In this document: piece after piece, positions 1 through 64,000 of the stretch
How the letters are laid out: every line of letters begins with the position of its first letter
Position numbering within the stretch: the first letter of the stretch is position 1
Origin: Candidatus Dormiibacterota bacterium
GTDB lineage: Bacteria; Chloroflexota; Dormibacteria; Aeolococcales; Aeolococcaceae
Direction: 5' to 3'
DNA length: 64,000 nt
Assembly (NCBI GenBank): GCA_019245575.1
Contig: JAFARE010000029.1
Coordinates: 4,158 to 68,157, forward strand
Notes under the pieces: generated by a model
Told to the model about the DNA's origin: nothing
The model's input: the letters and a program-made list of their open reading frames with translations, nothing else
Databases searched by the model: none
Program-made: the position numbers and the translations under genes

Positions 1-308
1 AGCGGCTGACCGCGGGGCGCACGGTCATCGTCATCTCGCATCGCCTGAGCACGCTCGGGCATGTGGACGAGATCGCCGTGCTCGAAGCAGGGCGCATCGT
101 CGAGCGCGGCACCTATCAGGAGCTGAAGCGCCTCGGAGGCAGCTTCGCGCATCTGCTCACCGAACAGAACCGCTACGCCGCCGAACCGATCATGCTCCCT
201 GCGCTGAACGGCCGAGCCGCCGCTGTGAACGGCGCCCGCGCAAACGGCAGCAAGCCGAGGTCCGTGGAGCTGCAGGGGCGTCGCGCGGCCGCGGAGAAGC
301 GCCGATGA
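1..308 (+). CDS. ABC transporter ATP-binding/permease (exporter type), 3' end only; 5' end outside the window
   Basis: Frame is open from base 3 and reads ...[52 protein letters not shown], the H-loop/C-terminal region of MsbA-like fused ABC exporters. Stop TGA at 306-308 overlaps the next start (ATGA). Confidence 0.8.
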
Positions 309-2602
309 CGGGCAGAACCGCCGGCCGGCCGCTCGCCGTCGTCACCGGTGCCGCGGGTTTCATCGGCAGCTGGCTCTCCGAGGCGTTGCTCGCCGCGGGT
401 TGGCACGTGCGCGGCGTCGACTCGCTGACGCGCGCGTATGACCCCGCAATGAAGCGCGCGAATGTCGCAGCGCTCGCGGCGCATCCCGCGTTCAGCTTTG
501 TGCAGGCAGACCTCGCGTGCACCGCCTCCGACGAGCTGCTGGGCGGGGCCGACGCCGTCATCCACCTTGCGGCCGAGCCGCGCTCCAGCAGCTCGTGGGG
601 CGCGAGCTTCAGCCGCTACATCGAGCGCAACGTGCTCGTCACCGAGCAGCTGCTCGACTCGGCCGCGGCCATGCACGTGTGGCGCTTCATCTACGCGTCC
701 AGCGCGTCCGTGTACGGCAGCAGCAGCGTTCCCCTCAGCGAGTCCGCCGTGCCCCATCCGGTCAACCCCTACGCCGCCAGCAAGCTCGCGGGAGAGCATG
801 TGGCGGGCGTGCACGCCTCGCAGGGGCTGCCGGTCGTGATCCTGCGCTACTTCTCCGTGTACGGGCCGCGTCAGCGACCGGACATGGCCGTGCACCAGTT
901 CGTCGCCGCGGCACTCGACCGCCGGCCGCTCACGATCGCCGGCTCTGGCGCGCAGGTGCGCGACATGACGTACGTGGGCGACGCGGTGGCGGCGACCGTC
1001 GCTGCGCTTCAGGCGCCGCTCGCGCCCGGATCCGTCATCAACGTCGCCGGCGGGCATCCCTTGACGATGCGGCAGCTCGCATACGAGGTTGCGGCGATCG
1101 CCGGCCATGCCTCGCCCGAGATCATCGAAGAGCCGGCGCGCGACGGCGACGTCATGCACTGTGTCGCGTCGACGGACCTGGCGCGGAGCGCCCTCGGCTG
1201 GACGCCCGTCACCGCGCTCTCCGAAGGGCTTCGGCGTCAGGTGGAATGGCAGGCGGAGCGACGCCGCGAGCTGCACCGCCAGGAGCACGCCACCGGGTCG
1301 CGCCCCATGCGCGCGCAACCGCGCGGGCCGAGGCTGATGATCTACTCGCAGGACGGGCTCGGCCTCGGGCACCTGCGCCGAGCCAGCTCCATCGCCTCGG
1401 CGTTCCTCGAGCGAGAGCCCAGCGGCTGGGTGCTCACGACGTCGGACTCACCGATGGGCACGCTGCTCCACGACGTGCACAACCACGACTATCTGAAGCT
1501 GCCGTCGATCGTCAAGAGCGGGCCGGGCGACTGGCATCCGCTGTCGTTCCCGCTCGATTTCGCGCACCTGCGCCAGCTGCGCACCCGCCTGATCCTCGAG
1601 GCGGCGAACGCCTTCGAACCCGATGTGCTGCTCGTCGACCACATGCCCCACGGCGCGATGGGCGAGATGCTTCCCGTGCTCGAGGCGCTGCGCGGCGAAT
1701 CGGCGCAGATCATCCTCGGCCTGCGCGACATCCTCGACGCGCCGGAGATCGTGCACCAGCGCTGGGAGCAGGAGGGCGCGTTCGAGGCGCTCTCGCGCTA
1801 CTACGACGGCGTGCTCGTCTACGGATCGCGCGAGGTCTTCGACGTGTGCCGGGAGTACGGGTGGCCCCAGCATCTCGCAGACCTCGTCCGCTACTGCGGC
1901 TTCATCTGCACCCCGCAGACACCGGAGGACGCGCGCCGCATCCGCGCGCGGCGGCTGGGGGGAGCCGACCGGGGCACGATGATCGCAGCGATGGCGGGCG
2001 GTGGCGCGGACGCCCATGAGCTGATGAGCGCCCTCCTCGACGCGCTGGCGCTCATTCACGCGGACCAGCCCTGCGTGCTCGAGATCGTGACGGGACCCTT
2101 CATGCCGGACCACCAGCGGCTCGACCTGAAACGCCGAGCCGAGTCGCTGCCGGTTCGCCTGCGGCGCATGGTGAGCGACCCGCTCAGCCGCGTCGCCGCC
2201 GCCGACCTGGTTGTTGCCATGGCCGGCTACAACACCACGATGGAGGTGCTGCGGCTCGGCACGCCGGCGCTGCTGGTGCCGCGGCGAGGCCCCAGCCAGG
2301 AGCAGCGCATGCGAGCCACGCGGTTCGCGGAGCTGGGCTGGGTGTCACAGCTCGATCCGGACGAGCTCACGCCGCGCACGCTCGCCGACGCGGTGCTCGA
2401 CGCGCTCGCCCGCCGCGAGCATCGCGCGCCCGCAATCGCGCCCGACCTGGGCGGCCTGCAGCGTGCAGCTGACCACCTGCAGCATGCGGCCAATCTCGCG
2501 CGACACGAGGCTGTCTTCGAGGTGGTCGGCGTCCCCGCTTCGCATCATCCGCACGACGCGGCGCCGGAGGCCGGCCTGAGCGACGCGCTGAGCGCGTCAT
2601 GA
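305..2602 (+). CDS. Fusion protein: N-terminal NAD-dependent sugar epimerase/dehydratase (about 330 aa) plus C-terminal GT-B glycosyltransferase of the GLGHLRR (COG4671/MurG-like) type
   Basis: Single 765-aa ORF. N-terminus has [13 protein letters not shown] (Rossmann), YASSASVYG and YAASKLAGE (SDR-epimerase YxxxK). The second half starts [23 protein letters not shown], typical of the predicted-glycosyltransferase family. No stop lies between the two halves. Confidence 0.7.
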
Positions 2603-3939
2603 CCGCCGCCCCGGCACCCCCCGGCGTCGTGCGCTCCGTCCGGCGCAAGCCGGGCAAGGCCGTGTTCATCCTGTACCGCCGTCACGACGGCGCCGTGCTC
2701 TGCCTCAACGTGGATGAGCGCGTCGCCGGCCCGGTCAGCAGCGGTGACATACCAGAGCTGGTGCACCGGCTGGAACACGCGGCGGGGAACGAGCCCTCCG
2801 CCGCCGAAGCAAGTGGCGTCTCCGTCCACGCTTTGCCCGAGGATCCCGGGCTGCCTGCGCTGCCCGCCGCATGGCATCCCACCGCAGGCGACGATCTCTG
2901 CGTCGGGCTGCAGGAGATGTTGAGCATCCGCGCTGAGCGTCGTGTGAACGTGGTGGACATCACCGCCATACCGCGGCACTACAAGCCGGGAAGCCGCTGC
3001 GTCATCGAGTACCGCTTGACGGTGCAGCACCCCGACGCCGCTTCGGTGGTCACGCAGGCGGTGTACGGCAAGCTGTTCGCCAAGCCTGCGCAGGCGCGCG
3101 ACATGGACGCTTCGTTGCGTCTCGTGGAGGCCGCATGCGAAGACGACGGCGCGGCGTTTCCGCGATGGAGCCCGAGGTCGCTCGGGGTGTGCGAGCCGCT
3201 GGGCATGTGCATCGTCGAGGCAGCTGGGACAAACGGCGACCTGCGCTCGGGCACGACCGTGCTGCGCCCGCACCGCGCCGCCCAAGCCGCACGCGCGCCA
3301 TGCATCCCCGTTGCCGAGCTCGAGCTCGCCGCCGGCGCACTGGTGCGGCTGCACACCTCGTCCATCGCGGCGGGCGGCCTGGAAGCGCGGAGCGCCCACT
3401 ACGAAGCCGAGCGCGCCGTGGAGCGGGGCGACCTCATTGCGGCGTATCACCCCGGTATGAGCGACGAGATTCACGCCGCGGCGCAGCGCGTGGCGGCGTC
3501 ACTCACCGAGCAGGCGGCGGCCGTCTCCCTCCCCTGTCACGGCAGCTACAAGCGCAGCCAGCTCGTGTACCCGTCCGACGGGACGGTCACGGTGGTGGAC
3601 TGGGATAGCATGTGCGCCGCCGACCCAGCACTCGACCTGGGTTGCTTCCTCGCCCACCTTCGCCCCGCCGGCATCTGGCAGGGGCGCCGCGCAGCACGCG
3701 CCTGGTTCGACGCCGCGTCATCGTTCTGGACCGACGCGTACGCGCGCGGCATGACGGCGCGGGGCGTGCCCCACGACGTCGTCGCGGGAATCGTCGGGCG
3801 CAGCGCGGCGTACGAGGCGGCCACGCTGCTCAAGATGGCGACGCGGCGGCTGCGCCGCCTCCAGAGTCCACGACCGCAGGAACTGCGCGCGACACTCGCC
3901 GCCGCGAGCTGCTGCCTCGCCGCCGATGCTGCCGCCTGA
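2599..3939 (+). CDS. Mak/APH-fold phosphotransferase-like protein, paralog 1 (HGS variant)
   Basis: 446 aa. C-terminal region CHGSYKRSQLVY...VVDWDSMCAADPALDLGCFLAHL aligns to the HGD-x4-Q-V catalytic loop and D-x-D metal loop of maltokinase/aminoglycoside-kinase-fold enzymes. Start overlaps the upstream stop (ATGA). Confidence 0.65.
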   Translation: MTAAPAPPGVVRSVRRKPGKAVFILYRRHDGAVLCLNVDERVAGPVSSGDIPELVHRLEHAAGNEPSAAEASGVSVHALPEDPGLPALPAAWHPTAGDDLCVGLQEMLSIRAERRVNVVDITAIPRHYKPGSRCVIEYRLTVQHPDAASVVTQAVYGKLFAKPAQARDMDASLRLVEAACEDDGAAFPRWSPRSLGVCEPLGMCIVEAAGTNGDLRSGTTVLRPHRAAQAARAPCIPVAELELAAGALVRLHTSSIAAGGLEARSAHYEAERAVERGDLIAAYHPGMSDEIHAAAQRVAASLTEQAAAVSLPCHGSYKRSQLVYPSDGTVTVVDWDSMCAADPALDLGCFLAHLRPAGIWQGRRAARAWFDAASSFWTDAYARGMTARGVPHDVVAGIVGRSAAYEAATLLKMATRRLRRLQSPRPQELRATLAAASCCLAADAAA

Positions 3940-5131
3940 GCTCGACCCTGCGCTCCCCGCCGCCGAAGCCGCGGTGGACACGGCAGCGGTTGCAGACGCG
4001 TTCCTGCGCTGCTGGCAGGGGCCCGGCCCGGCGCCCTCGGTGCGCGAGTGCGCGCCGGCATATGTGCGCTGGTGGCCGGGCGCCGAGCTGGTGGCGACCT
4101 TCACGCTGAAGCTGGAGGCTCCGTCTCCGCCGGGAGCGACGCTGATCAGCGTGTCGGTCCGCCCCGAGGGGACGCGTTACGCGCTGCTCGCCGCTGACAT
4201 CGGGCTGGACGGGCTTTCGCGGGCGACCGACCCCACGGCGATGACACCGGTGCTGCGCGACGCACTGCGGAGGGACATCCCCGCGTGCGCCATCACACCG
4301 GTGCGCTACCGCCCCATGCGGCGGTGTGTGCTGCGCTTTGACGTCGCGCCGGATGCGGCATCGGAAAGCGTCTACGGCAAGGTCCTTCGCGCCACTGAGG
4401 CGACAGCGCTGGCCGTCACGCTCCCGCTGCTGGGCGACATGGTCGCTCCGGTGCTGGCCACGGTGCCGCAGTGGGGCCTGATCATCCAGGCGAGCACCGG
4501 CGGCGACAGCCTGAACCGCGTGGGCAAGTCCGCCGCCACGCACTCCGACCTCGAGATGGTTGCCGGCGCCGCCCGGCTGCTCGCCCGCCTGCACGGCGCG
4601 TCCATCGACGCCGCTTCACGCACGCTGCAGGACGACGCGCATTCGCTGCTCGAGTTCGCGCCGGCGTGCGAGCGTTTCGCCCCCGGCGTGGCGGCGCGCC
4701 TTCGCGACGCCGCCGGACGGGTCGGATCGTTCCCCTCCAGCGACGACCTGGTGCCGAGCCACGGCGCATTCCGCCTCGACCAGGTGCACATCACGCAACG
4801 GGGCCCGGTGCTCATCGACGTCGACTCCTTCTGCGCGTCGGAGCGCGAGCGCGACCTGGGCAATCTCTTTGCCTACCTGTGCTGGCGCGCGATCCGGCGG
4901 CCGGACGCCGGCGACGCCGTCGACAGCGTCCGGACTCAGTTCCTGTCCGCGTACGAGCGCGCCGCGTCGCGACGCGTCGACGCCGAGCGGCTGCGTCTGT
5001 ATGAGGCGGTGTCGCTCCTCAAGATCGCGGGACGGCGATACCCGCGGCTGAAGACCGCCGAGTGGCCGCTCGTGCCGCAGCTGATCGACGCGGCAATCAC
5101 GCTGCTCGCCCCCGCGCCGGTGGCGCGATGA
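3926..5131 (+). CDS. Mak/APH-fold phosphotransferase-like protein, paralog 2 (HGA variant)
   Basis: 401 aa. Motifs VPSHGAFRLDQVHI...LIDVDSFCASERERDLGNLFAYL. 14-nt overlap with paralog 1. Confidence 0.65.
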   Translation: MLPPELDPALPAAEAAVDTAAVADAFLRCWQGPGPAPSVRECAPAYVRWWPGAELVATFTLKLEAPSPPGATLISVSVRPEGTRYALLAADIGLDGLSRATDPTAMTPVLRDALRRDIPACAITPVRYRPMRRCVLRFDVAPDAASESVYGKVLRATEATALAVTLPLLGDMVAPVLATVPQWGLIIQASTGGDSLNRVGKSAATHSDLEMVAGAARLLARLHGASIDAASRTLQDDAHSLLEFAPACERFAPGVAARLRDAAGRVGSFPSSDDLVPSHGAFRLDQVHITQRGPVLIDVDSFCASERERDLGNLFAYLCWRAIRRPDAGDAVDSVRTQFLSAYERAASRRVDAERLRLYEAVSLLKIAGRRYPRLKTAEWPLVPQLIDAAITLLAPAPVAR

Positions 5132-6111
5132 GGCCGGCCCACACCGCCGAGGGCGCGCTGGACGCACTCCCCCGCTGCGTCGATGCCGCATACGTGTCCG
5201 CGCGCCTCGCCGAGGCAGGCGCCGGCGGCACCGTCCTGGCTGCGGATGTCGTGTCCATCGCGCCGGGGAAGCGAGCTGTGGTGCGCTACGCGGTTCGCTC
5301 CGCAGACGGCTCGGACGTCACATACATCGGCAAGCTCTACGCGGACAGCGCGCGCGCGCAGCGAGCGCACGACGTCATGGCGGCGGTGCACTCCGCGATC
5401 ACCCGCCATGACGGCCTCACCTCGCCGCATCCGGTGGTGCTGCTGGGCGACCTCGGGCTGCTGCTGCAATCCGCGGTGGCCGGCGCCACGCTCGACCGGG
5501 TCCCACCGCCGGAACGTGTCGCTGCTGCGCGCGGCGCCGGGCGATGGCTGGCCGCGTTGCACGGGTCGAGGCTGAAGCCGGATCGCGCCGTGAACCCGGA
5601 TTCGGAGGCGCGCAAGACGGCTGAGCGCGCAGCGCGGATCGCTGCATCCGACACGCGGCTGGCCGCCGCCGCCGCGCAGCTGCACCGCGCGGTTACGCAC
5701 GCGACCATCGATCCCCCGGCGTCTGGCGTGCCACTGCATCGAGACTTTCACTATCAGCACGTCGTCGTCGCGGGCGACACGGTCGCCGCGATCGACCTCG
5801 ACGAGGTGCGCGGCGGCGAAGCGGCAATCGACGTCGCCCACTTCTGCGCGTACCTCCACCTCCTTGTGATGCGCGAGGCAGGTGAGCAGGATCAGAGCGG
5901 CGCACTGGAGACGGCATTCCTCGGCGGGTATGCAGGCGATGCCGCACGCGCGCTCGACGCCCGCGAACGCGTCCATTTCGCCAACACGTGCCTCAAGCTC
6001 GCCGACCAGATCGTGCGCGGACGCGGCCCGGCGCCGGCGCCGGTCGGAGCGGATCGCACGCGTGAGGCAGCGTTCCTCCTGGAGGACGGCCGGAGATGCC
6101 TGGAGAGCTGA
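5128..6111 (+). CDS. Mak/APH-fold phosphotransferase-like protein, paralog 3 (HRD variant)
   Basis: About 327 aa, taken from the internal ATG at 5128 that overlaps the upstream stop (ATGA). Motifs LHRDFHYQHVVV...AIDLDEVRGGEAAIDVAHFCAYL. Confidence 0.6.
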   Translation: MRPAHTAEGALDALPRCVDAAYVSARLAEAGAGGTVLAADVVSIAPGKRAVVRYAVRSADGSDVTYIGKLYADSARAQRAHDVMAAVHSAITRHDGLTSPHPVVLLGDLGLLLQSAVAGATLDRVPPPERVAAARGAGRWLAALHGSRLKPDRAVNPDSEARKTAERAARIAASDTRLAAAAAQLHRAVTHATIDPPASGVPLHRDFHYQHVVVAGDTVAAIDLDEVRGGEAAIDVAHFCAYLHLLVMREAGEQDQSGALETAFLGGYAGDAARALDARERVHFANTCLKLADQIVRGRGPAPAPVGADRTREAAFLLEDGRRCLES

Positions 6112-7340
6112 GGGTCGCCTACATCCTGCGCAGCTGGCCGCGGCTGTCACAGACGTTCATCCTCAACGAGGTGCTCGAGCTCGAGCGCGCCGGCGTGAGC
6201 GTGACGCTGTTCCCGCTCGCCCGCGCCGATGACGCGCTGGTGCAGCCGCAGGTCGCCGACGTCCGCGCCACGGTACGCTACCTGGACGCGCGCGCCCTCG
6301 CACGAGCGCGCATGCACCTCGCAGTCGCGCTCGACACGCCTGGCCGCTACCTGGCGACTCTCGTCTTCGTGCTCGCCCACCGCGAGCTGCGCGGGCACTA
6401 CACCAAGAGCAACGCGCTGCAGGCATTCGACGCGGCCGTGCAGGCAGCCTGGCACCTGCGCGCACGCGGCTCGGTGCGGTGCACCCACGTGCACGCGCAC
6501 TTCGCGCACGACCCCGCGTTCGTCGGCGTGCTGGTGCGGCGTCTCACGGGCCTCTCGTTCACCTTCACGGCGCACGCGCGCGACCTGTACCAGATCCCCA
6601 GGGTCGCGCTGCAGGGCCGGGCGCGCGAAGCCGAGGCGGTGGTCACGTGCTGCGCGAGCAACGCGCGTTACATCGAGGACGTGATCCGTGACACGGCTCC
6701 CGTCGAGCTCGTGTACCACGGTGTGGATCTGCGCCGCTTCCATCCCGCGGACCTGCCGGCACGCGGCAGCATCCCGCACATCGTCTCGGTGGGACGGCTC
6801 ATCCCCAAGAAGGGCTTCGACGACCTGCTTCGCGCGTGCGCGGTGCTCCATCGCAAGGGCATTGCCTTCAGCTGCGAGGTGTTCGGCGAGGGCCCGCTTC
6901 GCGGCCGCCTCGAGGTGCTGCGCGACGAGCTGGGGCTCGCCGGGGTGGTGCGCTTCTGCGGGGCGCGCACGCAGCGGGAGCTCCTCGACGCGTACACGTC
7001 AGCGGACATCTTCGCGCTCACGCCGTGCGTGACCGAGGACGGCGACCGTGACGGGGTGCCCAACGTGCTCCTCGAGGCCATGGCGTGCGGGCTGCCGGTC
7101 GTGGTGACGCGTGCCGGCGGTGTCGAGGAGGTGGTGCGCCACGAGGTCGACGGTCTCGTGGCCGATGCGCGCAGCCCGGAACAGGTCGCGCGGTGCCTCG
7201 AGCTGCTGCTCACGGACGCGGCGCTGCGCTCGCGGCTGGGCGCAGGCGCCCTGAACGCGGCACAGCGCTTTGACGGGCGCGATGCCGCACGGCGGCTGGT
7301 CGCGCTCTTCAGCCACACCGCACCGGCACCTGCGCCATGA
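6096..7340 (+). CDS. Glycosyltransferase family 4 (GT-B, group 1)
   Basis: 414 aa. GRLIPKKGFDDLLRA and EDGDRDGVPNVLLEAMACGLPVVVTRAGGVEEVV match the EX7E-type GT4 signature. Confidence 0.8.
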   Translation: MPGELRVAYILRSWPRLSQTFILNEVLELERAGVSVTLFPLARADDALVQPQVADVRATVRYLDARALARARMHLAVALDTPGRYLATLVFVLAHRELRGHYTKSNALQAFDAAVQAAWHLRARGSVRCTHVHAHFAHDPAFVGVLVRRLTGLSFTFTAHARDLYQIPRVALQGRAREAEAVVTCCASNARYIEDVIRDTAPVELVYHGVDLRRFHPADLPARGSIPHIVSVGRLIPKKGFDDLLRACAVLHRKGIAFSCEVFGEGPLRGRLEVLRDELGLAGVVRFCGARTQRELLDAYTSADIFALTPCVTEDGDRDGVPNVLLEAMACGLPVVVTRAGGVEEVVRHEVDGLVADARSPEQVARCLELLLTDAALRSRLGAGALNAAQRFDGRDAARRLVALFSHTAPAPAP

Positions 7341-8692
7341 GCGTCTCGCTCGCTCAGGTGGCCGCACCCCAGGAGAACGCCGGCCTGCACGGCGACCTTC
7401 CGCACCTCGAGGCAGCCCTCGACCCGGAGCGGATGCGCGACGAGCTGGACGCGCTCCTCTTCGCGGGCACCGGCACGACCCTCCTGCGCTGCGGACGGCC
7501 GAAGCCGGAGGTCGGCGACGTGGGCTGCTCCATCCACTACCCGCTCCTGGTGCGGGACGCGTCCGGCACGGAGAGCCAGCGGCTGGCGCTCGCCGTGATG
7601 CTCCCTGGCGAGGGCGACGCCGAGCACTTTCATGCGCGGGAGCTGAGCCCGATCGCGGCGCGGCAACCGGCAGCCCCGGCAGGTGGGCCGCGCGCCACCG
7701 GCGTGCTCTCACACCTCCGGCTGGCGGTGAGCCTCTTCCCCGTCAGCGCAGCGCACCCCACGCTCGTGCTCGCTGCGGATCGCGAACTGGCCACCGCAGC
7801 GCTGCGCCCGCTGCTCCAGGGCAGCGACGCGGCCGTCACCGACGTTGTGCTGGTGCGGCTGCGCCGCTCACGGGGATGTGTGCTCCGGTACGAGCTCGAT
7901 CACGGCGCTCGCACCGCGGTCTTCGGCAAGGTCGGGTACCCCGCTGCCGCCGCAGGCGTCCAGGCGGCCCTCGACGCGCTGCGCGTCTCCGACGGCGCGA
8001 GCCGGGGTTCGGTAGTCTTTCCTCGCGGATTGGGGCGCTCGGCGGAGCTCGACGAGACGTTCGTCGAGGAGCTTCCAGGGAGACCGCCGGAACTTGAGCA
8101 GGAGACTGAACGTGCGCGAGTGGTCGACGTCGCCGCAGCCGTCGCAGCGGTTCTGCACGCGTCCGGCCCCGGCGCCGGGGACGAGCACGGGCTCGACGAC
8201 GAGGTCGCGCGCGCGGCGCGGCCGGTGCAGATGGTCGCGCGTTACGACGCCGGCCTGGCCGGATCGCTGCTCGCCGTGCTGAACGGGGTGACGCGCCAGG
8301 CGGCGCAGGCGCCCGCGGGCGAGCCCGTCTTCTCGCACGGCAGCTTCGCGCCGTCACAGCTGATGTTCGACGGCGACCGAACGGGTCTCCTCGACTTCGA
8401 GCGCGTCTGCCGGGCGGAGCCGGGGTTCGACCTGGGACGCTTCCTCGCGTCGCTGCGGACGTCCGTCTCACGCAAGGGTGCGAGTGACGCCGACGCGCTC
8501 GCGCAGCGCTTTCTCAGCGGCTACGTCGCCGCAGGCGGCAGTGCCGGCGCTGCGCAGCGCGCGTCGCTGTACGAGTGCGCCGCGCTCATCCGCACAGTGG
8601 CGCACAGCTGGCTGCAGCTGAAGACGTCCCGCCTGCAGCACGCTCTCGCAGTCCTCGAGGCGCGCCGCGAGTCGCTCGGTCTGGCCGGATGA
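7337..8692 (+). CDS. Mak/APH-fold phosphotransferase-like protein, paralog 4 (HGS variant)
   Basis: 451 aa. Motifs VFSHGSFAPSQLMF...LLDFERVCRAEPGFDLGRFLASL. ATGA overlap with the GT4 stop. Confidence 0.65.
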   Translation: MSVSLAQVAAPQENAGLHGDLPHLEAALDPERMRDELDALLFAGTGTTLLRCGRPKPEVGDVGCSIHYPLLVRDASGTESQRLALAVMLPGEGDAEHFHARELSPIAARQPAAPAGGPRATGVLSHLRLAVSLFPVSAAHPTLVLAADRELATAALRPLLQGSDAAVTDVVLVRLRRSRGCVLRYELDHGARTAVFGKVGYPAAAAGVQAALDALRVSDGASRGSVVFPRGLGRSAELDETFVEELPGRPPELEQETERARVVDVAAAVAAVLHASGPGAGDEHGLDDEVARAARPVQMVARYDAGLAGSLLAVLNGVTRQAAQAPAGEPVFSHGSFAPSQLMFDGDRTGLLDFERVCRAEPGFDLGRFLASLRTSVSRKGASDADALAQRFLSGYVAAGGSAGAAQRASLYECAALIRTVAHSWLQLKTSRLQHALAVLEARRESLGLAG

Positions 8693-9528
8693 AGAAGAAG
8701 CCGCTCCGCTTCTGCTTCATTGTGGAGGCGCCGTACCGGAACAGCCGACTGCCCATGGCGGTCGTCGAGCAGCTGCGCGCGTCGGGCCACGAGTGCAGCG
8801 TCATCGAGCCGCAGGTTGCGGTGGCGAACGTCAACGACCTCGCCGGCGACCGCGACTTCGACGCCATCGTGCTGCGCACCGTCTCCAACGGACCCGGGCT
8901 GAGCCTGCTGCACGCGCTGGGGGCGTGCGGTGTCACGACCATCAACGACGCGGAGGCCGTGCTCCGGGTGCGCGACAAGGTGGTCGTGGCCGCCATCGCG
9001 CGCGCGCATGGAATCCCGTTTCCGGACACGTACTTCCTGGCCGAGGCACGGCTCGTGGAGCAGGTGCCGGAACGGCTCTTCCCGCTGGTGGTGAAGCCCA
9101 GCTTCGGCGGGTTCGGCCGTAACATCCGCCTGATCCGCACGCCCCAGGAGGCGATGTCATTCGGCTCCAACGGCGGCCCGCACCACTGGGTGGCGCAGCC
9201 CTGGCTGCCCAACCTCGGATACGACGTGAAGCTGTACAACACGGGTCGCAGCATCCACGCGGTGCGCCGCCGCTCCTCGCTGCTGGGGGGCGCCGACGGC
9301 GACCGCGAGGTGATCCCACTCACCGACGCGATGCGCGATCTCGCGGAGCGCATCGGCGCAGCGTTCCAGCTGGAGATCTACGGGGCCGATGTGGTCGACA
9401 GCACCGAGGGCTGGATCGTCGTCGACGTCAACGACTTTCCGAGCTTCAAGATGATCGACGAGGCGCCGGAAGAGCTGGCGCGGTCCATCGTCGACATCAC
9501 GCGCCGCCGCCTCGCGCCGATCCGATGA
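8689..9528 (+). CDS. ATP-grasp domain ligase (RimK-like)
   Basis: About 279 aa from MKKKPLRF (ATGA overlap with the upstream stop). ATP-grasp signatures LVVKPSFGGFGRNIRLI and ...GADVVDSTEGWIVVDVNDFP. Confidence 0.65.
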   Translation: MKKKPLRFCFIVEAPYRNSRLPMAVVEQLRASGHECSVIEPQVAVANVNDLAGDRDFDAIVLRTVSNGPGLSLLHALGACGVTTINDAEAVLRVRDKVVVAAIARAHGIPFPDTYFLAEARLVEQVPERLFPLVVKPSFGGFGRNIRLIRTPQEAMSFGSNGGPHHWVAQPWLPNLGYDVKLYNTGRSIHAVRRRSSLLGGADGDREVIPLTDAMRDLAERIGAAFQLEIYGADVVDSTEGWIVVDVNDFPSFKMIDEAPEELARSIVDITRRRLAPIR

Positions 9529-10847
9529 TCCCCGCGCTGCCCGCGGCGGAGCTGGAGCCGCTCTGCAACCCAGCGCTTGCAGCACGCCTTCCCACACTCG
9601 CCGCCGCCATGGACGCAGCGACGATGGCGCAGCACCTGCAGCGGGCGCTCTTCTCCGGCTCGCCGTCGCGCGTCATTGCGTGCGGCCGGCCGCGTGCCGT
9701 GCTTGACGGCGACAGCTGCGCGCTGCAGTACCCGGTCACGCTGCTGGGGAGCGACGGCGCCGCGCTGCAGCTTCCCGTCCTTGCCGAGGTCTTCGCCACA
9801 GCAGAGGCCGCGCGGGACATGCACGACACGCTGCTCGGCCCCTTGAGCGAGGAGTGGGGCCGCATCGACATTGCCCAGCTGACGTGGAGCGCCGCGCTCG
9901 GCGAGCTGCGCATGGCGTGCAGCGTCTTCCCGGTCAGCGCGGCCCTGCCCCAGCTGGTGCGCGTCCTGGCGCCGGGATACCTCGACGCCCTGCTGCAGTC
10001 TTCGCTGCGCGACACGGAGATCCGCGTGGAGTCCGATGAGCTCGTGGTCTTGCGCCGCACCCGCGGCTGCGTGCTGCGCGTGCGCATCGAGGGACGAGAG
10101 CCACGCACCGCATATGCCAAGGTCGGGTACGCCGCCTACGGAGGCGCTGCCGCGGATGCGCTCGCGCAGCTGCGGAGCGGGCCGGTCACGCCTGCGCTCC
10201 GCCTGCCCGAGGTGCTCGGACGTGACGATGCGCTCGACGTCACGGTGCTGGCGGAGCTGCCAGGCACCCGCCCAGATCTGCGCACAGATGCCGAGCAGAT
10301 GGTCGGCGCGGCGGCGCGTTGCGCCGCCCTGCTGCACGCGTCACGCGTCGAGGGAGCGCCGCATCGCACGCTGCATGACGAGGTTGCGCGAGCGAGCGAC
10401 GCCGTGGACCGTGTGGCCCCCTATGCGCCGGCGGTGAGCTCGTGGCTGCGCGACGTGCTGCACGACGCGGAGTCCGCCGCGGGTGGCGGAGAAGAGGCGC
10501 CGGTGTTCTGCCACGGCGACCTCGCGCCGTCACAGGTGCTGCTGCACGAAGGCGTGCCCGCCATCCTCGACTTCGACAAGTGCTGCAGCGCCGAGCCCGC
10601 GCTGGACCTCGGCCGCTACCTCGCGTATCTCCGATTCGCGCTGGCCAAAGCCGGCGACCCGCGATCCGATCCGCTGGCGAAGGGATTCCTGCGCACATAC
10701 GAAACAGCCGGTGGGACGGTCCCACCGGCCGCTCGTCTGGCCGCCTACGAGACGGTTGCGCTGGTGCGCATGGCCGCTCGCAGCTGGCTGCAGCTCAAGC
10801 CGCAGCGGCTGCGACTGGCCTGCGACGTCATCGCACGGAGGTTGTGA
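9525..10847 (+). CDS. Mak/APH-fold phosphotransferase-like protein, paralog 5 (canonical HGD)
   Basis: 440 aa. VFCHGDLAPSQVLL...ILDFDKCCSAEPALDLGRYLAYL has the complete HGD-x4-QV catalytic loop and DFD, the closest to the maltokinase pattern. ATGA overlap with the ATP-grasp stop. Confidence 0.7.
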   Translation: MIPALPAAELEPLCNPALAARLPTLAAAMDAATMAQHLQRALFSGSPSRVIACGRPRAVLDGDSCALQYPVTLLGSDGAALQLPVLAEVFATAEAARDMHDTLLGPLSEEWGRIDIAQLTWSAALGELRMACSVFPVSAALPQLVRVLAPGYLDALLQSSLRDTEIRVESDELVVLRRTRGCVLRVRIEGREPRTAYAKVGYAAYGGAAADALAQLRSGPVTPALRLPEVLGRDDALDVTVLAELPGTRPDLRTDAEQMVGAAARCAALLHASRVEGAPHRTLHDEVARASDAVDRVAPYAPAVSSWLRDVLHDAESAAGGGEEAPVFCHGDLAPSQVLLHEGVPAILDFDKCCSAEPALDLGRYLAYLRFALAKAGDPRSDPLAKGFLRTYETAGGTVPPAARLAAYETVALVRMAARSWLQLKPQRLRLACDVIARRL

Positions 10848-11658
10848 ACGTCGTCCCGCCGCCCAGTCCGGCGCACTGGCCGTCGGTCTCACTGACGATG
10901 TTCGGCTCCGAACCGAAGTCGTCGTTCACCGCGGGCGTGCCCATGTCCCACTCGTCATTGCGGCAGGTGAGCTCGTCGCCGATCTGGTTCGATTCGAGCT
11001 CGATGAACTCGTTGACCACGTCGACGTTCTTCACCGACACCGAGCCGCCGATCGTGTTGTACGAGATCTCCACGCGGTTGACGTCATCGCTGTTGAGCAC
11101 CCAGACGTCGCCGCTGATCATGTTGGGCGACTCGCAGGTCAGGTCGGGGTCGTTGTTGCCGCCGCCCGAGTAGTCGTAGTCCTCGGTCTCGCCGTTGGCG
11201 ACGCCCTCCGCGAGCGTCGGCTCGCCGATGACCCACGTCCCGCTCTTCAGGTTCTTGAGGATCACGTCGCCGCCCACGGTGGAACCGCAGATGAAGCCGC
11301 CGAAGGCGCCGCCGGCCGTGCCGTCGACGATGAAGTCACCGCCGATCGAAGTGCTGGCCTCGATGTTCACCTGCGTCGGGTTCTTGGCGAAGAGCGAGCC
11401 GCCGATGCTGGTGCCATCGCGGGTGAACAGCTTTGCCGCCTTGTCCACCTTGACATCGCCGCTGATCGACCAGCCGTGGATGTGACACACCGCACCGGGC
11501 GGCACCTCCAGGTTCCCGGTCACGTTGCCGTTGACCGGGAAGTTCGTGTCGTCGCACTTGGTCACGGTGGCCGCGGCCGCGCGCGGGCCGCTCAATGCCA
11601 ATCCCCCGGCGACGACAAGAATCGATGCCGCGCCGAACGCGGCCTTCCTCACCCTCAT
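10828..11658 (-). CDS. Secreted repeat protein (signal peptide; about 20-aa G-G-[DS]-x-x-[VI] repeats, beta-helix/putative-adhesin-like)
   Basis: 276 aa. N-terminal MRVRKAAFGAASILVVAGGLALSG is signal-like. Repeats SISGDVKVD, SIGGSLFA, SIGGDFIVDG, TVGGDVILKN, MISGDVWVLN, TIGGSVSVKN. The 3' end overlaps paralog 5 convergently by 20 nt. Confidence 0.6.
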   Translation of the reverse strand: MRVRKAAFGAASILVVAGGLALSGPRAAAATVTKCDDTNFPVNGNVTGNLEVPPGAVCHIHGWSISGDVKVDKAAKLFTRDGTSIGGSLFAKNPTQVNIEASTSIGGDFIVDGTAGGAFGGFICGSTVGGDVILKNLKSGTWVIGEPTLAEGVANGETEDYDYSGGGNNDPDLTCESPNMISGDVWVLNSDDVNRVEISYNTIGGSVSVKNVDVVNEFIELESNQIGDELTCRNDEWDMGTPAVNDDFGSEPNIVSETDGQCAGLGGGTTFTTSVR

Positions 11659-11689
11659 GGCCTTACCCCCCTCTCAGGTATGGGAAAAC

Positions 11690-11720
11690 GGTGCAGCGAC
11701 GATAACACCGCCGCTGCACC
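11690..11720 (-). terminator. Hairpin (9-bp perfect stem GGTGCAGCG/CGCTGCACC) after the MFS gene, followed on the minus strand by GUUUUCCC
   Basis: Inverted repeat read directly in the 76-nt gap between the MFS stop (11735) and the next minus-strand start (11658). Confidence 0.35.
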
Positions 11721-11734
11721 GATTTGTGGGCTCG

Positions 11735-13156
11735 TCAGGCGGCGTCCACCAGCGGCGCGACACCGAACGTGACCTCCGGTTCCGCCGCAACGTGCGCGCG
11801 CCGGCCGGGCACGAGCAGGGCGACGAGGGCGCCGACGCCGAGGACGCCTGCACCGACGAACGCCGCGGGCTGAAGGCCGGCGACGAACTGCTGCGCTGAG
11901 GCGAAGCCACCCGCGTGGCTGAAGACCGTGGCCAGCACGGCGACGCCGAACACGCCGCCCACCTCGCGGATGGCGCTGTTCGCGCCCGACGCCTGGCCCG
12001 CCTCGTGCGGCCGCACCGCGGACAGCACGGCGTTGGCGGATGGCGCGAACACCAATGCCATGCCGGCGCCGGCGAGCATGAACGGCGGGATCAGCACCGC
12101 GTACGGCGTTGCCGGGCCGAGCAGCGCGGCGATCCACGTGATGGCGATTGCCTGCAGGGCCAGCCCGGCGAACATCAGCGGGCGGCTGCCGACGCGATCC
12201 GAGAGCACGCCTGCGATGGGCGCGACCACCATCGGCATCGCGGTCCACGGCAGCGTGCGGATGCCCGCGCCCAGCGCCGAGTAGTGCTGCGCGGTCTGGA
12301 AGAACTGGGCCAGCAGGAAGATGGAGCCGAACATCCCGAAGTACATCGCGTAGGACACGCCGTTGGTTGCTGAGAAGGCGCGGTTCCGGAAGAAGCGCAG
12401 CGGCAGCATCGGCGCCGGGCTGCGGCGCTCCCAGAGCGCGAACGCCACGAGCAGGGCTGCGCCGCCGAGGAGCGCGCCCATCACCGTCGCGCTGCCCCAG
12501 CCCAGCGCGTTGGCGCGCACGAGGCCGTACACGATGCCGAAGAGGCCGGCCGTGGCAAGCAGGATGCCGGGGATGTCGAAGCGCCGGTTGCTGCCAAAGC
12601 TTTCCGAAAGCCGTGCGTACGCGAGTGGCGCCACAACGATGCCCACCGGCACGTTGAGCCAGAAGATCCAGTGCCACGAGATGCCGCTCACCACGGCGCC
12701 GCCGATGACTGGCCCCAGCGCGACACCCAGGCCGCTGATGCCCGACCATACGCCGAGCGCGACGCCGCGCCGGCCCGCGGGGAACGCCTCGGAGAGCAGC
12801 GTCAGGGTCAGGGGCATGACGACCGCGCCGCCCGCACCCTGCACGGCGCGAGCCACGATCAGCGCGGTTGCGCTGGGCGCGAGCGCAGCCGCGGCCGAAC
12901 CGAGGGTGAACAGCGACAGCCCGGCAATGAACATGCGCCGCCGTCCGAAGCGGTCGCCCAGCGCTGCGCCCGTGAGCAGCAGCACCGCAAAGCTCAGCGT
13001 GTATGCGTTCACCGTCCACTCGAGCGTGTCGAGCCCGGCGTGCAGCTCCATGCGGATGCTGGGCAGCGCCGTGGTCACCACGAGGTTGTCCAGCGTGACC
13101 ATGAAGAGCGCCACGGAGACCAGCGCCAGGGTCCAACCGGTTCGCGTCCGAGGCAT
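11735..13156 (-). CDS. MFS transporter, DHA2 (EmrB/QacA-like, 14-TMS) drug:H+ antiporter family
   Basis: 473 aa from the internal ATG (MPRTRTGWTLALVSVALFMVTLDNLVVTTALPSI...). The start is 11 nt after an AAGGAG on the minus strand (reads AAGGAGCGAGAACGATG); the upstream part of the 727-aa ORF is non-coding-like. Confidence 0.85.
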   Translation of the reverse strand: MPRTRTGWTLALVSVALFMVTLDNLVVTTALPSIRMELHAGLDTLEWTVNAYTLSFAVLLLTGAALGDRFGRRRMFIAGLSLFTLGSAAAALAPSATALIVARAVQGAGGAVVMPLTLTLLSEAFPAGRRGVALGVWSGISGLGVALGPVIGGAVVSGISWHWIFWLNVPVGIVVAPLAYARLSESFGSNRRFDIPGILLATAGLFGIVYGLVRANALGWGSATVMGALLGGAALLVAFALWERRSPAPMLPLRFFRNRAFSATNGVSYAMYFGMFGSIFLLAQFFQTAQHYSALGAGIRTLPWTAMPMVVAPIAGVLSDRVGSRPLMFAGLALQAIAITWIAALLGPATPYAVLIPPFMLAGAGMALVFAPSANAVLSAVRPHEAGQASGANSAIREVGGVFGVAVLATVFSHAGGFASAQQFVAGLQPAAFVGAGVLGVGALVALLVPGRRAHVAAEPEVTFGVAPLVDAA

Positions 13157-13224
13157 CGTTCTCGCTCCTTTTATTGATGGATTTATAAGTTGCTGATGCA
13201 AAAAAAATTGGCCTGTGCTCAGGC
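13157..13224 (-). promoter_or_regulatory. AT-rich island between tetR and the MFS gene: short hairpin GCCTG-n4-CAGGC plus a U8 tract (terminator/attenuator-like) followed by a promoter-like AT-rich stretch and SD
   Basis: Plus strand 13194-13224 reads caaaaaaaattgGCCTGtgctCAGGC. This is the only strongly AT-rich stretch nearby. It contains TTATTGAT, which also occurs upstream of tetR (13790-13802). Confidence 0.35.
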
Positions 13225-13782
13225 GTCCGCCGCGGCCGCGCCGGCCTTCGCTTCCCACAGCGGCGCGCAGATCTCGGGGAGCTCTAGGGCCGTGGTCACG
13301 TTGGCCAGCATGCCGCCCGCGAAGAACAGCGCCACCTCCTCCGCCGTGGCGCCGCTCCAGCGGGCGATGTCGTCGGCCAGCGCCTTGAACCCGCGCGCAA
13401 CGTGCCGCCGGATCTCGGGGTCGCCCGCCGCGGCATAGGCCTGCAGCTGGCAGAGCAGCGCGAAGCGGTCCGAGATCAGCGCGGGGTAGCTCATGCCCAT
13501 CCGATCCAGGGCGTCCTGCGGGTTCTGCGCCCCGCGCACCGCATCCCGGAAGGTCGCGCGGATGCGCCCCTGCACGCGGTCGTGCACGGCGAGGAACAGG
13601 TCCTGCTTGCTGGGAAACAGGGCGTAGATGTAGGGCTGGCTGATGCCGGCGCGCTTGGCGATGGCCGCCGTGCTGGCCGCGGCGTAGCCGGCCTCGGCGA
13701 ACTCGCGGATGGCCGCTTCGAGCACCTGCTCGCGGCGCTCCTCCGCGCTGCGCCTGGTCTGGACGGCGGTCGCCGGTGTCAT
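13219..13782 (-). CDS. TetR family transcriptional regulator
   Basis: 187 aa from the internal ATG. N-terminal HTH region RREQVLEAAIREFAEAGYAAASTAAIAKRAGISQPYIYALFPSKQDLF. Confidence 0.8.
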   Translation of the reverse strand: MTPATAVQTRRSAEERREQVLEAAIREFAEAGYAAASTAAIAKRAGISQPYIYALFPSKQDLFLAVHDRVQGRIRATFRDAVRGAQNPQDALDRMGMSYPALISDRFALLCQLQAYAAAGDPEIRRHVARGFKALADDIARWSGATAEEVALFFAGGMLANVTTALELPEICAPLWEAKAGAAAADA

Positions 13783-13881
13783 GTCGCCGCTGATTATTGA
13801 TCGACCTATCACAAGATGTCCAAGCCCTTCCCGGCGGCCTCTGCCTGTGCGAGTTGGAACCTGCCCTAGACTCCGCCGCCG

Positions 13882-14643
13882 ATGCCCGAGCCCCTCGCGC
13901 CACCGCCGCCACCACCACCGGGCGACGAGGCCGCCGAGGCGGTCGCCGCGGTCGAGGCGGCCGAGGCGCGGGAGGGCGAGCCGCAGGACCGCTTCCGGAC
14001 GCGCGTGGCGATCGCCATCGCCGTGGTGTCGATCCTCGGCGCCGTGGTGGCCTTCACCGGCACGCTCGCAGGTCAGTCCGCCACCGAGCTGGACCAGTCC
14101 GGCATCGAGGACACCTCGACGCAGCAGCAGGTCATCACAAACCTGAGCGGCACCGTGGACGAGGACCTGCGCAACCTCGCGCCCTACCAGGAGGACCTCA
14201 AGGCAGCCGACATCCTGCAGTCGCAGGCGGCCACGCTGGACAACACCGATCCCTCTGCGGCCGCGCAGCTGCGAGCCCAGGCGCAGTCCTACAAGGTCCT
14301 TGCGCGGACCCGCGAGCAGTTCTTCCGCGGGGCGATCCCCGCCCCCGGCGCCAGCGGCGCGCCGGTGCAGTACGACCCGGTGGCCACGCTGCACCGCCTC
14401 GAAGCGGAGAACGAGCAGCTGAGCGAGCTCCGCCCTGACGCCACGCTGGCGCAGGCGGACGCCAAGCACGCCCAGGGCGTGAACCTCGTCGGGCTCGTGA
14501 CGCTCTTCATCGCCGCGCTGCTGTTCCTCACGCTGGCGCAGTTCACGCGGCCGGCCATACGCCGCCTCTTCGCCGCTGCGGGCGGCGCCACCGCGCTGGT
14601 CGCGCTCGTACTCTGGATCGTGGTGCTGGTGACCGGCGGATGA
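13882..14643 (+). CDS. Membrane protein, hypothetical (Pro-rich N-terminus, two predicted TM segments)
   Basis: 253 aa. PPPPPPP tract, hydrophobic segments VAIAIAVVSILGAVVAF and LVGLVTLFIAALLFLTLAQF...LVALVLWIVVLV. Confidence 0.5.
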   Translation: MPEPLAPPPPPPPGDEAAEAVAAVEAAEAREGEPQDRFRTRVAIAIAVVSILGAVVAFTGTLAGQSATELDQSGIEDTSTQQQVITNLSGTVDEDLRNLAPYQEDLKAADILQSQAATLDNTDPSAAAQLRAQAQSYKVLARTREQFFRGAIPAPGASGAPVQYDPVATLHRLEAENEQLSELRPDATLAQADAKHAQGVNLVGLVTLFIAALLFLTLAQFTRPAIRRLFAAAGGATALVALVLWIVVLVTGG

Positions 14644-16943
14644 TGAAGCCGCCGGAGCGTGTGGAGATCCCCGAGGCGGAGGATCTGCGCCGCGAGCGCT
14701 TCGCGCGCATCCTCGCGGTTCTGATCGTCATCGCGACGCTGGGTGTGGCGTCCGTCGAGTACCTGCACTCCGTCGCCGAGAAGAACGCGGACGCTGCCGG
14801 CGTCGAGGCGCAGACGCAGAGCATCCAGCGCCAGGGCGACCTCGTGCGCGCGCAGGATGCGGCCCACGCGCAGATCGACATCTACGCGCATCAGCAGCAG
14901 CAGCGCGCCGCCCAGGGCAACGCGTTTCAGGAGTACCTCGCCCCCAGCGTGGCGCAGGGGTCGACGCAGGCGCAGGTGCTGCAGGACGAGGAGAACCGCT
15001 GGTCCACGCTGGCGTCGCTCACCGGCGACCTCACCAGCATCAAGCCGAACACCGCGACCAGCCCGCAGAACGACACGGCATTCCCCAACGTGCTGTTCAG
15101 CCAGAGCGAGCGCGACGCTGACAGGTTGTTCGCGCTGCTCGACGCGCAGAACCAGCTGCGCAGCGACTGGCTGGGCCGCGCCGGCCTGCTGTCGGTGATC
15201 CTCACGCTCCTGGCCGTGGCGATCTACCTCTTCGGTCTGTCGCTCACGTTGCAGGCCGCTGTGCGGCGCTGGCTGGTGGGCCTCGGCGTCGTGCTCGTGG
15301 TGGTCGGCGGTCTGGCCACCATCGTGCTGCAGTTCGGCAACCCCGGCGCGCCACCCGACGCGGCCGCCGACGCGTACTCCGAGGGCGTGTACGCGCTGAA
15401 CACGTTCTACACAAAGCCCGGCGACGCGGGCCTGCGCGACGCGTACACCGCGTTCACCAAGGCGATCCAGCTTCGCCCTCGCTTCGCCCAGGCATACCTG
15501 CAGCGCTCGCAGGTGCAATTCCTGCTCGGCTCACCGCAGCGTCAGGCGGAGTTCGCAGACATCACGACCGCGTCGGCCCTGCAGGCGCAGGGCAGCGACC
15601 TGCAGCAGGCCTATGACCTCGGCCTGCGCGACAAGCTGCTGCTCAACAACCTCGCCGCCAACCAGCTGCTGCTGGGCATCACGCAGAGCCAGTCAGGCCG
15701 CTACGGCGACGCAGTCACGAACCTCGACGCCGCGCTGGCGCTGGACTCGAACGATCCGCTGCTCTATTACAACAAGGGGCTCGCGCTCCTGGCGCAGGGC
15801 AAGAGCAGCCAGGCGCAGCAGGCGTATCACGATGCAGTGGCGCACACCGTGTACATCGACGTCGCGCACCGCGTCGCCCGAGGCGACCCGGCGACGGAGG
15901 AGAACTACGTCGGCGGAGCGCTGTCATCGCTCGACCTGCTCGCCGCCCACCATTCCGGCCTGGCAGCGCAGGTGAAGGCGGCGAAGGAGATGATCGTCGC
16001 CGGTGTGACGAGCCCGAACGCGACGCCCGGCGCGGCGCCGACGTTCAAGATGAGCGCGATCGACGTCTTCCCAGCGGAGCTGCAGTGGAGCGCGCAGATC
16101 GACGGCGTGGACCTCAGCGCCAAGACCACGACCGTCTCGACGCAGTGGTACTACCAGGATCCGCACAAGCTCGGATGGTCGGTGATCCCCGCACTCTCAG
16201 GCCCGTCGGCGGCTGCGACCAGCGGCGTGACGGTGGACAACGCCGTGTACCAGGACACGTGCTCCACTTGCGCGGCGGACGAGTACTTCCTGATCAACAG
16301 CTCGCTCAAGGCGTCGGGACAGTGCCTGCAGCCGGGCCAGTACCGCGCCGAGGTGTACATCAACGGGCATCTCGCCGGCAACGGCACGAGCGACGGCAGC
16401 AGCCAGACATTGCAGTCGCAGGTGTTCAGCGACCTGGGCATGGACTTCTGCCACCCGGTTGGATGGACGGAGGACACCACCAACACGACCACGGGCTTCT
16501 CCGGCGGTTTCACCACCAAGGACGGCAGCTCAGGCGCGTACTTCGTACGCTTCCAGAATCCCGAGGTCTCGCCGGGGACCAGCGCCGCCACGGAAGCGCA
16601 GAGCTTCCGCGACGAGATGCTGAGCGTCTTCGCCTCGGTGCTGCCCAGCGACGCGGGCACGCCGGCGGTGGACTGCGGCACCAACAGCAACGGCACCAAC
16701 ACGCTGCCGTGGGGGCCCACCCTCGACTCCAGCTGCAACCGCACCGACGCGTTCTTCCTCGGTCTGACCGGCGCCACGGAGACCTGGTACACGTACAACG
16801 GCGGCGAGCTGCACATCGGCACCGGTGTCACCGGCGACGGCGCGGTGCTGGGCGCCTTCACGTTCGGTCCGAGCAGCCAGTGGCAGGCGTCGGGCGAACC
16901 GCTGCCGGACGTGGTGTTCGACTCGATCGTCTTCACCGGGTAG
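14640..16943 (+). CDS. Membrane-anchored TPR-repeat protein, hypothetical
   Basis: 767 aa. ATGA overlap with the upstream gene. TM segments near residues 20-40 and about 190-230. TPR-like repeats (AYLQRSQVQFLLG..., GRYGDAVTNLDAALALDSNDPLLYYNKGLALLAQGKSSQAQQAY). Large Ser/Thr/Gly-rich C-terminal domain. Confidence 0.55.
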   Translation: MMKPPERVEIPEAEDLRRERFARILAVLIVIATLGVASVEYLHSVAEKNADAAGVEAQTQSIQRQGDLVRAQDAAHAQIDIYAHQQQQRAAQGNAFQEYLAPSVAQGSTQAQVLQDEENRWSTLASLTGDLTSIKPNTATSPQNDTAFPNVLFSQSERDADRLFALLDAQNQLRSDWLGRAGLLSVILTLLAVAIYLFGLSLTLQAAVRRWLVGLGVVLVVVGGLATIVLQFGNPGAPPDAAADAYSEGVYALNTFYTKPGDAGLRDAYTAFTKAIQLRPRFAQAYLQRSQVQFLLGSPQRQAEFADITTASALQAQGSDLQQAYDLGLRDKLLLNNLAANQLLLGITQSQSGRYGDAVTNLDAALALDSNDPLLYYNKGLALLAQGKSSQAQQAYHDAVAHTVYIDVAHRVARGDPATEENYVGGALSSLDLLAAHHSGLAAQVKAAKEMIVAGVTSPNATPGAAPTFKMSAIDVFPAELQWSAQIDGVDLSAKTTTVSTQWYYQDPHKLGWSVIPALSGPSAAATSGVTVDNAVYQDTCSTCAADEYFLINSSLKASGQCLQPGQYRAEVYINGHLAGNGTSDGSSQTLQSQVFSDLGMDFCHPVGWTEDTTNTTTGFSGGFTTKDGSSGAYFVRFQNPEVSPGTSAATEAQSFRDEMLSVFASVLPSDAGTPAVDCGTNSNGTNTLPWGPTLDSSCNRTDAFFLGLTGATETWYTYNGGELHIGTGVTGDGAVLGAFTFGPSSQWQASGEPLPDVVFDSIVFTG

Positions 16944-16977
16944 CGCATCGTCCGCTGCGCGCGCGCGGCGCCGACGC

Positions 16978-17091
16978 ATGATGGCGCGCATGGAGTGTCC
17001 CGACTGCGGCGCGTGGAACGACGACAGCTCGCAGCAGTTCTGCGGCGAGTGCGGCGCGCTGCTCAACGACGGCGGCGGCCAGGCGAGCTGA
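16978..17091 (+). CDS. Small zinc-ribbon protein (CxxC...CxxC)
   Basis: 37 aa MMARMECPDCGAWNDDSSQQFCGECGALLNDGGGQAS. Two CxxC pairs. Confidence 0.35.
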   Translation: MMARMECPDCGAWNDDSSQQFCGECGALLNDGGGQAS

Positions 17092-17100
17092 CCGCGCGGC

Positions 17101-17751
17101 TCAGCGCGCGGCGGCGGGCGCCTTCACCTGCTGCGACTCGATCCAGCGCTGCAGCGCGTCGCCCGACTCGAAGGAGCTGATCAGCGCGTAGCGCGGCCCG
17201 GGGCCGGGATTGTGCACCACGTGAGCCAGGCGTTCGGTGTCGATGACCAGCTGGCGGCGCGGGTGCAGCTCGATGCGGCTCTCGGTGGACGGGTCGTCCT
17301 TCTGCTCGCGCAGGATGAACGTCGAACCCTGCGGCGCGTTGAGCTCGAGCCACGCGCGCACCACCCAGCCCTCGCCGTCGGGGTTGAGGCGGTTGTTGTC
17401 GTCGACGTGCAGCTGGCGCAGGGCGTCCTCCTCCGGCGACGGGTTGAGCTTGATCACGCGCACGCGGCCGAACCGCGCGCCGACCTGCTCGACGTAGGAG
17501 CAGAGGGTCGGCGCGATCTGCCGGTTCTGCGTCCAGATGCCGTCCTTGTCCGGCTTGCCGTGATCCCAGAAACCCCTGCATTCCATCTGGCCGAGCGCCG
17601 ACGCCAGCGGGGCGAAGTTCGTGTCGCCGCCGGACTTCCAGTCCACGTACTCGAGGCGATCCCACTCCTCGGGCGGGATCGCGGGCCCCTCGTAGTCGCG
17701 CAGGATCACGTACCCCGTGGGGTCGAGAACGTCGAGCTTGCGATGCGCCAT
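17101..17751 (-). CDS. Hypothetical protein, possibly aspartyl/asparaginyl beta-hydroxylase-like cupin
   Basis: 216 aa. LHVDDNNRLNPDG and VIDTERLAHVVHN loosely resemble the HxD...H motifs of Asp/Asn beta-hydroxylase-family cupins. This rests on weak pattern memory only. Confidence 0.35.
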   Translation of the reverse strand: MAHRKLDVLDPTGYVILRDYEGPAIPPEEWDRLEYVDWKSGGDTNFAPLASALGQMECRGFWDHGKPDKDGIWTQNRQIAPTLCSYVEQVGARFGRVRVIKLNPSPEEDALRQLHVDDNNRLNPDGEGWVVRAWLELNAPQGSTFILREQKDDPSTESRIELHPRRQLVIDTERLAHVVHNPGPGPRYALISSFESGDALQRWIESQQVKAPAAAR

Positions 17752-17863
17752 GAGGGATGCTCCTCCTCGTTCGCTTACCGATACGACCGGCGTCTCCCGC
17801 CGCTCCTAGGCTACGCCGCCGCCTCCGTCTTGGGTCGCCGGCGACGGCGGCTAAGCTGCCCTG

Positions 17864-18628
17864 GTGCACCCGGAGCTGCAGCTCGCGCTCGAGCTCGCCG
17901 ACCTGGCTGACGCGCTGACCATGGAGCGCTTTCGCGCCACCGACCTCCGCGTCGACACCAAGGCCGACTCCACGCCCGTCACCGACGCCGACCGGCGCAC
18001 CGAGGAGGCGCTGCGCGAGCGCCTGCGCGCGGCGCGTCCGGCGCACGCAGTGGCCGGGGAGGAGTTCGGCGCCGACGGCGAGGCCGAATGGCGCTGGCTG
18101 CTCGACCCCATCGACGGCACGAAGAACTACGCGCGCGGCGTTCCCGTGTGGGCGACGCTCATCGCGTTGCGGCGCAACGACGAGGGCGTGTGCGGCGTCG
18201 TGTCGGCGCCGGCGCTGGGCCGGCGCTGGTTCGCCGCTCGCGGCGACGGCGCATGGTCGTCATCCGGCGACCGGCTGGCGGTGTCGTCCGTGGCCCAGCT
18301 CGACGCCGCGTCGCTCTCCTGCACCGACGTGCGCGACTTCGCGAACCTCGGGCTCGGCGAACAGTTCCATGCGCTGCTGCGCAGCTGCCGCGTGGTGCGC
18401 GGCTTCGGCGACTTCTGGTCGCACATGCTCACGGCGGAGGGAGCGATCGACGTCGGGATCGAGGTGGGCACCCAGCCGTGGGACGTCGCGGCGGTGCAGG
18501 TCATCGTGGAGGAGTCGGGCGGCCGTTTCTCCGATCTCCACGGAGCCCGGCGAATCGACACGCGCAGCGCCGTCACGAGCAACGGTGTGCTGCACGAACA
18601 GGTGCTTGCGATGATGCGGCGCGCATGA
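17864..18628 (+). CDS. Inositol monophosphatase family protein (HisN/SuhB-like), paralog A
   Basis: 254 aa, GTG start. IMPase motifs EEFGADGE, WLLDPIDGTKNYARG, WDVAAVQVIVEESGG. Confidence 0.8.
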   Translation: MHPELQLALELADLADALTMERFRATDLRVDTKADSTPVTDADRRTEEALRERLRAARPAHAVAGEEFGADGEAEWRWLLDPIDGTKNYARGVPVWATLIALRRNDEGVCGVVSAPALGRRWFAARGDGAWSSSGDRLAVSSVAQLDAASLSCTDVRDFANLGLGEQFHALLRSCRVVRGFGDFWSHMLTAEGAIDVGIEVGTQPWDVAAVQVIVEESGGRFSDLHGARRIDTRSAVTSNGVLHEQVLAMMRRA

Positions 18629-19395
18629 GCGAGGATCTCGCGCTGGCGCAGGAGCTGGCCGACATCGCCGACGGCTGGTCGATGGGCAGCTTCCGATCGC
18701 GCACGCTGGAGGTCGTGGCGAAGGCGGATCTGACGCCGGTGACGGCCGCGGACCGCGCCATCGAGCGGACCATCGCCGAGCATCTCGCAGCCCACCGTCC
18801 GGACCACGCCATGATGGGAGAGGAGTTCGGCCTGCAGGGTGACGCGGGGGCGCCATGGCGTTGGGTCATCGACCCGATCGACGGCACTAGGAGCTTCGTG
18901 CGCGGCAACGAGACGTGGGCGACATTGATCGCGCTGCAGCACGAGGGAGAGACGGTCGTCGCCGTGGCCTCGATGCCCGCGCTGGGACAGCGATATCACG
19001 CGTCGCGCGGCGCCGGGGCCGCGATGAACGGGGCCCCGATCCACGTGTCAGAGGTGAGCGTGCTGAGTGATGCGCTGATCACGCACACGAGCATCCCCGG
19101 TTTCGTGCACACGAACCTGGCGGAGCGCCTGCTCAAGCTGGCGGGACAGTGCTGGGACGCGCGCGGCATGGGCAACTCCATGTCGCATCTCGCGGTGGCG
19201 CGTGGGTCGGCGGACATCGGCTGGACCTCGCGCGCCAACGTGTGGGACTTCGCCGCGCTCGCGCTCATCGTGCGCGAGGCGGGCGGCATGTTCACCGACC
19301 GCAGCGCCGACGACGCGCGCCTGGGGGGCACGGGCATATCGTCCAACGGGCTGCTGCACGACCTGGCGCTGCACGCGGCCGGGCTCGTAGACTGA
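18625..19395 (+). CDS. Inositol monophosphatase family protein, paralog B
   Basis: About 256 aa from MSEDLALAQ (ATGA overlap with paralog A's stop). Motifs EEFGLQGD, WVIDPIDGTRSFVRG, WDFAALALIVREAGG. Confidence 0.8.
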   Translation: MSEDLALAQELADIADGWSMGSFRSRTLEVVAKADLTPVTAADRAIERTIAEHLAAHRPDHAMMGEEFGLQGDAGAPWRWVIDPIDGTRSFVRGNETWATLIALQHEGETVVAVASMPALGQRYHASRGAGAAMNGAPIHVSEVSVLSDALITHTSIPGFVHTNLAERLLKLAGQCWDARGMGNSMSHLAVARGSADIGWTSRANVWDFAALALIVREAGGMFTDRSADDARLGGTGISSNGLLHDLALHAAGLVD

Positions 19396-19402
19396 GGCGG
19401 CG

Positions 19403-20116
19403 ATGAGCACGGTCGCGGCATCGGCCGGGGAGGGTGTCACCCAGGCTCCCAGCGCCAAACGCCTCAGCCTGGGGGCGGCGGCGCGGATCTTCGCGCGCTA
19501 CGGGAGCCCGCGCATCATGGCGGTGGCGGCGCTGGCCACCCTCGCCGCACGCATCCCGCTGGGACATTGGAGCCTCGGCGATCTCGCGGTGGCGGGCGGC
19601 ATCCTCGCGGTGGAGCCTTTCGTCGAGTGGCTGATCCACGTCAACCTGCTGCACTTCAAGCCGCGCCAGGTGTTCGGCCGCCGCGTGGACCCGCTGTTCG
19701 CCAAGCGCCACCGCATGCACCATCGCGACCCGCGCAACATCCCGTTGGTCTTCGTGCCCCTGCCCGTGCTGGCCGGCTTCCTGGCGGTGCTCTTCCTCAT
19801 CGCCTGGTTCGCGTTCCCCACGCGCTACCTCAGCGTGACCGCGCTCGCCACCTTCACCTGGTTCTTCTTCGGCTACGAGTGGACGCACTTCCTCATCCAC
19901 TCGCCGTACGTTCCTCGCACGCCGCTCTTCCGCGCGGTGTGGCGGGCGCACATCCTGCATCACTACAAGAATGAGAAGTACTGGTTCGGCGTCACCAGCC
20001 CCATCGCCGACCACGTGCTGCGCACGCATCCCGCCAAGGAGAGCGTGGAATCGTCCCCCACGGCGCGCACGCTCGGCGTGGACGACGAGTTCGAGCTGCT
20101 GCGCGTCCCCGCGTAG
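19403..20116 (+). CDS. Fatty acid hydroxylase superfamily membrane protein (sterol-desaturase-like)
   Basis: 237 aa. His boxes HRMHH and HILHH with hydrophobic segments. Starts 8 nt after IMPase B. Confidence 0.7.
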   Translation: MSTVAASAGEGVTQAPSAKRLSLGAAARIFARYGSPRIMAVAALATLAARIPLGHWSLGDLAVAGGILAVEPFVEWLIHVNLLHFKPRQVFGRRVDPLFAKRHRMHHRDPRNIPLVFVPLPVLAGFLAVLFLIAWFAFPTRYLSVTALATFTWFFFGYEWTHFLIHSPYVPRTPLFRAVWRAHILHHYKNEKYWFGVTSPIADHVLRTHPAKESVESSPTARTLGVDDEFELLRVPA

Positions 20117-20163
20117 ACTGTCGCTCCTCGTCCGTATCGGCCCCGGTCATGAGGAGAACGCGC

Positions 20164-20484
20164 ATGCCCAAATACTTGATCGAGTTCTCGTACACCGCGG
20201 AAGGCGTCAAGGGGCTGTTGAAGGAGGGTGGCACCGCCAGGCGCGAGGAGACCACGCGGCTGGTGGAAAGCGTCGGTGGCACAGTGGAGGCGTACTACTT
20301 CACCTTCGGCAGGGGGGACGGCATCATCCTCGCGGACATCCCGGATCAGGCTGGAGCAGCCGCCGCAAGCCTCACCGGATCGGCCACCGGCGCCGTCCGT
20401 GTGAGGACGACGGTGCTCATCACGCCCGAGGAGATGGACGAGGCTGCGCGCAAGAAGACCGAGTTCCGCGCCCCCGGCGCCTAG
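20164..20484 (+). CDS. GYD domain protein
   Basis: About 106 aa MPKYLIEFSYTAEGVKGLLKEGGTARREETTRLVESVGGTVEAYYFTFGRGDGIILADIPD. GAGGAG lies 7 nt upstream. Confidence 0.7.
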   Translation: MPKYLIEFSYTAEGVKGLLKEGGTARREETTRLVESVGGTVEAYYFTFGRGDGIILADIPDQAGAAAASLTGSATGAVRVRTTVLITPEEMDEAARKKTEFRAPGA

Positions 20485-20505
20485 CCTCTCAGCCGCGCAG
20501 CGAAC

Positions 20506-22488
20506 CTACAGATGGATGCCGCGCATGAGCATGCCCAGCGCGTAGGCCTCGGGCGTCACCGGCTGCTCCGGCTTGGCGCCGTCGCTCTCGCGCCTGCCGG
20601 CGCTGTCGGGAAGCATGTGGAATGCGCCGCTCATGATCAGGTGATGGAACCCCGGCGCGACGGCGTGCACGAGCTCGCCGAACTTGCCCACGCGCGTGGA
20701 CACTTCGTGCGGCCGCTTGATCAGCGCCTCCACCACCATGTCGGCGGCCTCGTCGGGGCTGATGGTTGGGAAGCTGCGGTACAGCCCGGTGGGCGCGATC
20801 ATCGGCGTGCGCACCAGCGGCATGTGGATCGTGGTGATGTCGATCCCATCGCCGCTCACCTCCGGTGCGAAGCAGCGTGAGAAGCCGTCCAGCGCGTTCT
20901 TGCTCGCCACGTAGGCGGCAAACCGCGGCGGATACGTCTGGCCGCCGATGGAGGTGATGTTGACGATGTGTCCGCTGCCACGCTCGCGCATCCCAGGCAC
21001 GACCGCGAGGATCATCGCCACCGCCCCGAAGTAGTTGAGCTGCATCGTGCGCTCGAAGTCGTGGAAGCGGTCCAGCGAGTTGAGCACGGAACGGCGGATC
21101 GACCGCCCGGCGTTGTTGATCAGCACGTCGACCCGGCCGTGCTCCTCGAGCACGCGCCGCACCAGCCGGCCGCACGCGTCCGGGTCACTCAGGTCCGTGG
21201 GATACACGTGCGCCTTGCCGCCGGCGGCCTCGACCTCGGCGCGCATCTCCTCCAGCTTGTCCTCGGAGCGGGCGACGCCGATCAACGTCGCCCCGGAAGC
21301 GGCGAGGTGCATGCACACGGCGCGGCCGATGCCGCTGGAGGCGCCCGTGACGATGATCACCTTCCCCGAGACGACGCGGCGCGTGTTGGCCGGCGTGGGC
21401 AGCTCCGGGTCGAGATGGCGCTCCCAGTAGTCCCACACCTTCCACGCGTACGTGTGCAGCGGCGGGCATGTGATGCCCGTGCCGTCGAGCGCGTTCCGCG
21501 CCTCGGTGCTGTCGAACGTGGCCCGGTAGTCGACGTACTGCAGCGCAGCCGCGGGCACGCCGAGCTTGTCCAGCACCTCGTCCACGATGCGACGCACCGC
21601 GGGCAGCTGGCCGACCGCGCTGAGCGGACCTGACGGGATCATGCGCACCATTCGCCGGTCGAAGCGCAGCGCGAACTCGGGCGCGTGCGCAGCTCGGCAG
21701 AAGGTGTTGATCGTGTCGCCCAGCGACAGGGGGTCCGGGTCCGTCAGGTGGAACGCGCGCCCATCGAGGCCGTCCAGGTGCGAGATGTGGTCCATCGCGC
21801 GCGCCACGAAATCGACCGGCACCAGGTTGAGCGGGCTGCCCTCAGGTCCGACGAACGGCATCCACTGGGGAAACGAGTCGCGCAGCCGCTGGATCAGCTT
21901 GAAGGCGTAATAAGGACCGTCGACGCGGTCCGCCTCGCCGTTCTCCGACGACCCGATGACGATCCCGGGGCGGTAGACACGCCATGGAACATCGCTGTCC
22001 TCGCGCACGATGCGCTCCGACTCGTACTTGGTGCGGAAGTACGGATGGTCGAGGCGCTGGCCCTCGGCGAACATCTCCTCGGTGAAGACACCCTCGTAGT
22101 GGCCGGCGACGGCGATGGAGCTGGCGTGATGCAGCCGCGCCGCACCGATGTCGTTGACGAACGCCACGAGGTTGCGCGTCCCCTCGACGTTGGCGCGCTC
22201 GGCCTCCTCCTCGGTCGCGGTGAGGTCGTAGACGGCAGCGAGGTGATAGACGGTCGCACCGCGCAGCCGCTTGCGGTCGTCCGCATTGACGCCGAGGCCG
22301 GGCTCGCCGATGTCGCCCAGGACGGCGACGAGGCGTTCGCCGCCGGGGTCCAGCTGCTCGCGCAGCGCCGCGAAGCGCGCCCGCGACCCGGAGCGCACCA
22401 GCACGAACACCCGCCCCTCGCGCGCCAGGAGCAGTGGCAGCAGGTGCCGGCCGATGAAGCCCGTCGCGCCGGTGACGAAGTAGTCCAC
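20506..22488 (-). CDS. Fatty acyl-CoA reductase fused to an SDR domain (AcrA1-like, fatty alcohol/wax ester pathway)
   Basis: 660 aa. N-terminal FVTGATGFIGRHLL NAD(P)-binding/male-sterility-type reductase domain. C-terminal classical SDR (VIIVTGASSGIGRAV...YVASKNAL). Confidence 0.75.
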   Translation of the reverse strand: MDYFVTGATGFIGRHLLPLLLAREGRVFVLVRSGSRARFAALREQLDPGGERLVAVLGDIGEPGLGVNADDRKRLRGATVYHLAAVYDLTATEEEAERANVEGTRNLVAFVNDIGAARLHHASSIAVAGHYEGVFTEEMFAEGQRLDHPYFRTKYESERIVREDSDVPWRVYRPGIVIGSSENGEADRVDGPYYAFKLIQRLRDSFPQWMPFVGPEGSPLNLVPVDFVARAMDHISHLDGLDGRAFHLTDPDPLSLGDTINTFCRAAHAPEFALRFDRRMVRMIPSGPLSAVGQLPAVRRIVDEVLDKLGVPAAALQYVDYRATFDSTEARNALDGTGITCPPLHTYAWKVWDYWERHLDPELPTPANTRRVVSGKVIIVTGASSGIGRAVCMHLAASGATLIGVARSEDKLEEMRAEVEAAGGKAHVYPTDLSDPDACGRLVRRVLEEHGRVDVLINNAGRSIRRSVLNSLDRFHDFERTMQLNYFGAVAMILAVVPGMRERGSGHIVNITSIGGQTYPPRFAAYVASKNALDGFSRCFAPEVSGDGIDITTIHMPLVRTPMIAPTGLYRSFPTISPDEAADMVVEALIKRPHEVSTRVGKFGELVHAVAPGFHHLIMSGAFHMLPDSAGRRESDGAKPEQPVTPEAYALGMLMRGIHL

Positions 22489-22633
22489 GATGGAGTTCTC
22501 CTGCCCTGCTGCCGCTGCTCGCGGCAGGATAGGTCAAACCCCGCACCGAACTGGCCCACGCCTTGCGAGAGGCGCGCGACCGGCCCCGGTGGGCACAATT
22601 GACATACACGTCAACTTTCCGAGGTACCCCGAG

Positions 22634-23800
22634 ATGCCCGAACCCGTCGTCGTCGCCGCCGGCCGCTCCGCCATCGGGCGCGCCATGAAGGGCTCGCTGG
22701 TGAACATGCGGCCGGACGAGCTGGCCGCGTCCGTCGCCGACAAGGTGCTGGACCGCGTCCCACAGCTGGACCGCAGCGAGATCGAGGACCTCATCTGCGG
22801 GTGCGGGCTCCCCGGCGGTGAGCAGGGCTTCAACCTCGGCCGCGTGGTGAGCATCCTGGCCCGCCTGGAGGTCCCCGGCACGACGATCACCCGCTACTGC
22901 GCCTCGTCGTTGCAGAGCACGCGCATCGCGGCGCACGCGATCCGCTCCGGCGAGGGCGACGTGTTCCTCAGTGTCGGGGTCGAGTGCGTGTCGCGCTACA
23001 TGAACGGCACCAGCGACATGCCCCAGTGCCGCAACCCGCGGCTCGACTCGGGCAACAGCGAGGGCTATCCGGACATCTACATCACGATGGGCAACACGGC
23101 TGAGAACGTCGCCCAGCGCGAGGAGATCTCGCGCGAGGAGATGGACCGCTTCGCGCTGCGCAGCCAGCAGCGCGCGGTCGAGGCGCAGGACTCCGGCTTC
23201 TTCGCGCGCGAGATCATCCCGGTGGAGCTTCCCGACGGCGGCGGTGAGTTCAGCAAGGACGACGGCCCGCGGCGCGAAACGTCGCTGGAGAAGCTGGCCT
23301 CGCTGCAGCCAGTGTTCCGCGAGAACGGCAGTGTCACCGCGGGCAACTCGTGCCCGCTCAACGACGGCGCCGCGGCGGTGGTGGTGATGTCGGACACGCG
23401 GGCCAAGGAGCTCGGCATCACGCCGCTGGCGCGCATCGTGTCCACCGGTCTCACCTCGCTGCAGCCGGAGTACATGGGCCTTGGGCCGATCGAGGCCTCG
23501 CGTCAGGCGCTGCAGCGCGCCGGCATGACCATCGACGACGTCGACGTCGTGGAGCTCAACGAGGCGTTCGCCGCCCAGGTGATCCCATCGGCGCGCGGCA
23601 TCGGCATCGATCCGTTCGACGACCGGTTCAACCCGCACGGTGGAGCAATCGCGCTGGGCCATCCGTTCGGCATGACCGGCGCGCGCATCCTCTGCACGCT
23701 GCTGAACGACCTGCAGACACTCGACAAGAGCATCGGCCTGGAGACCATGTGCGTGGGCGGCGGCCAGGGCATGGCCATGGTGGTGGAGCGGCTCAGCTAG
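22634..23800 (+). CDS. Acetyl-CoA C-acyltransferase (thiolase)
   Basis: 388 aa from MPEPVVVAAGRSAIGRAMKGSL. Thiolase motifs RYCASSLQS (active Cys), NPHGGAIALGHPFGMTGARI, CVGGGQGMAMVVERL. Confidence 0.85.
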   Translation: MPEPVVVAAGRSAIGRAMKGSLVNMRPDELAASVADKVLDRVPQLDRSEIEDLICGCGLPGGEQGFNLGRVVSILARLEVPGTTITRYCASSLQSTRIAAHAIRSGEGDVFLSVGVECVSRYMNGTSDMPQCRNPRLDSGNSEGYPDIYITMGNTAENVAQREEISREEMDRFALRSQQRAVEAQDSGFFAREIIPVELPDGGGEFSKDDGPRRETSLEKLASLQPVFRENGSVTAGNSCPLNDGAAAVVVMSDTRAKELGITPLARIVSTGLTSLQPEYMGLGPIEASRQALQRAGMTIDDVDVVELNEAFAAQVIPSARGIGIDPFDDRFNPHGGAIALGHPFGMTGARILCTLLNDLQTLDKSIGLETMCVGGGQGMAMVVERLS

Positions 23801-23815
23801 CGGAGCGGGGAGCGC

Positions 23816-25039
23816 TCAGCGGCGCACGCTGCGGCTGGCCACGCCGGTGAGCGACACCTCCGTGTCACCGGCGGCGCGCCGCGCGGAGCGCACGGCGGTG
23901 GCGAGCGTCTCCACCGCATCGTCCGCCTGGCGCCGCTCCAGGATCAGCGGAGGCATCAGCCGGATGACGTTGTTGTTGCCAGGAATGGCCAGAATGCCCC
24001 GCTCCTGAAGCGCGAGGAGGATACCCGCCGCGTTCTGCGTCATCTCCAGGCCGATCATCAGGCCCCTCCCCCGCACCTCCCGGATCTGGGCGATGCGCAG
24101 CGCACGGAGGCGGGCGAGGAAGTGCTCGCCGACGGTGGCCGCATGCGTCTGCAGCGTGGGATTGGTCACGATCGACAGGGTTGCGGCCGCCGCGGTGAAC
24201 ACCAGCGGGCTCCCCGCCTTCGCGTCACGGTGCCATCCGGGTCGAAGGCGGAGTCGGCGCGCGACCTCCGAGCGCATGGCCACGACACCGATGGGCAGCC
24301 CGCCGGCGAGGCTGCGGCCGAGGCACAGCATGTCCGGCGTCACCTGGTCGCGCGTGCACTGCAGCAGCGCCCCGCCGCGCAGCGCGGTGTCCACCTCGTC
24401 CGCGATCAGCAGCACGTCATGACGCCGGCACGCGCGCGCCGCAGCGGCAAGGTAACCGTCAGGCGGCACGTGCACACCTGCGTCGACCTGCACCGGCTCC
24501 ACGATCACCGCGGCCACCGTCTCGTTGAGCACGGCGTCGAGCGCCTCGACGTCGCCGAACGGCACGCTCATGGTGTCGCCCGCGCGCACGACGCGATGCA
24601 GCATCCGCGAGCGCTGGACGCCGGGTTCCGGCAGCGGCCCGCGCGCCGCACCGGTCATGACGATGATGCGGCGGCGCCGAGTCACCAGGCGCGCCGCGGT
24701 GACGGCCGCGGCGACGGCCTGCGTGCCGCTCTCCACGATCGTGACGTCGGTCAGCGCGTCGGGCGTCACGACGCTGAGTGCTTCGACCAGCTCGTCACGC
24801 GCGTCGGAGTCGACGGCGGCGTTCAGCGCAGTGACGCGGGTGAGCTGACGTGTCATCGCCTCGACCACGAGCGACTGCCCGTGGCCCAGCAGTGCGGCGC
24901 CGTCGTCGCCATCCAGGTCGAGGTAGCGACGGTCGTCCTCGTCCCACACGTATGCACCCTCGCCGCGCACGATGCGCAGAGGCCGCGGTGCGACCAGGGG
25001 CAGGAAGCGGAGCCAACGGCGTGGTAGAACGGCGTTCAT
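23816..25039 (-). CDS. Class III (omega-) aminotransferase family protein
   Basis: About 407 aa from the internal ATG at 25037-25039. AT-III fold motifs LLIADEVDTALRGG and VLCLGRSLAGGLPIGVVA. Somewhat divergent. Confidence 0.65.
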   Translation of the reverse strand: MNAVLPRRWLRFLPLVAPRPLRIVRGEGAYVWDEDDRRYLDLDGDDGAALLGHGQSLVVEAMTRQLTRVTALNAAVDSDARDELVEALSVVTPDALTDVTIVESGTQAVAAAVTAARLVTRRRRIIVMTGAARGPLPEPGVQRSRMLHRVVRAGDTMSVPFGDVEALDAVLNETVAAVIVEPVQVDAGVHVPPDGYLAAAARACRRHDVLLIADEVDTALRGGALLQCTRDQVTPDMLCLGRSLAGGLPIGVVAMRSEVARRLRLRPGWHRDAKAGSPLVFTAAAATLSIVTNPTLQTHAATVGEHFLARLRALRIAQIREVRGRGLMIGLEMTQNAAGILLALQERGILAIPGNNNVIRLMPPLILERRQADDAVETLATAVRSARRAAGDTEVSLTGVASRSVRR

Positions 25040-25139
25040 GATCGGTTCCGTTGCGCGTGGGAAAATGCCCCTCGCTGCCGCAACTGTAACCGGCAATTCG
25101 AGTTTGTGACCGATCCTGCGAAAACGAGGCTTGGGCGCT

Positions 25140-25240
25140 GTCCTTTGCGGGACCACGGGCGTCGAGCGGCTCTGCCGCTCGCGCCCTGCTACTCGGCTCG
25201 ACTCACGCTCCGAGGGCAGCCGTCTCGCCTCCGTAGACGG
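25140..25240. repeat. Intergenic repeated element, copy A (about 100 nt; shares a 24-nt and a 15-nt identical block with copy B at about 45.2 kb)
   Basis: Copy A: tgtcctttgcgggaccacgggcgtcgag...ACTCGGCTCGACTCACGCTCCGAGggcagCCGTCTCGCCTCCGTagacgg. Copy B at 45213-45312 has the same blocks. Internal hairpins CTCGG...CCGAG and CCGTCT...AGACGG. Confidence 0.5.
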
Positions 25241-25287
25241 TCCCGCATCGGACAGCGCCCCAACCTCTTCGCAGGCACGTCACACGC

Positions 25288-26115
25288 TCAATCGCCGGTT
25301 GCAATGGGGCGGCGAGGGTCCGTTATCCAGTCGCTCCAGCTGCCGACATAAAGCGCCGCGTCGATGCCGGCCACTGCGAGGGCGAGCACCTCCTGCGCCG
25401 CGGTGACTCCCGAGCCGCAGTAGGCCCCGACGGTGGTGCCCGGGTGGGCGCCGATTGCTTCGAACCGCGCACGGAGGTCGTCGGCCGGAAGCAGCAGTCC
25501 CGAGTCGCCCAGCAGGCCGGCGACCGGCAGGCTTCGCGCCCCCGGGATGTGGCCGGCCACGGGGTCCACCGGCTCCACCTCGCCGCGGAAGCGTGGGGCG
25601 GCGCGGGCGTCGAGGAGCAGGCCCTCTGCCGCGAGCCGGCCCGCGTCGCCGGCGTCCAGCAGAGGCATGTGTCCGGGGCTCGCGGTGAAGTCCCCGGCGA
25701 CGGGCGCGGGCTCTTCGGTCGTCAGGGGTCGAACCGCCGCGCGCCACGCCGCCAGGCCTCCGTCGAGCACGCGGACGTCCGGGTGGCCGTAGTAGCGAAG
25801 GTCCCACCAGGCGCGCGCCGCAGCCGCCCCGGCGCCGCCGTCGTACACCACCACCGGGCGCTCGCGGCTCACGCCGTGGGCCCGCATCGCCGCCTCGAAG
25901 ACGCGAGCGTCCGGAAGCGGATGCCGCCCCGGCCCCGGTGGACCGGCGAGCTCGCGGTCGAGGTCCGTGTAGACAGCCCCCGGGATGTGGCCCCGGCGGT
26001 AGCCCTCGACCCCCGGAGGCCCGCCGAGCTCCCAGCGGACGTCGAGCAGGGCGGGCGGAGTGGCCGACCGCATCGCGGCCGCAAGGTCGGAATCTGATAC
26101 CAGGGGCGATACCAT
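25288..26115 (-). CDS. Thiosulfate/3-mercaptopyruvate sulfurtransferase (tandem rhodanese domains)
   Basis: 275 aa. Active-site loop YCGSGVTA, two rhodanese modules. Confidence 0.8.
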   Translation of the reverse strand: MVSPLVSDSDLAAAMRSATPPALLDVRWELGGPPGVEGYRRGHIPGAVYTDLDRELAGPPGPGRHPLPDARVFEAAMRAHGVSRERPVVVYDGGAGAAAARAWWDLRYYGHPDVRVLDGGLAAWRAAVRPLTTEEPAPVAGDFTASPGHMPLLDAGDAGRLAAEGLLLDARAAPRFRGEVEPVDPVAGHIPGARSLPVAGLLGDSGLLLPADDLRARFEAIGAHPGTTVGAYCGSGVTAAQEVLALAVAGIDAALYVGSWSDWITDPRRPIATGD

Positions 26116-26228
26116 TGGGGTCGGGCGCCCTCCGCGTCGAAACCGGCCGGCGGACAGCGGCGTTCCCAGTTTGAAGGCCTCTCGAGCGCGGCCTGGCTGG
26201 AATCGAACAATGGTACGGTGGTAGATCG

Positions 26229-27503
26229 ATGACCCGAGGCTCTGGGGTGCGACGGCTGGGGCCGGCCGTGGCCGCCGGTTCGGCGGTGCTCGTGCTCGCT
26301 TCCTGCTCTGTCCCCACCGTGGTCGGCGGCGGCGCCCCGGCGCGCGCGACGCAGTCGCAGGCGCCCGCTGCTCCTCCGCATCTCACCGTGTCTCCGGGTT
26401 CGAACGGCCAGGGACTTCCCCTCGACACACCCGTGTACGTCGTGGCGGACTCCGGGCGGCTCACCGGCGTCAACTTCCAGGAGGCGGGAGTCGGCACCCC
26501 GTCCGGCGGACAGCTGTCACCCGACGGACACACGTGGCACATGGCGGACGGTCTCGACTCGTCCGCCAGCTACACGCTGACCGCAACGGCGTCGAACGGC
26601 GCGCAGACCGTGTCGTCGCATGTGAGCTTCACGACGCTGTCCGCCGGCGACCGGCTCGTCACCAATGTGTTCCCCGGCGACGGCAGCACCGTGGGTGTGG
26701 GCGAGCCCATCGACCTCACGTTCAACACATCGATCCCGGATGACCGCAAGGCCGCGCTGCTGAACCGCATCCAGGTCACATCGAACCCAGGTGTCATGGG
26801 CGCATGGCACTGGTTCTCCGACAGGCAGGTGCACTTCCGCCCGCAGAGCTACTGGCCCAGCGGCACGAAGGTGAACATCACGGCGAACCTCAAGGGATTC
26901 GACGCCGGCAACGGCACGTGGGGGCTCGGTGACTGGGCCCAGAGCTTCACCGTCGGCGCCAAGCACGTGTCGCTCATCGACGACACCACGCACCAGATGC
27001 AGGTGTACGACAACGACCAGCTGATCAACACCTGGCCCGTGAGCATGGGCAAGCCGGGCTTCCCCACGCTCGAGGGCACGCTCGTCGTGCTCTTCAAGGT
27101 CTACAAGGTGAAGATGAACTCGTGCTCCACCTTCGGCACCTCCGCGGCGTGCGTGCCGGGCGGCGCCAACTACTACGACGAGGACGTCTTCTACGACACG
27201 GCCATCTCCACGAACGGATTCTTCATCCATGCCGCGCCGTGGTCGGTGTACGCGCAGGGCTCCTACGACGTCTCTCACGGCTGCGTCAACCTGAGCACCG
27301 ACCGGGCGATCACGTTCTACAACTGGAGCCAGATCGGCGATGTGGTCGTCATCTCGCACACCGGCAACGTCGCCGACATCACCAACGGCGAGGCCGACTG
27401 GCAGATCCCCTTCAGCCAGTTCACCAACACGCCGGGTGACAGTCCCGTGTTCACCGGCAACGGCAGCGGTCCCACCGGCTCCGGCGTCACGCACACGTAC
27501 TGA
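26229..27503 (+). CDS. L,D-transpeptidase lipoprotein (LdtMt2-like: Ig-like domains plus YkuD catalytic domain)
   Basis: 424 aa. Lipobox LASCS. Catalytic motif SHGCVNLS, preceded by HAAPWSV. Confidence 0.8.
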   Translation: MTRGSGVRRLGPAVAAGSAVLVLASCSVPTVVGGGAPARATQSQAPAAPPHLTVSPGSNGQGLPLDTPVYVVADSGRLTGVNFQEAGVGTPSGGQLSPDGHTWHMADGLDSSASYTLTATASNGAQTVSSHVSFTTLSAGDRLVTNVFPGDGSTVGVGEPIDLTFNTSIPDDRKAALLNRIQVTSNPGVMGAWHWFSDRQVHFRPQSYWPSGTKVNITANLKGFDAGNGTWGLGDWAQSFTVGAKHVSLIDDTTHQMQVYDNDQLINTWPVSMGKPGFPTLEGTLVVLFKVYKVKMNSCSTFGTSAACVPGGANYYDEDVFYDTAISTNGFFIHAAPWSVYAQGSYDVSHGCVNLSTDRAITFYNWSQIGDVVVISHTGNVADITNGEADWQIPFSQFTNTPGDSPVFTGNGSGPTGSGVTHTY

Positions 27504-27518
27504 GAACCGCCCCGCCGC

Positions 27519-28538
27519 TTGCGTAAGCTGGCGGCGATGAAGGCCATCGTGGTCGAACGCGCCGGCGGCCCGGAGGCCATGCGCGTCGAGGACGTGCCCG
27601 ATCCGCAAACCGGACCCGGCGACGTGCTGATCCGCGTCGCGGGTGCGGGGGTGAACCGGGCTGACGTGCTGCAGCGCATGGGCTTCTACCCGCCGCCGCC
27701 GCCGGGCGCGCCGGATGTGCTCGGACTCGAGGTGTCGGGTGAGGTGGTCGCAGCGGGTGCCGACGTGCGCGGATGGCGGACCGGCGATCGCGTGATGGCG
27801 CTCATTGAAGGCGGTGGCTACGCGGAGCTGGCCCGCGCGCCGGCGGCGCAGGTGATGGCCGCGCCCGCGAACGTTGATCTTGTGACCGCTGCCGGGATCC
27901 CCGAGGTTTTCATCACGGCGCACGACGGCCTCTTCACGCGCGCCCGTCTCAGCGCCGGCGAAACCGTGCTGATCCACGGCGGCGCGGGCGGAGTGGGCAC
28001 CGCCGTCGTGCAGCTGGCGAAGCGCGCCGGCGCTCAAACGATCGTCACCGCAGGCTCCGCGGAGAAGCTGCAACGCTGCGCCGGACTCGGTGCGGATTGG
28101 GGCATCGACTATCGCAATGAGGACTTCGCCGCGCGGACTCTCGAGCTCACCGCCGGACGCGGCGCCGACGTCATCCTCGACCTCATGGGCGCCGCGTACC
28201 TCGAGCGCAACATGAGCGCGCTGGCGCGCGACGGCCGCCTGGTGATCATAGGGCTGCAGGGCGGCGTCTCGGCGGAGATCGACCTGCGCACACTCAGCGC
28301 CAAGCGCATCTCCGTCATCGGCACGCAGCTGCGGGCCCGGCCTGCCGAGCAGAAGGCGGCGATTGTCAGCGCGTTCACGGGGGACGCACTGCCGGGGTTC
28401 GACGACGGCGCGCTGAGCCCGGTCATACACCGCGTGCTGCCGCTTGCAGAGGCTGTCGAGGCACACCGCCTGCTGGAGAGCGGCGAGGTGATCGGCAAGG
28501 TCGTGTTGCGCGTGCAACCGGGCGAGAGCGCGCGTTGA
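27519..28538 (+). CDS. NADPH:quinone oxidoreductase (zinc-independent MDR family)
   Basis: 339 aa (the start may instead be MKAIVVE at 27537). VLIRVAGAGVNRADV and GGAGGVGTAVVQLAKRAGA. Confidence 0.8.
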   Translation: MRKLAAMKAIVVERAGGPEAMRVEDVPDPQTGPGDVLIRVAGAGVNRADVLQRMGFYPPPPPGAPDVLGLEVSGEVVAAGADVRGWRTGDRVMALIEGGGYAELARAPAAQVMAAPANVDLVTAAGIPEVFITAHDGLFTRARLSAGETVLIHGGAGGVGTAVVQLAKRAGAQTIVTAGSAEKLQRCAGLGADWGIDYRNEDFAARTLELTAGRGADVILDLMGAAYLERNMSALARDGRLVIIGLQGGVSAEIDLRTLSAKRISVIGTQLRARPAEQKAAIVSAFTGDALPGFDDGALSPVIHRVLPLAEAVEAHRLLESGEVIGKVVLRVQPGESAR

Positions 28539-30118
28539 GCGAGCGCGCCGAGCTGCTGCGGCGCGGCTGGGATGCTGTCATCGTCGGCGCCGGGCACAAC
28601 GGCCTGACGTGCGCCGCATATCTGGCGCGAGCCGGGATGCGCGTGCTCGTGCTCGAGGCGCGCGACCGCATCGGCGGAGCGTGCACCTTGGAGCGGCCGT
28701 TCGATGACACCGGGTACGTGATCAGCCCGTGCGCCTACGTGGTCGGCCTCCTCCATCCGCTCGTCGTCGAGGAGCTCGCGCTGCGCAGCCACGGCTATGC
28801 AGTGCACCCCATCGACCCGCACCTCTGGTGTCCGTTCGACGACGGCTCATCGCTCACGCTGTGGGACGACTCAGCGCGAAACCGAGCCGAGGTGGCCGCC
28901 ATCTCGCCGCGCGATGTCGATGGATTCGCGCGCTATGAGCACCTCTTCGCGCGCATCCGCCAGGCGCTGCGCGCACCGGGTCACGACGTGTGGGTCGGAG
29001 ACGCTCCATCGCGCGCACAGCTCGAGTCACTGCTGGGCCACGACCCTGAGCTGATCGAGGTGCTGTTCCACGAGCCGATCGCGAGCGTGGTGGAGCGCCA
29101 CGTGCGCGATGAGCGGCTGCGCACGGCGCTGCACGGCCAGGGGCTCATCGGCACCTGGGCGGGACCGCGCGACGCGGGGACCGCGGCCATCCATGCGATG
29201 CACAGCATGGGAACGCTCGACGGGCGCGCCGGCGGATGGGGATTCGTCCACGGCGGCATGGGCAATATCTCCATGGCGCTGGCCGCCGCGGCGGAGGCGT
29301 CCGGCGCCGTCATCCTGCGCGGAACCCCCGTGGCCGCCATCGTGCCGGGCGATGGAGTGCAGCTGGACGACGGCACCCGAGTCCGCGCCACGCGCGTGGT
29401 CAGCAACGCGGATCCGCGGACCACGCTGGAGCTCTGCGGTCAGCACGCGGGCCAGGGCTTCCGCGAACGCGTCGACGGCTGGCGCATGCAGGGCCCGGTG
29501 ATCAAGGTGAACTGCGCCCTGTCGCGGTTGCCGCGCTTCACGGCAGCCCGTGACGACGTGGCGCCGCAGCAAGCGATGGTGACGATCGCGCGCAGCGTCG
29601 ACGCCACGCAGGCGGCGTTCGAGGCGAGCCGGCGAGGTGAGCCGGCGCCGCACTGGGCGGAGCTGTACTTCCACACCGCATACGACAGCAGCGTTGCGCC
29701 GCCCGGGCGCCATGTGATGAGCGTCTTCGCGCAATACGCGCCGTATGACCTGGCGCGCGGCTCGTGGGACGACATTCGCGAGCGCGTGGCCGACGCCGCG
29801 CTGGCGGAGGTGGCCCGCTTTGCGCCGGACGTGGCCGCATGCATCCTGAAGCGGCAGGTGCTGGCGCCGCCCGACATCGAGGCGCACGTGGGCCTCCGCG
29901 GCGGCCACATCTTCCAGGGCGAGTGCCTGCCCGAGCAGATGTGGGAGAAGCGCTTCACGCCCCGCACCGCCATGCCCGGCGTGTACATGTGCGGCGCCGC
30001 CACGCACCCGGGAGGCAGCGTCATCGCGGTCAACGGCCGCAACGCGGCGATGGCCCTGCTCGCCGACAACGCGAGCGGTCAGTCGATGACCGCGTCGGCC
30101 TCGATCTCGAGCAGGTAG
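28535..30118 (+). CDS. FAD-dependent oxidoreductase, phytoene desaturase (CrtI-like) family
   Basis: 527 aa. N-terminal WDAVIVGAGHNGLTCAAYLARAGMRVLVLEARDRIGG dinucleotide-binding motif. ATGA overlap with the upstream gene. Confidence 0.75.
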   Translation: MSERAELLRRGWDAVIVGAGHNGLTCAAYLARAGMRVLVLEARDRIGGACTLERPFDDTGYVISPCAYVVGLLHPLVVEELALRSHGYAVHPIDPHLWCPFDDGSSLTLWDDSARNRAEVAAISPRDVDGFARYEHLFARIRQALRAPGHDVWVGDAPSRAQLESLLGHDPELIEVLFHEPIASVVERHVRDERLRTALHGQGLIGTWAGPRDAGTAAIHAMHSMGTLDGRAGGWGFVHGGMGNISMALAAAAEASGAVILRGTPVAAIVPGDGVQLDDGTRVRATRVVSNADPRTTLELCGQHAGQGFRERVDGWRMQGPVIKVNCALSRLPRFTAARDDVAPQQAMVTIARSVDATQAAFEASRRGEPAPHWAELYFHTAYDSSVAPPGRHVMSVFAQYAPYDLARGSWDDIRERVADAALAEVARFAPDVAACILKRQVLAPPDIEAHVGLRGGHIFQGECLPEQMWEKRFTPRTAMPGVYMCGAATHPGGSVIAVNGRNAAMALLADNASGQSMTASASISSR

Positions 30119-30480
30119 ACCGGGTCGACCAGCGCGGTCACCGCGACCAGCGATGTCGCGGGACGGATTGCGCCGAAGACCTCAGCGTGGGCGCGGGCGA
30201 CGTCGTCGAAGAAGGCGATGTCCGTGACGAACGTCCGGGTGCGCACGACATGCTCGGGGCGCGCTCCCACCTCGTCGAGCGCCGCCAGCACGATCTGCAG
30301 CGCCCGGCGCGCCTGCGCGTGGGCGCCGTCCGGCACGGAGCCGTCGGCGTTGCGGCCCACCGTTCCCGACACGTACGCATGCGCGCCCGCGCGAACCGCC
30401 CGCGAGTACCCGAAGCGCTTCTCCCACGGCGCCCCCGACGATGCGCGCTGCCGCGCCGTCATCGCCGGCTCATGTGCCAC
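30079..30480 (-). CDS. RidA/YjgF family protein
   Basis: 133 aa. ...YVSGTVGRNADGSV...RTRTFVTDIAFF...AVTALVDPVYLLEIEA is the typical RidA fold sequence. Confidence 0.75.
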   Translation of the reverse strand: MAHEPAMTARQRASSGAPWEKRFGYSRAVRAGAHAYVSGTVGRNADGSVPDGAHAQARRALQIVLAALDEVGARPEHVVRTRTFVTDIAFFDDVARAHAEVFGAIRPATSLVAVTALVDPVYLLEIEADAVID

Positions 30481-31966
30481 GCACCCGCAGCGCGTTGCGG
30501 ATCAGGCTCATCTCCTCGGCATCGGCCGCACGCAGGGCGAACAGGATCACACCGTAGATGACGGCGGAGGCCACCACCACGAGGAACAGCGCGACGCGCC
30601 CATGCGGGTTCACCAGGTAGATGAAGACGCCCATGACGAGGCCGGCGACGATCGACTTCCAGCTCGAGCGCACCACGTTGATCGTGCCCAGCTGCGCGCG
30701 CAGCACGAACCATCCCACCACGACGAGTGCCGCCTCGGTGACCACGACCGCCCAGCTGGCGCCGATGTACCCGTAGCGCGGGATCACCACCAGGTTCACG
30801 CCGACGTTGACCACAAGGCCCACGACGGCGACCAGCGCGAACACCGTCTGCTTGTCGATGGCGTTGAGGGTCGCGGCGAAGGTGTTGTCCGCGAACATGA
30901 ACACGATGGCCAGCGCGAGGATCTGCAGCGCCGGCTCGCTGTTCGGATACAGGTTGAGCAGGTCATTGAACTGCGACGCGAGCAGGAACACGCCCACCGT
31001 CACCGGCCAGCCGAGCATCACCAGCGCCTTGAAGAACTTCTCCGACAGGAACAGCACGCGGTCCGGCGCCCGCCGGTGGTACAGCGAGAGCAGCGGAAAC
31101 ACCACGCCGCGCAGCGTGAAGGGTATGAACAGCAGCGACTCGAACGGCTTGTAGGCGAAGGTGTACCAGCCCACTTCCGCATAGGGACGGAAGCGCTGCA
31201 GGATGGGCACGTCCACCTTGAAATACACGGTCGTGATGATGAAGGTGATGCCCAGCGGGATGGCCCCGCGCAGCCAGGGCCGCAGCAGCTTCGTCTCCAC
31301 GCGCCAGCGCGGGCGCAGCACACCCTTGGCGGCCAGCACGATCCCGAAGTACACGCACGCCAGCGCGTAGCTCGCCGCGTACGCCCAGAGGTAGTAGCCG
31401 GAGTCGGCGCCGCGGCGCGCGCCGAGCACGACCAGCAGCAGCACGATGGCCGTCTCGGGAACGATCTCGATGATCTCGAACGTCAGCTGCTGCATCGCGT
31501 ACAGGGAGTTGCGCAGCAGCAACTGGTAGCCGGACAGCACGAGGATTGCGAACGACGGGAGCAGCAGCGTGCGCAGCCCGGCGAGGTAGAGCAGGCCGAA
31601 CAGCATTGGCAGCCCCACAACGCTGAGCACGACCTTGGAGGACGCCACGTTGTTGAAGAAGCGGGCGATGGAGTTCGTGTCGCGCGCTCCCTCGCGGACG
31701 TAGAGCGCCGAGAAGCCGAGGTCGGTGAAGACGCCGACGAGGTTGACGTAGGTGACGGCCGTCTGCATCTCGCCGAAGTGCGTGTCGCCCAGCGAGTTGC
31801 CCATGATGATCACGGCGACCAGCGCGATCACGCGCGATATCACCCGAGCCACGAGGATCAGCAGGGTGTTGCGCAGCGCGCGCATCCCCAGGCCGGAGGG
31901 GCGCGAGACCTCGGTGCCGCCGCCGTCGGGGGCCGCGGGCGCGGGCGTCCGCGGCGGTGAGCTCAT
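30470..31966 (-). CDS. Polysaccharide/oligosaccharide flippase (Wzx-like, MOP superfamily)
   Basis: About 498 aa from the internal ATG (MSSPPRT...). 12-14 hydrophobic segments throughout. Overlaps the RidA gene at its 3' end. Confidence 0.7.
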   Translation of the reverse strand: MSSPPRTPAPAAPDGGGTEVSRPSGLGMRALRNTLLILVARVISRVIALVAVIIMGNSLGDTHFGEMQTAVTYVNLVGVFTDLGFSALYVREGARDTNSIARFFNNVASSKVVLSVVGLPMLFGLLYLAGLRTLLLPSFAILVLSGYQLLLRNSLYAMQQLTFEIIEIVPETAIVLLLVVLGARRGADSGYYLWAYAASYALACVYFGIVLAAKGVLRPRWRVETKLLRPWLRGAIPLGITFIITTVYFKVDVPILQRFRPYAEVGWYTFAYKPFESLLFIPFTLRGVVFPLLSLYHRRAPDRVLFLSEKFFKALVMLGWPVTVGVFLLASQFNDLLNLYPNSEPALQILALAIVFMFADNTFAATLNAIDKQTVFALVAVVGLVVNVGVNLVVIPRYGYIGASWAVVVTEAALVVVGWFVLRAQLGTINVVRSSWKSIVAGLVMGVFIYLVNPHGRVALFLVVVASAVIYGVILFALRAADAEEMSLIRNALRVRGT

Positions 31967-31968
31967 GG

Positions 31969-32808
31969 TCAGAGGTTGTAACGCGGCGCAGCCTGAAGAT
32001 GTGTCGGTTCGCCGTCGAGCTCCAGCGCCAGCCGCGCGGCGAGGGCGGCGGTCCCGCACAGGTCGAGGCGGTTGTGCTCGACCACGCCGGCGAGCACGTC
32101 CGGGGGCGCGCCGCGGAGCCAGGCGCGGTACCGGCCCGGCCCCTCGAGCCCGGGGACGTCTGCCTCCCGCGAGTAGCGCAGCAGCCGCAGCTCCGCCTGG
32201 CGCAGGGTGCAGCTGCGCAGCTGATCGCGGAACAGCCTCCGCGTCGACGCCAGCAGGTCCAGGTGCGCCCGGGGCTCCACCGACGCCGGATGGATGCCGT
32301 TGGCCACGCAGCGCGAGCCGAGGATCCGCATGTCGAACGCCCGCCCGTTGTAGGTGAGGAGGAACGAGCCCTGCACCCGGGTGGCCACCGCGAGCAGCAG
32401 CGCTGCCTCGGCGGCCAGGTCGGCGAGCAGGAACTGCTCGACCTCCAGGGCCAGGCCGTTCACCGTGCCGACCCCGACGAGGAACGCGGCGAGGTGACCG
32501 GACGCGACCGAGACGGCCTCGATGTCGAGCACCCGCACGGGGCCGGCGCTCCGGCGCTCACCGGCCAGGCGCGCGTCCAGGAGCGCCAGCCGCTCGCCGG
32601 CGGGCATCGTCCAGAGGCCGGCGGGCTCCAGGAACTCGGCCAGGTCGGTGGTCACGGAGCGGCGATGGAAGTCGCCCCATGGGCCAGGCTCGGCGGCGAA
32701 GCCGAGCTCCCCGGCGCGGACGGCGGCGGCACATCGCATGCCCGCCAGCATAGCGAACCTTTGTTCGCCCGGACGAGGCTGCGACGCACTCGCCGAATAC
32801 ACTCCCAC
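31969..32808 (-). CDS. RNase H-like 3'-5' exonuclease-fold protein (COG3359/YprB-like)
   Basis: 279 aa. LDIEAVS (DxE) and LTYNGRAFDMRIL are the typical RNase-H-like exonuclease motifs. Ends 2 nt from the flippase start. Confidence 0.55.
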   Translation of the reverse strand: MGVYSASASQPRPGEQRFAMLAGMRCAAAVRAGELGFAAEPGPWGDFHRRSVTTDLAEFLEPAGLWTMPAGERLALLDARLAGERRSAGPVRVLDIEAVSVASGHLAAFLVGVGTVNGLALEVEQFLLADLAAEAALLLAVATRVQGSFLLTYNGRAFDMRILGSRCVANGIHPASVEPRAHLDLLASTRRLFRDQLRSCTLRQAELRLLRYSREADVPGLEGPGRYRAWLRGAPPDVLAGVVEHNRLDLCGTAALAARLALELDGEPTHLQAAPRYNL

Positions 32809-32810
32809 GC

Positions 32811-34532
32811 ATGGCCGATCTCCTCGAGGCAGTCTCCGCCGAGGCCGCCGGCGCGTCGCCGCACGGCGCCCGCCTGCTGGCCCTCGCGCTTCGCGAGCAG
32901 GGGGTCACCACGCTGTTCACCCTGCCCGGCGGGCACATCCTCCAGCTGCTCGACGCCTGCCGCGACGAGGAGATCCGGGTCATCGACACGCGCCACGAGG
33001 GCGCAGCCGTGCTCGCCGCCGAGGGCTGGGCCCTCGCCACGGGCGAGCCGGGCGTCGCGGCGGTGACCGCAGGCCCGGGGTTCGCCAACGGCCTGGTGGG
33101 CCTGCTCGACGCGTCGGCCTGGAGCGTGCCCCTGCTGATGATCGCGGGCCGCACCGGCTACTCCCGCCAGGGGCGGGGCGCCGTGATGGACGTCGACCAG
33201 CGAGCCATCGCCGCGCCTGCGGCCAAGTGGGCGGCGACCTGCTACGAGGCGGGCCGGGCCGGACAGTACGCGGCGCAGGCCCTCCACGTGGCCCGCTCGG
33301 GGTGCCCGGGCGGCGCGTACCTCGAGGTGCCGTGGGACGTGATGCGGACGGCGCCGGCTCCGCTGGACGTCACCCCGGGCGGGTACCCCGACCAGCCAGC
33401 TCGCCCGGCGGCCGCGCCCGCTGACATCGGCGCCGCGCTCGCCGCCCTGGCGCGGGCACGGCGGCCGCTGATCGTCGCCGGCAGCGGCGCCTTCTGGTCC
33501 GGCGCCGGCGAGGAGATCGCCGCCTTTGCCGAGGAGGCCTCGATCCCTGTGATCACGGCCAGCGCCGCCCGTGGCGTGGTCGCCGATTCCCACCCATGGT
33601 CGCTGGGCTCGCTGGTCCATGGCGGCGTGGCGCTGCCCAGCGCGGACTGCGTGCTCCTGCTCGGCTCCGCCTTCAACGCCAACGTGCTGTACGGGGCTCC
33701 TCCCCTCTTCGGCGCCGAGCAGACTGTGATCCAGGTCGATGTCGCCGCCGAGCGGATCGGGGGCAACCGTCTGCCCGAGGTGCCCGTCGTGGGTGACGTG
33801 GCCCAGGTGGTGCGCGACCTGCGCGCCGCCTGGCGCGGTGGGAGCAGCGAGGGAGCGGCCTGGCTGGAGCAGGCGCGCGGCCTTGTCCGGGCGTCGCTCG
33901 GCTTCTGGGACCAGCAGATCGACGGCCACTCCGGCTCGCAGCTGCACGCGGGCCGGGTGGCGCGCGAGACCGCCGCGTACGTGCGCGAGCGGTTCGGCGG
34001 CGACATCACCCTGGTGGCCGACGGCGGCGACGCTCTCGCGTGGGCGCTCGGCTACTTCCCCGCCGAACGGCCGGGCAGCCTGCTCACCACCACGACCGCC
34101 CTCGGCACTCTGGGCGTGGGCATGCCCTTCGCCCTGGCTTCCGGCGCCGCCCACCCCGGCACGCCCACGCTGCTCTTCACCGGCGACGGCTCCTTCGGCC
34201 TCACCGCGATGGAGGTGGACACGGCCGTGCGCCACGGGCTGCCCATCGTCGTCGTGGTGTCGAACAACGCCGGATGGGGCGACGTGCGCCACGAGCAGGA
34301 CGCGTTCTTCGGCCCCGGCCGCCATGTGGCCAGCGAGCTCGCCGCCACCCGGTACGACAAGCTCGGGGAGGCGCTCGGCGCCGTCGGCGAGCACGTGGAC
34401 CGCATCGAGGAGCTGCGGCCGGCGCTCGACCGCGCCTTCGACAGCGGCCGGTGCACCGTGATCGACGTCACCACCGACCCCACGGTGCTGGCCGAGCTGC
34501 TGCGCATCATGGGCTCGGCGGGCCTCATGTAG
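32811..34532 (+). CDS. Thiamine diphosphate-dependent enzyme (acetolactate synthase large-subunit-like)
   Basis: 573 aa. ThDP motif GDGSFGLTAMEVDTAVRHGLPIVVVVSNN. N-terminal pyrimidine-binding domain. Confidence 0.8.
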   Translation: MADLLEAVSAEAAGASPHGARLLALALREQGVTTLFTLPGGHILQLLDACRDEEIRVIDTRHEGAAVLAAEGWALATGEPGVAAVTAGPGFANGLVGLLDASAWSVPLLMIAGRTGYSRQGRGAVMDVDQRAIAAPAAKWAATCYEAGRAGQYAAQALHVARSGCPGGAYLEVPWDVMRTAPAPLDVTPGGYPDQPARPAAAPADIGAALAALARARRPLIVAGSGAFWSGAGEEIAAFAEEASIPVITASAARGVVADSHPWSLGSLVHGGVALPSADCVLLLGSAFNANVLYGAPPLFGAEQTVIQVDVAAERIGGNRLPEVPVVGDVAQVVRDLRAAWRGGSSEGAAWLEQARGLVRASLGFWDQQIDGHSGSQLHAGRVARETAAYVRERFGGDITLVADGGDALAWALGYFPAERPGSLLTTTTALGTLGVGMPFALASGAAHPGTPTLLFTGDGSFGLTAMEVDTAVRHGLPIVVVVSNNAGWGDVRHEQDAFFGPGRHVASELAATRYDKLGEALGAVGEHVDRIEELRPALDRAFDSGRCTVIDVTTDPTVLAELLRIMGSAGLM

Positions 34533-35525
34533 ATGCGCGCCGTCGAGCTGCTCGACGCGCACCGGCTCGAGGTCGTCGAGCTCCCCGACCCCGAGCCCGG
34601 CGAGGGCGAGGTCGTGGTCCGGGTCGACGGCTGCGGCATCTGCGGCTCCGACCTGAGCTCGTACAAGGTGGGCCTGTTCACCGACGCGGTGCCGGGCCAC
34701 GAGTTCTCGGGGACGGTCGAGGCCCTGGGCGCGGGCGTGAGCGGCTGGCAGACAGGCGACCCGACGGTGGTCGATCCCAAGATGCCCTGCGGCGCCTGCG
34801 AGGATTGCCGGGCGGGCGCCGCGTGGCGCTGCTCCGTCGCCCTCACCGCGGGGCTGGGCTTCGCCCGCAACGGCGGCTTCGCCGAGCGCGTGCTGGCGCC
34901 GGCGCACCTGCTGCACCGCCTGCCGGAGCAGCTCTCCCTGCGCGACGCCTGCCTGGTGGAGCCTCTGTCCATCGCGATCCACGGGGTGGAGCGCACCCGC
35001 CTCGACGGCGGGGCTGCGGTGGTGATCGGGCTCGGGCCGATCGGGCTCTTCACCGTGGCCGTGCTCCGCGCCCGCGGCGTGGAGCCGATCATCTGCGTCG
35101 ACCCCGTGCCCGACCGCCGCCGTCTGGCGCTCGACCTCGGCGCCGCCACATCCCTGGAGGAGGCCACCGAGGTGCGCCGGACCGTCGCTCCGGCGCCCAA
35201 CGTGTTCGAGTGCTCCGGCTACGCGCCGGTCCTGCACACCGCCGCCGACCTCGTCGCCCCGGGCGGCACGATGGTGATGCTCGGCGTCCCCTTCGGCGAA
35301 GCCCAGGTGGCGCCGCTGATGTGGGTGACCCGCGAGATCACGATCGTCGGCAGCATCGCCTCGAGCGAGCAGGACTTCCGCGACTCCATCGCGATGCTGG
35401 CCGCCGACCCGTCGCTGGCTCGCATCGTCACGCGACGCATCGGCCTCGCCGACGTGCCCGCCTCTTTCGAGGAGCTCATCCACCCGACCGAGGGCGGAAA
35501 GGTGGTCGTCGATCCGTCCCTGTGA
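34533..35525 (+). CDS. Zinc-dependent alcohol dehydrogenase (MDR, threonine/sorbitol dehydrogenase-like)
   Basis: 330 aa. GHEFSG (catalytic Zn) and CGACEDC (structural Zn) motifs. Starts 1 nt after the upstream stop. Confidence 0.85.
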   Translation: MRAVELLDAHRLEVVELPDPEPGEGEVVVRVDGCGICGSDLSSYKVGLFTDAVPGHEFSGTVEALGAGVSGWQTGDPTVVDPKMPCGACEDCRAGAAWRCSVALTAGLGFARNGGFAERVLAPAHLLHRLPEQLSLRDACLVEPLSIAIHGVERTRLDGGAAVVIGLGPIGLFTVAVLRARGVEPIICVDPVPDRRRLALDLGAATSLEEATEVRRTVAPAPNVFECSGYAPVLHTAADLVAPGGTMVMLGVPFGEAQVAPLMWVTREITIVGSIASSEQDFRDSIAMLAADPSLARIVTRRIGLADVPASFEELIHPTEGGKVVVDPSL

Positions 35526-35605
35526 TGGCGGGGCGGCAGCGCCGCTCCGACAGCGACTCCCGAGACCCACTGCCCCACCCGCCCTCTACGGAGTGGCGAG
35601 GAGCA

Positions 35606-36247
35606 TCACTCCGGCATCACAGTGTCGGTGGCTCTCCAGCAATACCAAGCTGCCGCCGAGCGGTAGGGGCGGAAGGGCTCCCCGAAGGCGGCCAGCTCCC
35701 TGGGCCGGGGCAGGTCGTCGAGACGATGCAGCTTGCGCCAGCCGTTGCGGACGCCGAAGTCATCCACGGGCCAGATGTCGGGCCGCCGCAGCTCGAAGAT
35801 CAGGAACATCTCGGCGGTCCAGCGGCCCACGCCGCGCACCTGCACCAGGCGGGCCACGATCTCGTCGTCACCGAGCCCGTCGAAGTCGTGGGTGGGGATC
35901 GTCCCGTCGGCGAACTTCGTGGCCAGGTCCACCACAGCCGCCTGCTTCGCAGCCGACAGCCCCGCGGCGCGCAGCCGCTCGTGCGAGAGGGCCAGGAGCG
36001 CCTCGGGCGAGGGGATCCCGCCGTCGAACAACGCGACCACCCGGTTCAGGATGGCCGTCGCCGCCTTGCCGGCCAGCTGCTGGAAGACGATGGCCCGCAG
36101 CAGCGCGTGGAAAGGGTCGCCGGCCGGGTCGCGCAGCGCCACCGGGCCCAGCGCGTCGACGATCGGGCCGAATGCCGGGTCCGCCGCCAGGATGTGCGCG
36201 GCGACGGGGTCTGCCCGCCGGCGCGACGGGCGTTTCGCGGTGGTCAC
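35606..36247 (-). CDS. DNA-3-methyladenine glycosylase II (AlkA-type HhH-GPD)
   Basis: About 213 aa from the GTG at 36245-36247 (GTGA overlap with the ybaK-like stop). HhH-GPD motif LVQVRGVGRWTAEMFLIF...WPVDDFGVRNG. Confidence 0.65.
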   Translation of the reverse strand: MTTAKRPSRRRADPVAAHILAADPAFGPIVDALGPVALRDPAGDPFHALLRAIVFQQLAGKAATAILNRVVALFDGGIPSPEALLALSHERLRAAGLSAAKQAAVVDLATKFADGTIPTHDFDGLGDDEIVARLVQVRGVGRWTAEMFLIFELRRPDIWPVDDFGVRNGWRKLHRLDDLPRPRELAAFGEPFRPYRSAAAWYCWRATDTVMPE

Positions 36248-36750
36248 CGCGGTGCCGGTGTCGCCAGGCCGTCGACCACGCGTGCCGACGGCAGCTTGCG
36301 CAGCTCGTCCGGCTGCAGCCGCAGCTTCATCGAGCGGCTTCCCCCGCCGAGGATCACGAAGGGCCGCTGCATCACGAGAGAGTCCACGTACACAGGCAAC
36401 AACGGTGGAAGCCCGAACGGTGTGACACCGCCGATGGCCATCCCGGTCAATTCGCGCGTCTGCTCCGCCGCCGCGAACGAGGCCTTGCGCACGCCGAGCA
36501 GCCCGCAGACGGCGTGGTTCACGTCCAGCCGCGTGTTCGCCAGCACCACGCAGGCGCACGCCACGCCCGGCTCCCTGCGGGCGGCCACGACGATCGTGTT
36601 GGCCGAGTCCTGAGCGTCGTAGCCGTAGCGCGCGCAGAACGCTGCGGTGTCGGCGAACTCCGGGTCGCAGGGCAGCACGTCATGCTCAATCCCAAGCTCC
36701 GCCAGCTGCGATCTCACGCGCGCCTCGACAGCCTCGTCAGCCATCGGCAC
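36244..36750 (-). CDS. YbaK/ProX-type aminoacyl-tRNA deacylase domain protein
   Basis: 168 aa. ...TIVVAARREPGVACACVVLANTRLDVNHAV...TGMAIGGVTPFGLP matches the YbaK editing-domain pattern. Confidence 0.7.
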   Translation of the reverse strand: MPMADEAVEARVRSQLAELGIEHDVLPCDPEFADTAAFCARYGYDAQDSANTIVVAARREPGVACACVVLANTRLDVNHAVCGLLGVRKASFAAAEQTRELTGMAIGGVTPFGLPPLLPVYVDSLVMQRPFVILGGGSRSMKLRLQPDELRKLPSARVVDGLATPAPR

Positions 36751-36881
36751 CGCCTCGCCGCGCCGGGGGCGGCCCCCCTTGCCGGCCCCCGTCGCAGCTT
36801 CGGCGTTCCCCCTGCGCCTGTTCCCTGGTCTCCTGGCGACGATTCTGCGAAACGTTCGGCGGGTTGGGAAGGAAAGAGTTG

Positions 36882-36895
36882 TTCACAACTGTGAA
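36882..36895. promoter_or_regulatory. Perfect 6-2-6 palindrome TTCACAacTGTGAA 48 nt upstream of pntAA (candidate operator)
   Basis: Read directly in the 190-nt upstream region. A second inverted repeat GGCAATgcgaATTGCC spans the pntAA ATG (36939-36954). Confidence 0.3.
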
Positions 36896-36942
36896 GAAAG
36901 GGTAGCCGCCCATGCGATCCGCGCCGGTAGAGTCCTGCGGCA

Positions 36943-38085
36943 ATGCGAATTGCCGTTCCGGCTGAGACATTTCGTGGCGAAACCCGGGTTGCGCTGGTGC
37001 CTCGTTCGATTGCTCAGCTCACCGGCGCGAAAGCGGCGGTTGCCGTGCAGACGGGCGCCGGGGCGTCCGCCGGCTTCCCCGACGCCGCGTACCGCGAGGT
37101 CGGAGCCGAGATGGTCGCGGACCGCGACAAGGTGCTGGGCGACGCCGACGTCGTCGTGGTGGTGCGCCGTCCCGATGCGGCCGACCTGCGCAAGCTGCGG
37201 GAGGGCTCGGTCCTCATCGGGCTTCTCGATCCAGCCGGCGACCCCGATCCGGTCCGCGTCCTGGTGGAGCGCCGGATCACCGCCTTCCGCATGGAGGCGC
37301 TGCCGCGCATCAGCCGCGCCCAGGACATGGACGTGCTCTCCTCCATGGCGACGCTCGCCGGCTACCACGCCGCAGTCATGGCCGCGTACCGCCTCCCCCG
37401 CATCTTTCCGCTGCTCATGACCGCGGCGGGCACGCTCACACCCGCGCGCACGCTCGTGCTCGGCGCGGGCGTCGCGGGTCTGCAGGCGATAGCCACGTGT
37501 CGCCGCCTCGGCGCGGTGGTCGAGGCCTATGACGTGCGTCCCGCCGTGCGCGAGCAGGTGGAGAGCCTGGGCGCGCGCTTCGTGGAGGTCGGCATCGAGT
37601 CGGCCGAACAGCAGGACGCGGGTGGCTACGCCAAGGAGCTGAGCGCCGATGCGCAGAAGCGCGAGCACGAGGTCCTGACTGAGCACGTCCGCGACTCCGA
37701 CGTGGTCATCACGACCGCGTTCGTGCCGGGCAAGCCAGCGCCGGTGCTGGTCACAAGGGACATGGTCAGCGCGATGCGTCCCGGCTCGGTGATCGTCGAC
37801 CTCGCCGCATCGGCGGGCGGCAACTGCGAGTGCACGCAGCCGGACAAGGATGTCGTGGAGCACGGCGTCACGATCCTGGGGCCGACCAACCTGGCGGCCG
37901 CGATCCCGGGACAGGCGAGCCAGCTCTACTCGCACAACGTCACGCGCTTCACGCTGCAGATGCTCAAGGACGGCGCGGTGGCTCTCGACTTCGACGACCC
38001 CGTCATCGCGCAGACGTGCATGACGCACGACGGCAAGGCGATGGGCGAGCAGATGGCCGCGCTCGTCGGCGCCCCCGCATCGTGA
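36943..38085 (+). CDS. pntAA: NAD(P) transhydrogenase subunit alpha part 1
   Basis: 380 aa. MRIAVPAETFRGETRVAL start, LVLGAGVAGLQAIATCRRLGAVV NAD-binding motif. Confidence 0.85.
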   Translation: MRIAVPAETFRGETRVALVPRSIAQLTGAKAAVAVQTGAGASAGFPDAAYREVGAEMVADRDKVLGDADVVVVVRRPDAADLRKLREGSVLIGLLDPAGDPDPVRVLVERRITAFRMEALPRISRAQDMDVLSSMATLAGYHAAVMAAYRLPRIFPLLMTAAGTLTPARTLVLGAGVAGLQAIATCRRLGAVVEAYDVRPAVREQVESLGARFVEVGIESAEQQDAGGYAKELSADAQKREHEVLTEHVRDSDVVITTAFVPGKPAPVLVTRDMVSAMRPGSVIVDLAASAGGNCECTQPDKDVVEHGVTILGPTNLAAAIPGQASQLYSHNVTRFTLQMLKDGAVALDFDDPVIAQTCMTHDGKAMGEQMAALVGAPAS

Positions 38086-38420
38086 GCAGCGGTCAGACCC
38101 TGGCCCTGGGGGCGTTCATCTTCGCGCTCGCGGTGTTCGTGGGCTTCCTGCTCATCTCCAAGGTCCCCACATTGCTGCACACACCGCTCATGTCGGCGAC
38201 CAACTTCATCCACGGCATCGTGCTGGTGGGCGCGCTGACGGTCGCGGCGACCGCGCATGACGCGCTCGGTTACGTCATCGCCATCGCTGCGGTGCTGCTG
38301 GGAACGCTCAACGTGGTCGGCGGCTGGGTCGTGACCGACCGCATGCTGCACATGTTCCGCCGCCGCACCACCGAGGAACGTCCGGCGGAGACGGCGAAGC
38401 CGCCACAGGCCGAGGGCTGA
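38082..38420 (+). CDS. pntAB: NAD(P) transhydrogenase subunit alpha part 2 (membrane)
   Basis: About 112 aa from the GTG that overlaps the pntAA stop (GTGA). Three TM helices plus FIHGIVLVGALTV. Confidence 0.75.
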   Translation: MSSGQTLALGAFIFALAVFVGFLLISKVPTLLHTPLMSATNFIHGIVLVGALTVAATAHDALGYVIAIAAVLLGTLNVVGGWVVTDRMLHMFRRRTTEERPAETAKPPQAEG

Positions 38421-38421
38421 C

Positions 38422-39816
38422 GTGCAACCCGCGCCGCTGACGATCCTCGGCTACACGGTCACGGCGCTGTGCTTCATGTACGGCGTGCAGCTGCTGCGCT
38501 CGCCGGCCCGCGCGAGCCTGGGCAACCGCATCGCCGCGGTGGGCATGCTGCTGGTGATCGGCATCACCATCGGGCTCATCGGGGGCAATGCCAACTGGGC
38601 GTACATCGTGCCGCCCATCGTGATCGGCGCAGCGCTCGGTGCCGTCTCGGCGCGCGCGGTGCGCATGACCGCGATGCCGCAGATGGTCGCGCTGTTCAAC
38701 GGGATGGGCGGCGGCTCGGCGGCGTTGATCGCCGCGCAGGACTTCCGCACCGCCGTGGCGAACGGCACCGCGCATCCCGACATCACGTGGGCGATCATGC
38801 TGAGCTGCTTCATCGGGTCGATCAGCTTCGCGGGCAGCATCATCGCGTTCGCCAAGCTGCAGGAGCTGATGTCGGGGCGCCCGCTGACGTATCCACTGCA
38901 GACGCCGATCAACGCCGCGATCCTGCTGGCCATCGTGGCGATCGGCGTCTTCCTCATCGTCGCCAGCCAGTCGCTGCCGCTGTTCGCGGTTTTCGTCGTG
39001 CTGTCGCTGCTGCTCGGCGTGCTCTTCGTCGTACCCATCGGCGGCGCCGACATGCCCGTGATCATCTCGCTGCTCAACTCGTTCACCGGGCTCGCGGCGG
39101 CGATGACGGGCTTTGTGCTCAGCAACGACGTGCTCATCGTCAGCGGCGCGCTCGTGGGAGCGTCGGGAACCATCCTCACCATCGCGATGAGCCGGGCGAT
39201 GAACCGCTCGCTGTTCAACGTGCTCTTCGGCGCCTTCGGCGCCACGGTCGCGACACCGGGCGGGGGCGGCGGAGAGGAGGGCGGATCGGTCCACCCCACC
39301 AGCGTGGAGGATGTCGCGCCGCTGCTCGCATTCGCGCAGCTCGTCATCTTCGTGCCCGGGTATGGGATGGCGGTGGCGCGCGCGCAGCACGACGTCAAGG
39401 AGCTGGCCGACGAGCTCGAGCGGCGCGGCGTCCAGGTTGAGTACGCGATCCACCCCGTGGCCGGGCGCATGCCGGGGCACATGAACGTGCTGCTGGCGGC
39501 GGCGAACGTGCCCTATCCGCAGCTGAAGGAGATGGACGCGGTGAACCCCGACTTCCCTCGCGCCGACGTGGCCATGGTGATCGGGGCCAACGACGTGGTG
39601 AACCCCGCCGCGCGCAACGAGGCGGGCAGCCCCATCTACGGCATGCCCATCCTCAACGCCGACGAGGCCAAGACCGTGGTCGTGCTGAAGCGCAGCATGG
39701 CGACCGGGTTCGCAGGCGTGGACAACCCCCTGTTCTACAAGCCGAACACGCTGATGCTCTTCGGCGACGCGCGCCAGTCCATCGCGTCCTTGACCGCCGA
39801 GGTCAAGCACCAGTAG
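38422..39816 (+). CDS. pntB: NAD(P) transhydrogenase subunit beta
   Basis: 464 aa. N-terminal TM domain. C-terminal NADP(H)-binding domain (...PGYGMAVARAQH...DVAMVIGANDVVNPAA). Confidence 0.85.
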   Translation: MQPAPLTILGYTVTALCFMYGVQLLRSPARASLGNRIAAVGMLLVIGITIGLIGGNANWAYIVPPIVIGAALGAVSARAVRMTAMPQMVALFNGMGGGSAALIAAQDFRTAVANGTAHPDITWAIMLSCFIGSISFAGSIIAFAKLQELMSGRPLTYPLQTPINAAILLAIVAIGVFLIVASQSLPLFAVFVVLSLLLGVLFVVPIGGADMPVIISLLNSFTGLAAAMTGFVLSNDVLIVSGALVGASGTILTIAMSRAMNRSLFNVLFGAFGATVATPGGGGGEEGGSVHPTSVEDVAPLLAFAQLVIFVPGYGMAVARAQHDVKELADELERRGVQVEYAIHPVAGRMPGHMNVLLAAANVPYPQLKEMDAVNPDFPRADVAMVIGANDVVNPAARNEAGSPIYGMPILNADEAKTVVVLKRSMATGFAGVDNPLFYKPNTLMLFGDARQSIASLTAEVKHQ

Positions 39817-39837
39817 GCAGTAGCCAAACCGCGCGCG

Positions 39838-40308
39838 ATGCGTTGTACTGGACGCATGCGAGCGCAATTCCAGGTCGCGGTCGGCGCCGGACGGGCGGCG
39901 GTGAGCCTCAGCTTCGAGCGCTGGCGCGCCGAGCAGACGGTGACGCGGCGCTGGCTCGTGCTGCTCGCCGCCGTGCTGACGGTGCCATTTGCCGCCGCGC
40001 TGGCCGCCGCCGCTGTGGACAGCGCGATCCATGCCGCGCCCGCCCACGCCGCGGTCGCCGCCGGGTCACCCGGCTGGGCCCGCCTGATCCTGCTGGGACC
40101 ACCCCTCGCGCTGATCCTGCTCGCGCTGTCGCGGGTCCGCCTGCACGCCCAGCGAGATGAGGGACGCTGGACCGGCACCGTCAGCGCGCAGCTGGGCTGG
40201 CTCGAGCTGGCGGTCGGCCTCCTCGCCCTGGCCGTGGTCGTGGTGTTCTTCGGCCATCTCGTGGCCGACTCCTGGGCGTGCGCCAACGGCGTGCACTCGG
40301 CCTGCTGA
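39838..40308 (+). CDS. Membrane protein, hypothetical (probable start MRAQFQ at 39856)
   Basis: Three hydrophobic segments, no recognisable domain. Confidence 0.4.
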   Translation: MRCTGRMRAQFQVAVGAGRAAVSLSFERWRAEQTVTRRWLVLLAAVLTVPFAAALAAAAVDSAIHAAPAHAAVAAGSPGWARLILLGPPLALILLALSRVRLHAQRDEGRWTGTVSAQLGWLELAVGLLALAVVVVFFGHLVADSWACANGVHSAC

Positions 40309-40497
40309 GAGACGCGACGGGCTGTTGTCGCGGGCGGCGCTCACGCTGCCGTCATGGACACCGACTGCACGGTCATCGACGCGGCCGTTCGCTTTCTCCG
40401 CACCAACCCTGAGCTCGTCGCCTGCGCCCGCGCCGGCGCCGAGGGGACCGGCCTCAGCGTCGAGGAGTTGCTGGCCGAGACCGTCCGGCGCGCTCGC

Positions 40498-41331
40498 TCA
40501 GCCGCTGAGACCGTAGCGGAGGAAGAGGTGGTCGCCCGCACGGCGGGCTGACACCAGCTCCGCCCGCTTCAGCCCGTGCGGGCCGGCCACGAACTCGTTG
40601 ACCAGTGCCAGGCGCGGGTGGGACGGGTCGCGGCCCGCCAGCCACGGGGCGACCGTGAGGAAGAGCTCGTGCAGGCTGCCGGCTCGGAGCAGCGCGCCCA
40701 CGAGTGACGGCCCGCCCTCAGTGAGCACGAGTCCTGGTCCGAGCTCGGCCGCGAGCTCCGCGAGCAGGTCCTCGCCGTTGATCGGCCGGCCGCTTCCGGC
40801 GACGACCGTCCGGAGGCGCGGGAACGCCGCCCGGACGCGGGGCAGACCCTGCGGCGTCGTGGCCACAACCGGCTCGGTCTGCGGATCGGTGAGGGCGACG
40901 TGCGACGGCAGCTGCCCGCTGCCGGTCACCACCACAAGGGGCGCCGGGCTATCCGGGAGGCCCAGCCCGGCGCGGTAGGCGGCCAGCTCCGCGGCCTGGC
41001 CGGGTGCGACCGCCCCCGGCGTCCACTGATGGCCCACGCTGGCCCGCAGCGTGCCCGCGCCGATCATCACGGCACCGGCCGCGGCGCGCAGCATCCCCAT
41101 GAGGTAGCGGTCGGCGGCGTCGTGCCCGCTGACCGTCGAGGAGTCGGTCCCGTCGTGCAGCCCCAGCGACACGACGCCGTCGATCGTTGCGACAAAGTTG
41201 GCCACAACTCGCGGGTGCGGCTGCTGCGCGAAGCGAAGCGGACCGCCATACATGCGCTCGGCGTCAGTCTGCCCCTCACCCTCCGATGGGGTGAGGAGCT
41301 CGAACGCGAAGCCAGCGCGCCCCGGGGTCAC
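40498..41331 (-). CDS. RibD C-terminal domain / dihydrofolate-reductase-like reductase family protein
   Basis: 277 aa. ...VANFVATIDGVVS...LVLTEGGPSLVGALLRAGSLHELFLTVAPWLAG is the typical bacterial bifunctional deaminase-reductase C-terminal fold. Confidence 0.7.
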   Translation of the reverse strand: MTPGRAGFAFELLTPSEGEGQTDAERMYGGPLRFAQQPHPRVVANFVATIDGVVSLGLHDGTDSSTVSGHDAADRYLMGMLRAAAGAVMIGAGTLRASVGHQWTPGAVAPGQAAELAAYRAGLGLPDSPAPLVVVTGSGQLPSHVALTDPQTEPVVATTPQGLPRVRAAFPRLRTVVAGSGRPINGEDLLAELAAELGPGLVLTEGGPSLVGALLRAGSLHELFLTVAPWLAGRDPSHPRLALVNEFVAGPHGLKRAELVSARRAGDHLFLRYGLSG

Positions 41332-41344
41332 GCGCTCCGCTCGG

Positions 41345-43942
41345 TCACACAGCCGTCTTCGACGGCGCCAGCACCTCGTCCAGCATGGCGAGAAAGTCCG
41401 CGATCTTGGCCGGTTTGACGATGTACGCGCGCGCCCCCATGTCGAGGAGGCGCTTGATCTGCCGTTCCGTCGCGTCGGCGCTGAACATCACCACAGGGAT
41501 GCTCGCCGTCTGGGAATCCTCGCGCAGCTGCTTGAGCACCTGGTCACCCGACATGTCGGGAAGGTGAAGGTCGAGCACGATGAGCGACGGGTTGTGCTCG
41601 CGCGCCAGATCCAGTGCGATGCTGCCCTGCAGCGCGTTGATCATGCGGATGCCCGGCCGCATGGCGAAGACGTCCTCCATCAGATCGACGGTGGCCAGGT
41701 TGTCCTCGACGTAGAGCACCGTGTGCTCCGCGGCGTCAGCAGCAGGCTGCTCCTGACGCACCGGCGGCCGCCGCCGTTCCGGCACCGCCTCGAGCGCCGC
41801 GCGCTGCAGCGTGATCCAGAAGGTGCTGCCCCTGCCCTCCTCCGAGGTGACCCCGATCTCCCCGCCCATCGCCTCCACGAGCTTCTTGGTCAGCGCGAGA
41901 CCGAGGCCCGTGCCGGGTGTGCCGGTGCGCTCCGCGCCCAGACGCTCGAACGGCTGGAACAGACGGCGCTGCAGCTCGGAGCTCAACCCGGGCCCGGTGT
42001 CGACCACCGACAGTCGCACCCTGCTGTCCGGCGTCGTCTCCGCGCGCACGGTCACGCTGGCGCCGCGACCCGCGTACTTCACCGCGTTGGACATGAGGTT
42101 GAGCAGCGCCTGCACCAGCCGCTGCCGGTCGGCCTGCACCACCGCGTCCGAGGTGCCATCCAGCTCGCGATTCACCGAGATGCCGTGGTCGCGCGCCGCG
42201 GGGCGCACCAGGCGCATGCACTCCTCCACCACCGCGCCCAGCGACACCGGCTCCGGTGCGAGCGTTTCTCGTCCCGCCTCGATGCGCGCGATGTCGAGCA
42301 CGTCGTTGACCAGGCTCAGGAGGTGGCTCGACGCCTCCTGGATGGCGGTGACAGCCTCCAGCTGGTCGTCGCGCGGGTCGCGCAGCTCGAGCAGGTCGCT
42401 GTATCCGAGGATGGCGGTGAGCGGTGTGCGCAGCTCGTGGCTCATGCGCGAGAGGTACTCGCTCTTGGCCGCGCTGGCTCGCTCCGCTTCGTCGCGCGCC
42501 CGGCGCAGGTCCTCGGCCGACTGCTTCTCACGGGTCACGTCGCGGTTGATCTCGAGCACGACGTCGGGGTTGCCCTCGTCGTCGAGCTGCAGCGCCCACC
42601 GCGCGCTGACGATGACGTGCCGTCCGTCCTTGGTCACCTGGCTGATCTCGGCCTCCCAGCCGCCGCGGTCGCGCAGGAGCTGCACCAGCTCGTCGCGGGG
42701 CACCGGCAGCGCGCTGTGCAGCAGCGCGCTCGGCTCCTGGCCCAGCGCCTCCTCCGACGTCCAGCCGTACATCGCCTGGGCGGCGCGGTTCCAGTAGCGC
42801 ACCTGCCCGTTCCTCGCATCCCAGGCGAGGATGGGGTTGTACGCCAGGTCGAGCAGCTCGCCGGTGCGGCGCACCCGTTCCACCAGCAGCACCCTGTCGA
42901 GCGCGGTGGTGACGGAGCTCGCGTAGTCCTGCAGGCGAGCCACCTCCTCCGCGCCGAAGAGTGGCGTGAGCGGCCCCGCCTGCACGGCGAGCACGCCCTT
43001 GCTGAACTGCGACTCCAGCCTCGCCTGCACCACGGTCGACGTGGAGCGCGCCCGCGGCTCGCCAGAAGCGTCGGCGGCGACGAGGGCCCGGCCCGCTTTA
43101 GCCTCGATTCCCCGGGTGACGGTGAGCTTGCCGTCGTCCGTCGCCAGCACCGCGATGCTGGCGCCCAGCAGCCGCGCCGCCCATTCGAGCGCACGCTCCG
43201 CCAGCGTCACACGGTCAGGCGAGAAGAGCAGCAGGTCGTTGAGGGCGAGCCGGAAGGCGCGCTCCTCCTCGGACCGCCAGAAGCGGCGGATCCAGCGCGG
43301 CGGCGCGAACGCCAGGTAGAACAGGGGCAGCAACAGCGCGGCGAGCGGTGTGGCTGTGGCGCTGTAGATCGCCTCTGCGGCGGGCAGGAAGCTCGCCACC
43401 ACGCCCATGACCAGGATGAGCACGATGCCCGCGTAGGCCGCGACCAGCGCCCGCGCCCGGGCGCGCTGCACGCGAGGCAGGCGGTGCGACAAGCGCCAGA
43501 TGCGGTAGATCGGCTCGCAGACGCACGCGCCCCAGACGGCGACCAGCGTGAGTCCCGCGACGCTCTGCAGCGCCGTGACCTTGGTGCTGCTGAGGCTGCC
43601 GGGTGCGTAGGCCACGATCAGCAGGATCGAGTCGCCGAGCACCAGCAGGCCGGACCCGATGCGCACCGCCCTGGGCAGCGGCACGAGCGTGTCCCGGAAG
43701 AGCAGGAAGGCCCAGCCCGACAGGGCGAAGAGCACGAGTGTGGCGTCGATGAGCGCGGCAGAGGTCGACGCCCCGCTGCCGAACGTGCTGATGAGGGCCA
43801 CGGCGCCGATCAGCCCGATCGAGGCGGCGAGGAACCGCCGGTAGTAGTCGCGGTGGCGCAGCCAGTCCACGACGGTGAGCAGGCCGAGCAGGCCGAAGGC
43901 TCCCCCCAATGCCCATTGCAGCGCCTGGGAAGCCGCGCTCAC
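41345..43942 (-). CDS. Hybrid sensor histidine kinase: multi-TM sensor, PAS/GAF region, HisKA, HATPase, C-terminal receiver
   Basis: 865 aa. H-box SHELRTPLTAILGY. G-boxes DTGPGL and GTGLGLAL. Receiver VLYVEDNLATVDL...LIVLDLHLPDMSG...VVMFSA. Starts 13 nt after the RibD-C-like start (same strand). Confidence 0.85.
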   Translation of the reverse strand: MSAASQALQWALGGAFGLLGLLTVVDWLRHRDYYRRFLAASIGLIGAVALISTFGSGASTSAALIDATLVLFALSGWAFLLFRDTLVPLPRAVRIGSGLLVLGDSILLIVAYAPGSLSSTKVTALQSVAGLTLVAVWGACVCEPIYRIWRLSHRLPRVQRARARALVAAYAGIVLILVMGVVASFLPAAEAIYSATATPLAALLLPLFYLAFAPPRWIRRFWRSEEERAFRLALNDLLLFSPDRVTLAERALEWAARLLGASIAVLATDDGKLTVTRGIEAKAGRALVAADASGEPRARSTSTVVQARLESQFSKGVLAVQAGPLTPLFGAEEVARLQDYASSVTTALDRVLLVERVRRTGELLDLAYNPILAWDARNGQVRYWNRAAQAMYGWTSEEALGQEPSALLHSALPVPRDELVQLLRDRGGWEAEISQVTKDGRHVIVSARWALQLDDEGNPDVVLEINRDVTREKQSAEDLRRARDEAERASAAKSEYLSRMSHELRTPLTAILGYSDLLELRDPRDDQLEAVTAIQEASSHLLSLVNDVLDIARIEAGRETLAPEPVSLGAVVEECMRLVRPAARDHGISVNRELDGTSDAVVQADRQRLVQALLNLMSNAVKYAGRGASVTVRAETTPDSRVRLSVVDTGPGLSSELQRRLFQPFERLGAERTGTPGTGLGLALTKKLVEAMGGEIGVTSEEGRGSTFWITLQRAALEAVPERRRPPVRQEQPAADAAEHTVLYVEDNLATVDLMEDVFAMRPGIRMINALQGSIALDLAREHNPSLIVLDLHLPDMSGDQVLKQLREDSQTASIPVVMFSADATERQIKRLLDMGARAYIVKPAKIADFLAMLDEVLAPSKTAV

Positions 43943-44024
43943 GGTGCCTCAGTATCGGATGTGATGGGGCAACGACGAGAGTTTTCGTCGATTGGGACAG
44001 GATCGCGACGAGTCGGGCAGGTGC

Positions 44025-45125
44025 TCAGGAGGGGACTGGCGCCCGTTCCAGCGCCGCCACCACCGCATCCGCCACCTGGGAGGTGCCCACCGCGCTGGGG
44101 TCGTCGCGCTGCTGCTTCATGTCGTACGTGACGCTGTGCCCTTCGGCGATGACCGCGGCGATGGCTGCTTCGAGCCGGTCGCCGGCCTCGCGCTCTCCGA
44201 TGTGGCGCAGCATCAGCACGCCGCTCAGCATCATCGCCATCGGGTTGGCCTTGTTCTGACCGGCGTACTTCGGCGCGCTGCCGTGCGTTGCCTCGAAGAC
44301 CGCGATCTCGTCGCCCGTGTTGGCGCCCGGCGCGAGACCCAGGCCGCCCACCAGTCCGGCGCACAGGTCACTGAGGATGTCGCCGTACAGGTTGGGCATG
44401 ACCATGACCTCGTACAGCTCCGGCTTCTGCACCAGCTGCATGGCCATGTTGTCGACGATGCGGTCCTCGAACTCGATGTCCGGGAACTCCTTGCTCACCT
44501 CTTCCGCAACTCGCAACCACAGCCCGTCGGTGTGCTTCATGATGTTCGCCTTGTGCACCGCCGTCACCTTGTGGCGGCCGTTGTCACGGGCCCATTGGAA
44601 GGCGAAGCGGTACACGCGCTGCGTGCCATAGATCGATATCGGCTTGATGCTGATGCCTGAGTCGTCCCGGATCCTGCGCCCGCCCAACCGCTCGATTGCC
44701 TCGATGAGCTCGAGTGTTTGCGGCTCAGCCTCGGCGAACTCGATGCCCGCGTAGAGGTCCTCGGTGTTCTCGCGGACGATGACGAGGTCGACGTTCTCGT
44801 AGCGGCTGCGCACCCCCGGGTACCACTTGCACGGCCGCACCAGCGCGAAGAGATCGAGCTCACGTCGCAGGGCCACATTGACGCTGCGGATTCCCTTGCC
44901 AACCGGTGTCGTCAGCGGTCCCTTGATGGCGACCTTGTTGCGCCGGATGGAGTCGAGAACGTGCGCGGGCATCGGCTCGCCGTAGCGCTCCATCACGTCG
45001 AGGCCGGCGTCGTGCACCTCCCATTCGATGTCGGCGCCGGTCGCGTCGATGACGCGCCGCGCCGCAGCGCTCACCTCGGGACCGACGCCATCGCCGGGGA
45101 TCAGCGTGATCGTGTGTCGAGCCAT
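44025..45125 (-). CDS. icd: Isocitrate dehydrogenase (isocitrate/isopropylmalate dehydrogenase family)
   Basis: 366 aa from the internal ATG ([18 protein letters not shown]). [20 protein letters not shown] and [13 protein letters not shown] resemble IDH more than LeuB. The 348-codon upstream extension of the ORF is non-coding. Confidence 0.6.
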
Positions 45126-45212
45126 GCTGGGGAGTGCCTCCGTGCGCCGCGTCCTACTGCCGACGCATTGTGCCGCCTGTCGTGCAGCGGCCGGTTCTGG
45201 ATGGGGAGGCAG

Positions 45213-45312
45213 AGATGTCCTTCCGGCGGGACGCGGTCGAAGCCCCTCCGGGGCCTCGCCGCTCGACACTCGGCTCGACTCACGCTCCGAGCCGGACCGT
45301 CTCGCCTCCGTG
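45213..45312. repeat. Intergenic repeated element, copy B (paired with 25140-25240); contains a 32-codon ORF with GGAGG SD on the plus strand
   Basis: gatgtccttccggcgggacgcggtcgaag...ACTCGGCTCGACTCACGCTCCGAGccggaCCGTCTCGCCTCCGTgacg. GGAGGcagagATG at 45201-45216. Small [38 protein letters not shown] about 45214, stop about 45310-45312. Confidence 0.5.
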
Positions 45313-45365
45313 ACGCCCGCCTTCACGACACCTCCGCCTCCCCATCCAGTGCGCACACTGCCCGG

Positions 45366-46226
45366 ATGCGGACGGATGCGCTGCGGCGCTGGTACGCGGC
45401 GCACGGACGCCATACGTTGCCGTGGCGCTCGACACACGATCCCTGGGCGGTGCTCGTGTCCGAGGTGATGCTGCAGCAGACGCAGGTGGCGCGCGTCGTG
45501 CCCAAGTGGGAGGCGTTCATGGCCCGCTGGCCGTCGCCCGAGGCCTGCGCCGGGGCCGAGCTCACGGAGGTCCTGCGGCTCTGGCAGGGGCTGGGGTACC
45601 CGCGGCGGGCACTGGCGCTGCATCGCTGCGCACAGATCGTCTCCGCGCAGGGCTGGCCCAAGTCCCAGGCCGGGCTGCGTGCCCTCCCCGGCGTCGGCGC
45701 CTACACGGCGCGGGCGCTGCTCGCCCTGGCGTTCCGACGACCCGGGCGGCCGCCGCTCGACGTGAACATCCGCCGCGTCGGCGCCAGGGCCGGGCTCGCC
45801 GCCGAGCCGCACCAGGTCACCGACGCCGCTGTCGAAGAGGCGCTGATGACGGCGCGCCCTGCCCGCATGAGCCGGCGGGACTACACGCTCGCGCTGTTCG
45901 ACGCGGGGGCGCTGCACTGCCGGGCCGTGCCCCGCTGCGACGGGTGTCCCCTCGCGGGCGGCTGCGCATGGCGCAGGCGGCCGCCCGCTGCAGCGGCGGG
46001 CGAGCGCCGGCGACAGCCGCGGTACGAGGGGAGCTTCCGCCAGCTGCGCGGAGCGCTCCTCGACGCCTGGCTGCGCACACGCAGCGGGGACGAGGCGGAG
46101 CTCGCCGCGGCTGCGGCCGCCGGCCTCCAGAGCGCGGCGGATGCCGAGCGCGTGGCGCGTGCGCTGCACAGCCTGGTGGCCGACGGGCTCATTCCCGCCG
46201 AACGCGCTCCGTCACAGGCTGGCTAA
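45366..46226 (+). CDS. HhH-GPD DNA glycosylase with 4Fe-4S loop (MutY/adenine glycosylase-like, short form)
   Basis: About 286 aa from the internal [35 protein letters not shown], FeS loop [16 protein letters not shown]. Confidence 0.7.
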
Positions 46227-46235
46227 TGTCGGCGG

Positions 46236-47234
46236 GTGGCCACCCGCTCCACCTACCTGCAGCGCGCCCGCGACGAGCTGTGGAGCCGGGAGGTGTTCAC
46301 CTTCATCCCGGACCGCGACCTTCCGCCCCCCGAGGGCACCGCCGAGGCGGGCGATGGACCGGCGGTGGTCTTCACCGGGTTCCCATCCGATTACAGCCTC
46401 GCATTCCTTCTCGCCCTGCTCGAACTCGACGTCCGTGTCGTGGGGATCGTCACGTCTCCTGGCGCACATCCCGCCATCCTTGGCGACAACGCCCTGAGCC
46501 GCATCGCGGACCACCTCGGCATCGCGCTGCTGCGCGCCTGGCGGATCAATGACGAGCACTCGCGCATGCACCTCGCCGCCCTGCAGCCCGAGGCCGTCGT
46601 TATGGCCAGCTTCGACCAGATCGTGGGGCATCGCACACTGGAGATCCCGCGCGAGGGCTGGCTGAACATCCACCCGAGCCTGCTGCCGCAGTACCGTGGG
46701 CCCGAGCCGGTGTATTGGGCGATCGCCGAAGGCGCCCAGGAGACCGGCATCACGCTGCATCGCGCGGCTCCCAAGGTGGACTCCGGGCCCGTCTACGCGC
46801 AGGCTCGCGTCCCCGTCGATCCCGATGAGACGTCGGGGTCTCTCACTCGCAAGCTCGTTGCCGCGGGCGTTGAGGTGCTGCCCGCCGCGCTGCACAAGCT
46901 TCTCGCCGGCGATCCGGGATCGCAGCTCGACATGTCCGCCGCCTCCTATCGCACGTCGGTTGGGCACCGCCTGCTGACCAGCGCACGCTCCGCAACCGAG
47001 GCTGAGCGGATGGTGCGCGCCGGCGTGCCCAACATGCTGGCGTGGGCGCAGCTGGACGGACATGTCGCCTACGTGTGGAAAGCCCGCCTGGTGAGCAACG
47101 GCAATCCCGCACGTCTGCCGGTGCTCAAGTTCCCCGACGGCAGCCTGCAGATCCTTGAAGCGTCTGACAGTTGTGGCTGCCATCACGACGTGCTGGACTG
47201 CCCACACCGCGGGGGCGACGTCGCGAGCCTGTAG
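46236..47234 (+). CDS. Formyltransferase family protein (Fmt/PurN-like N-terminal domain)
   Basis: 332 aa. Motif NIHPSLLPQYRGPEPVYWAI (folate-dependent formyl transferase HxSLLPxxRG). Confidence 0.7.
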   Translation: MATRSTYLQRARDELWSREVFTFIPDRDLPPPEGTAEAGDGPAVVFTGFPSDYSLAFLLALLELDVRVVGIVTSPGAHPAILGDNALSRIADHLGIALLRAWRINDEHSRMHLAALQPEAVVMASFDQIVGHRTLEIPREGWLNIHPSLLPQYRGPEPVYWAIAEGAQETGITLHRAAPKVDSGPVYAQARVPVDPDETSGSLTRKLVAAGVEVLPAALHKLLAGDPGSQLDMSAASYRTSVGHRLLTSARSATEAERMVRAGVPNMLAWAQLDGHVAYVWKARLVSNGNPARLPVLKFPDGSLQILEASDSCGCHHDVLDCPHRGGDVASL

Positions 47235-47280
47235 CGATGCTGGCGCTTTTCCCGGCTGCGGGTATGATTCGCGCCAGGGA

Positions 47281-47727
47281 ATGCCAGCTGCCGCTCCTCG
47301 CGTTCTCCTTGTGGAGGACGACGACGCCGTACGCGGCTTCCTCGGCCGGGCGCTCGAGAGGGGCGGCTGGGAATCAACGGGTGTGCGCACCGGAGAGGAA
47401 GCCTTTGAGATCGTGCACGCCGACTCGTCCATCGGTGCGGTGCTGATCGACGGGCTGCTGCCTGACATGCACGGCGTGCGCGTGGCGCACCGCCTGCTCG
47501 ACGATCCCGCCGCCAAGCGCATCGGCATCGGTTTCATCAGCGGTGCCATCCGTGAGCACCAGCCCGCCGAGTCGGGCATCGCGGCACTGAGCAAGCCGGT
47601 GCGTCTGCCCGACCTGCTGGCCACCGTGCAGGCCCTGCTGGACTGGCACGAATACGGCACCGACGACACCGACACGAGGCGGAGCGTGGTCAAGCGCTTC
47701 GAGCAGGGCTTCCTCGTCGGCCCCTGA
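47281..47727 (+). CDS. Single-domain response regulator (receiver only)
   Basis: About 148 aa from MPAAAPRVLLVEDDDAVRGFL. Phospho-acceptor region VLIDGLLPDMHG. No output domain. Confidence 0.75.
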   Translation: MPAAAPRVLLVEDDDAVRGFLGRALERGGWESTGVRTGEEAFEIVHADSSIGAVLIDGLLPDMHGVRVAHRLLDDPAAKRIGIGFISGAIREHQPAESGIAALSKPVRLPDLLATVQALLDWHEYGTDDTDTRRSVVKRFEQGFLVGP

Positions 47728-47751
47728 GCCCCGCGTGGCACCATCAGCCGC

Positions 47752-48162
47752 GTGAGCGAGGCTTCGCCGCTGTCGCAGCTGCCCTATCAGGTCACGCACC
47801 AGGAGTTCCTGCGCACCGCGGGATCGGTCGCAGAGGGCGGCGCATGCTGCGTTTTCGTCATAGATGACGCGATCCCGGCCGCGGCCCGGGCCGGCTATGC
47901 GGGGCTGGTCATCGCCTTCGCGCGCGCCGACGAGCCGGTGTACATCCCCGACGACGGCAGCGCCACATTGCTGATCCGCGCCGGCGGCGTGGACGCCGGC
48001 AGGATCGCCGCCGGCCGCGTCATCGGTCAGCTGCGACGGTTCGCCCTGCATCAGACGCTTCGCGCGGCCGTCGCGCCGCTCGACGCGGACGCGGACGCGG
48101 CGGTGGCGCGGGCGCGGGCCGCCGCGGAGAGCGCACCGCCGGGCGACGTCGTCCTCGGCTGA
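47752..48162 (+). CDS. Hypothetical protein
   Basis: 136 aa. In-frame ORF with high-GC codon bias, no recognisable motif. Confidence 0.4.
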   Translation: MSEASPLSQLPYQVTHQEFLRTAGSVAEGGACCVFVIDDAIPAAARAGYAGLVIAFARADEPVYIPDDGSATLLIRAGGVDAGRIAAGRVIGQLRRFALHQTLRAAVAPLDADADAAVARARAAAESAPPGDVVLG

Positions 48163-48198
48163 CCGCCGGCACTCTCCCCGGGCAGATAAGCTGGGTCG

Positions 48199-49092
48199 AT
48201 GCCGCAGCCGCTGCTGGAACGCATCGCGCGCAGTCAGAACTGGCTGGAACCCACGGCCGACTGGCTGCAGAAGCTCGTCACCGGAATCTACTCGGGCCTC
48301 GGAGGATCCGGCCGGCAGCTCAAGAGCCTGCTGAACGGCACCTTCATCCTTCGCCATCCGCTCCATCCCGCCCTCACCGACGTGCCGATCGGCGCGTGGA
48401 CGGTCGGCGTCATCGCGGATTACGCGGCGCACTTCACCAGCCGCATCCCGGAGTCGGCCGGCGACATCGCCCTCGCCGTCGGCCTCATCGTCGCTCTGGC
48501 AGCGCTGATCACCGGCTACACCGACTTCATGGACACACTCGCGCTGGAGCGGCGCTTCGCCACGGCGCATGGACTCACCATGACGCTGGTCATCGCAATC
48601 GACGCGGTGTCGATGTTCCTGCGCTGGTTCGCCGGCGCGGGCGCGCACCCCGTCGCCGTGGCGCTGTCGACCGTCGGCTGGGTGCTAGTCCTCGTGGGTG
48701 CCTGGTACGGCGGCCACGTCGTGTTCGGCACCGGTTACGCGGTCAACCGTGAAGCGTTCCTGGACGGCCCCAGCGACTGGGCCGACGCCGGCGCTGCGGC
48801 CGACATCCCGGTCGCCGGTCTCCACGTTGCCGAGGCCGGCGGCATGCAGGTGCTGCTGGTGCGCGAAGGCGCACGGATCTGCGCGCTCTCCGACGTGTGC
48901 TCGCACGCGGGCGGCCCGCTGCACGAGGGCACACTCCAGAACGGGATCGTGCAGTGTCCATGGCACAGCTCGCGGTTCCGCATCCGCGACGGGCGCGCCG
49001 TCGGGGGGCCCGCCACCTTCGATCAGCCGGTGCTCGAGGTGCGCGAGGTCGACGGCCGAGTCATGGTGAAGCTGGAGTCGCCGCTGCACTGA
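48199..49092 (+). CDS. Rieske [2Fe-2S] domain protein fused to an N-terminal multi-TM domain
   Basis: 297 aa. Four hydrophobic segments, then Rieske motifs CSHAGGPL and CPWHSSRF. Confidence 0.7.
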   Translation: MPQPLLERIARSQNWLEPTADWLQKLVTGIYSGLGGSGRQLKSLLNGTFILRHPLHPALTDVPIGAWTVGVIADYAAHFTSRIPESAGDIALAVGLIVALAALITGYTDFMDTLALERRFATAHGLTMTLVIAIDAVSMFLRWFAGAGAHPVAVALSTVGWVLVLVGAWYGGHVVFGTGYAVNREAFLDGPSDWADAGAAADIPVAGLHVAEAGGMQVLLVREGARICALSDVCSHAGGPLHEGTLQNGIVQCPWHSSRFRIRDGRAVGGPATFDQPVLEVREVDGRVMVKLESPLH

Positions 49093-49123
49093 GCCGCTGC
49101 GCGCGTCGCTAGAGTGCGTCGCG

Positions 49124-51169
49124 ATGGCACGGCGGATCCTGGTGGCGACCGACCTGTCCGACACGGCGTCGGAAGCCGTGCGCTGGGCCGCCGACAGCGC
49201 CAGGCGCGACGCCGCCGAGCTCGTGCTGCTGCGTGTCGCGGCACCCGAGCACCCGGATGCGGCGGCTTCGACCGAGGATGTGCATCCGCTGCCGGACTCA
49301 CAGCTCACGTCGATTGCGCAGGAGCTCGCGGGCAAACGTGGCCGCGGCCTGGTTGTCGCCTCCGCGGACGCGGCTGAGGCGATCGTTCACGTCGCCGAAC
49401 AGGAGCGCGTCGACCTCATCGTGTGCGGCAACGTGGGCATGCGCGGGCGCAAGGAGTTCCTGCTGCACAACGTGCCCAACCGCGTGTCGCACATGGCGCG
49501 CTGCAGCGTCGTGCTGGTGAACACGGCGGGCGAGGGTGAGGATGGGCACCGGCCGCACTTCCACCGCCACCGGCCCGCGCCGCATGTGGCGGCCGATCCG
49601 GAGCAGTACGAGGGACAGATGCTCGGGCGCGCAGCCGAGATCGGACGTGTCGTCGCCGCGCTCGGCGTGCGCGAGGCGTTCACGGCGCGGCGGCACCACG
49701 ACCTCGCCCGCGAGGCACAGCTCCTGCGCGCGTCGCTGGAGAAGCTCGGGCCCACCTTCGAGAAATTGGGTCAGATGCTGTCCACCCGCCCCGATCTCCT
49801 GCCCCGCTAGTTCATCGCAGAGCTCGAGACGCTGCAGGACGACGTCCCGCCGCTCACGCAGGCGGAAGTCGTGCGCGTCATGGAGGAGGAGCTGCACGTC
49901 CCCTGGGAGGACGTGTTCGAGAGCATCGAGCCGCAGCCAATCGCCGCGGGAACCATCGCGCAGGTGCATCGGGCCGTGCTCGCCGGCGGCGACCACGTCG
50001 TGGTGAAGGTGCAGCGCCCCAGCGCGGAGGAGGAGATGGGCAAGGACCTCGCGCTGCTGCAGCTGTTCGGCCAGCGCGCGCGCGGCCGCGTGGGTTTCGA
50101 GCAGATCGTCGACCTGCCCGCGATCATCGACTCGCTGACGGAGTCACTGCAGCGCGAGCTCGACTTCACGCAGGAGGCGCACAACCTGGAGCGGATGCGC
50201 GAGGTGCTGGAGCCGTTCAGCCGCCTCGACGTCCCCCGCGTCTACGGCGACTACTCGACGCACCGTCTCCTCGTGATGGAGGATGTCGAAGGCGTGCCGC
50301 TGCTTGAGTCGGAAGCGTCAGCCGAGCGCAACGAGGCAGCGATCCAGCTCGTCGAGTCCTACTACCAGCAGGTGCTCACCGCGGGCTTCTTCCACGCCGA
50401 TCCGCACCCGGGAAACCTGATGTGGTGGAACGACAAGATCTACATGCTCGACCTGGGCATGGTCGGCGAGATCGACGATCCGACCCGGGAGCTGCTCGGC
50501 TTCCTGCTCCTGGCGTTCTGGCGCGAGGACGTCGCCTTCCTTGCCGACGTGATCCTGATGCTGGCGGAACGACACGGGTCGGTGCAGGAGGAGGCATTCC
50601 ACGCGGAGCTCGGCGACTTGGTGCAGCGCTACCGCCATCTCGCGCTGGAGCAGTTCCGCATGGGCGCCATGCTGCAGGACCTCACCGAGCTCTGCGTGCG
50701 TCACGGGATTCGCATGCCCGCGTCACTCGCGCTCATCGGCAAGGCGCTGGGACAGATGCAGCTGGCCGCGGCGAGCGTCGACCCCGGCATCGACCCGTTC
50801 GCGGTGGCGGGGCGGTTTTTCACGCGGCGTCTCACCACCAACGTGCGCGACATGCTCGGCCCACACCGCCTCTTCTACAACGCGCAGAAGGTGCGCCTGC
50901 GCGTCAACAGCCTGCTCGCGTCACTGGAGAAGCTCACCGGCGCGCGTCCCGGGTTCGAGCCGCGCGTGGTCTTCAGCGGAACCGAGCGGCTGGAGAACAC
51001 GATCCGGCGGGCCGCGCGGCGACTGGCGCTCTCATTCGTCGGCACCGGCGCGTTCCTGGTGTGCGGGCTCACCGCCAGCTTCGGTCACGTGGCGCCGTGG
51101 GTCACCGCGTTGTTCGGCGCCGTGGGCGGCCTCTTCGCCGCAGTCTTCCTGATCGACCTGCTCCACTGA
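49124..51169 (+). pseudogene. Universal stress protein (UspA) domain fused to an ABC1/UbiB-family atypical kinase, interrupted by one in-frame TAG (49808-49810)
   Basis: ORFs 49124..49810 and 49871..51169 are in the same frame. The sequence reads ...[47 protein letters not shown], a contiguous match to the conserved UbiB N-terminal motif (KLGQ.LSTR.DL.P.EY..EL..LQD.VPP). The TAG sits where Glu (GAG) is expected. Downstream are HADPHPGNL and a C-terminal TM segment. Confidence 0.5.
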
Positions 51170-51363
51170 CCTGCAGCGCGCCTAGCGGCGCGCGAAGACG
51201 CGGCGCAGGCGTCGGTCGAGCACGGCCGCGATCACCGACATGATCGAGCCGAGCACCAGCCGCTCGACGCGGCAGCGCAGCGAGCGCCGGCGCCTGGCCG
51301 CCACCGCCGCCGACTCGGCCTCCCCACTCACGGTGCGCATCGTGACACGCGCCCGGTCACCGC

Positions 51364-53103
51364 TCAAGCGCCGGTCGCCGGCGCCTCACCCCACACGGCG
51401 ACGGAGTCGGGGACGAGCGTCCACGCGGTCTCGTTGAGGACCGGCTGGGAGACGAGCATCAGCGGCCGGCCGGCCGCCTCGCGCACGGTCAGCGCATCGC
51501 CGCCCAGGTTGCACGCAACCAGCAGCCCGGCGACCTCGAGAAAGAGCGCGCGACGGGTGTTGTCGCACCACGACCGCACGGATGACGGGAAGCAGTCGCC
51601 CAGCGCCAGCGCGCGGCGCAAGGCGATCAGCGCGCGATACCACCGCAGCATCGCGTCATGCTCCGGCTCCCCAACCTCGTCCCAGCGCAGCTTCGACCGC
51701 TCGAAGGTCGCGACTGCCTGCGGGTCCGGGACGTCCTCGGGCCTCCAGCCGAACTCGCGAAACTCGCTGCGGCGCCCCTCGCTCACCGCGCGCTGCACCT
51801 GGGGATCGCCGAAGTCGGTGAAGTACTGGAACGGCGTGCCCGCGCCCCACTCCTCGCCCTGAAACAGCAGCGGCACCGACGGCGCCAGCAGCGTGAGTGC
51901 GGCGGCGATGCGCATGCGCCCGGGGGTCACGAGCGCGTTCAGCCGGTCACCCGCGGCGCGGTTGCCGACCTGGTCGTGGTTCTGCGCATACCCCACGAAG
52001 CGCGCCAGGGGCATCTCGCCGATCGAGCGGCCGAAGCTGCGGCGCCGGAAATGCGAGTACTGACCCGTGTACACGAACGCCTGACGCAGCGCGGTGGCGA
52101 CGTCGTCGAGCGAGCCGAAGTCGAGGTAGTAGCCGTTGCGCTCGCCGCTGAGAGCGGCATGCAGCGCGTGATGGAAGTTGTCGTTCCACTGCGCGTGCAG
52201 CCCATAGCCTCCCAGACGCCGCTCCGACACCAGCCGTGGGTCGTTGGCGTCGCTCTCCGCGATGATCCACAGGTCCCGTCCCAGTTCGTCGCCCAATGCC
52301 TCAACGCGCGTGGCCAGCTCCTCGAGGATGTGCGTGGCGGAGGTGTCGGTGATGGCGTGCACCGCGTCCAGGCGGAGGCCGTCGCAGTGGTAGTCGCGCA
52401 GCCACATGAGGGCGTTGTCCACGATGAACTCGCGCACCCAGTCGCTGTCCTCGCCATCCAGGTTGAACGCCTGTCCCCACGGCGTCGCGTACCGGTCGGT
52501 GAAGTACGGCGCGTACGAGCCCAGATAGTTGCCCTCCGGCCCGACGTGGTTGTAGACGGCGTCGATGACGACGGCGAGTCCTCGCGCGTGGCACGCGTCG
52601 ACAAGCTGCTTCAGACCGTCGGGGCCGCCGTACGCGCTGTGCGGCGCGAAGAGATCGACCCCGTCGTAGCCCCAGCCGCGCGACCCTGCGAACTGCGCCA
52701 TCGGCATCAGCTCCACCGCGGTGACGCCGAGATCGCGCACATGGTCGAGACGCTCGATGGCGGAGGCGAATGTGCCCTCTGGCGTGAAGGTTCCGACGTG
52801 CAACTCATAGATGACCGCGTTGCGCAGGGGCGAGCCGTGCCACCCTGCATCCGTCCACGGGAATGCGCTGTGGTCGACCAGCTGCGACAGCCCGTGCACG
52901 CCGTCGGGCTGCGCGGGCGACCGTGGGTCGGGCAGCGGATCGCCGCCGTCGATGCTGAAGCCGTAGCGATCGCCAGGCGCGGCGCTCTCGACGGCGAGCT
53001 CCCACCATCCGCCGTCACCGACGCGCATGTCGCTCTCCTCGCCGTTGTGATGCAGGCGGACGCGCTGCGCGGCGAGGGCCCACACGCGAAAGGTGTGACT
53101 CAT
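51364..53103 (-). CDS. treZ: Malto-oligosyltrehalose trehalohydrolase
   Basis: 579 aa. GH13 with TreZ-type N-terminus TFRVWALAAQRVRL. Catalytic regions GLRLDAVHAI and EL...HDQ. ATGA overlap with the treY stop. Confidence 0.85.
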   Translation of the reverse strand: MSHTFRVWALAAQRVRLHHNGEESDMRVGDGGWWELAVESAAPGDRYGFSIDGGDPLPDPRSPAQPDGVHGLSQLVDHSAFPWTDAGWHGSPLRNAVIYELHVGTFTPEGTFASAIERLDHVRDLGVTAVELMPMAQFAGSRGWGYDGVDLFAPHSAYGGPDGLKQLVDACHARGLAVVIDAVYNHVGPEGNYLGSYAPYFTDRYATPWGQAFNLDGEDSDWVREFIVDNALMWLRDYHCDGLRLDAVHAITDTSATHILEELATRVEALGDELGRDLWIIAESDANDPRLVSERRLGGYGLHAQWNDNFHHALHAALSGERNGYYLDFGSLDDVATALRQAFVYTGQYSHFRRRSFGRSIGEMPLARFVGYAQNHDQVGNRAAGDRLNALVTPGRMRIAAALTLLAPSVPLLFQGEEWGAGTPFQYFTDFGDPQVQRAVSEGRRSEFREFGWRPEDVPDPQAVATFERSKLRWDEVGEPEHDAMLRWYRALIALRRALALGDCFPSSVRSWCDNTRRALFLEVAGLLVACNLGGDALTVREAAGRPLMLVSQPVLNETAWTLVPDSVAVWGEAPATGA

Positions 53104-55508
53104 GGCGCGAGCACCAGGAGCGCCACCGGGAACTCGTGCAGCAGCTCGCCGAGGCCCACCCGGCCCCCGGTGATGCCGTCACCGGTGAGCGCGTTGCGCC
53201 ATGTGCCGCCCGGAATCTCCAGGGAGGTGTCAGCCCAGTCGCCATGCACCGAGTGGGCCAGGCGCACGGCTACAGTGACAACGCCTGCACTCGCGCCGTG
53301 CTCGCCGCGCGCATAGGCGACCACGTGCCCCGCCCGGGCGCCGTCTGCGAGCAGCGGCTGGTACCACGAGCGCTCGCCGAACACCGGGGGCCGCTCGGCG
53401 CGCACGCGCAGCGCTGTGCGGATCAGATGGAGCTTGGGCACGCCCTCGGCCGCGCGCTGCATGATCTGCGCTCCGCTCAGCCCGTCCAGCTCGCGCAGCA
53501 GGCGGCGGCGCAGCTCGTAGTCGACCGGCGTGCGGTTGTCGGGGTCGACCAGCCGCAGATCCCACAGCTCGCTTCCCTGGTAGATGTCAGGGACGCCCGG
53601 GCTCGTCAGCTTGAGCAGCGTCTGCGACAGCGACGCCACCTGCCACTCCGGAGTTATGGAATCGACAAGTCCTTGCACCTCGACGCTGATCGATGCGTGG
53701 TTGACGACTCCGCGGACGAACGTGTCCAGAGCCGCCTCGTAGGACGAATCGGGGTCGAGCCAGCTCGTCTCCCGCTTGGCTTCGCGAGCGGCCTTGAGCA
53801 GGTATGCGCAGGCCCGGTCCGCATCGAGAGGATGCGCGCCGACCAGCGTCTGATACAGCAGATATTCGGCGGAGCGCGACGGTGCTCCCTCGCTGCGGTA
53901 AGGAGCAGCCCACTCACTCCATCGCCGCACCGCGTCCATCCACGCATCCGGCATCTCCGAGAGCATCACGATGCGCACCCGGGCGTCCTCACCCCGCTTC
54001 GTGTCGTGCGTGGACGTGGCGAGGAGCGTCAGCGGCCGGCGTCTCGCGATGCGAACGGCGGAGGCATGCAGATCGGTCACGCCATCCACATGGCAGGGAT
54101 CCGAGCCCACCTCGTTCAGCGAGACCAGAGGCACGTCGCGATAGAAGGCGGTGTCCTCCACACCCTTCGCCATCACCGCCGAGCTCACCTGCTGGAAGCG
54201 GGTGCGCAACTCGACGGCCGCGTCAACAAGCGTGCCGTCGCCGGCGAGCACGCTCACCAGCGCGTCGAGACGATCTTCGTCGCACCGGCCCGACGAGCGC
54301 GCCGACGTGACGGCCTGGTCCAGCACCCGCCGGTCGGCTTCGCGCAGCCCGTCCGCGCGAGACGGATACATCCGGTACACCGGCATGCCGCAGAGCAGCT
54401 CTTCCAGCTCAGCTGCTGCGCCGGGGATGTCCGCTGCCTCCGCCGCACGCGTGAGCCGTCCCAGCTCGGACTGCAGCAGCTCCCTCAGGACCGCGCGACG
54501 TGAGTCGTACGACACATGCGCGAAGCCGCCGTCGTCGCCGGCGAACGCCGCATACGCGGCCCGCATCGCGCGCAGGCCTCGGTCATCGATGCCGAGCGCT
54601 CCGGCACGCTCGATGAACTCGTACCCCGTCGTTCCCGCGACATCCCAGCCCTCGGGCAGCTCCTCATCTGCTGCGAGGATCTTCTCCACCACGATCCAGG
54701 CGTCGGGCGCTGCGCGGCGGAGCCGCGCGAGATACCCGCCCGGATCGCGCAGGCCGTCGACGTGGTCCACGCGGAGACCATCCACGACCCCGTCGCTCAC
54801 CAGCCGCAGGACGCGCTCGTGCACAGCGTCGAACACGCGCGCATCCTCGACGCGCACGCCAGCGAGCGAAGCGATGTCGAAGAAGCGCCGGTAGTTGATG
54901 CGGCGCAGTCCTGTGCGCCAGTGCTCGAGCACGTAGTGCTGCCGCTGCAGCAGGGTGAGATCGACCGCGGCTGCATCGCCGGCGTCAGCGTCGCGCAGCG
55001 GAAAACGCGTCTCGAAATAGCTGAGCTCGGGGCCGCGGGCACCCGGCTCGAGGCGCAGCTCGCCCTTCGCCAGCACGGTTTCGAGCGGATCGCCCAGCAC
55101 GGGCAGCAGGACCCGGCCCTCCAAACCGGGAGCCTCCCACTCGACGTCGAAGAAGTCCGCGTACGGGCTGGCCCGCCCCTGACGAAGCACATCCCACCAC
55201 CACCGGTTGAGCGGTGAGCTCACGCACATGTGATTGGGCACGATGTCGAGCAGCTGTCCCATCCCGTGCGTGCGCAGCGCCCCGTCCAGCAGCCCGAGCC
55301 CCTCCTCCCCGCCCAGGTCGTCGCTCACATGCGTGGGATCCACCACGTCATAGCCGTGCGTGCTCCCGGGCGCCGCCTGCATGTACGGCGAGCAGTACAG
55401 GTGACTCACACCCAGCGCAGCGAGATACGGGATGATCTGCGTTGCCGCCGCGAAATCGAACTCAGCGCGCAGCTGCACGCGGTACGTGCAGCGGGGTTGC
55501 GTCCTCAC
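53100..55508 (-). CDS. treY: Malto-oligosyltrehalose synthase
   Basis: About 802 aa from the GTG (VRTQPRCTYRVQLRAEFDF..., the TreY N-terminal TYRLQ pattern) that overlaps the malQ stop (GTGA). The 142-codon upstream extension of the ORF is non-coding-like. Confidence 0.8.
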   Translation of the reverse strand: MRTQPRCTYRVQLRAEFDFAAATQIIPYLAALGVSHLYCSPYMQAAPGSTHGYDVVDPTHVSDDLGGEEGLGLLDGALRTHGMGQLLDIVPNHMCVSSPLNRWWWDVLRQGRASPYADFFDVEWEAPGLEGRVLLPVLGDPLETVLAKGELRLEPGARGPELSYFETRFPLRDADAGDAAAVDLTLLQRQHYVLEHWRTGLRRINYRRFFDIASLAGVRVEDARVFDAVHERVLRLVSDGVVDGLRVDHVDGLRDPGGYLARLRRAAPDAWIVVEKILAADEELPEGWDVAGTTGYEFIERAGALGIDDRGLRAMRAAYAAFAGDDGGFAHVSYDSRRAVLRELLQSELGRLTRAAEAADIPGAAAELEELLCGMPVYRMYPSRADGLREADRRVLDQAVTSARSSGRCDEDRLDALVSVLAGDGTLVDAAVELRTRFQQVSSAVMAKGVEDTAFYRDVPLVSLNEVGSDPCHVDGVTDLHASAVRIARRRPLTLLATSTHDTKRGEDARVRIVMLSEMPDAWMDAVRRWSEWAAPYRSEGAPSRSAEYLLYQTLVGAHPLDADRACAYLLKAAREAKRETSWLDPDSSYEAALDTFVRGVVNHASISVEVQGLVDSITPEWQVASLSQTLLKLTSPGVPDIYQGSELWDLRLVDPDNRTPVDYELRRRLLRELDGLSGAQIMQRAAEGVPKLHLIRTALRVRAERPPVFGERSWYQPLLADGARAGHVVAYARGEHGASAGVVTVAVRLAHSVHGDWADTSLEIPGGTWRNALTGDGITGGRVGLGELLHEFPVALLVLAP

Positions 55509-57190
55509 CGGCCGGCGGCGCGCATCGTCGCGGCGATGTTCCGCGCCAATGTGCTGCGGCGCAGCTGGTCGAGCGTCAGCGGCAGCGGTAGCGACCAGTT
55601 GTCGCGCTCCGTCGCGCCCGGCAGATTGGGTCGTCGCGGCGCCGCCGCCGCGTCCTCCAGGGTCACCGACAGGAGGCGCGACGGCGCTGCGCCGAGCTCC
55701 GCGTAGGCGCGCTCCACCACCGACGACGTGGGCGCGCGGTCGGGCAGCGCCGTCAGCCTCCGCAGGCGGCGGCGCAGCCGCAGCTCCGCCTCGAGATTGA
55801 TGGGCCTGCCGCTGGCTGCCAGCTCGTCGATGTCCGCGCCGGTCCACACGCCGGTCACGGTGGGGAGGTCGTGTGTTGTCATCGCGGCCATCGCCTCCAC
55901 GGGGTATCGCTCCGGCCGTGCTCGCTCGAACCACATCACGCGATACGACAGCACGCCGCGGCGGCGGAGCTGTGCGCGAACACCGGTCTCGACCGTGCCC
56001 AGGTCCTCACCGACGACGTAGGCACTCGCTCGCGCGCTCTCCTCGGCGATGACGTCGAGCAGCTCGTGCCATGGATAGCGCACGTAGGCGCCACCGCGCG
56101 CATCCGACTCCGCCGGGATCCACCAGAGGCGGAACAGCCCCATCACATGGTCGATGCGCACGCCTGCGCCGAGACGAAGCAGCCGGTGCAACATTTCGCG
56201 CAGCGGGCGGTAGCCGGCGTCGCGGAGCCTGTGCGGGTCGAACGGCACGAGACCCCAATTCTGCCCGCCGGGGCTGAACTCGTCGGGCGGTGCGCCGATG
56301 CGCGCGCCGAATGCCATCACGTCGTGCCACATCCACGCGTCGGCGCCGTCGGGTGACGTGCCCACCGCGAGGTCGTGCACCAGCGGGATGGTCCGCGCCG
56401 CGCGCGCCAGCTGGGTGTCGGTCTGCCACTGCAGCCAGCGATGGAAGTCGACGCGCCGGCGCTCCCGCTCGGCGATGCGACGCACCGCGGCCGACCCCGG
56501 TGACTGCAGTGCGCGCGGCCACTGCCGCCAGGGTTTGCGCCGCTGCTCCGCGATCACGCAGTGCGTCGCGTACCGCAACAGCGCCTCGCCCTCCGACGCG
56601 CAGTACGCGTCGAAGCGGCGGTCGCCGCCAAACCGCGTCCACAGGTGCTCCAGCGCCTGCATCTTCAGGGCGAAGATGGCATCGCGCTGGATCACCGGCG
56701 ATGCGTTGAGGGCGCGGCCCTCGCGCTGCAGCCGGCGCACCAGCGGCGACTCGGTCGCGCCGGGGATCGCCTCCACTCGCAGGTACAGCGGGTTGCGGAA
56801 CAGCCGGCTCGACGGAAAGTACGGGCTCGCCTCCTGCGGCAGCCACGGCTGGGGCGCGTGCAGCGGATTCAGCATCAGCATCGACGCTCCCAGCCCCGAG
56901 GCCCAGCGCCCCAGCGCCGCGAGGTCGTCGAGGTCGCCCATCCCCCAGCTGCGCCGCGACCGAAGCGCATACAGCTGCGCCGCCCATCCCCAGCCCCGCT
57001 CCGGCGCCGGATGGCAGCGCGCAACCGGCCCGCGGCGGGCTCCCGATGGCTCGCCTGGGGGCGCGGCGCCGTCCGCGCCCAGCGCGTCCAGCACCGCGCG
57101 CACCGACCGCTGTGGCACCGTACGCCGGGTGCCCGTCGCGTCAACGTATTCCGTCTGCACGCCCCAGCGGGCTGCATCCGATCGCCGCAT
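55505..57190 (-). CDS. malQ: 4-alpha-glucanotransferase (amylomaltase)
   Basis: About 561 aa from the internal ATG (MRRSDAARWGVQTEYVDATG). GH77 motifs WGMGDLDDLAALGRWASGLGASMLMLNPLHA and VRIDHVMGLFRLWWIP. Confidence 0.8.
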   Translation of the reverse strand: MRRSDAARWGVQTEYVDATGTRRTVPQRSVRAVLDALGADGAAPPGEPSGARRGPVARCHPAPERGWGWAAQLYALRSRRSWGMGDLDDLAALGRWASGLGASMLMLNPLHAPQPWLPQEASPYFPSSRLFRNPLYLRVEAIPGATESPLVRRLQREGRALNASPVIQRDAIFALKMQALEHLWTRFGGDRRFDAYCASEGEALLRYATHCVIAEQRRKPWRQWPRALQSPGSAAVRRIAERERRRVDFHRWLQWQTDTQLARAARTIPLVHDLAVGTSPDGADAWMWHDVMAFGARIGAPPDEFSPGGQNWGLVPFDPHRLRDAGYRPLREMLHRLLRLGAGVRIDHVMGLFRLWWIPAESDARGGAYVRYPWHELLDVIAEESARASAYVVGEDLGTVETGVRAQLRRRGVLSYRVMWFERARPERYPVEAMAAMTTHDLPTVTGVWTGADIDELAASGRPINLEAELRLRRRLRRLTALPDRAPTSSVVERAYAELGAAPSRLLSVTLEDAAAAPRRPNLPGATERDNWSLPLPLTLDQLRRSTLARNIAATMRAAGR

Positions 57191-57222
57191 GGGGGTCACA
57201 TCATCGAACCGGAGTGTGCTGA

Positions 57223-59382
57223 ATGACCTCGGTCGCGCCTGAGCCGCCGGCCATCCCCGACGCGGCCTCGCACCAGGTTGCATGGCCGGGCTCGGACGCG
57301 CCGCTCGGAGCCACGTGGGACGGCGAGGGCACGAACTTCGCGGTCTTCGCCGAGATGGCAGAGGCCGTGGAGCTGGTGCTCTACGACGAGCGCGGCGAGG
57401 AGACCGAAACATACGACCTGGTGGAGCGCACCGACCTGGTGTGGCACGGATACGTCGAAACGGTGGGGCCGGGCCGGCTCTACGGATACCGCGTGCGCGG
57501 CCCGTACGCGCCGGAGCACGGGCTTCGCTACAACCACAACAAGCTGCTGCTCGACCCGTATGCCCTGGCCATATCGGGCGAGTTTCACATGGGCTCCGCG
57601 CTGCTGGGATACAGGCCGGGCACCGACGACGGCCCGATGAGCGACGTCGACTCCGCCCCGGCGATGCCGCGCAGCGTCGTGGTCGACCGGGCATTCCCGT
57701 GGGGCGAGGATCGCCGCCCCAACACATCGTGGACCGACACGATCATCTACGAGCTGCACGTCAAGGGCTTCACCAAACGCAATCCCGAGGTCCCCAAGGG
57801 CCTGCGCGGCACGTACGCGGGCCTCGCCCATCCCGCTGCCATCGAGCACCTGGTCAACCTCGGTGTGACCGCGGTCGAGCTCATGCCGGTGCACCACTTC
57901 ATCGACGGTGCGCACCTGGTCGATCAAGGACTCGTCAACTACTGGGGATACGACTCCGTCGGCTACTTCGCGCCGGAGGGTCGCTACTCCTCCGCGGGCA
58001 CCGGCGGGCAGCAGGTGCGCGAGTTCAAAGCCATGGTACGTGCTCTGCACGCCGCCGGGCTCGAGGTCATCCTCGACGTCGTCTACAACCACACCGGCGA
58101 GGGCAATCACCTCGGCCCCACGGTGAGCTTTCGCGGCCTGGACAACCACGCGTACTACCGGCTCATGGACCAGAACCCGCGCTTCTACTTCGACGTCACC
58201 GGCACCGGCAACAGCCTCAATGTGCGCAACCCGCACACGCTGCAGATGATCACCGACAGCCTGCGCTACTGGGTCACCGAGATGCACGTGGACGGCTTCC
58301 GGTTCGACCTCGCCGCCGCGCTGGCGCGCCAGTTCTACGAGGTGGACCGGCTGTCAGCCTTCTTCGACATCATCCACCAGGACCCGGTGCTGTCCCGCGT
58401 CAAGCTCGTCGCCGAGCCCTGGGACGTGGGCGACGGCGGCTACCAGGTGGGCAACTTCCCGGTGCGCTGGGCCGAGTGGAACGGCGGCTTCCGTGACTCG
58501 GTGCGCGACTACTGGCGCGCCCAGAGCCCCGGCGTGCGCGACCTCGCGTACCGGCTCACCGGCTCCAGCGACCTGTACCAGGGCGAGGGGCGGCAGCCGT
58601 GGGCGAGCATCAACTTCGTCACCGCGCATGACGGGTTCACGCTGCGCGACCTGGTCTCGTACAACGCCAAGCACAACGAGGCCAACGGCGAGGGCAACCG
58701 CGACGGCACCGAGGACAACCGCTCGTGGAACTGCGGCGCCGAAGGGGACAGCGATGACGCCGCCGTCAACGAGCTGCGCGGGCGGCAGCGGCGCAACCTC
58801 ATCGCCACGGTGCTGCTGTCACAGGGTTGCCCCATGCTGCTCGGCGGCGACGAGATCGGCCGCACCCAGAGCGGCAACAACAACGGCTATTGCCAGGACA
58901 ACGACATCTCGTGGTTCGACTGGGAGCAGGTCGATCAGGACATGCTGACCTTCGTGCAGCGCGTCATCGACCTGCGTCGCGCCCAGCCTGTGCTGCGGCG
59001 CAGGCGCTTCTTCTCCGGCCAGGAGATCTACGGCTCAGGCCGCAAGGACATCCTCTGGTTCCTGCCCAACGGCCGTGAGTTCACCGACCCGCAGTGGTTC
59101 AACGAGGCGCAGCGCTCGCTGGGGATGATCCTCAACGGCGAGGAGATCCCGGACCGAGACTCGCGCGGCCAGCGCATCACCGGCGACAGCATCATGGTGC
59201 TGCTCCACACGGGAGACGTCGACATCAAGTGGGCGGTGCCGGCCGGATGGGGCGAGCCGTGGGAGCGCGTGGTCGACACCGCGAACCCCGGCGTGCCCGA
59301 GGGCACGGTCTCATATCGCCCCAGCGATCGCGTGCCTGTGAAGGCCCATTCACTCGTGGTGCTGCGCCGCGCCCACAGCTGA
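57223..59382 (+). CDS. glgX: Glycogen debranching enzyme (GlgX/TreX type)
   Basis: 719 aa. N-terminal [20 protein letters not shown]13 regions [27 protein letters not shown]. Divergent from malQ with a 32-nt gap. Confidence 0.9.
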
Positions 59383-59383
59383 C

Positions 59384-60559
59384 ATGTTCGTGCTGCTCAC
59401 CGTCCTGGTGCTCGCAGGCCTTGCCGGACCGCTGCTGTCGTTCGGCGCGCGCGGACTCGTGCCCGCCGTCATCGGCGAGCTCATCGCGGGGTTCGTGCTG
59501 GGACGCACGGGCTTCGGGGTGATCGACCCTTCGCTGCAGCCGCTGCCCGCGTTCTCCGCGCTCGGCTTCGCCATGCTGATGCTCAGCGCGGGCACGCACG
59601 TGGACATCGGCTCGCCCGCGATCCGCCAGGGTCTTATACGTGGACTCCTCGCCTTCGTGATCGTGGCGCTCTGCGCGGTGCCGCTCGGCTTCGGCATCGA
59701 CCGCGCCCTGGGGATCAACCACCCCGCGCTGCTGGCGGTGCTCATCGCCGGCAGCTCGGCGGCGGTCGCCTTTCCCATCCTCGCCGAGCGGGGTCTCACC
59801 GGGCCGCACCTGGCGCTGCTGGTGGCATGGATCGCGCTCGCCGATTCGGCCACCGTGGTCGTCATGCCACTGACGCTCACCCAGCCGCACGACATCGCCA
59901 TCGCCATTGCCGGCGACGTCGCGATCGTCGCAGGCGGCGCGCTCGTCCTCGCCGCTGCGCTGCGCGCCCGACGTGAGCGGGTGGTCGGCGACCTGCGGGC
60001 GCAATCACTGACGCGCGGCTGGGCGTGGCAGCTGCGCATCTCGCTCCTGCTGCTCCTGGGGCTTTCGGCGACAGCCGAACGCACCGGTGCGAGCACGCTG
60101 GTTGCGGGGTTTCTCGCGGGCATGATCATCGTTCGCCTGCGCGAGCCGGACCGTCTCGCGCTGCAGATCACGGGCGTGGCCAACGGCTTTTTCGTGCCGC
60201 TGTTCTTCGTGCTGCTCGGCGCCCAGATCAACCTGCGCGCGCTCGTGGAGTCGCCGTCTCGCATCGTGCTGGCGGTCGCGCTTGCCTGTGCCGCCGTCAT
60301 CGCGCATGTCGTCGCGGCGCGCTTCAGCGCGCGCGAGCGCCGCGTCGCCACCGGGCTCACCGCGTCAGCGCAGCTGGGGATGCCCGCCGCAGCCGCCAGC
60401 CTCGGACTGGCCACGCATGCGCTCAGCGCGGCCGATGCCGCCGCGCTGGTGGCGGCGGGATGCCTCACGCTGATCCCGGCGACGGTCGGCAGCCTGCTGC
60501 TCACGCGAGACCTCGCGCGGGCGAACCCACCGAAGGCCGCGGGTCAGACCGCGGGCTGA
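59384..60559 (+). CDS. Cation:proton antiporter (CPA1/CPA2, Na+/H+ exchanger family)
   Basis: 391 aa. 10-12 TM segments with GxxLGxxGxG-like start ([18 protein letters not shown]). Starts 1 nt after the glgX stop. Confidence 0.75.
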
Positions 60560-61983
60560 GGCGTGCCTGTCAGGGTTGTCGCCGGGTGCACCGGAAGCAG
60601 CATGGGTGGGCGCGGCGCCTGCGAGAAGTCGAAGTCCACGCTGAGATCACCGAGGATGGGGAGCGCCTCGCGCACGTCAGGACGCGGATCGGGCCGTCCG
60701 TCAGAGCGGGGATCGATGCGAGCGCCGTTGAGGAACACGTCCTCGATGAACTTGTCGTAAGCGTCGAAGCTCAGCGTCTGATGATCAATGAAACCCTGCC
60801 GCGCGTACGGGCTGATGACGATGCCGGGCACGCGAAGCCCGTACCCGTTGACGTCCACGGAGGGCGGTGCCACGTGGTCGTAGAAGCCACCCCAGTCGTC
60901 CCAGGTCAGGAAGATCGCGGTGGAGCTCCAGTCAGGCCCTGACATCACGGCGTCGACAAGACTTGTGACGTACGACTCGCCAAAGCTCACCGGCGACGGT
61001 GGATGCTCGCTCAGCTCACCCGACGGCACCACCCAGCTGACCGCAGGCAGCGTGCCGGCGCGCGCGGCGCTGTAGAAGCTGTCCGCGGGCTGGATGTTGC
61101 CCAGCTGCCCGTCAGCCTTCACCGTGTCGAAGTACGGAAGCGGGTTCCAGATGCCAGGCGTCGTGCTGCGCTGCTTGACGGGTGCGCACGTCAGCGCGTC
61201 GTCGTTCTCGCAGTCAGGCTCCGAGCCGGTCACCACGTAGTAGCCCCAGCTCACCTGGTGGCGGTGCAGCATCCAGGTGAGGTCCGTCCACGCGTAGATC
61301 GGCGCGGCGTGTGCCGTTCCGAAGTCGGGCGGACTCCCCGGACTCTGCAGCGCGTTGGAGCAACTGCTCGGGTTGTTGTGCTGCGTGCACGCCGCCGACC
61401 ACTCCGACACGAGGAACAGGTGCGCGGGCAGGCTCCAGGACGCGTTGGGCTCGAACATGTGATCCTGGAGCACGAAGTCGTGGGCGTAGCTCCAGTAGTT
61501 GGGAATGTCGGTCTGCACGTGATACCCCATCACGTCAGGCTGCGCACTGCCCGAGCACGTCGGGTCCGTCACGTTGGCGCAGCCCTTGTCGGCATTCAAG
61601 TCCTGTGCGATGAAGCCATCCATCTTCCCGCCGTCGATGTCGCCGGCGGCGGCATTCTGTCCGTGCGGCCCGCCCCCGTTGACGTCGCTGTGGTCGACGT
61701 AGGGCTTGACGCACGCGCCCGTGGCCGTGTCGGGTACGCACACCGAAGGCGAGCCGTTCTGCATGGGGATGCCGTCGGCGCCGGGGTACGTGCCGAAGTA
61801 CGTGTCGAAGGAGCGGTTCTCCTGCATGATCACGATCACGTGCCGGATCTTGCCGATGCCGGCGGGAAGGGACGCAGACGCGCTGGGAGAAGGCGTGCTC
61901 GGAGCGGCGCACGCAGCGAGGACACCGCCGAGCACCACCACCGCTGCCACCGCTCGTCCCCTCCTCGGCATCTGCATGCGCAC
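60544..61983 (-). CDS. Phosphoesterase family lipoprotein (phospholipase C / acid phosphatase AcpA type)
   Basis: 479 aa. Lipobox LAACAAP. Signature [17 protein letters not shown] of the PlcC/AcpA phosphoesterase family. Confidence 0.8.
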
Positions 61984-62037
61984 GACGCTAGCGCAGCGAG
62001 CAGCGCGGCGCCTGAGAGGGCGCTGTGACCATCGCCG

Positions 62038-62694
62038 TCAGGATGCGCGCACCACCCGGATGTTGAAGCGGGCGTTGCCGAGACGTCGCATGAGCCGGAT
62101 CCAGAGCGTGAGGTACATCTCCAGCGCCCGCGCGTTCGTGATGTCACCGAGGTCGATCACGTCGTCCGCGGCCCAGCCGAGACCCGCCAGAAACGCCACG
62201 ACCTCCGCTTTCGCGGCAGCATCGTCACCGGCGATGAACAGGTTGTGGCCGCCGTCGATCATGCCGGGATTGACCATTACCTCCGCGTTCACGGTGTTCA
62301 GCGCCTTGACCACGCGGGCGCGGGGAAAACGACGCTGGATCTGCTCGGCCACGCTGTCCGTGTTGGCCACCGTGAGCAGGGGCGGGAAGCCTGAGCTGTG
62401 GTCGATCGCATTGCTGGTGTCGATGAGCACCTTGCCCTCGAGGTTCTCCTCCCCTGCCGACTCGAGGGCGGCGAGCGCGCCCTCGCCGGCGGTCGCGTTG
62501 ATCACAACGTCGCCGGCCGCCGCTGCGTCGCGAAACGTCCCGTGATGGGCGGGCTCTCCACCGTCGGAGGCCCATGCGGTGGCGGCCTCGTTGCCCGCGC
62601 TGCGCGAACCCATCGTCACCTCGTGCCCCAGCTCTAGCAGCTTGGACGCCAGCGTCCTGCCCACGATGCCCGTTCCCAGCACTGCATATCGCAC
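62038..62694 (-). CDS. F420-dependent NADP(H) oxidoreductase (NpdG-like)
   Basis: 218 aa. MRYAVLGTGIVGRTLASKL Rossmann start, LGWAADDVIDLGDI C-terminal region. Confidence 0.8.
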   Translation of the reverse strand: MRYAVLGTGIVGRTLASKLLELGHEVTMGSRSAGNEAATAWASDGGEPAHHGTFRDAAAAGDVVINATAGEGALAALESAGEENLEGKVLIDTSNAIDHSSGFPPLLTVANTDSVAEQIQRRFPRARVVKALNTVNAEVMVNPGMIDGGHNLFIAGDDAAAKAEVVAFLAGLGWAADDVIDLGDITNARALEMYLTLWIRLMRRLGNARFNIRVVRAS

Positions 62695-62830
62695 TCCAGC
62701 GTCTCCTTCAGGCGACGGCCCGGTTGAACCCTGCTAGTGGAGTTTGAGCGGAACAGGATCGTGACCGGCTTGTGCGGTCGGTCGTGCGACCGGCGGGCCA
62801 CTGTTCGTTCGCGGACGACGGGAGGTTAGC

Positions 62831-64000
62831 GTGCGATACCGGCTCCGGTTCAGCCAGCGCGGTACAGCAGTGGAAAGGTCCGAATGGCAACGGCGGCCGG
62901 TGCTCAGCGTCGCGCTCCGAGTCGCCGTGTTCGCCGGTCCGGTGCTGGGCTCATTCGGTATCGCCCTGTTGCTGAGTCGCATGCTTCCTCGCGCCTCGGG
63001 CGGTCTGAGTGCGGCACTGCTGATCGCGGTGGTTGCGGGTGCCTCGCTGGTGACGCTTGTGGTCTTCGAGCGCGCGGCTCGCAAGCTCCTGCCACTTGCT
63101 GCGCTGCTGAACCTATCGCTGCTCTTTCCCGACAAGGCGCCTCAGCGCTTCGCCGTCGCGCGCGCCACGGGTAATCCCCGCGACCTGCAGGACAGGCTCG
63201 AGAAGGCCCGGGCCGGCGGACACAGCGATGATGCGGCGGGCCTGCAGGCGGTTGTCGAGCTCGTTTTGGCCTTGAGCGTGCACGACAAGGGCACACGGGG
63301 CCACTCTGAGCGCGTACGCGTGTTTGCCGACCTGCTCGCCGATGAGCTCAAGATCGACGAGGCGAGCAGGGCGCGGTTGCGATGGGCGGCCTTGCTTCAC
63401 GACGTCGGCAAATTGCACGTGCCGACGACCATCCTCAACAAGCCGGACCGGCCAGACGCAGCCGAATGGGAAGTGTTGCACCGCCACCCGGAGGAGGGCG
63501 CGCGACTGGTTGCGCCGCTCCTCCCATGGCTCGGCGACTGGGGACATGCGGTCGTCGAGCACCACGAGCGCTGGGACGGCACCGGCTATCCTCGCGGTCT
63601 CAGGGCCAGCCAGATCTCCCTCGCGGCGCGGATCGTCTCCGTTGCGGACACCTACGAGGTGATGACCGCGCCGAGGGCATACAAGCGGCCGATGAGCGTC
63701 GCCGCGTCGCGCCGGGAGCTCACACGAGCGGCCGGCACGCAACTGGACCCACACGTGGTGCGAGCCTTTTTGAACATCTCCGTGGGGCGTCTGTGGCGCA
63801 CTGTCGGGCTGGCGGCTTGGGTCGGCCAGATCCCCGCACTGGGCCGCTTCCTCGAAGGGTTGACGCGGGCGGGCGCGATGGCGGGATCCGGCGTCGCCAC
63901 GGTGGCCACTGCCGGGTTGGTCGTCGCCGGCAGCATCGCGACGCCGGCCCTCGCACCGAGCTTTAGCGGTCCAGCGGCGGTTGGCCCCTCCGCACCGTCA
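62831..64000 (+). CDS. HD-GYP domain phosphodiesterase with two N-terminal TM helices (3' end outside the window)
   Basis: Frame open to the window end from the GTG at 62831 (GGAGG five nt upstream). ...HSERVRVFADLLADEL...LLHDVGKLHVPTTIL...VVEHHERWDGTGYPRGL is the HD-GYP signature (HD...HHExxDGxGYP). Confidence 0.7.
   Translation, partial: MRYRLRFSQRGTAVERSEWQRRPVLSVALRVAVFAGPVLGSFGIALLLSRMLPRASGGLSAALLIAVVAGASLVTLVVFERAARKLLPLAALLNLSLLFPDKAPQRFAVARATGNPRDLQDRLEKARAGGHSDDAAGLQAVVELVLALSVHDKGTRGHSERVRVFADLLADELKIDEASRARLRWAALLHDVGKLHVPTTILNKPDRPDAAEWEVLHRHPEEGARLVAPLLPWLGDWGHAVVEHHERWDGTGYPRGLRASQISLAARIVSVADTYEVMTAPRAYKRPMSVAASRRELTRAAGTQLDPHVVRAFLNISVGRLWRTVGLAAWVGQIPALGRFLEGLTRAGAMAGSGVATVATAGLVVAGSIATPALAPSFSGPAAVGPSAPS

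Follow-up and report, generated by a model that had tools for sequence, protein, structure and literature searches.

Repetitive extragenic palindromes of Proteobacteria (REP, BIME and REPIN sequences) are mobilised by RAYT transposases, and their unit is a short (20–40 nt) imperfect palindrome, found alone or as an inverted pair, in tens to hundreds of copies per genome; binding of host proteins has been proposed as a role for some REP/BIME clusters. Bacterial MITEs include the ERIC/IRU elements, which are imperfect palindromes of 127 bp, as well as Correia/NEMIS, RUP and BOX. The attC sites of integrons have conserved outer R and L boxes and a variable centre and form cassette boundaries next to an integron integrase, and the hairpin repeats or GC clusters of mitochondria are conserved hairpins with no known transposase. 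The 'correction' of inverted repeats by template switching is well established for short repeats. Template switching is also established for the concerted evolution of inverted-repeat arms and for the creation of hairpins in a single event (PMC5941160), a review that also covers the work of Ripley (1982) and of the Lovett laboratory on quasi-palindrome mutagenesis, and PMC10710096 treats the birth of hairpins and miRNAs through template switching.

The window, meaning the whole 64-kb stretch of DNA that was analysed, holds two full copies (A and B) of a small element. The 24-mer ACTCGGCTCGACTCACGCTCCGAG matched exactly twice, at positions 25191–25214 (copy A) and 45268–45291 (copy B) of the plus strand, with no further match in the window even at three mismatches, and none of 100 shuffles gave any. 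The 15-mer CCGTCTCGCCTCCGT lies at 25220–25234 and 45297–45311, separated from the 24-mer by 5 nt each time; by itself it is weak, at least two near-matches being found in 13 of 100 shuffles. The initial annotation had reported this 24-mer and 15-mer in two places, and both were recovered as identical at 25191–25234 and 45268–45311. The two copies have in common an ungapped block of 57 nt with 81% identity.

The recurring unit is an asymmetric core of about 85–90 nt. The core of copy A (~89 nt) occupies 25155–25243 of the plus strand, based on a profile-HMM match (E = 1.5e-14), exact patterns and an alignment of seven family members, and consists of a left hairpin (helix 1) followed by a sequence-conserved right half containing the 24-mer and the 15-mer. 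The core of copy B (~89 nt; 45230–45318, plus strand) has the same two blocks, and was placed by a profile-HMM match (E = 6e-21) and exact pattern matches. In the right half, some 50 nt long, the conserved sequence reads CTCGGCTCG.C....CGCTCC.AG.....C.G.CTCGCCT.CG..GACG, within which boxes of the GCTCG(A/C)C type are repeated ~12 and ~29 nt apart. The copy B locus differed by one base from two other assemblies, L001 (ENA) and L002 (NCBI GCA_019242035.1), and the copy A locus showed no differences from the JGI contig L011 across the ~280 nt inspected.

Copy A lies between a class-III aminotransferase gene (23816–25039, minus strand; translation, and PF00202 in orthologue gene calls) and sseA, a rhodanese-type sulfurtransferase gene (25288–26115, minus strand; an ORF whose homologues have PF00581 and carry the name thiosulfate/3-mercaptopyruvate sulfurtransferase). 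The gap runs from the aminotransferase start at 25039 to the sulfurtransferase stop codon at 25288–25290, a gene end set by translation and by the orthologues L020–L022 (...DPRRPIATGD*). The aminotransferase start ATGAACGCCGT was conserved in L020 and near-identical (ATGAACGCAGT) in L021; this start region falls within the left palindrome arm of copy A, the gene being flank, outside the element proper. Copy B occupies the gap between the start at 45125 of icd (NAD-dependent isocitrate dehydrogenase; 44025–45125, minus strand; translation, PF00180 and homologue names) and the start of mutY (MutY/HhH-GPD glycosylase; 45366–46226, plus strand; gene calls and orthologues), whose ATG at 45366 agrees with the gene calls of L001 and L002 and with orthologues. 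The flanking gene coordinates confirmed the intergenic position of both copies, which the initial annotation had placed in non-coding gaps.

Copies A and B each centre an imperfect palindrome of 330–420 bp, and these are the only two palindromes of this kind in the window. No other position reached the reporting threshold of 27 for the palindrome score, and random window positions scored 14.3 ± 2.9, with a maximum of 25. The arms, which carry no strand, were delimited by local alignment of the left flank with the reverse complement of the right. For copy A, the left arm (25030–25154) spans the 5′ UTR, start codon and first codons of the aminotransferase gene and is the inverted match of the right arm (25239–25358), which spans 49 nt of non-coding DNA and the last ~24 sulfurtransferase codons (score 43, 78% identity). 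For copy B (score 43, 75% identity), the left arm (45061–45230) spans inserted DNA, the icd 5′ UTR, Shine-Dalgarno sequence and start codon, and ~21 icd codons, and the right arm (45316–45477) spans inserted DNA and the first ~37 mutY codons; all of its sub-blocks have one centre, 45273–45274, including a perfect 15-nt inverted repeat (45107–45121 and 45427–45441). The arms measure 80–200 nt, and in the longest palindromes the outermost stretches are near background. Chance was rejected as the origin of the outer arms, since they have their centre in common with the inner arms and score ~10 sd over background, and assembly artefact was rejected since the palindromes are imperfect, internal to long contigs and recurrent in independent assemblies. 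The 24-mers lie 152 nt (A) and 143 nt (B) from minus-strand gene starts. The initial annotation had noted similar distances and a common orientation; the similarity in distance is a consequence of both copies centring palindromes of similar size. The long palindrome around each copy is the main feature of these loci and was absent from the initial annotation.

In and beyond the window, every full copy with flanks available is the centre of a palindrome: A, B, L012 and L018a scored 38–45, and L017b and L018b scored 27–28, where background was 12–14 ± 2.5–2.9. Non-cognate flank pairs scored 11–17 versus 38–43 for cognate pairs, the arms differing wholly among A, B, L012, L018a and L018b. The arms are locus-specific and reach native coding sequence. 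In this they differ from REP and REPIN sequences, which conserve the palindrome itself, whereas the conserved part of the Dormibacteraeota element is an asymmetric apex of ~50 nt between arms unique to each locus, not a palindromic unit. To our knowledge, no outward growth of palindromes into flanking genes has been described for REPs. In MITEs, terminal inverted repeats are shared throughout the family and the target site is duplicated, but here the pair TGTCCTT..GCGGGAC / GTCCCGC..GGACA is common to A and B only, L012, L018a, L018b and L017b being unrelated there, so that there are no family-wide terminal repeats. Comparison with empty sites gave at most an ambiguous 3-nt CGT duplication, at L018a, the junctions being blurred by palindromic conversion. 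A further difference from MITEs is that part of one native flank recurs across the element as an inverted copy.

There are also likenesses to these systems. As in REPs, the element is small, non-coding, hairpin-forming, strictly intergenic and often located between convergent genes; it is dispersed and lineage-specific, its copies are more alike within than between genomes, and it decays at orthologous sites. As in MITEs, an imperfect palindrome of ~100–170 nt with no coding capacity is inserted near or in gene ends and can alter UTRs. Integron attC sites are also imperfect palindromes that keep structure over arm sequence, and both are thought to be active as folded single-stranded DNA; however, the conserved outer part and variable centre of attC are the reverse of the pattern here, and neither a cassette boundary nor an integrase was seen. 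The mitochondrial GC clusters are similar in being short, GC-rich hairpin repeats that spread into intergenic DNA and in some cases into the ends of genes, but they belong to another domain and genome type and conserve the hairpin, unlike the conserved apex with locus-specific arms described here.

At least four full copies, which contain the identical 24-mer, can be attributed to this species or its sample, namely A, B, L007 and L012, the last two being contigs of metagenome sample Ga0213880, which also contains the copy A locus (L011). Three more diverged full copies (L018a, L018b and L017b) were found in related Dormibacteraeota genomes, and two relics, in the window and in L020, keep helix 1 only. 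A count of copies in relatives had been suggested earlier; it yielded these two additional full copies from the same sample, the three in related genomes and the two relics. The window relic (GTCGGAGCGGCGCTGCCGCCCCGCC; 35527–35556, minus strand) was recognised by a weak HMM match to model positions 3–32, by its sequence and by synteny: it lies between convergent HhH-GPD glycosylase and alcohol-dehydrogenase (ADH) genes, at the orthologous site (tblastn) of L018b and L017b. The 13-mer CTGCCGCCCCGCC occurred three times in ~400 kb, always in elements or relics, and both relics are without the right half. An identical block of 41 nt is common to B, L007 and L012, and L018a, L018b and L017b have GCTCGCC and CCGGCTCGCCT in common; this grouping of the cores by genome fits intragenomic copying. 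There were two full copies and one relic in the ~64 kb of this genome and two copies in ~40 kb of the L018 genome, giving a density in carrier genomes of about one copy per 20–30 kb over the stretches compared. The flanking pairs are in tandem (sseA/aminotransferase), divergent (icd/mutY) or convergent (aceE/ligT and HhH-GPD/ADH), convergent pairs accounting for three of the six loci at which both flanking genes were readable, and one further copy lies downstream of a response-regulator gene. With copies adjoining unrelated genes in every arrangement, the third candidate of the initial annotation, a small dispersed repeat of MITE or REP type, gained support.

No copy was found in ~167 kb of more distant Dormibacteraeota, and no member of the family turned up among 185,579 species-representative genomes in an exact-match scan with core strings (a 21-mer and a pattern of two blocks). 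The sole species-representative match, L013, is a signal-peptide coding sequence and was set aside as unrelated, as were four 18-mer matches in related phage contigs, which have other sequence around them and no second block; of six metagenome matches, L008–L010 were attributed to chance. Searches of plasmid and phage collections (blastn) gave no match. To date the family is known from a single branch of Dormibacteraeota, an uncultured soil phylum. A literature search found no description of Dormibacteraeota repeats, and the family appears to be unreported in this candidate phylum, which is known almost only from metagenomes.

At three loci, short and palindrome-free empty sites were present in some or all of the relatives examined. 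The icd–mutY region of L014, L017 and L019, whose icd proteins are 90–93% identical, has no element and palindrome scores of 12–14, with a mutY–icd spacer of 71–72 nt in L014 and L017, compared to 240 nt and a score of 43 in the window. The aceE and ligT stop codons are 6–12 nt apart in L035–L037 versus 151 nt in L012, and the sseA–aminotransferase spacer is 90 nt in L021, with no palindrome in L021 or L022. The icd/mutY site carries the element in two lineages (B and L018a), in opposite orientations. Descent of both from a single insertion is less likely, as they point in opposite directions, their inner arms are unrelated and their cores carry variants specific to each genome, all of which argues for independent insertions. 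Inversion may be an alternative, and the exact insertion point at B is blurred by the palindrome. Presence, absence and relic states are clean at four loci, and outgroups polarise the changes.

Derived substitutions in the coding parts of the arms matched the partner arm. Codons 7–37 of mutY lie within the right arm of copy B, and 12 of their 17 lineage-specific changes produced the icd-side partner base, which the ancestral base had done at three of the 17 positions. Partner-matching changes were likewise two of three in the window icd, six of ten plus two of two in L018, six of seven in aceE of L012 and, by hand count from the sequences, eight of nine in ligT of L012. Pooled, 36 of 48 derived changes matched (P < 1e-6 even at a chance-match rate of 40%), a rate somewhat inflated by taking the pairings from a match-maximising alignment; few of the ancestral bases had matched. 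Amino acids were altered in MutY (RATRDP to RSTHDP), AceE (YGLDTEL to YELRTEL) and LigT (YTERTSL to YELHTSL). These outgroup-polarised substitutions, which preferentially create complementarity between the arms, point to template switching as the probable mode of arm evolution. As in quasi-palindrome mutagenesis, substitutions are clustered and make the arms complementary, compensation occurs without selection at the RNA level, and the arms evolve jointly. Known cases are mostly sporadic and with arms of 5–30 nt, whereas here the arms reach 80–200 nt, the process recurs in every copy with available flanks, and the coding ends of conserved enzymes are overwritten.

The explanation that best fits these results, with a probability of roughly 55%, is that of a lineage-restricted, selfish, small non-coding DNA repeat of the REP/MITE type, with a hairpin from which a palindrome grows by template switching. 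The agent that copies the element would recognise the right half, and copies would spread to new intergenic sites within a genome. After insertion, a DNA-level hairpin or cruciform would nucleate on the core together with its inner inverted repeats, and repeated intrastrand template switching would copy one flank onto the other in inverted form, in the manner of quasi-palindrome 'correction'. The palindrome would then extend outward into arms of 80–200 nt, overwriting non-coding flanks and leaving substitutions that the adjacent genes tolerate in their opening or closing codons. Effects on icd, mutY, the aminotransferase and the sulfurtransferase, such as a long hairpin in the UTR or an altered promoter or leader, would be side effects instead of a shared design. 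Growth of the arms may be driven by selection for a longer stem instead of mutational bias.

No mobilising enzyme or transposase was identified at the loci compared, and RAYT (Y1/HUH) was absent from the Pfam labels in their gene tables. In view of this, and of the lack of conserved terminal inverted repeats or a clear target-site duplication, it is from the distribution only that we infer the element to be mobile instead of merely copied by conversion. The right half is a putative protein recognition site; its strong conservation in sequence would suit a functional RNA or a site for a host protein just as well. The family offers a natural system that invariably ties a small, defined element to a growing palindrome entering conserved genes. 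Template switching appears to operate in it repeatedly, across hundreds of bases, and with consequences at the protein level. Should this hold across complete genomes, one could measure directly in wild bacteria how fast template switching occurs, how long its tracts are and which way it runs, and the birth of long hairpins, possibly of new structured RNAs or terminators, would be seen.

A bolder and more tentative version is that the core represents a new kind of mobile DNA which, by its insertion or persistence, actively builds palindromes from its surroundings by copying one native flank inverted onto the other side. About 30 nt would be copied at insertion and further tracts afterwards, and an enzyme dedicated to the element, with insertion by a fold-back mechanism, might be involved. 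The 5′ or 3′ ends of housekeeping genes such as mutY, icd, aceE, ligT and sseA would then be repeatedly rewritten, and an uncultured phylum would harbour a natural, recurrent and locus-seeded source of template-switch mutagenesis and generator of long hairpins.

Among the rival explanations, a structured non-coding RNA survives best, although it is unlikely. Read-through from neighbouring genes would produce a three-hairpin small RNA or a protein-binding RNA module, its long, locus-specific stem serving processing or stability, much as RNase III substrate stems flank rRNAs. Folding is indeed very stable (z = −7 to −12): the fold of copy A (25045–25340) has −182 kcal/mol and z = −11.9, and copy B has z = −7.3 on the plus and −8.7 on the minus strand. 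Every copy forms a three-hairpin junction closed by the long stem, and the stems keep structure but not sequence, even at the orthologous locus of L017b and L018b. The strand opposite to the core folds equally well or better at all six loci, by 0 to 18.5 kcal/mol, weakly hinting at a structure specific to one strand. Constraint on sequence is evident in the right half, and in helix 1 compensatory double changes occurred in six of 12 pairs, suggesting that the left hairpin evolves freely provided that pairing persists. Helices 2 and 3, on the contrary, showed essentially no compensatory changes, only invariance or breakage, and the pairing of helix 3 differs between the two subfamilies. A covariation analysis along the lines proposed earlier was in this way borne out for helix 1 but not for helices 2 and 3, and the right 50 nt proved to be conserved in sequence.

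The mismatches in the arms also speak against such an RNA. Over 860 arm positions there were 648 Watson-Crick pairs, 38 G·T and 36 A·C mismatches and 138 others (65% of mismatches being non-wobble), and this symmetry of G·T and A·C implies that no transcribed strand is selected for pairing. Arms of 80–200 nt that enter coding sequence and alter amino acids far exceed the needs of a processing stem, and orientation relative to the flanking genes is inconsistent, and even opposite between the two copies at the icd–mutY locus. No Rfam family matched anywhere in the window at the gathering threshold, and at E ≤ 10 the two loci gave only chance-level matches (a plant miRNA hairpin and snoRNAs); the Rfam/Infernal check suggested in the initial annotation came out negative. 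Scans of both loci detected no sigma-70 promoter and no intrinsic terminator, with no T tract after any hairpin, and no AT-rich −10-like hexamer was apparent by eye in the conserved part. At neither locus did the element show the pattern of an intrinsic terminator, a GC-rich stem of 5–20 bp with a short loop and a U tract behind it. Neither does it show the conserved position and orientation, whole-structure covariation and curated family of a cis-regulatory RNA, or a tRNA/tmRNA cloverleaf or fragment as in tRNA-derived repeats and att sites, ARAGORN having detected neither kind of gene in the window.

It is rather improbable that the element is a chromosomal protein-binding site beneficial to the host (nucleoid, topoisomerase or termination-related), with the right-half G(G/T)CTCG(A/C)C boxes as a putative platform and the palindrome as its structural context. 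Such a site would agree with a right half conserved as sequence and not as structure, with the repeated GCTCG(A/C)C-type boxes, with the loss of exactly this half from both relics, and with the occurrence of the element in intergenic sites of all kinds. Presence and absence among close relatives and decay at orthologous sites argue against an essential host function, and the idea is compatible with a selfish repeat, a transposase being such a protein.

Equally doubtful is that the palindromes came first, a mobile core inserting preferentially at the tips of palindromic or hairpin sequences already in place (terminator stems, for instance, or the abutting stop codons of convergent genes), so that the arms are target sequence. 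Two seemingly independent insertions in one 72-nt mutY–icd spacer are in keeping with this, as are the short native hairpin ACGCGGCG...CGCCGCGT after sseA at the L021 empty site and TGACC..GGTCA between the aceE and ligT stop codons at the L035 empty site. However, empty sites score 8–14, which is background, and have no long palindrome, and the derived coding substitutions in the long arms arose only in element-carrying lineages. L020, with a weak palindrome (score 19) but no full core, could be taken as a palindrome that preceded the core; its centre retains a helix-1 relic in the orientation of copy A, which supports reading it as a copy in decay instead of a naive target. Small hairpins may still be preferred as insertion targets, which is compatible with the REP/MITE-type repeat favoured above.

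The initial annotation also put forward a cis-regulatory RNA or leader, or a transcription-factor or sigma-factor site, common to icd and the aminotransferase. In its favour, both window copies lie 143–152 nt upstream of a minus-strand metabolic gene in the same orientation, but this very improbable reading is already largely refuted and a common regulator of the two genes is not supported: the orthologous loci in most relatives examined have short, element-free spacers, the sole relative with an element at icd–mutY (L018a) has it inverted, other copies lie between convergent aceE/ligT or HhH-GPD/ADH genes or downstream of the response-regulator gene, the convergent pairs (three of six readable loci) leave no gene to regulate in cis, and no riboswitch or leader family matched. 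A false lead is in this way removed.

Gene starts of orthologues were called inconsistently among the relatives. A minus-strand ORF of 420 aa (25280–26542) overlapping the flank of copy A was rejected as a high-GC shadow frame, its product being rich in R, P and G and the true gene lying at 25288–26115; as this ORF illustrates, such palindromes can mislead gene callers, and they can also confuse assemblers.

The 24-mer ACTCGGCTCGACTCACGCTCCGAG occurred in the window only at 25191-25214 and 45268-45291, both on the plus strand, and the 15-mer CCGTCTCGCCTCCGT followed 5 nt after it in both copies (25220-25234 and 45297-45311). These two identical strings, reported in the initial annotation, were re-found at their positions by a pattern search of the window, with no further match to the 24-mer at up to three mismatches and none in 100 shuffles. 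Copies A (25155-25243) and B (45230-45318) shared an ungapped block of 57 nt with 81% identity, and the profile match was about 89 nt long in each. Both were intergenic, as annotated: copy A between the start of a class-III aminotransferase gene (25039, minus) and the stop of a rhodanese-type sulfurtransferase gene (25288-25290, minus), copy B between icd and mutY, whose starts diverge (45125, minus, and 45366, plus). A 420-aa ORF at 25280-26542 (minus), with a product rich in R, P and G, was rejected as a high-GC shadow frame; the real sulfurtransferase gene there (25288-26115, 275 aa) is in a different frame, and a naive annotation that accepted the overlapping ORF would get this flank wrong. 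Locus B was found in two other assemblies with one base different, and locus A in a JGI contig with zero differences across the ~280 nt inspected, which rules out an assembly artefact. From the names given to close homologues, the organism belongs to Candidatus Dormibacteraeota. The right half (~50 nt) of the core carries CCTCC on the plus strand (25226-25230 and 45303-45307), which reads GGAGG on the opposite strand. A transcript of the minus strand would gain from it a second Shine-Dalgarno-like motif ~165 nt upstream of the real one of icd (45137-45141, minus), with no start codon at an appropriate spacing after it.

A very long imperfect palindrome surrounds each copy, which forms its ~85-nt centre; the initial annotation had missed this. 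When the left flank was aligned against the reverse complement of the right flank, the arms were 78% identical at locus A (25030-25154 and 25239-25358) and 75% identical at locus B (45061-45230 and 45316-45477), both with a score of 43, compared to 14.3 ± 2.9 (maximum 25) at random window positions and 11–17 for non-cognate flank pairs. All sub-blocks had one common centre, including at B a perfect 15-nt inverted repeat (45107-45121 and 45427-45441). A whole-window scan at a threshold of 27 returned these two palindromes alone, a generic repeat search ranked them as the top two inverted repeats, and with either strand folded singly the regions gave -168 to -189 kcal/mol (z = -7 to -12). Between A and B the arms were unrelated in sequence except for a short stretch adjoining the core; at A they took in the start of the aminotransferase gene and the final ~24 sulfurtransferase codons, and at B the Shine-Dalgarno, start codon and ~21 codons of icd plus the first ~37 codons of mutY. 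A palindrome-like signal of low identity without a core in L019, a contig from a relative (9063-9522; score 31, arms ~220 nt, 17-nt loop), lay inside coding sequence near the formyltransferase/mutY boundary and is probably a compositional or coding coincidence.

The core strings were not found by exact-pattern scans of 185,579 species-representative genomes. Two more full copies with the same 24-mer came from one metagenome sample that also holds locus A: L012, between the convergent genes aceE (pyruvate dehydrogenase E1) and ligT (2'-5' RNA ligase), and L007, which lies downstream of a response-regulator/ATPase gene and is truncated where its contig stops. Diverged members were found via the icd neighbourhoods of relatives: L018a in the mutY-icd spacer, at the site of copy B in the opposite orientation, and L018b and L017b, which share an orthologous site where HhH-GPD and alcohol-dehydrogenase genes converge. 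Every full copy for which both flanks could be read was the centre of a palindrome, with scores of 27–45. L017b (L017 20140-20282) has an extra ~50-nt perfect-looking hairpin, CACCCCACGAAGTC...GACTTCGTGGGG, between helix 1 (the left hairpin of the core) and the conserved right half; L018b lacks it at the corresponding locus, so hairpins also arise anew within the element. Relics are a form of decay through loss of the conserved half. The window keeps helix 1 alone at the orthologous HhH-GPD/alcohol-dehydrogenase site (35527-35556, minus), at which the two genes directly adjoin each other in L019. L020, the closest relative at locus A (sulfurtransferase 81% identical), lacks the core and retains weakly palindromic outer arms (score 19) together with a helix-1 relic oriented as in copy A. 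A diagnostic 13-mer occurred three times in ~400 kb, every time in elements or relics, and ~167 kb from more distant Dormibacteraeota (icd 84–87% identical) held neither cores nor long palindromes. An 18-mer, GGCTCGACTCACGCTCCG, in four related viral contigs (IMG/VR) was a chance match in a stretch nearly identical among them, unrelated to the element. In an alignment of family members the cores grouped by genome, which fits intragenomic copying.

With the further copies L007, L012, L018a, L018b and L017b, the dispersed MITE/REP-like repeat that had been one option of the initial annotation is best supported, as a lineage-restricted selfish DNA repeat whose hairpin nucleus would drive palindrome growth by template switching (probability about 0.55). 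From this nucleus the palindrome would grow outward by intrastrand template switching, an established mechanism for inverted-repeat correction and concerted evolution (PMC5941160); template switching is also reported to make hairpins in one event (PMC10710096).

Several results favour a palindrome at the level of DNA over an RNA stem under selection. Selection on an RNA stem is expected to leave an excess of G·U on the transcribed strand and to keep transversion-type mismatches few; the 860 aligned arm positions from six loci showed neither, with 648 Watson-Crick pairs, 38 G·T, 36 A·C and 138 other mismatches. The covariation check suggested at the outset held for helix 1, with compensatory double changes in 6 of 12 pairs, but not for helices 2 and 3, which were invariant or broken with essentially no compensation (one double-change pair, in helix 3). 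Given this lack of covariation, and a pairing of helix 3 that differs between the two subfamilies, what is conserved in the right ~50 nt is its sequence. Promoter-like and terminator-like sites, tRNA and plasmid or phage similarity were looked for and none found, and the shared RNA or leader first considered had no Rfam family match. A processed structured RNA is a less likely alternative; one weak point in favour of strand-specific structure is that at each of the six loci the fold of the core-minus strand was at least as stable as that of the other strand, with a margin of 0 to 18.5 kcal/mol. A putative host protein-binding site, another explanation of a right half conserved as sequence, is unlikely. 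Under the selfish-repeat reading, the asymmetric right half would probably be the recognition sequence for the activity copying the element.

Empty sites were found in relatives at three loci. The mutY-icd spacer with the element was 240 nt in the window and 241 nt in L018 (palindrome scores 43 and 41), and without it 71–72 nt in L014-L017, with scores of 12–14 in L014, L017 and L019. The aceE-ligT stop-to-stop distance was 151 nt in L012 and 6–12 nt in L035-L037 without the element; the sulfurtransferase-aminotransferase spacer was 248 nt in the window and 90 nt in L021 without it, and neither L021 nor L022 had a palindrome there. That the core targets palindromes already present is improbable beside such sites. 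The inserted DNA, ~168 nt at B and ~169 nt at L018a, exceeded the common core; by manual alignment it consisted of core, locus-specific inner arms and ~30 nt reading as an inverted copy of one native flank. The cis-regulator of icd and the aminotransferase gene proposed initially is, alone among the rivals, essentially excluded by these empty sites, by an orientation inconsistent with respect to neighbouring genes and by copies between convergent genes (three of the six loci with both flanks). In the same region, a 178-aa GNAT acetyltransferase gene lay between icd and a PAS/HisKA sensor kinase gene in L014 (10041-10577), L017 (11112-11648) and L018 (11114-11650); in the window species (L001 gene table; window ~43940-44025) and L019 the sensor kinase directly followed icd, the region being otherwise syntenic.

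Outside the insertion, sequence comparison indicates that native sequence is altered so that both sides match. With the empty-site genomes as outgroups for polarity, 12 of 17 window-specific mutY substitutions in the paired part gave the partner base on the icd side, against 3 of 17 for the ancestral base. Partner-matching changes were 2/3 in icd, 6/10 plus 2/2 in L018, 6/7 in aceE and 8/9 in ligT (the latter counted by hand), or 36/48 pooled (P < 1e-6 even at 40% chance expectation, with pairings from a match-maximising alignment). MutY PWRATRDPW became PWRSTHDPW, where the DNA is now identical to inverted icd codons 2-6 across 15 nt; the AceE C-terminus changed from ...HYGLDTELPDPRYR to ...HYELRTELPDPRIR, and that of LigT from ...RYTERTSLPFA* to ...RYELHTSLQLSA*. 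The N-terminal start of icd in the window is the one that prevails in the 70 closest homologues inspected, which places the conversion at locus B in mutY. The mutY start was called inconsistently in relatives (L018 9640-9760, L019 ~9843), giving products of 304, 237 and 286-288 aa, and an alignment on the conserved N-terminus MWTRGLAGWY... settled the one at 45366; start prediction seems to be misled where the 5' region is palindromic or GC-rich.

Small dispersed palindromic repeats are already known as a kind, as is the correction of inverted repeats by template switching as a process. The architecture of a conserved asymmetric apex with locus-specific arms appears to be new, as do the scale, with arms up to ~200 nt, and the consistent link of one repeat family with palindromisation of adjoining gene ends, seen against empty-site outgroups in an uncultured phylum. 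The window also held four diverged 70-nt direct repeats (3593-3662, 4812-4881, 8388-8457 and 10564-10633; 64–73% identity), 1.2–3.6 kb apart, with further repeats at 8323-8372 and 10499-10548. The 70-nt repeats resemble a conserved coding motif of paralogous genes (...FDFE..C..EPA.DLG...), which may be clustered paralogues of a kinase or phosphotransferase-like type.

Follow-up and report, generated by a model that had tools for sequence, protein, structure and literature searches.

Introduction

The closest described relatives of the gene reported here belong to the UbiB/ABC1/ADCK (COQ8) family of atypical kinase-like proteins, for which solved structures include human COQ8A/ADCK3 (4PED, 5I35), Mycobacterium tuberculosis Rv3197/MABP-1 (5YJZ), and Mycobacterium smegmatis MSMEG_1954 (7CY2). 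In COQ8, the Gln of the KxGQ motif holds an active-site water and the KxGQ domain mediates membrane binding; mutants altered in this domain have no ATPase activity and support neither respiratory growth nor CoQ synthesis (bioRxiv 10.1101/149823).

Here we describe a gene of this family in a 64-kb stretch of DNA (‘the window’) from an uncultured soil bacterium, a member of Candidatus Dormibacteraeota. In this gene a universal stress protein (Usp) domain is fused to the N-terminus of the kinase-like domain, and the reading frame is interrupted by a single amber codon. The original prediction offered four explanations for the interruption, that is, a recent nonsense pseudogene, a sequencing error, programmed readthrough, or a reinitiated (split) gene. 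The first of these fits the evidence best: recurrence of the TAG, an ancestral GAG, and the lack of other lesions make it likely that the locus carries a real, evolutionarily recent nonsense mutation (E229*) in the Usp-UbiB/ABC1 gene of one Candidatus Dormibacteraeota population.

Results

Organization of the interrupted gene

The reading frame that begins at ATG 49124 on the + strand (the strand of all features of the gene given below) is interrupted by TAG at 49808–49810 and is then open, with no further stop, to TGA at 51167–51169. Read as one gene (49124–51169), it contains 681 sense codons plus the internal TAG, compared with 676–728 aa for its homologs, and encodes, from the N-terminus, a Usp domain and a His-rich linker, then an atypical kinase-like domain of the UbiB/ABC1 type, and finally two hydrophobic helices at the C-terminus. 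The sequence and its translation are as originally described, with the TAG in frame and both flanks belonging to one gene; in agreement, the NCBIfam profile TIGR01982 (UbiB) aligns over residues 188–572, that is, across the TAG. In the annotation the gene appears as two: a 228-aa ‘universal stress protein’ (49124–49810; MBV9101079.1, MBV9524391.1) and a 432-aa ‘AarF/ABC1/UbiB kinase family protein’ with a GTG start (49871–51169; MBV9101080.1, MBV9524392.1; P0016). An alternative gene call starts the downstream ORF at ATG 49880 (429 aa; P0123). The window contains no paralog of the Usp-UbiB gene. A DUF2231-Rieske gene is located upstream, and this synteny is kept only in the closest relative (L004, described below).

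The Usp domain (residues 1–132; 49124–49519) belongs to the Usp family, as judged from its match to PF00582 (89.1 bits against a cut-off of 24; E = 5e-25). The ATP-binding motif of the UspFG/MJ0577 class is G-x2-G-x9-G-[ST]; the window protein reads G102-x2-G105-x9-H115-N116 and so lacks this motif. The KxGQ motif that is the signature of the UbiB family (K214-L-G216-Q217; 49763–49774) is located 5′ of the stop, and K214, G216, and Q217 are invariant in the alignment. The ABC1 kinase-like core (residues 237–471; 49832–50536) is likewise assigned to its family by its Pfam match (PF03109; 210.6 bits against a cut-off of 22.9; E = 2.6e-62). It contains K295, E345, the HADPHPGN loop (residues 424–431), and D443; K295, E345, D426 and N431 of the loop, and D443 are all present and invariant, and we take them to be the β3 Lys, the αC Glu, the catalytic-loop Asp and Asn, and the metal-binding Asp, respectively. 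What the window gene lacks, compared with an intact UbiB/ABC1 family gene, is an uninterrupted reading frame.

The scores against the UbiB equivalog profiles are below their cut-offs (TIGR01982, 303.9 against 487.55; NF003404, 214.2 against 667); therefore, we assign the protein to the ABC1 family but not as an ortholog of the UbiB of the ubiquinone pathway. The best PDB sequence matches are 5YJZ (E = 9.6e-30), 7CY2, and 4PED. An AlphaFold2 model of only moderate confidence (mean pLDDT 70) contains an α/β Usp domain (strands 4–8, 32–39, 74–79, 98–101, and 130–133), a disordered His-rich linker, and a kinase-like domain with a COQ8A-like fold: the top Foldseek matches are 4PED, 7UDQ, 5I35, 7CZ2, and 5YK1 (E values from 1e-17 to 1e-15), with 4PED and 7UDQ the best (E about 1e-17; target-normalised TM-score 0.68–0.75), in line with the PDB sequence matches. 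The two long C-terminal hydrophobic helices (residues 621–653 and 658–680; 50984–51163), identified from the secondary structure of the model and from the hydrophobic sequence, probably form a membrane anchor; the UbiB of Escherichia coli also has C-terminal hydrophobic helices.

The original prediction placed the stop inside the most conserved motif of the N-terminal part. In an alignment of 24 sequences, the region around the stop is indeed the most conserved stretch of that part, and the stop, 12 codons after the Gln of the KxGQ motif, is flanked by runs of invariant columns at 208–225 (including K214, G216, and Q217) and 234–241; residue 229 itself varies (E, A, or P) although the flanking columns do not. 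In the AlphaFold2 model, the KxGQ motif is in a helix (residues 210–219) and the stop is in the loop that follows (residues 220–230).

A GC3-based scan of the window for other interrupted genes was noisy, as antisense frames also have high GC3; same-frame pairs of coding-like ORFs were checked by hand. In this screen, the stop at 49808 is the sole genuine internal stop in the 64 kb. The five other same-frame pairs (four on the + strand, one on the − strand) are ordinary gene boundaries with their own start codons (e.g., ...GLM*MRAVELL at 34530).

The Usp-ABC1 fusion in other genomes

The fusion was originally considered an unusual architecture, a view that its distribution does not support. 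About 115 of the 120 best 90%-identity clusters contain full-length proteins (676–728 aa) with both Pfam domains, and the only split entry among the 120 is that of the source organism itself. Full-length matches (species representatives) are found in MAGs labelled Dormibacteraeota, Actinomycetota, Nitrospira, Nitrosomonas, Bryobacteraceae, Terriglobia, and Chloroflexia, and IMG names the fusion ‘predicted unusual protein kinase regulating ubiquinone biosynthesis / nucleotide-binding universal stress UspA family protein’. A search of the representative library with the 228-aa fragment returned mostly contig-end fragments and gave no useful count of the fused family. We found no paper describing a Usp-ABC1 fusion in the literature searched; the fusion is widespread yet uncharacterised.

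The ancestral codon

Comparison with orthologs at the interrupted codon, which the original prediction had suggested, bears out its proposal that a Glu codon is expected there and that one substitution explains the stop. Both nearest intact orthologs read GAG at this position: L004 (89% aa identity), the contig of P0122, an intact 681-aa protein from a Logan assembly that is in the same 90% cluster as the window ORFs, and L006 (88% aa identity), the contig of P0001, from another Dormibacteraeota MAG. The aligned contexts are CCG CGT GAG TTC (L004), CCC CGC GAG TTC (L006), and CCC CGC TAG TTC (window). Glu is present in all 18 close-clade homologs, and Ala or Pro is present in more distant Actinomycetota. 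Because both nearest orthologs have GAG and all of the close homologs have Glu, GAG is the ancestral codon; the aligned sequences confirm a single G-to-T transversion at 49808 (GAG to TAG, E229*).

Recurrence of the amber codon

Five contigs carry the same TAG, each from its own assembly (two are NCBI MAGs and three are ENA assemblies): the window, L001 (GCA_019242035.1), L002 (ERZ27313884), L003 (ERZ27313819), and L005 (ERZ27313774). The sequence CTCCTGCCCCGCTAGTTCAT is present in all five. The contigs were recovered by exact product, the 228-aa product on four and the 429-aa downstream product on a fifth; an exact-sequence look-up of the 432-aa fragment (P0016) returned no contig. Over 6.7 kb, L001 and the window are identical. 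L005 has a single difference, a synonymous SNP at 52009 within the neighbouring α-amylase-family gene, and L003 differs by one SNP at 48505 and a 1-bp deletion at 49919. L002 has one SNP at 48789 and is otherwise identical up to 50070, past which its sequence is ~13% diverged and nearest to the L006 lineage. Because the five contigs differ elsewhere (SNPs, deletion, divergent tail), they are not copies of one assembly.

In a collection of 5.8 billion clusters, the matches include no near-identical intact allele, and an exact-pattern scan of JGI metagenome contigs for TAG or GAG in the flanks of this lineage found neither allele. Every contig sampled from this one Candidatus Dormibacteraeota population has the TAG.

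Age of the mutation

The remainder of the gene has no detectable relaxation of constraint. The dN/dS ratios for the window and L004 are 0.126 upstream and 0.085 downstream of the stop (dS about 0.66), and those for the window and L006 are 0.146 and 0.114 (dS about 0.56); the ratio for the two intact orthologs, L004 and L006, is 0.119 over the whole gene. The window sequence departs once (Q512R) from otherwise invariant columns, compared with 0–4 departures for most intact homologs and 8–12 for three; in columns that are at least 90% conserved it departs five times, compared with 3–17 for the intact homologs. Among the TAG contigs, differences amount to no more than about one SNP per 4.7 kb; with population diversity so low, no decay is expected in any case. 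The intact flanks indicate a young mutation, not retained function of the gene. The 1-bp deletion in L003 is located 110 nt past the TAG and 106 nt from the contig end; if real, it would be a second lesion in the untranslated part of the gene, although it could be an assembly error.

Predicted consequences

For a nonsense allele, translation from ATG 49124 would yield a 228-residue product that runs from the Usp domain through the linker into the first helices of the KxGQ domain. Unless translation restarts downstream, neither the kinase-like core nor the membrane helices would be made; a restart at GTG 49871 or ATG 49880 would give a protein truncated at its N-terminus, with neither the KxGQ motif nor the invariant ELxxLQD segment. 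Because the KxGQ domain is essential in COQ8, a kinase core parted from that domain should, by homology, be inactive. The net effect would be loss of the kinase/ATPase function in a gene whose remainder has not had time to decay. We infer that the truncated products are nonfunctional and that the allele is neutral or tolerated.

Alternative explanations

The undamaged state of both halves of the gene also fits a functional split or readthrough. In a functional split, the cell would make two working polypeptides, the 228-aa Usp fragment and a kinase fragment produced by re-initiation; the restart could use GTG 49871, ATG 49880, or the rare-type codons ATC 49814 and CTG 49832. We regard this explanation as very unlikely, although the downstream ORF is intact and was called by gene callers, the stop is in a predicted loop (residues 220–230) and not within a helix, and in some relatives Usp and ABC1 are separate, translationally coupled genes. 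In L022, L025–L028, L030, and L031 (Gaiellaceae/Actinomycetes), the Usp part (query residues 3–138) and the ABC1 part (from about residues 161–165) are in different frames; for example, L028 has a 141-aa Usp ORF (3959–4384) that overlaps, at GTGA, a 526-aa ABC1 ORF (4381–5961). The ABC1 ORF of L028 starts before the KxGQ domain (MSAAADQRLLGRAARI...LGPTFAKLGQILSTRPDL...), and that of L025 is similar; thus, the two genes naturally part within the linker (residues about 138–165) that directly follows the Usp domain, and the whole KxGQ domain stays on the kinase polypeptide. In contrast, the break in the window is about 65–90 residues further in and leaves the KxGQ motif on the Usp fragment. A split at residue 229 is found in no ortholog, either among the best 120 clusters, about 115 of which are full-length as described above, or in the 24-sequence alignment.

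The available start codons also argue against a functional split. The first canonical in-frame starts past the stop are GTG 49871 (codon 250) and ATG 49880 (codon 253), and the 20 codons between the stop and the first of these (49811–49870) encode the invariant residues L234, L237, Q238, D239, and V241; a canonical restart would therefore place residues 229–249 on neither product. The only starts closer to the stop are ATC 49814 and CTG 49832, and ATC and CTG start codons are very rare in bacteria. The strength of the ribosome binding site was dropped as an argument because Shine-Dalgarno duplex energies do not discriminate (−2.4 to −5.5 kcal/mol for true starts, −5.8 kcal/mol for the candidate restarts); genuine genes in the window also lack strong Shine-Dalgarno sites, so a weak site would be no argument against restart. 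A promoter scan found no internal promoter in the gene. One terminator-like site (50794–50811) is located inside the coding region, within the range of shuffled sequences (1 against a mean of 0.3, sd 0.7).

We give still less credence to the proposal that the amber codon is a selected functional state that uncouples Usp from the kinase, that is, that it yields a free Usp-KxGQ fragment together with either an internally started kinase without KxGQ or a little full-length protein by readthrough. If the amber codon were selected and functional, the locus would amount to a natural experiment on how a UbiB-family ATPase can be regulated or re-wired.

In readthrough or recoding, leaky termination, an amber suppressor tRNA, or pyrrolysine would allow some full-length protein to be made, and the gene would be functional at a reduced or regulated level. 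Homologs have E, A, or P at this position, which would probably tolerate most inserted residues, and the remainder of the gene is undamaged. However, readthrough and pyrrolysine are unsupported, above all because the stop is absent from the sister lineages, which read GAG. In addition, seven other probable genes in the window end in TAG, which argues against reassignment; ARAGORN identified no tRNA genes in the 64 kb; and the predicted fold of the 111 nt around and after the stop is no more stable than that of shuffled sequences (MFE −42.3 against a mean of −43.1; z = 0.22). The stop context is TAG-T, and a U after the stop is reported, in work by Poole, Brown and Tate, to be an efficient and not a leaky termination context in E. 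coli. We consider readthrough, programmed or otherwise, highly improbable.

An assembly or sequencing artefact, in which the organism truly has GAG and the T is a consensus error, is equally improbable: MAGs do contain errors (long-read MAG loci of the Usp-ABC1 family have frame breaks in L034, L036, L037, and L039, and P0010 has a frameshifted C-terminus), and the three ENA assemblies could come from the same sequencing project as the MAGs, but the errors at those four loci are indels in long-read assemblies whereas the TAG is a substitution, GAG is found in no contig of the window lineage among those recovered, and the five contigs with the TAG vary in length and content, come from five distinct assemblies, and include three k141 (MEGAHIT-style) contigs, so a random consensus error would not recur in all. 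Taken together, a functional split, low-level readthrough, and an artefact are an unlikely alternative to the nonsense mutation.

Discussion

The biological weight of E229* is small: it is a single recent loss-of-function allele, found in one uncultured soil bacterium, and it suggests that a Dormibacteraeota population tolerates losing its Usp-UbiB protein. The consequence for databases is more direct: GenBank lists a single disrupted gene as two intact proteins (228 aa and 432 aa), and these fragments are now cluster representatives in protein databases. The fusion and its two-gene variant, which are widespread across soil phyla, are a mildly useful pointer for work on the regulation of the UbiB family.

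As a member of the UbiB/ABC1/ADCK (COQ8) family, the window gene shares the KxGQ motif, the ELxxLQD segment, and the core with K295, E345, HADPHPGN, and D443; it differs by the frame break at residue 229 and by the N-terminal Usp domain. Within the Usp-ABC1 fusion subfamily, it has the same length (about 680–700 aa) and the same order of domains, but the window copy is alone in its close clade in having an internal stop. With programmed readthrough and pyrrolysine systems, it shares only an in-frame UAG in a conserved gene; unlike those systems, its stop is not conserved and is not accompanied by a stimulatory structure, TAG is a normal terminator nearby, and the window contains no tRNA-CUA.

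The closest likeness is to the ordinary nonsense pseudogenes of bacteria. A search of the literature on Dormibacteraeota pseudogenes returned nothing. The allele resembles ordinary nonsense pseudogenes in its single substitution to a stop, in an ancestral codon that can be recovered from sister lineages, in the lack of other damage, and in its annotation as two CDSs, and no feature sets it apart from these pseudogenes or from loss-of-function polymorphisms. Thus, E229* is a known kind of event and not a new mechanism.

Contigs and homologs from other assemblies

Two of the contigs from other assemblies that carry the same in-frame TAG (49808–49810) as the Usp-ABC1 gene of the window (49124–51169, + strand) depart from the window sequence within the gene downstream of that codon. 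The first, L002 (ERZ27313884), is the window sequence through position 50070, save for one SNP at 48789; over window positions 50071–50640, it diverges from the window by ~13%, chiefly at third codon positions, and the nearest lineage to this divergent stretch, at 91%, is that of L006, the contig of one of the two closest intact orthologs. Either the assembly of L002 has joined sequence from two co-occurring Dormibacteraeota into a chimera, or the contig represents a recombinant. The second, L003 (ERZ27313819), has a 1-bp deletion at window position 49919 (TTCGAGAGC to TTCAGAGC), 110 nt past the TAG, that would shift the frame of the downstream ORF; because the end of the contig is only 106 nt away, the deletion is either a true second lesion or an assembly error.

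Frame breaks also occur in other homologs. In four long-read 'MFD' MAGs (L034, L036, L037, and L039), the homologous gene contains one to three frame changes, and the C-terminus of the database homolog P0010 (810 aa) is both divergent and frameshifted; these breaks are probably indel errors of long-read assembly.

Genome context and translation initiation

The gene directly upstream of the Usp-ABC1 gene (48199–49092, + strand) encodes a DUF2231 membrane domain fused to a C-terminal Rieske [2Fe-2S] domain; this synteny is conserved in the closest relative (L004) and is not found in distant relatives. Convergent with the Usp-ABC1 gene are two overlapping genes of the alpha-amylase family (51364–55934, − strand; 579 and 944 aa), for which Pfam identifies only Alpha-amylase, CBM_48, and DUF3459; we take these to resemble a trehalose-synthesis pair (treZ/treY-like).

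Across the window, Shine-Dalgarno complementarity preceding credible start codons is weak (−2.4 to −5.5 kcal/mol), and several genes adjoin or overlap their neighbors (e.g., TAG-ATG at 34530–34535); together, these features suggest that translation initiation in the window depends little on Shine-Dalgarno sites.

The Usp domain and its junction with the kinase

In several Gaiellaceae/Actinomycetes genomes, the same family takes the form of separate, translationally coupled Usp and ABC1 genes (L028, L022, L025, L026, L027, L030, and L031); for example, in L028 (3959–5961) a Usp of ~141 aa and an ABC1 of 526 aa are joined by a GTGA overlap. The occurrence of this coupled pair shows that genes have fused or split at the linker immediately C-terminal to the Usp domain. 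In the window, this linker is His-rich (49550–49600, + strand; residues ~143–160; RPHFHRHRPAPHV, consensus PHFHHHR); the His-rich form is conserved in the Dormibacteraeota-like clade, is absent from the Actinomycetota clade, and might serve to bind metal or to sense pH.

The ATP-binding motif of Usp proteins is G-x2-G-x9-G-[ST]. In its place, residues 102–116 of the Usp module (49427–49471) read G-x2-G-x9-H-N, and N116 is invariant across the family; canonical ATP binding by this domain may therefore be lacking.
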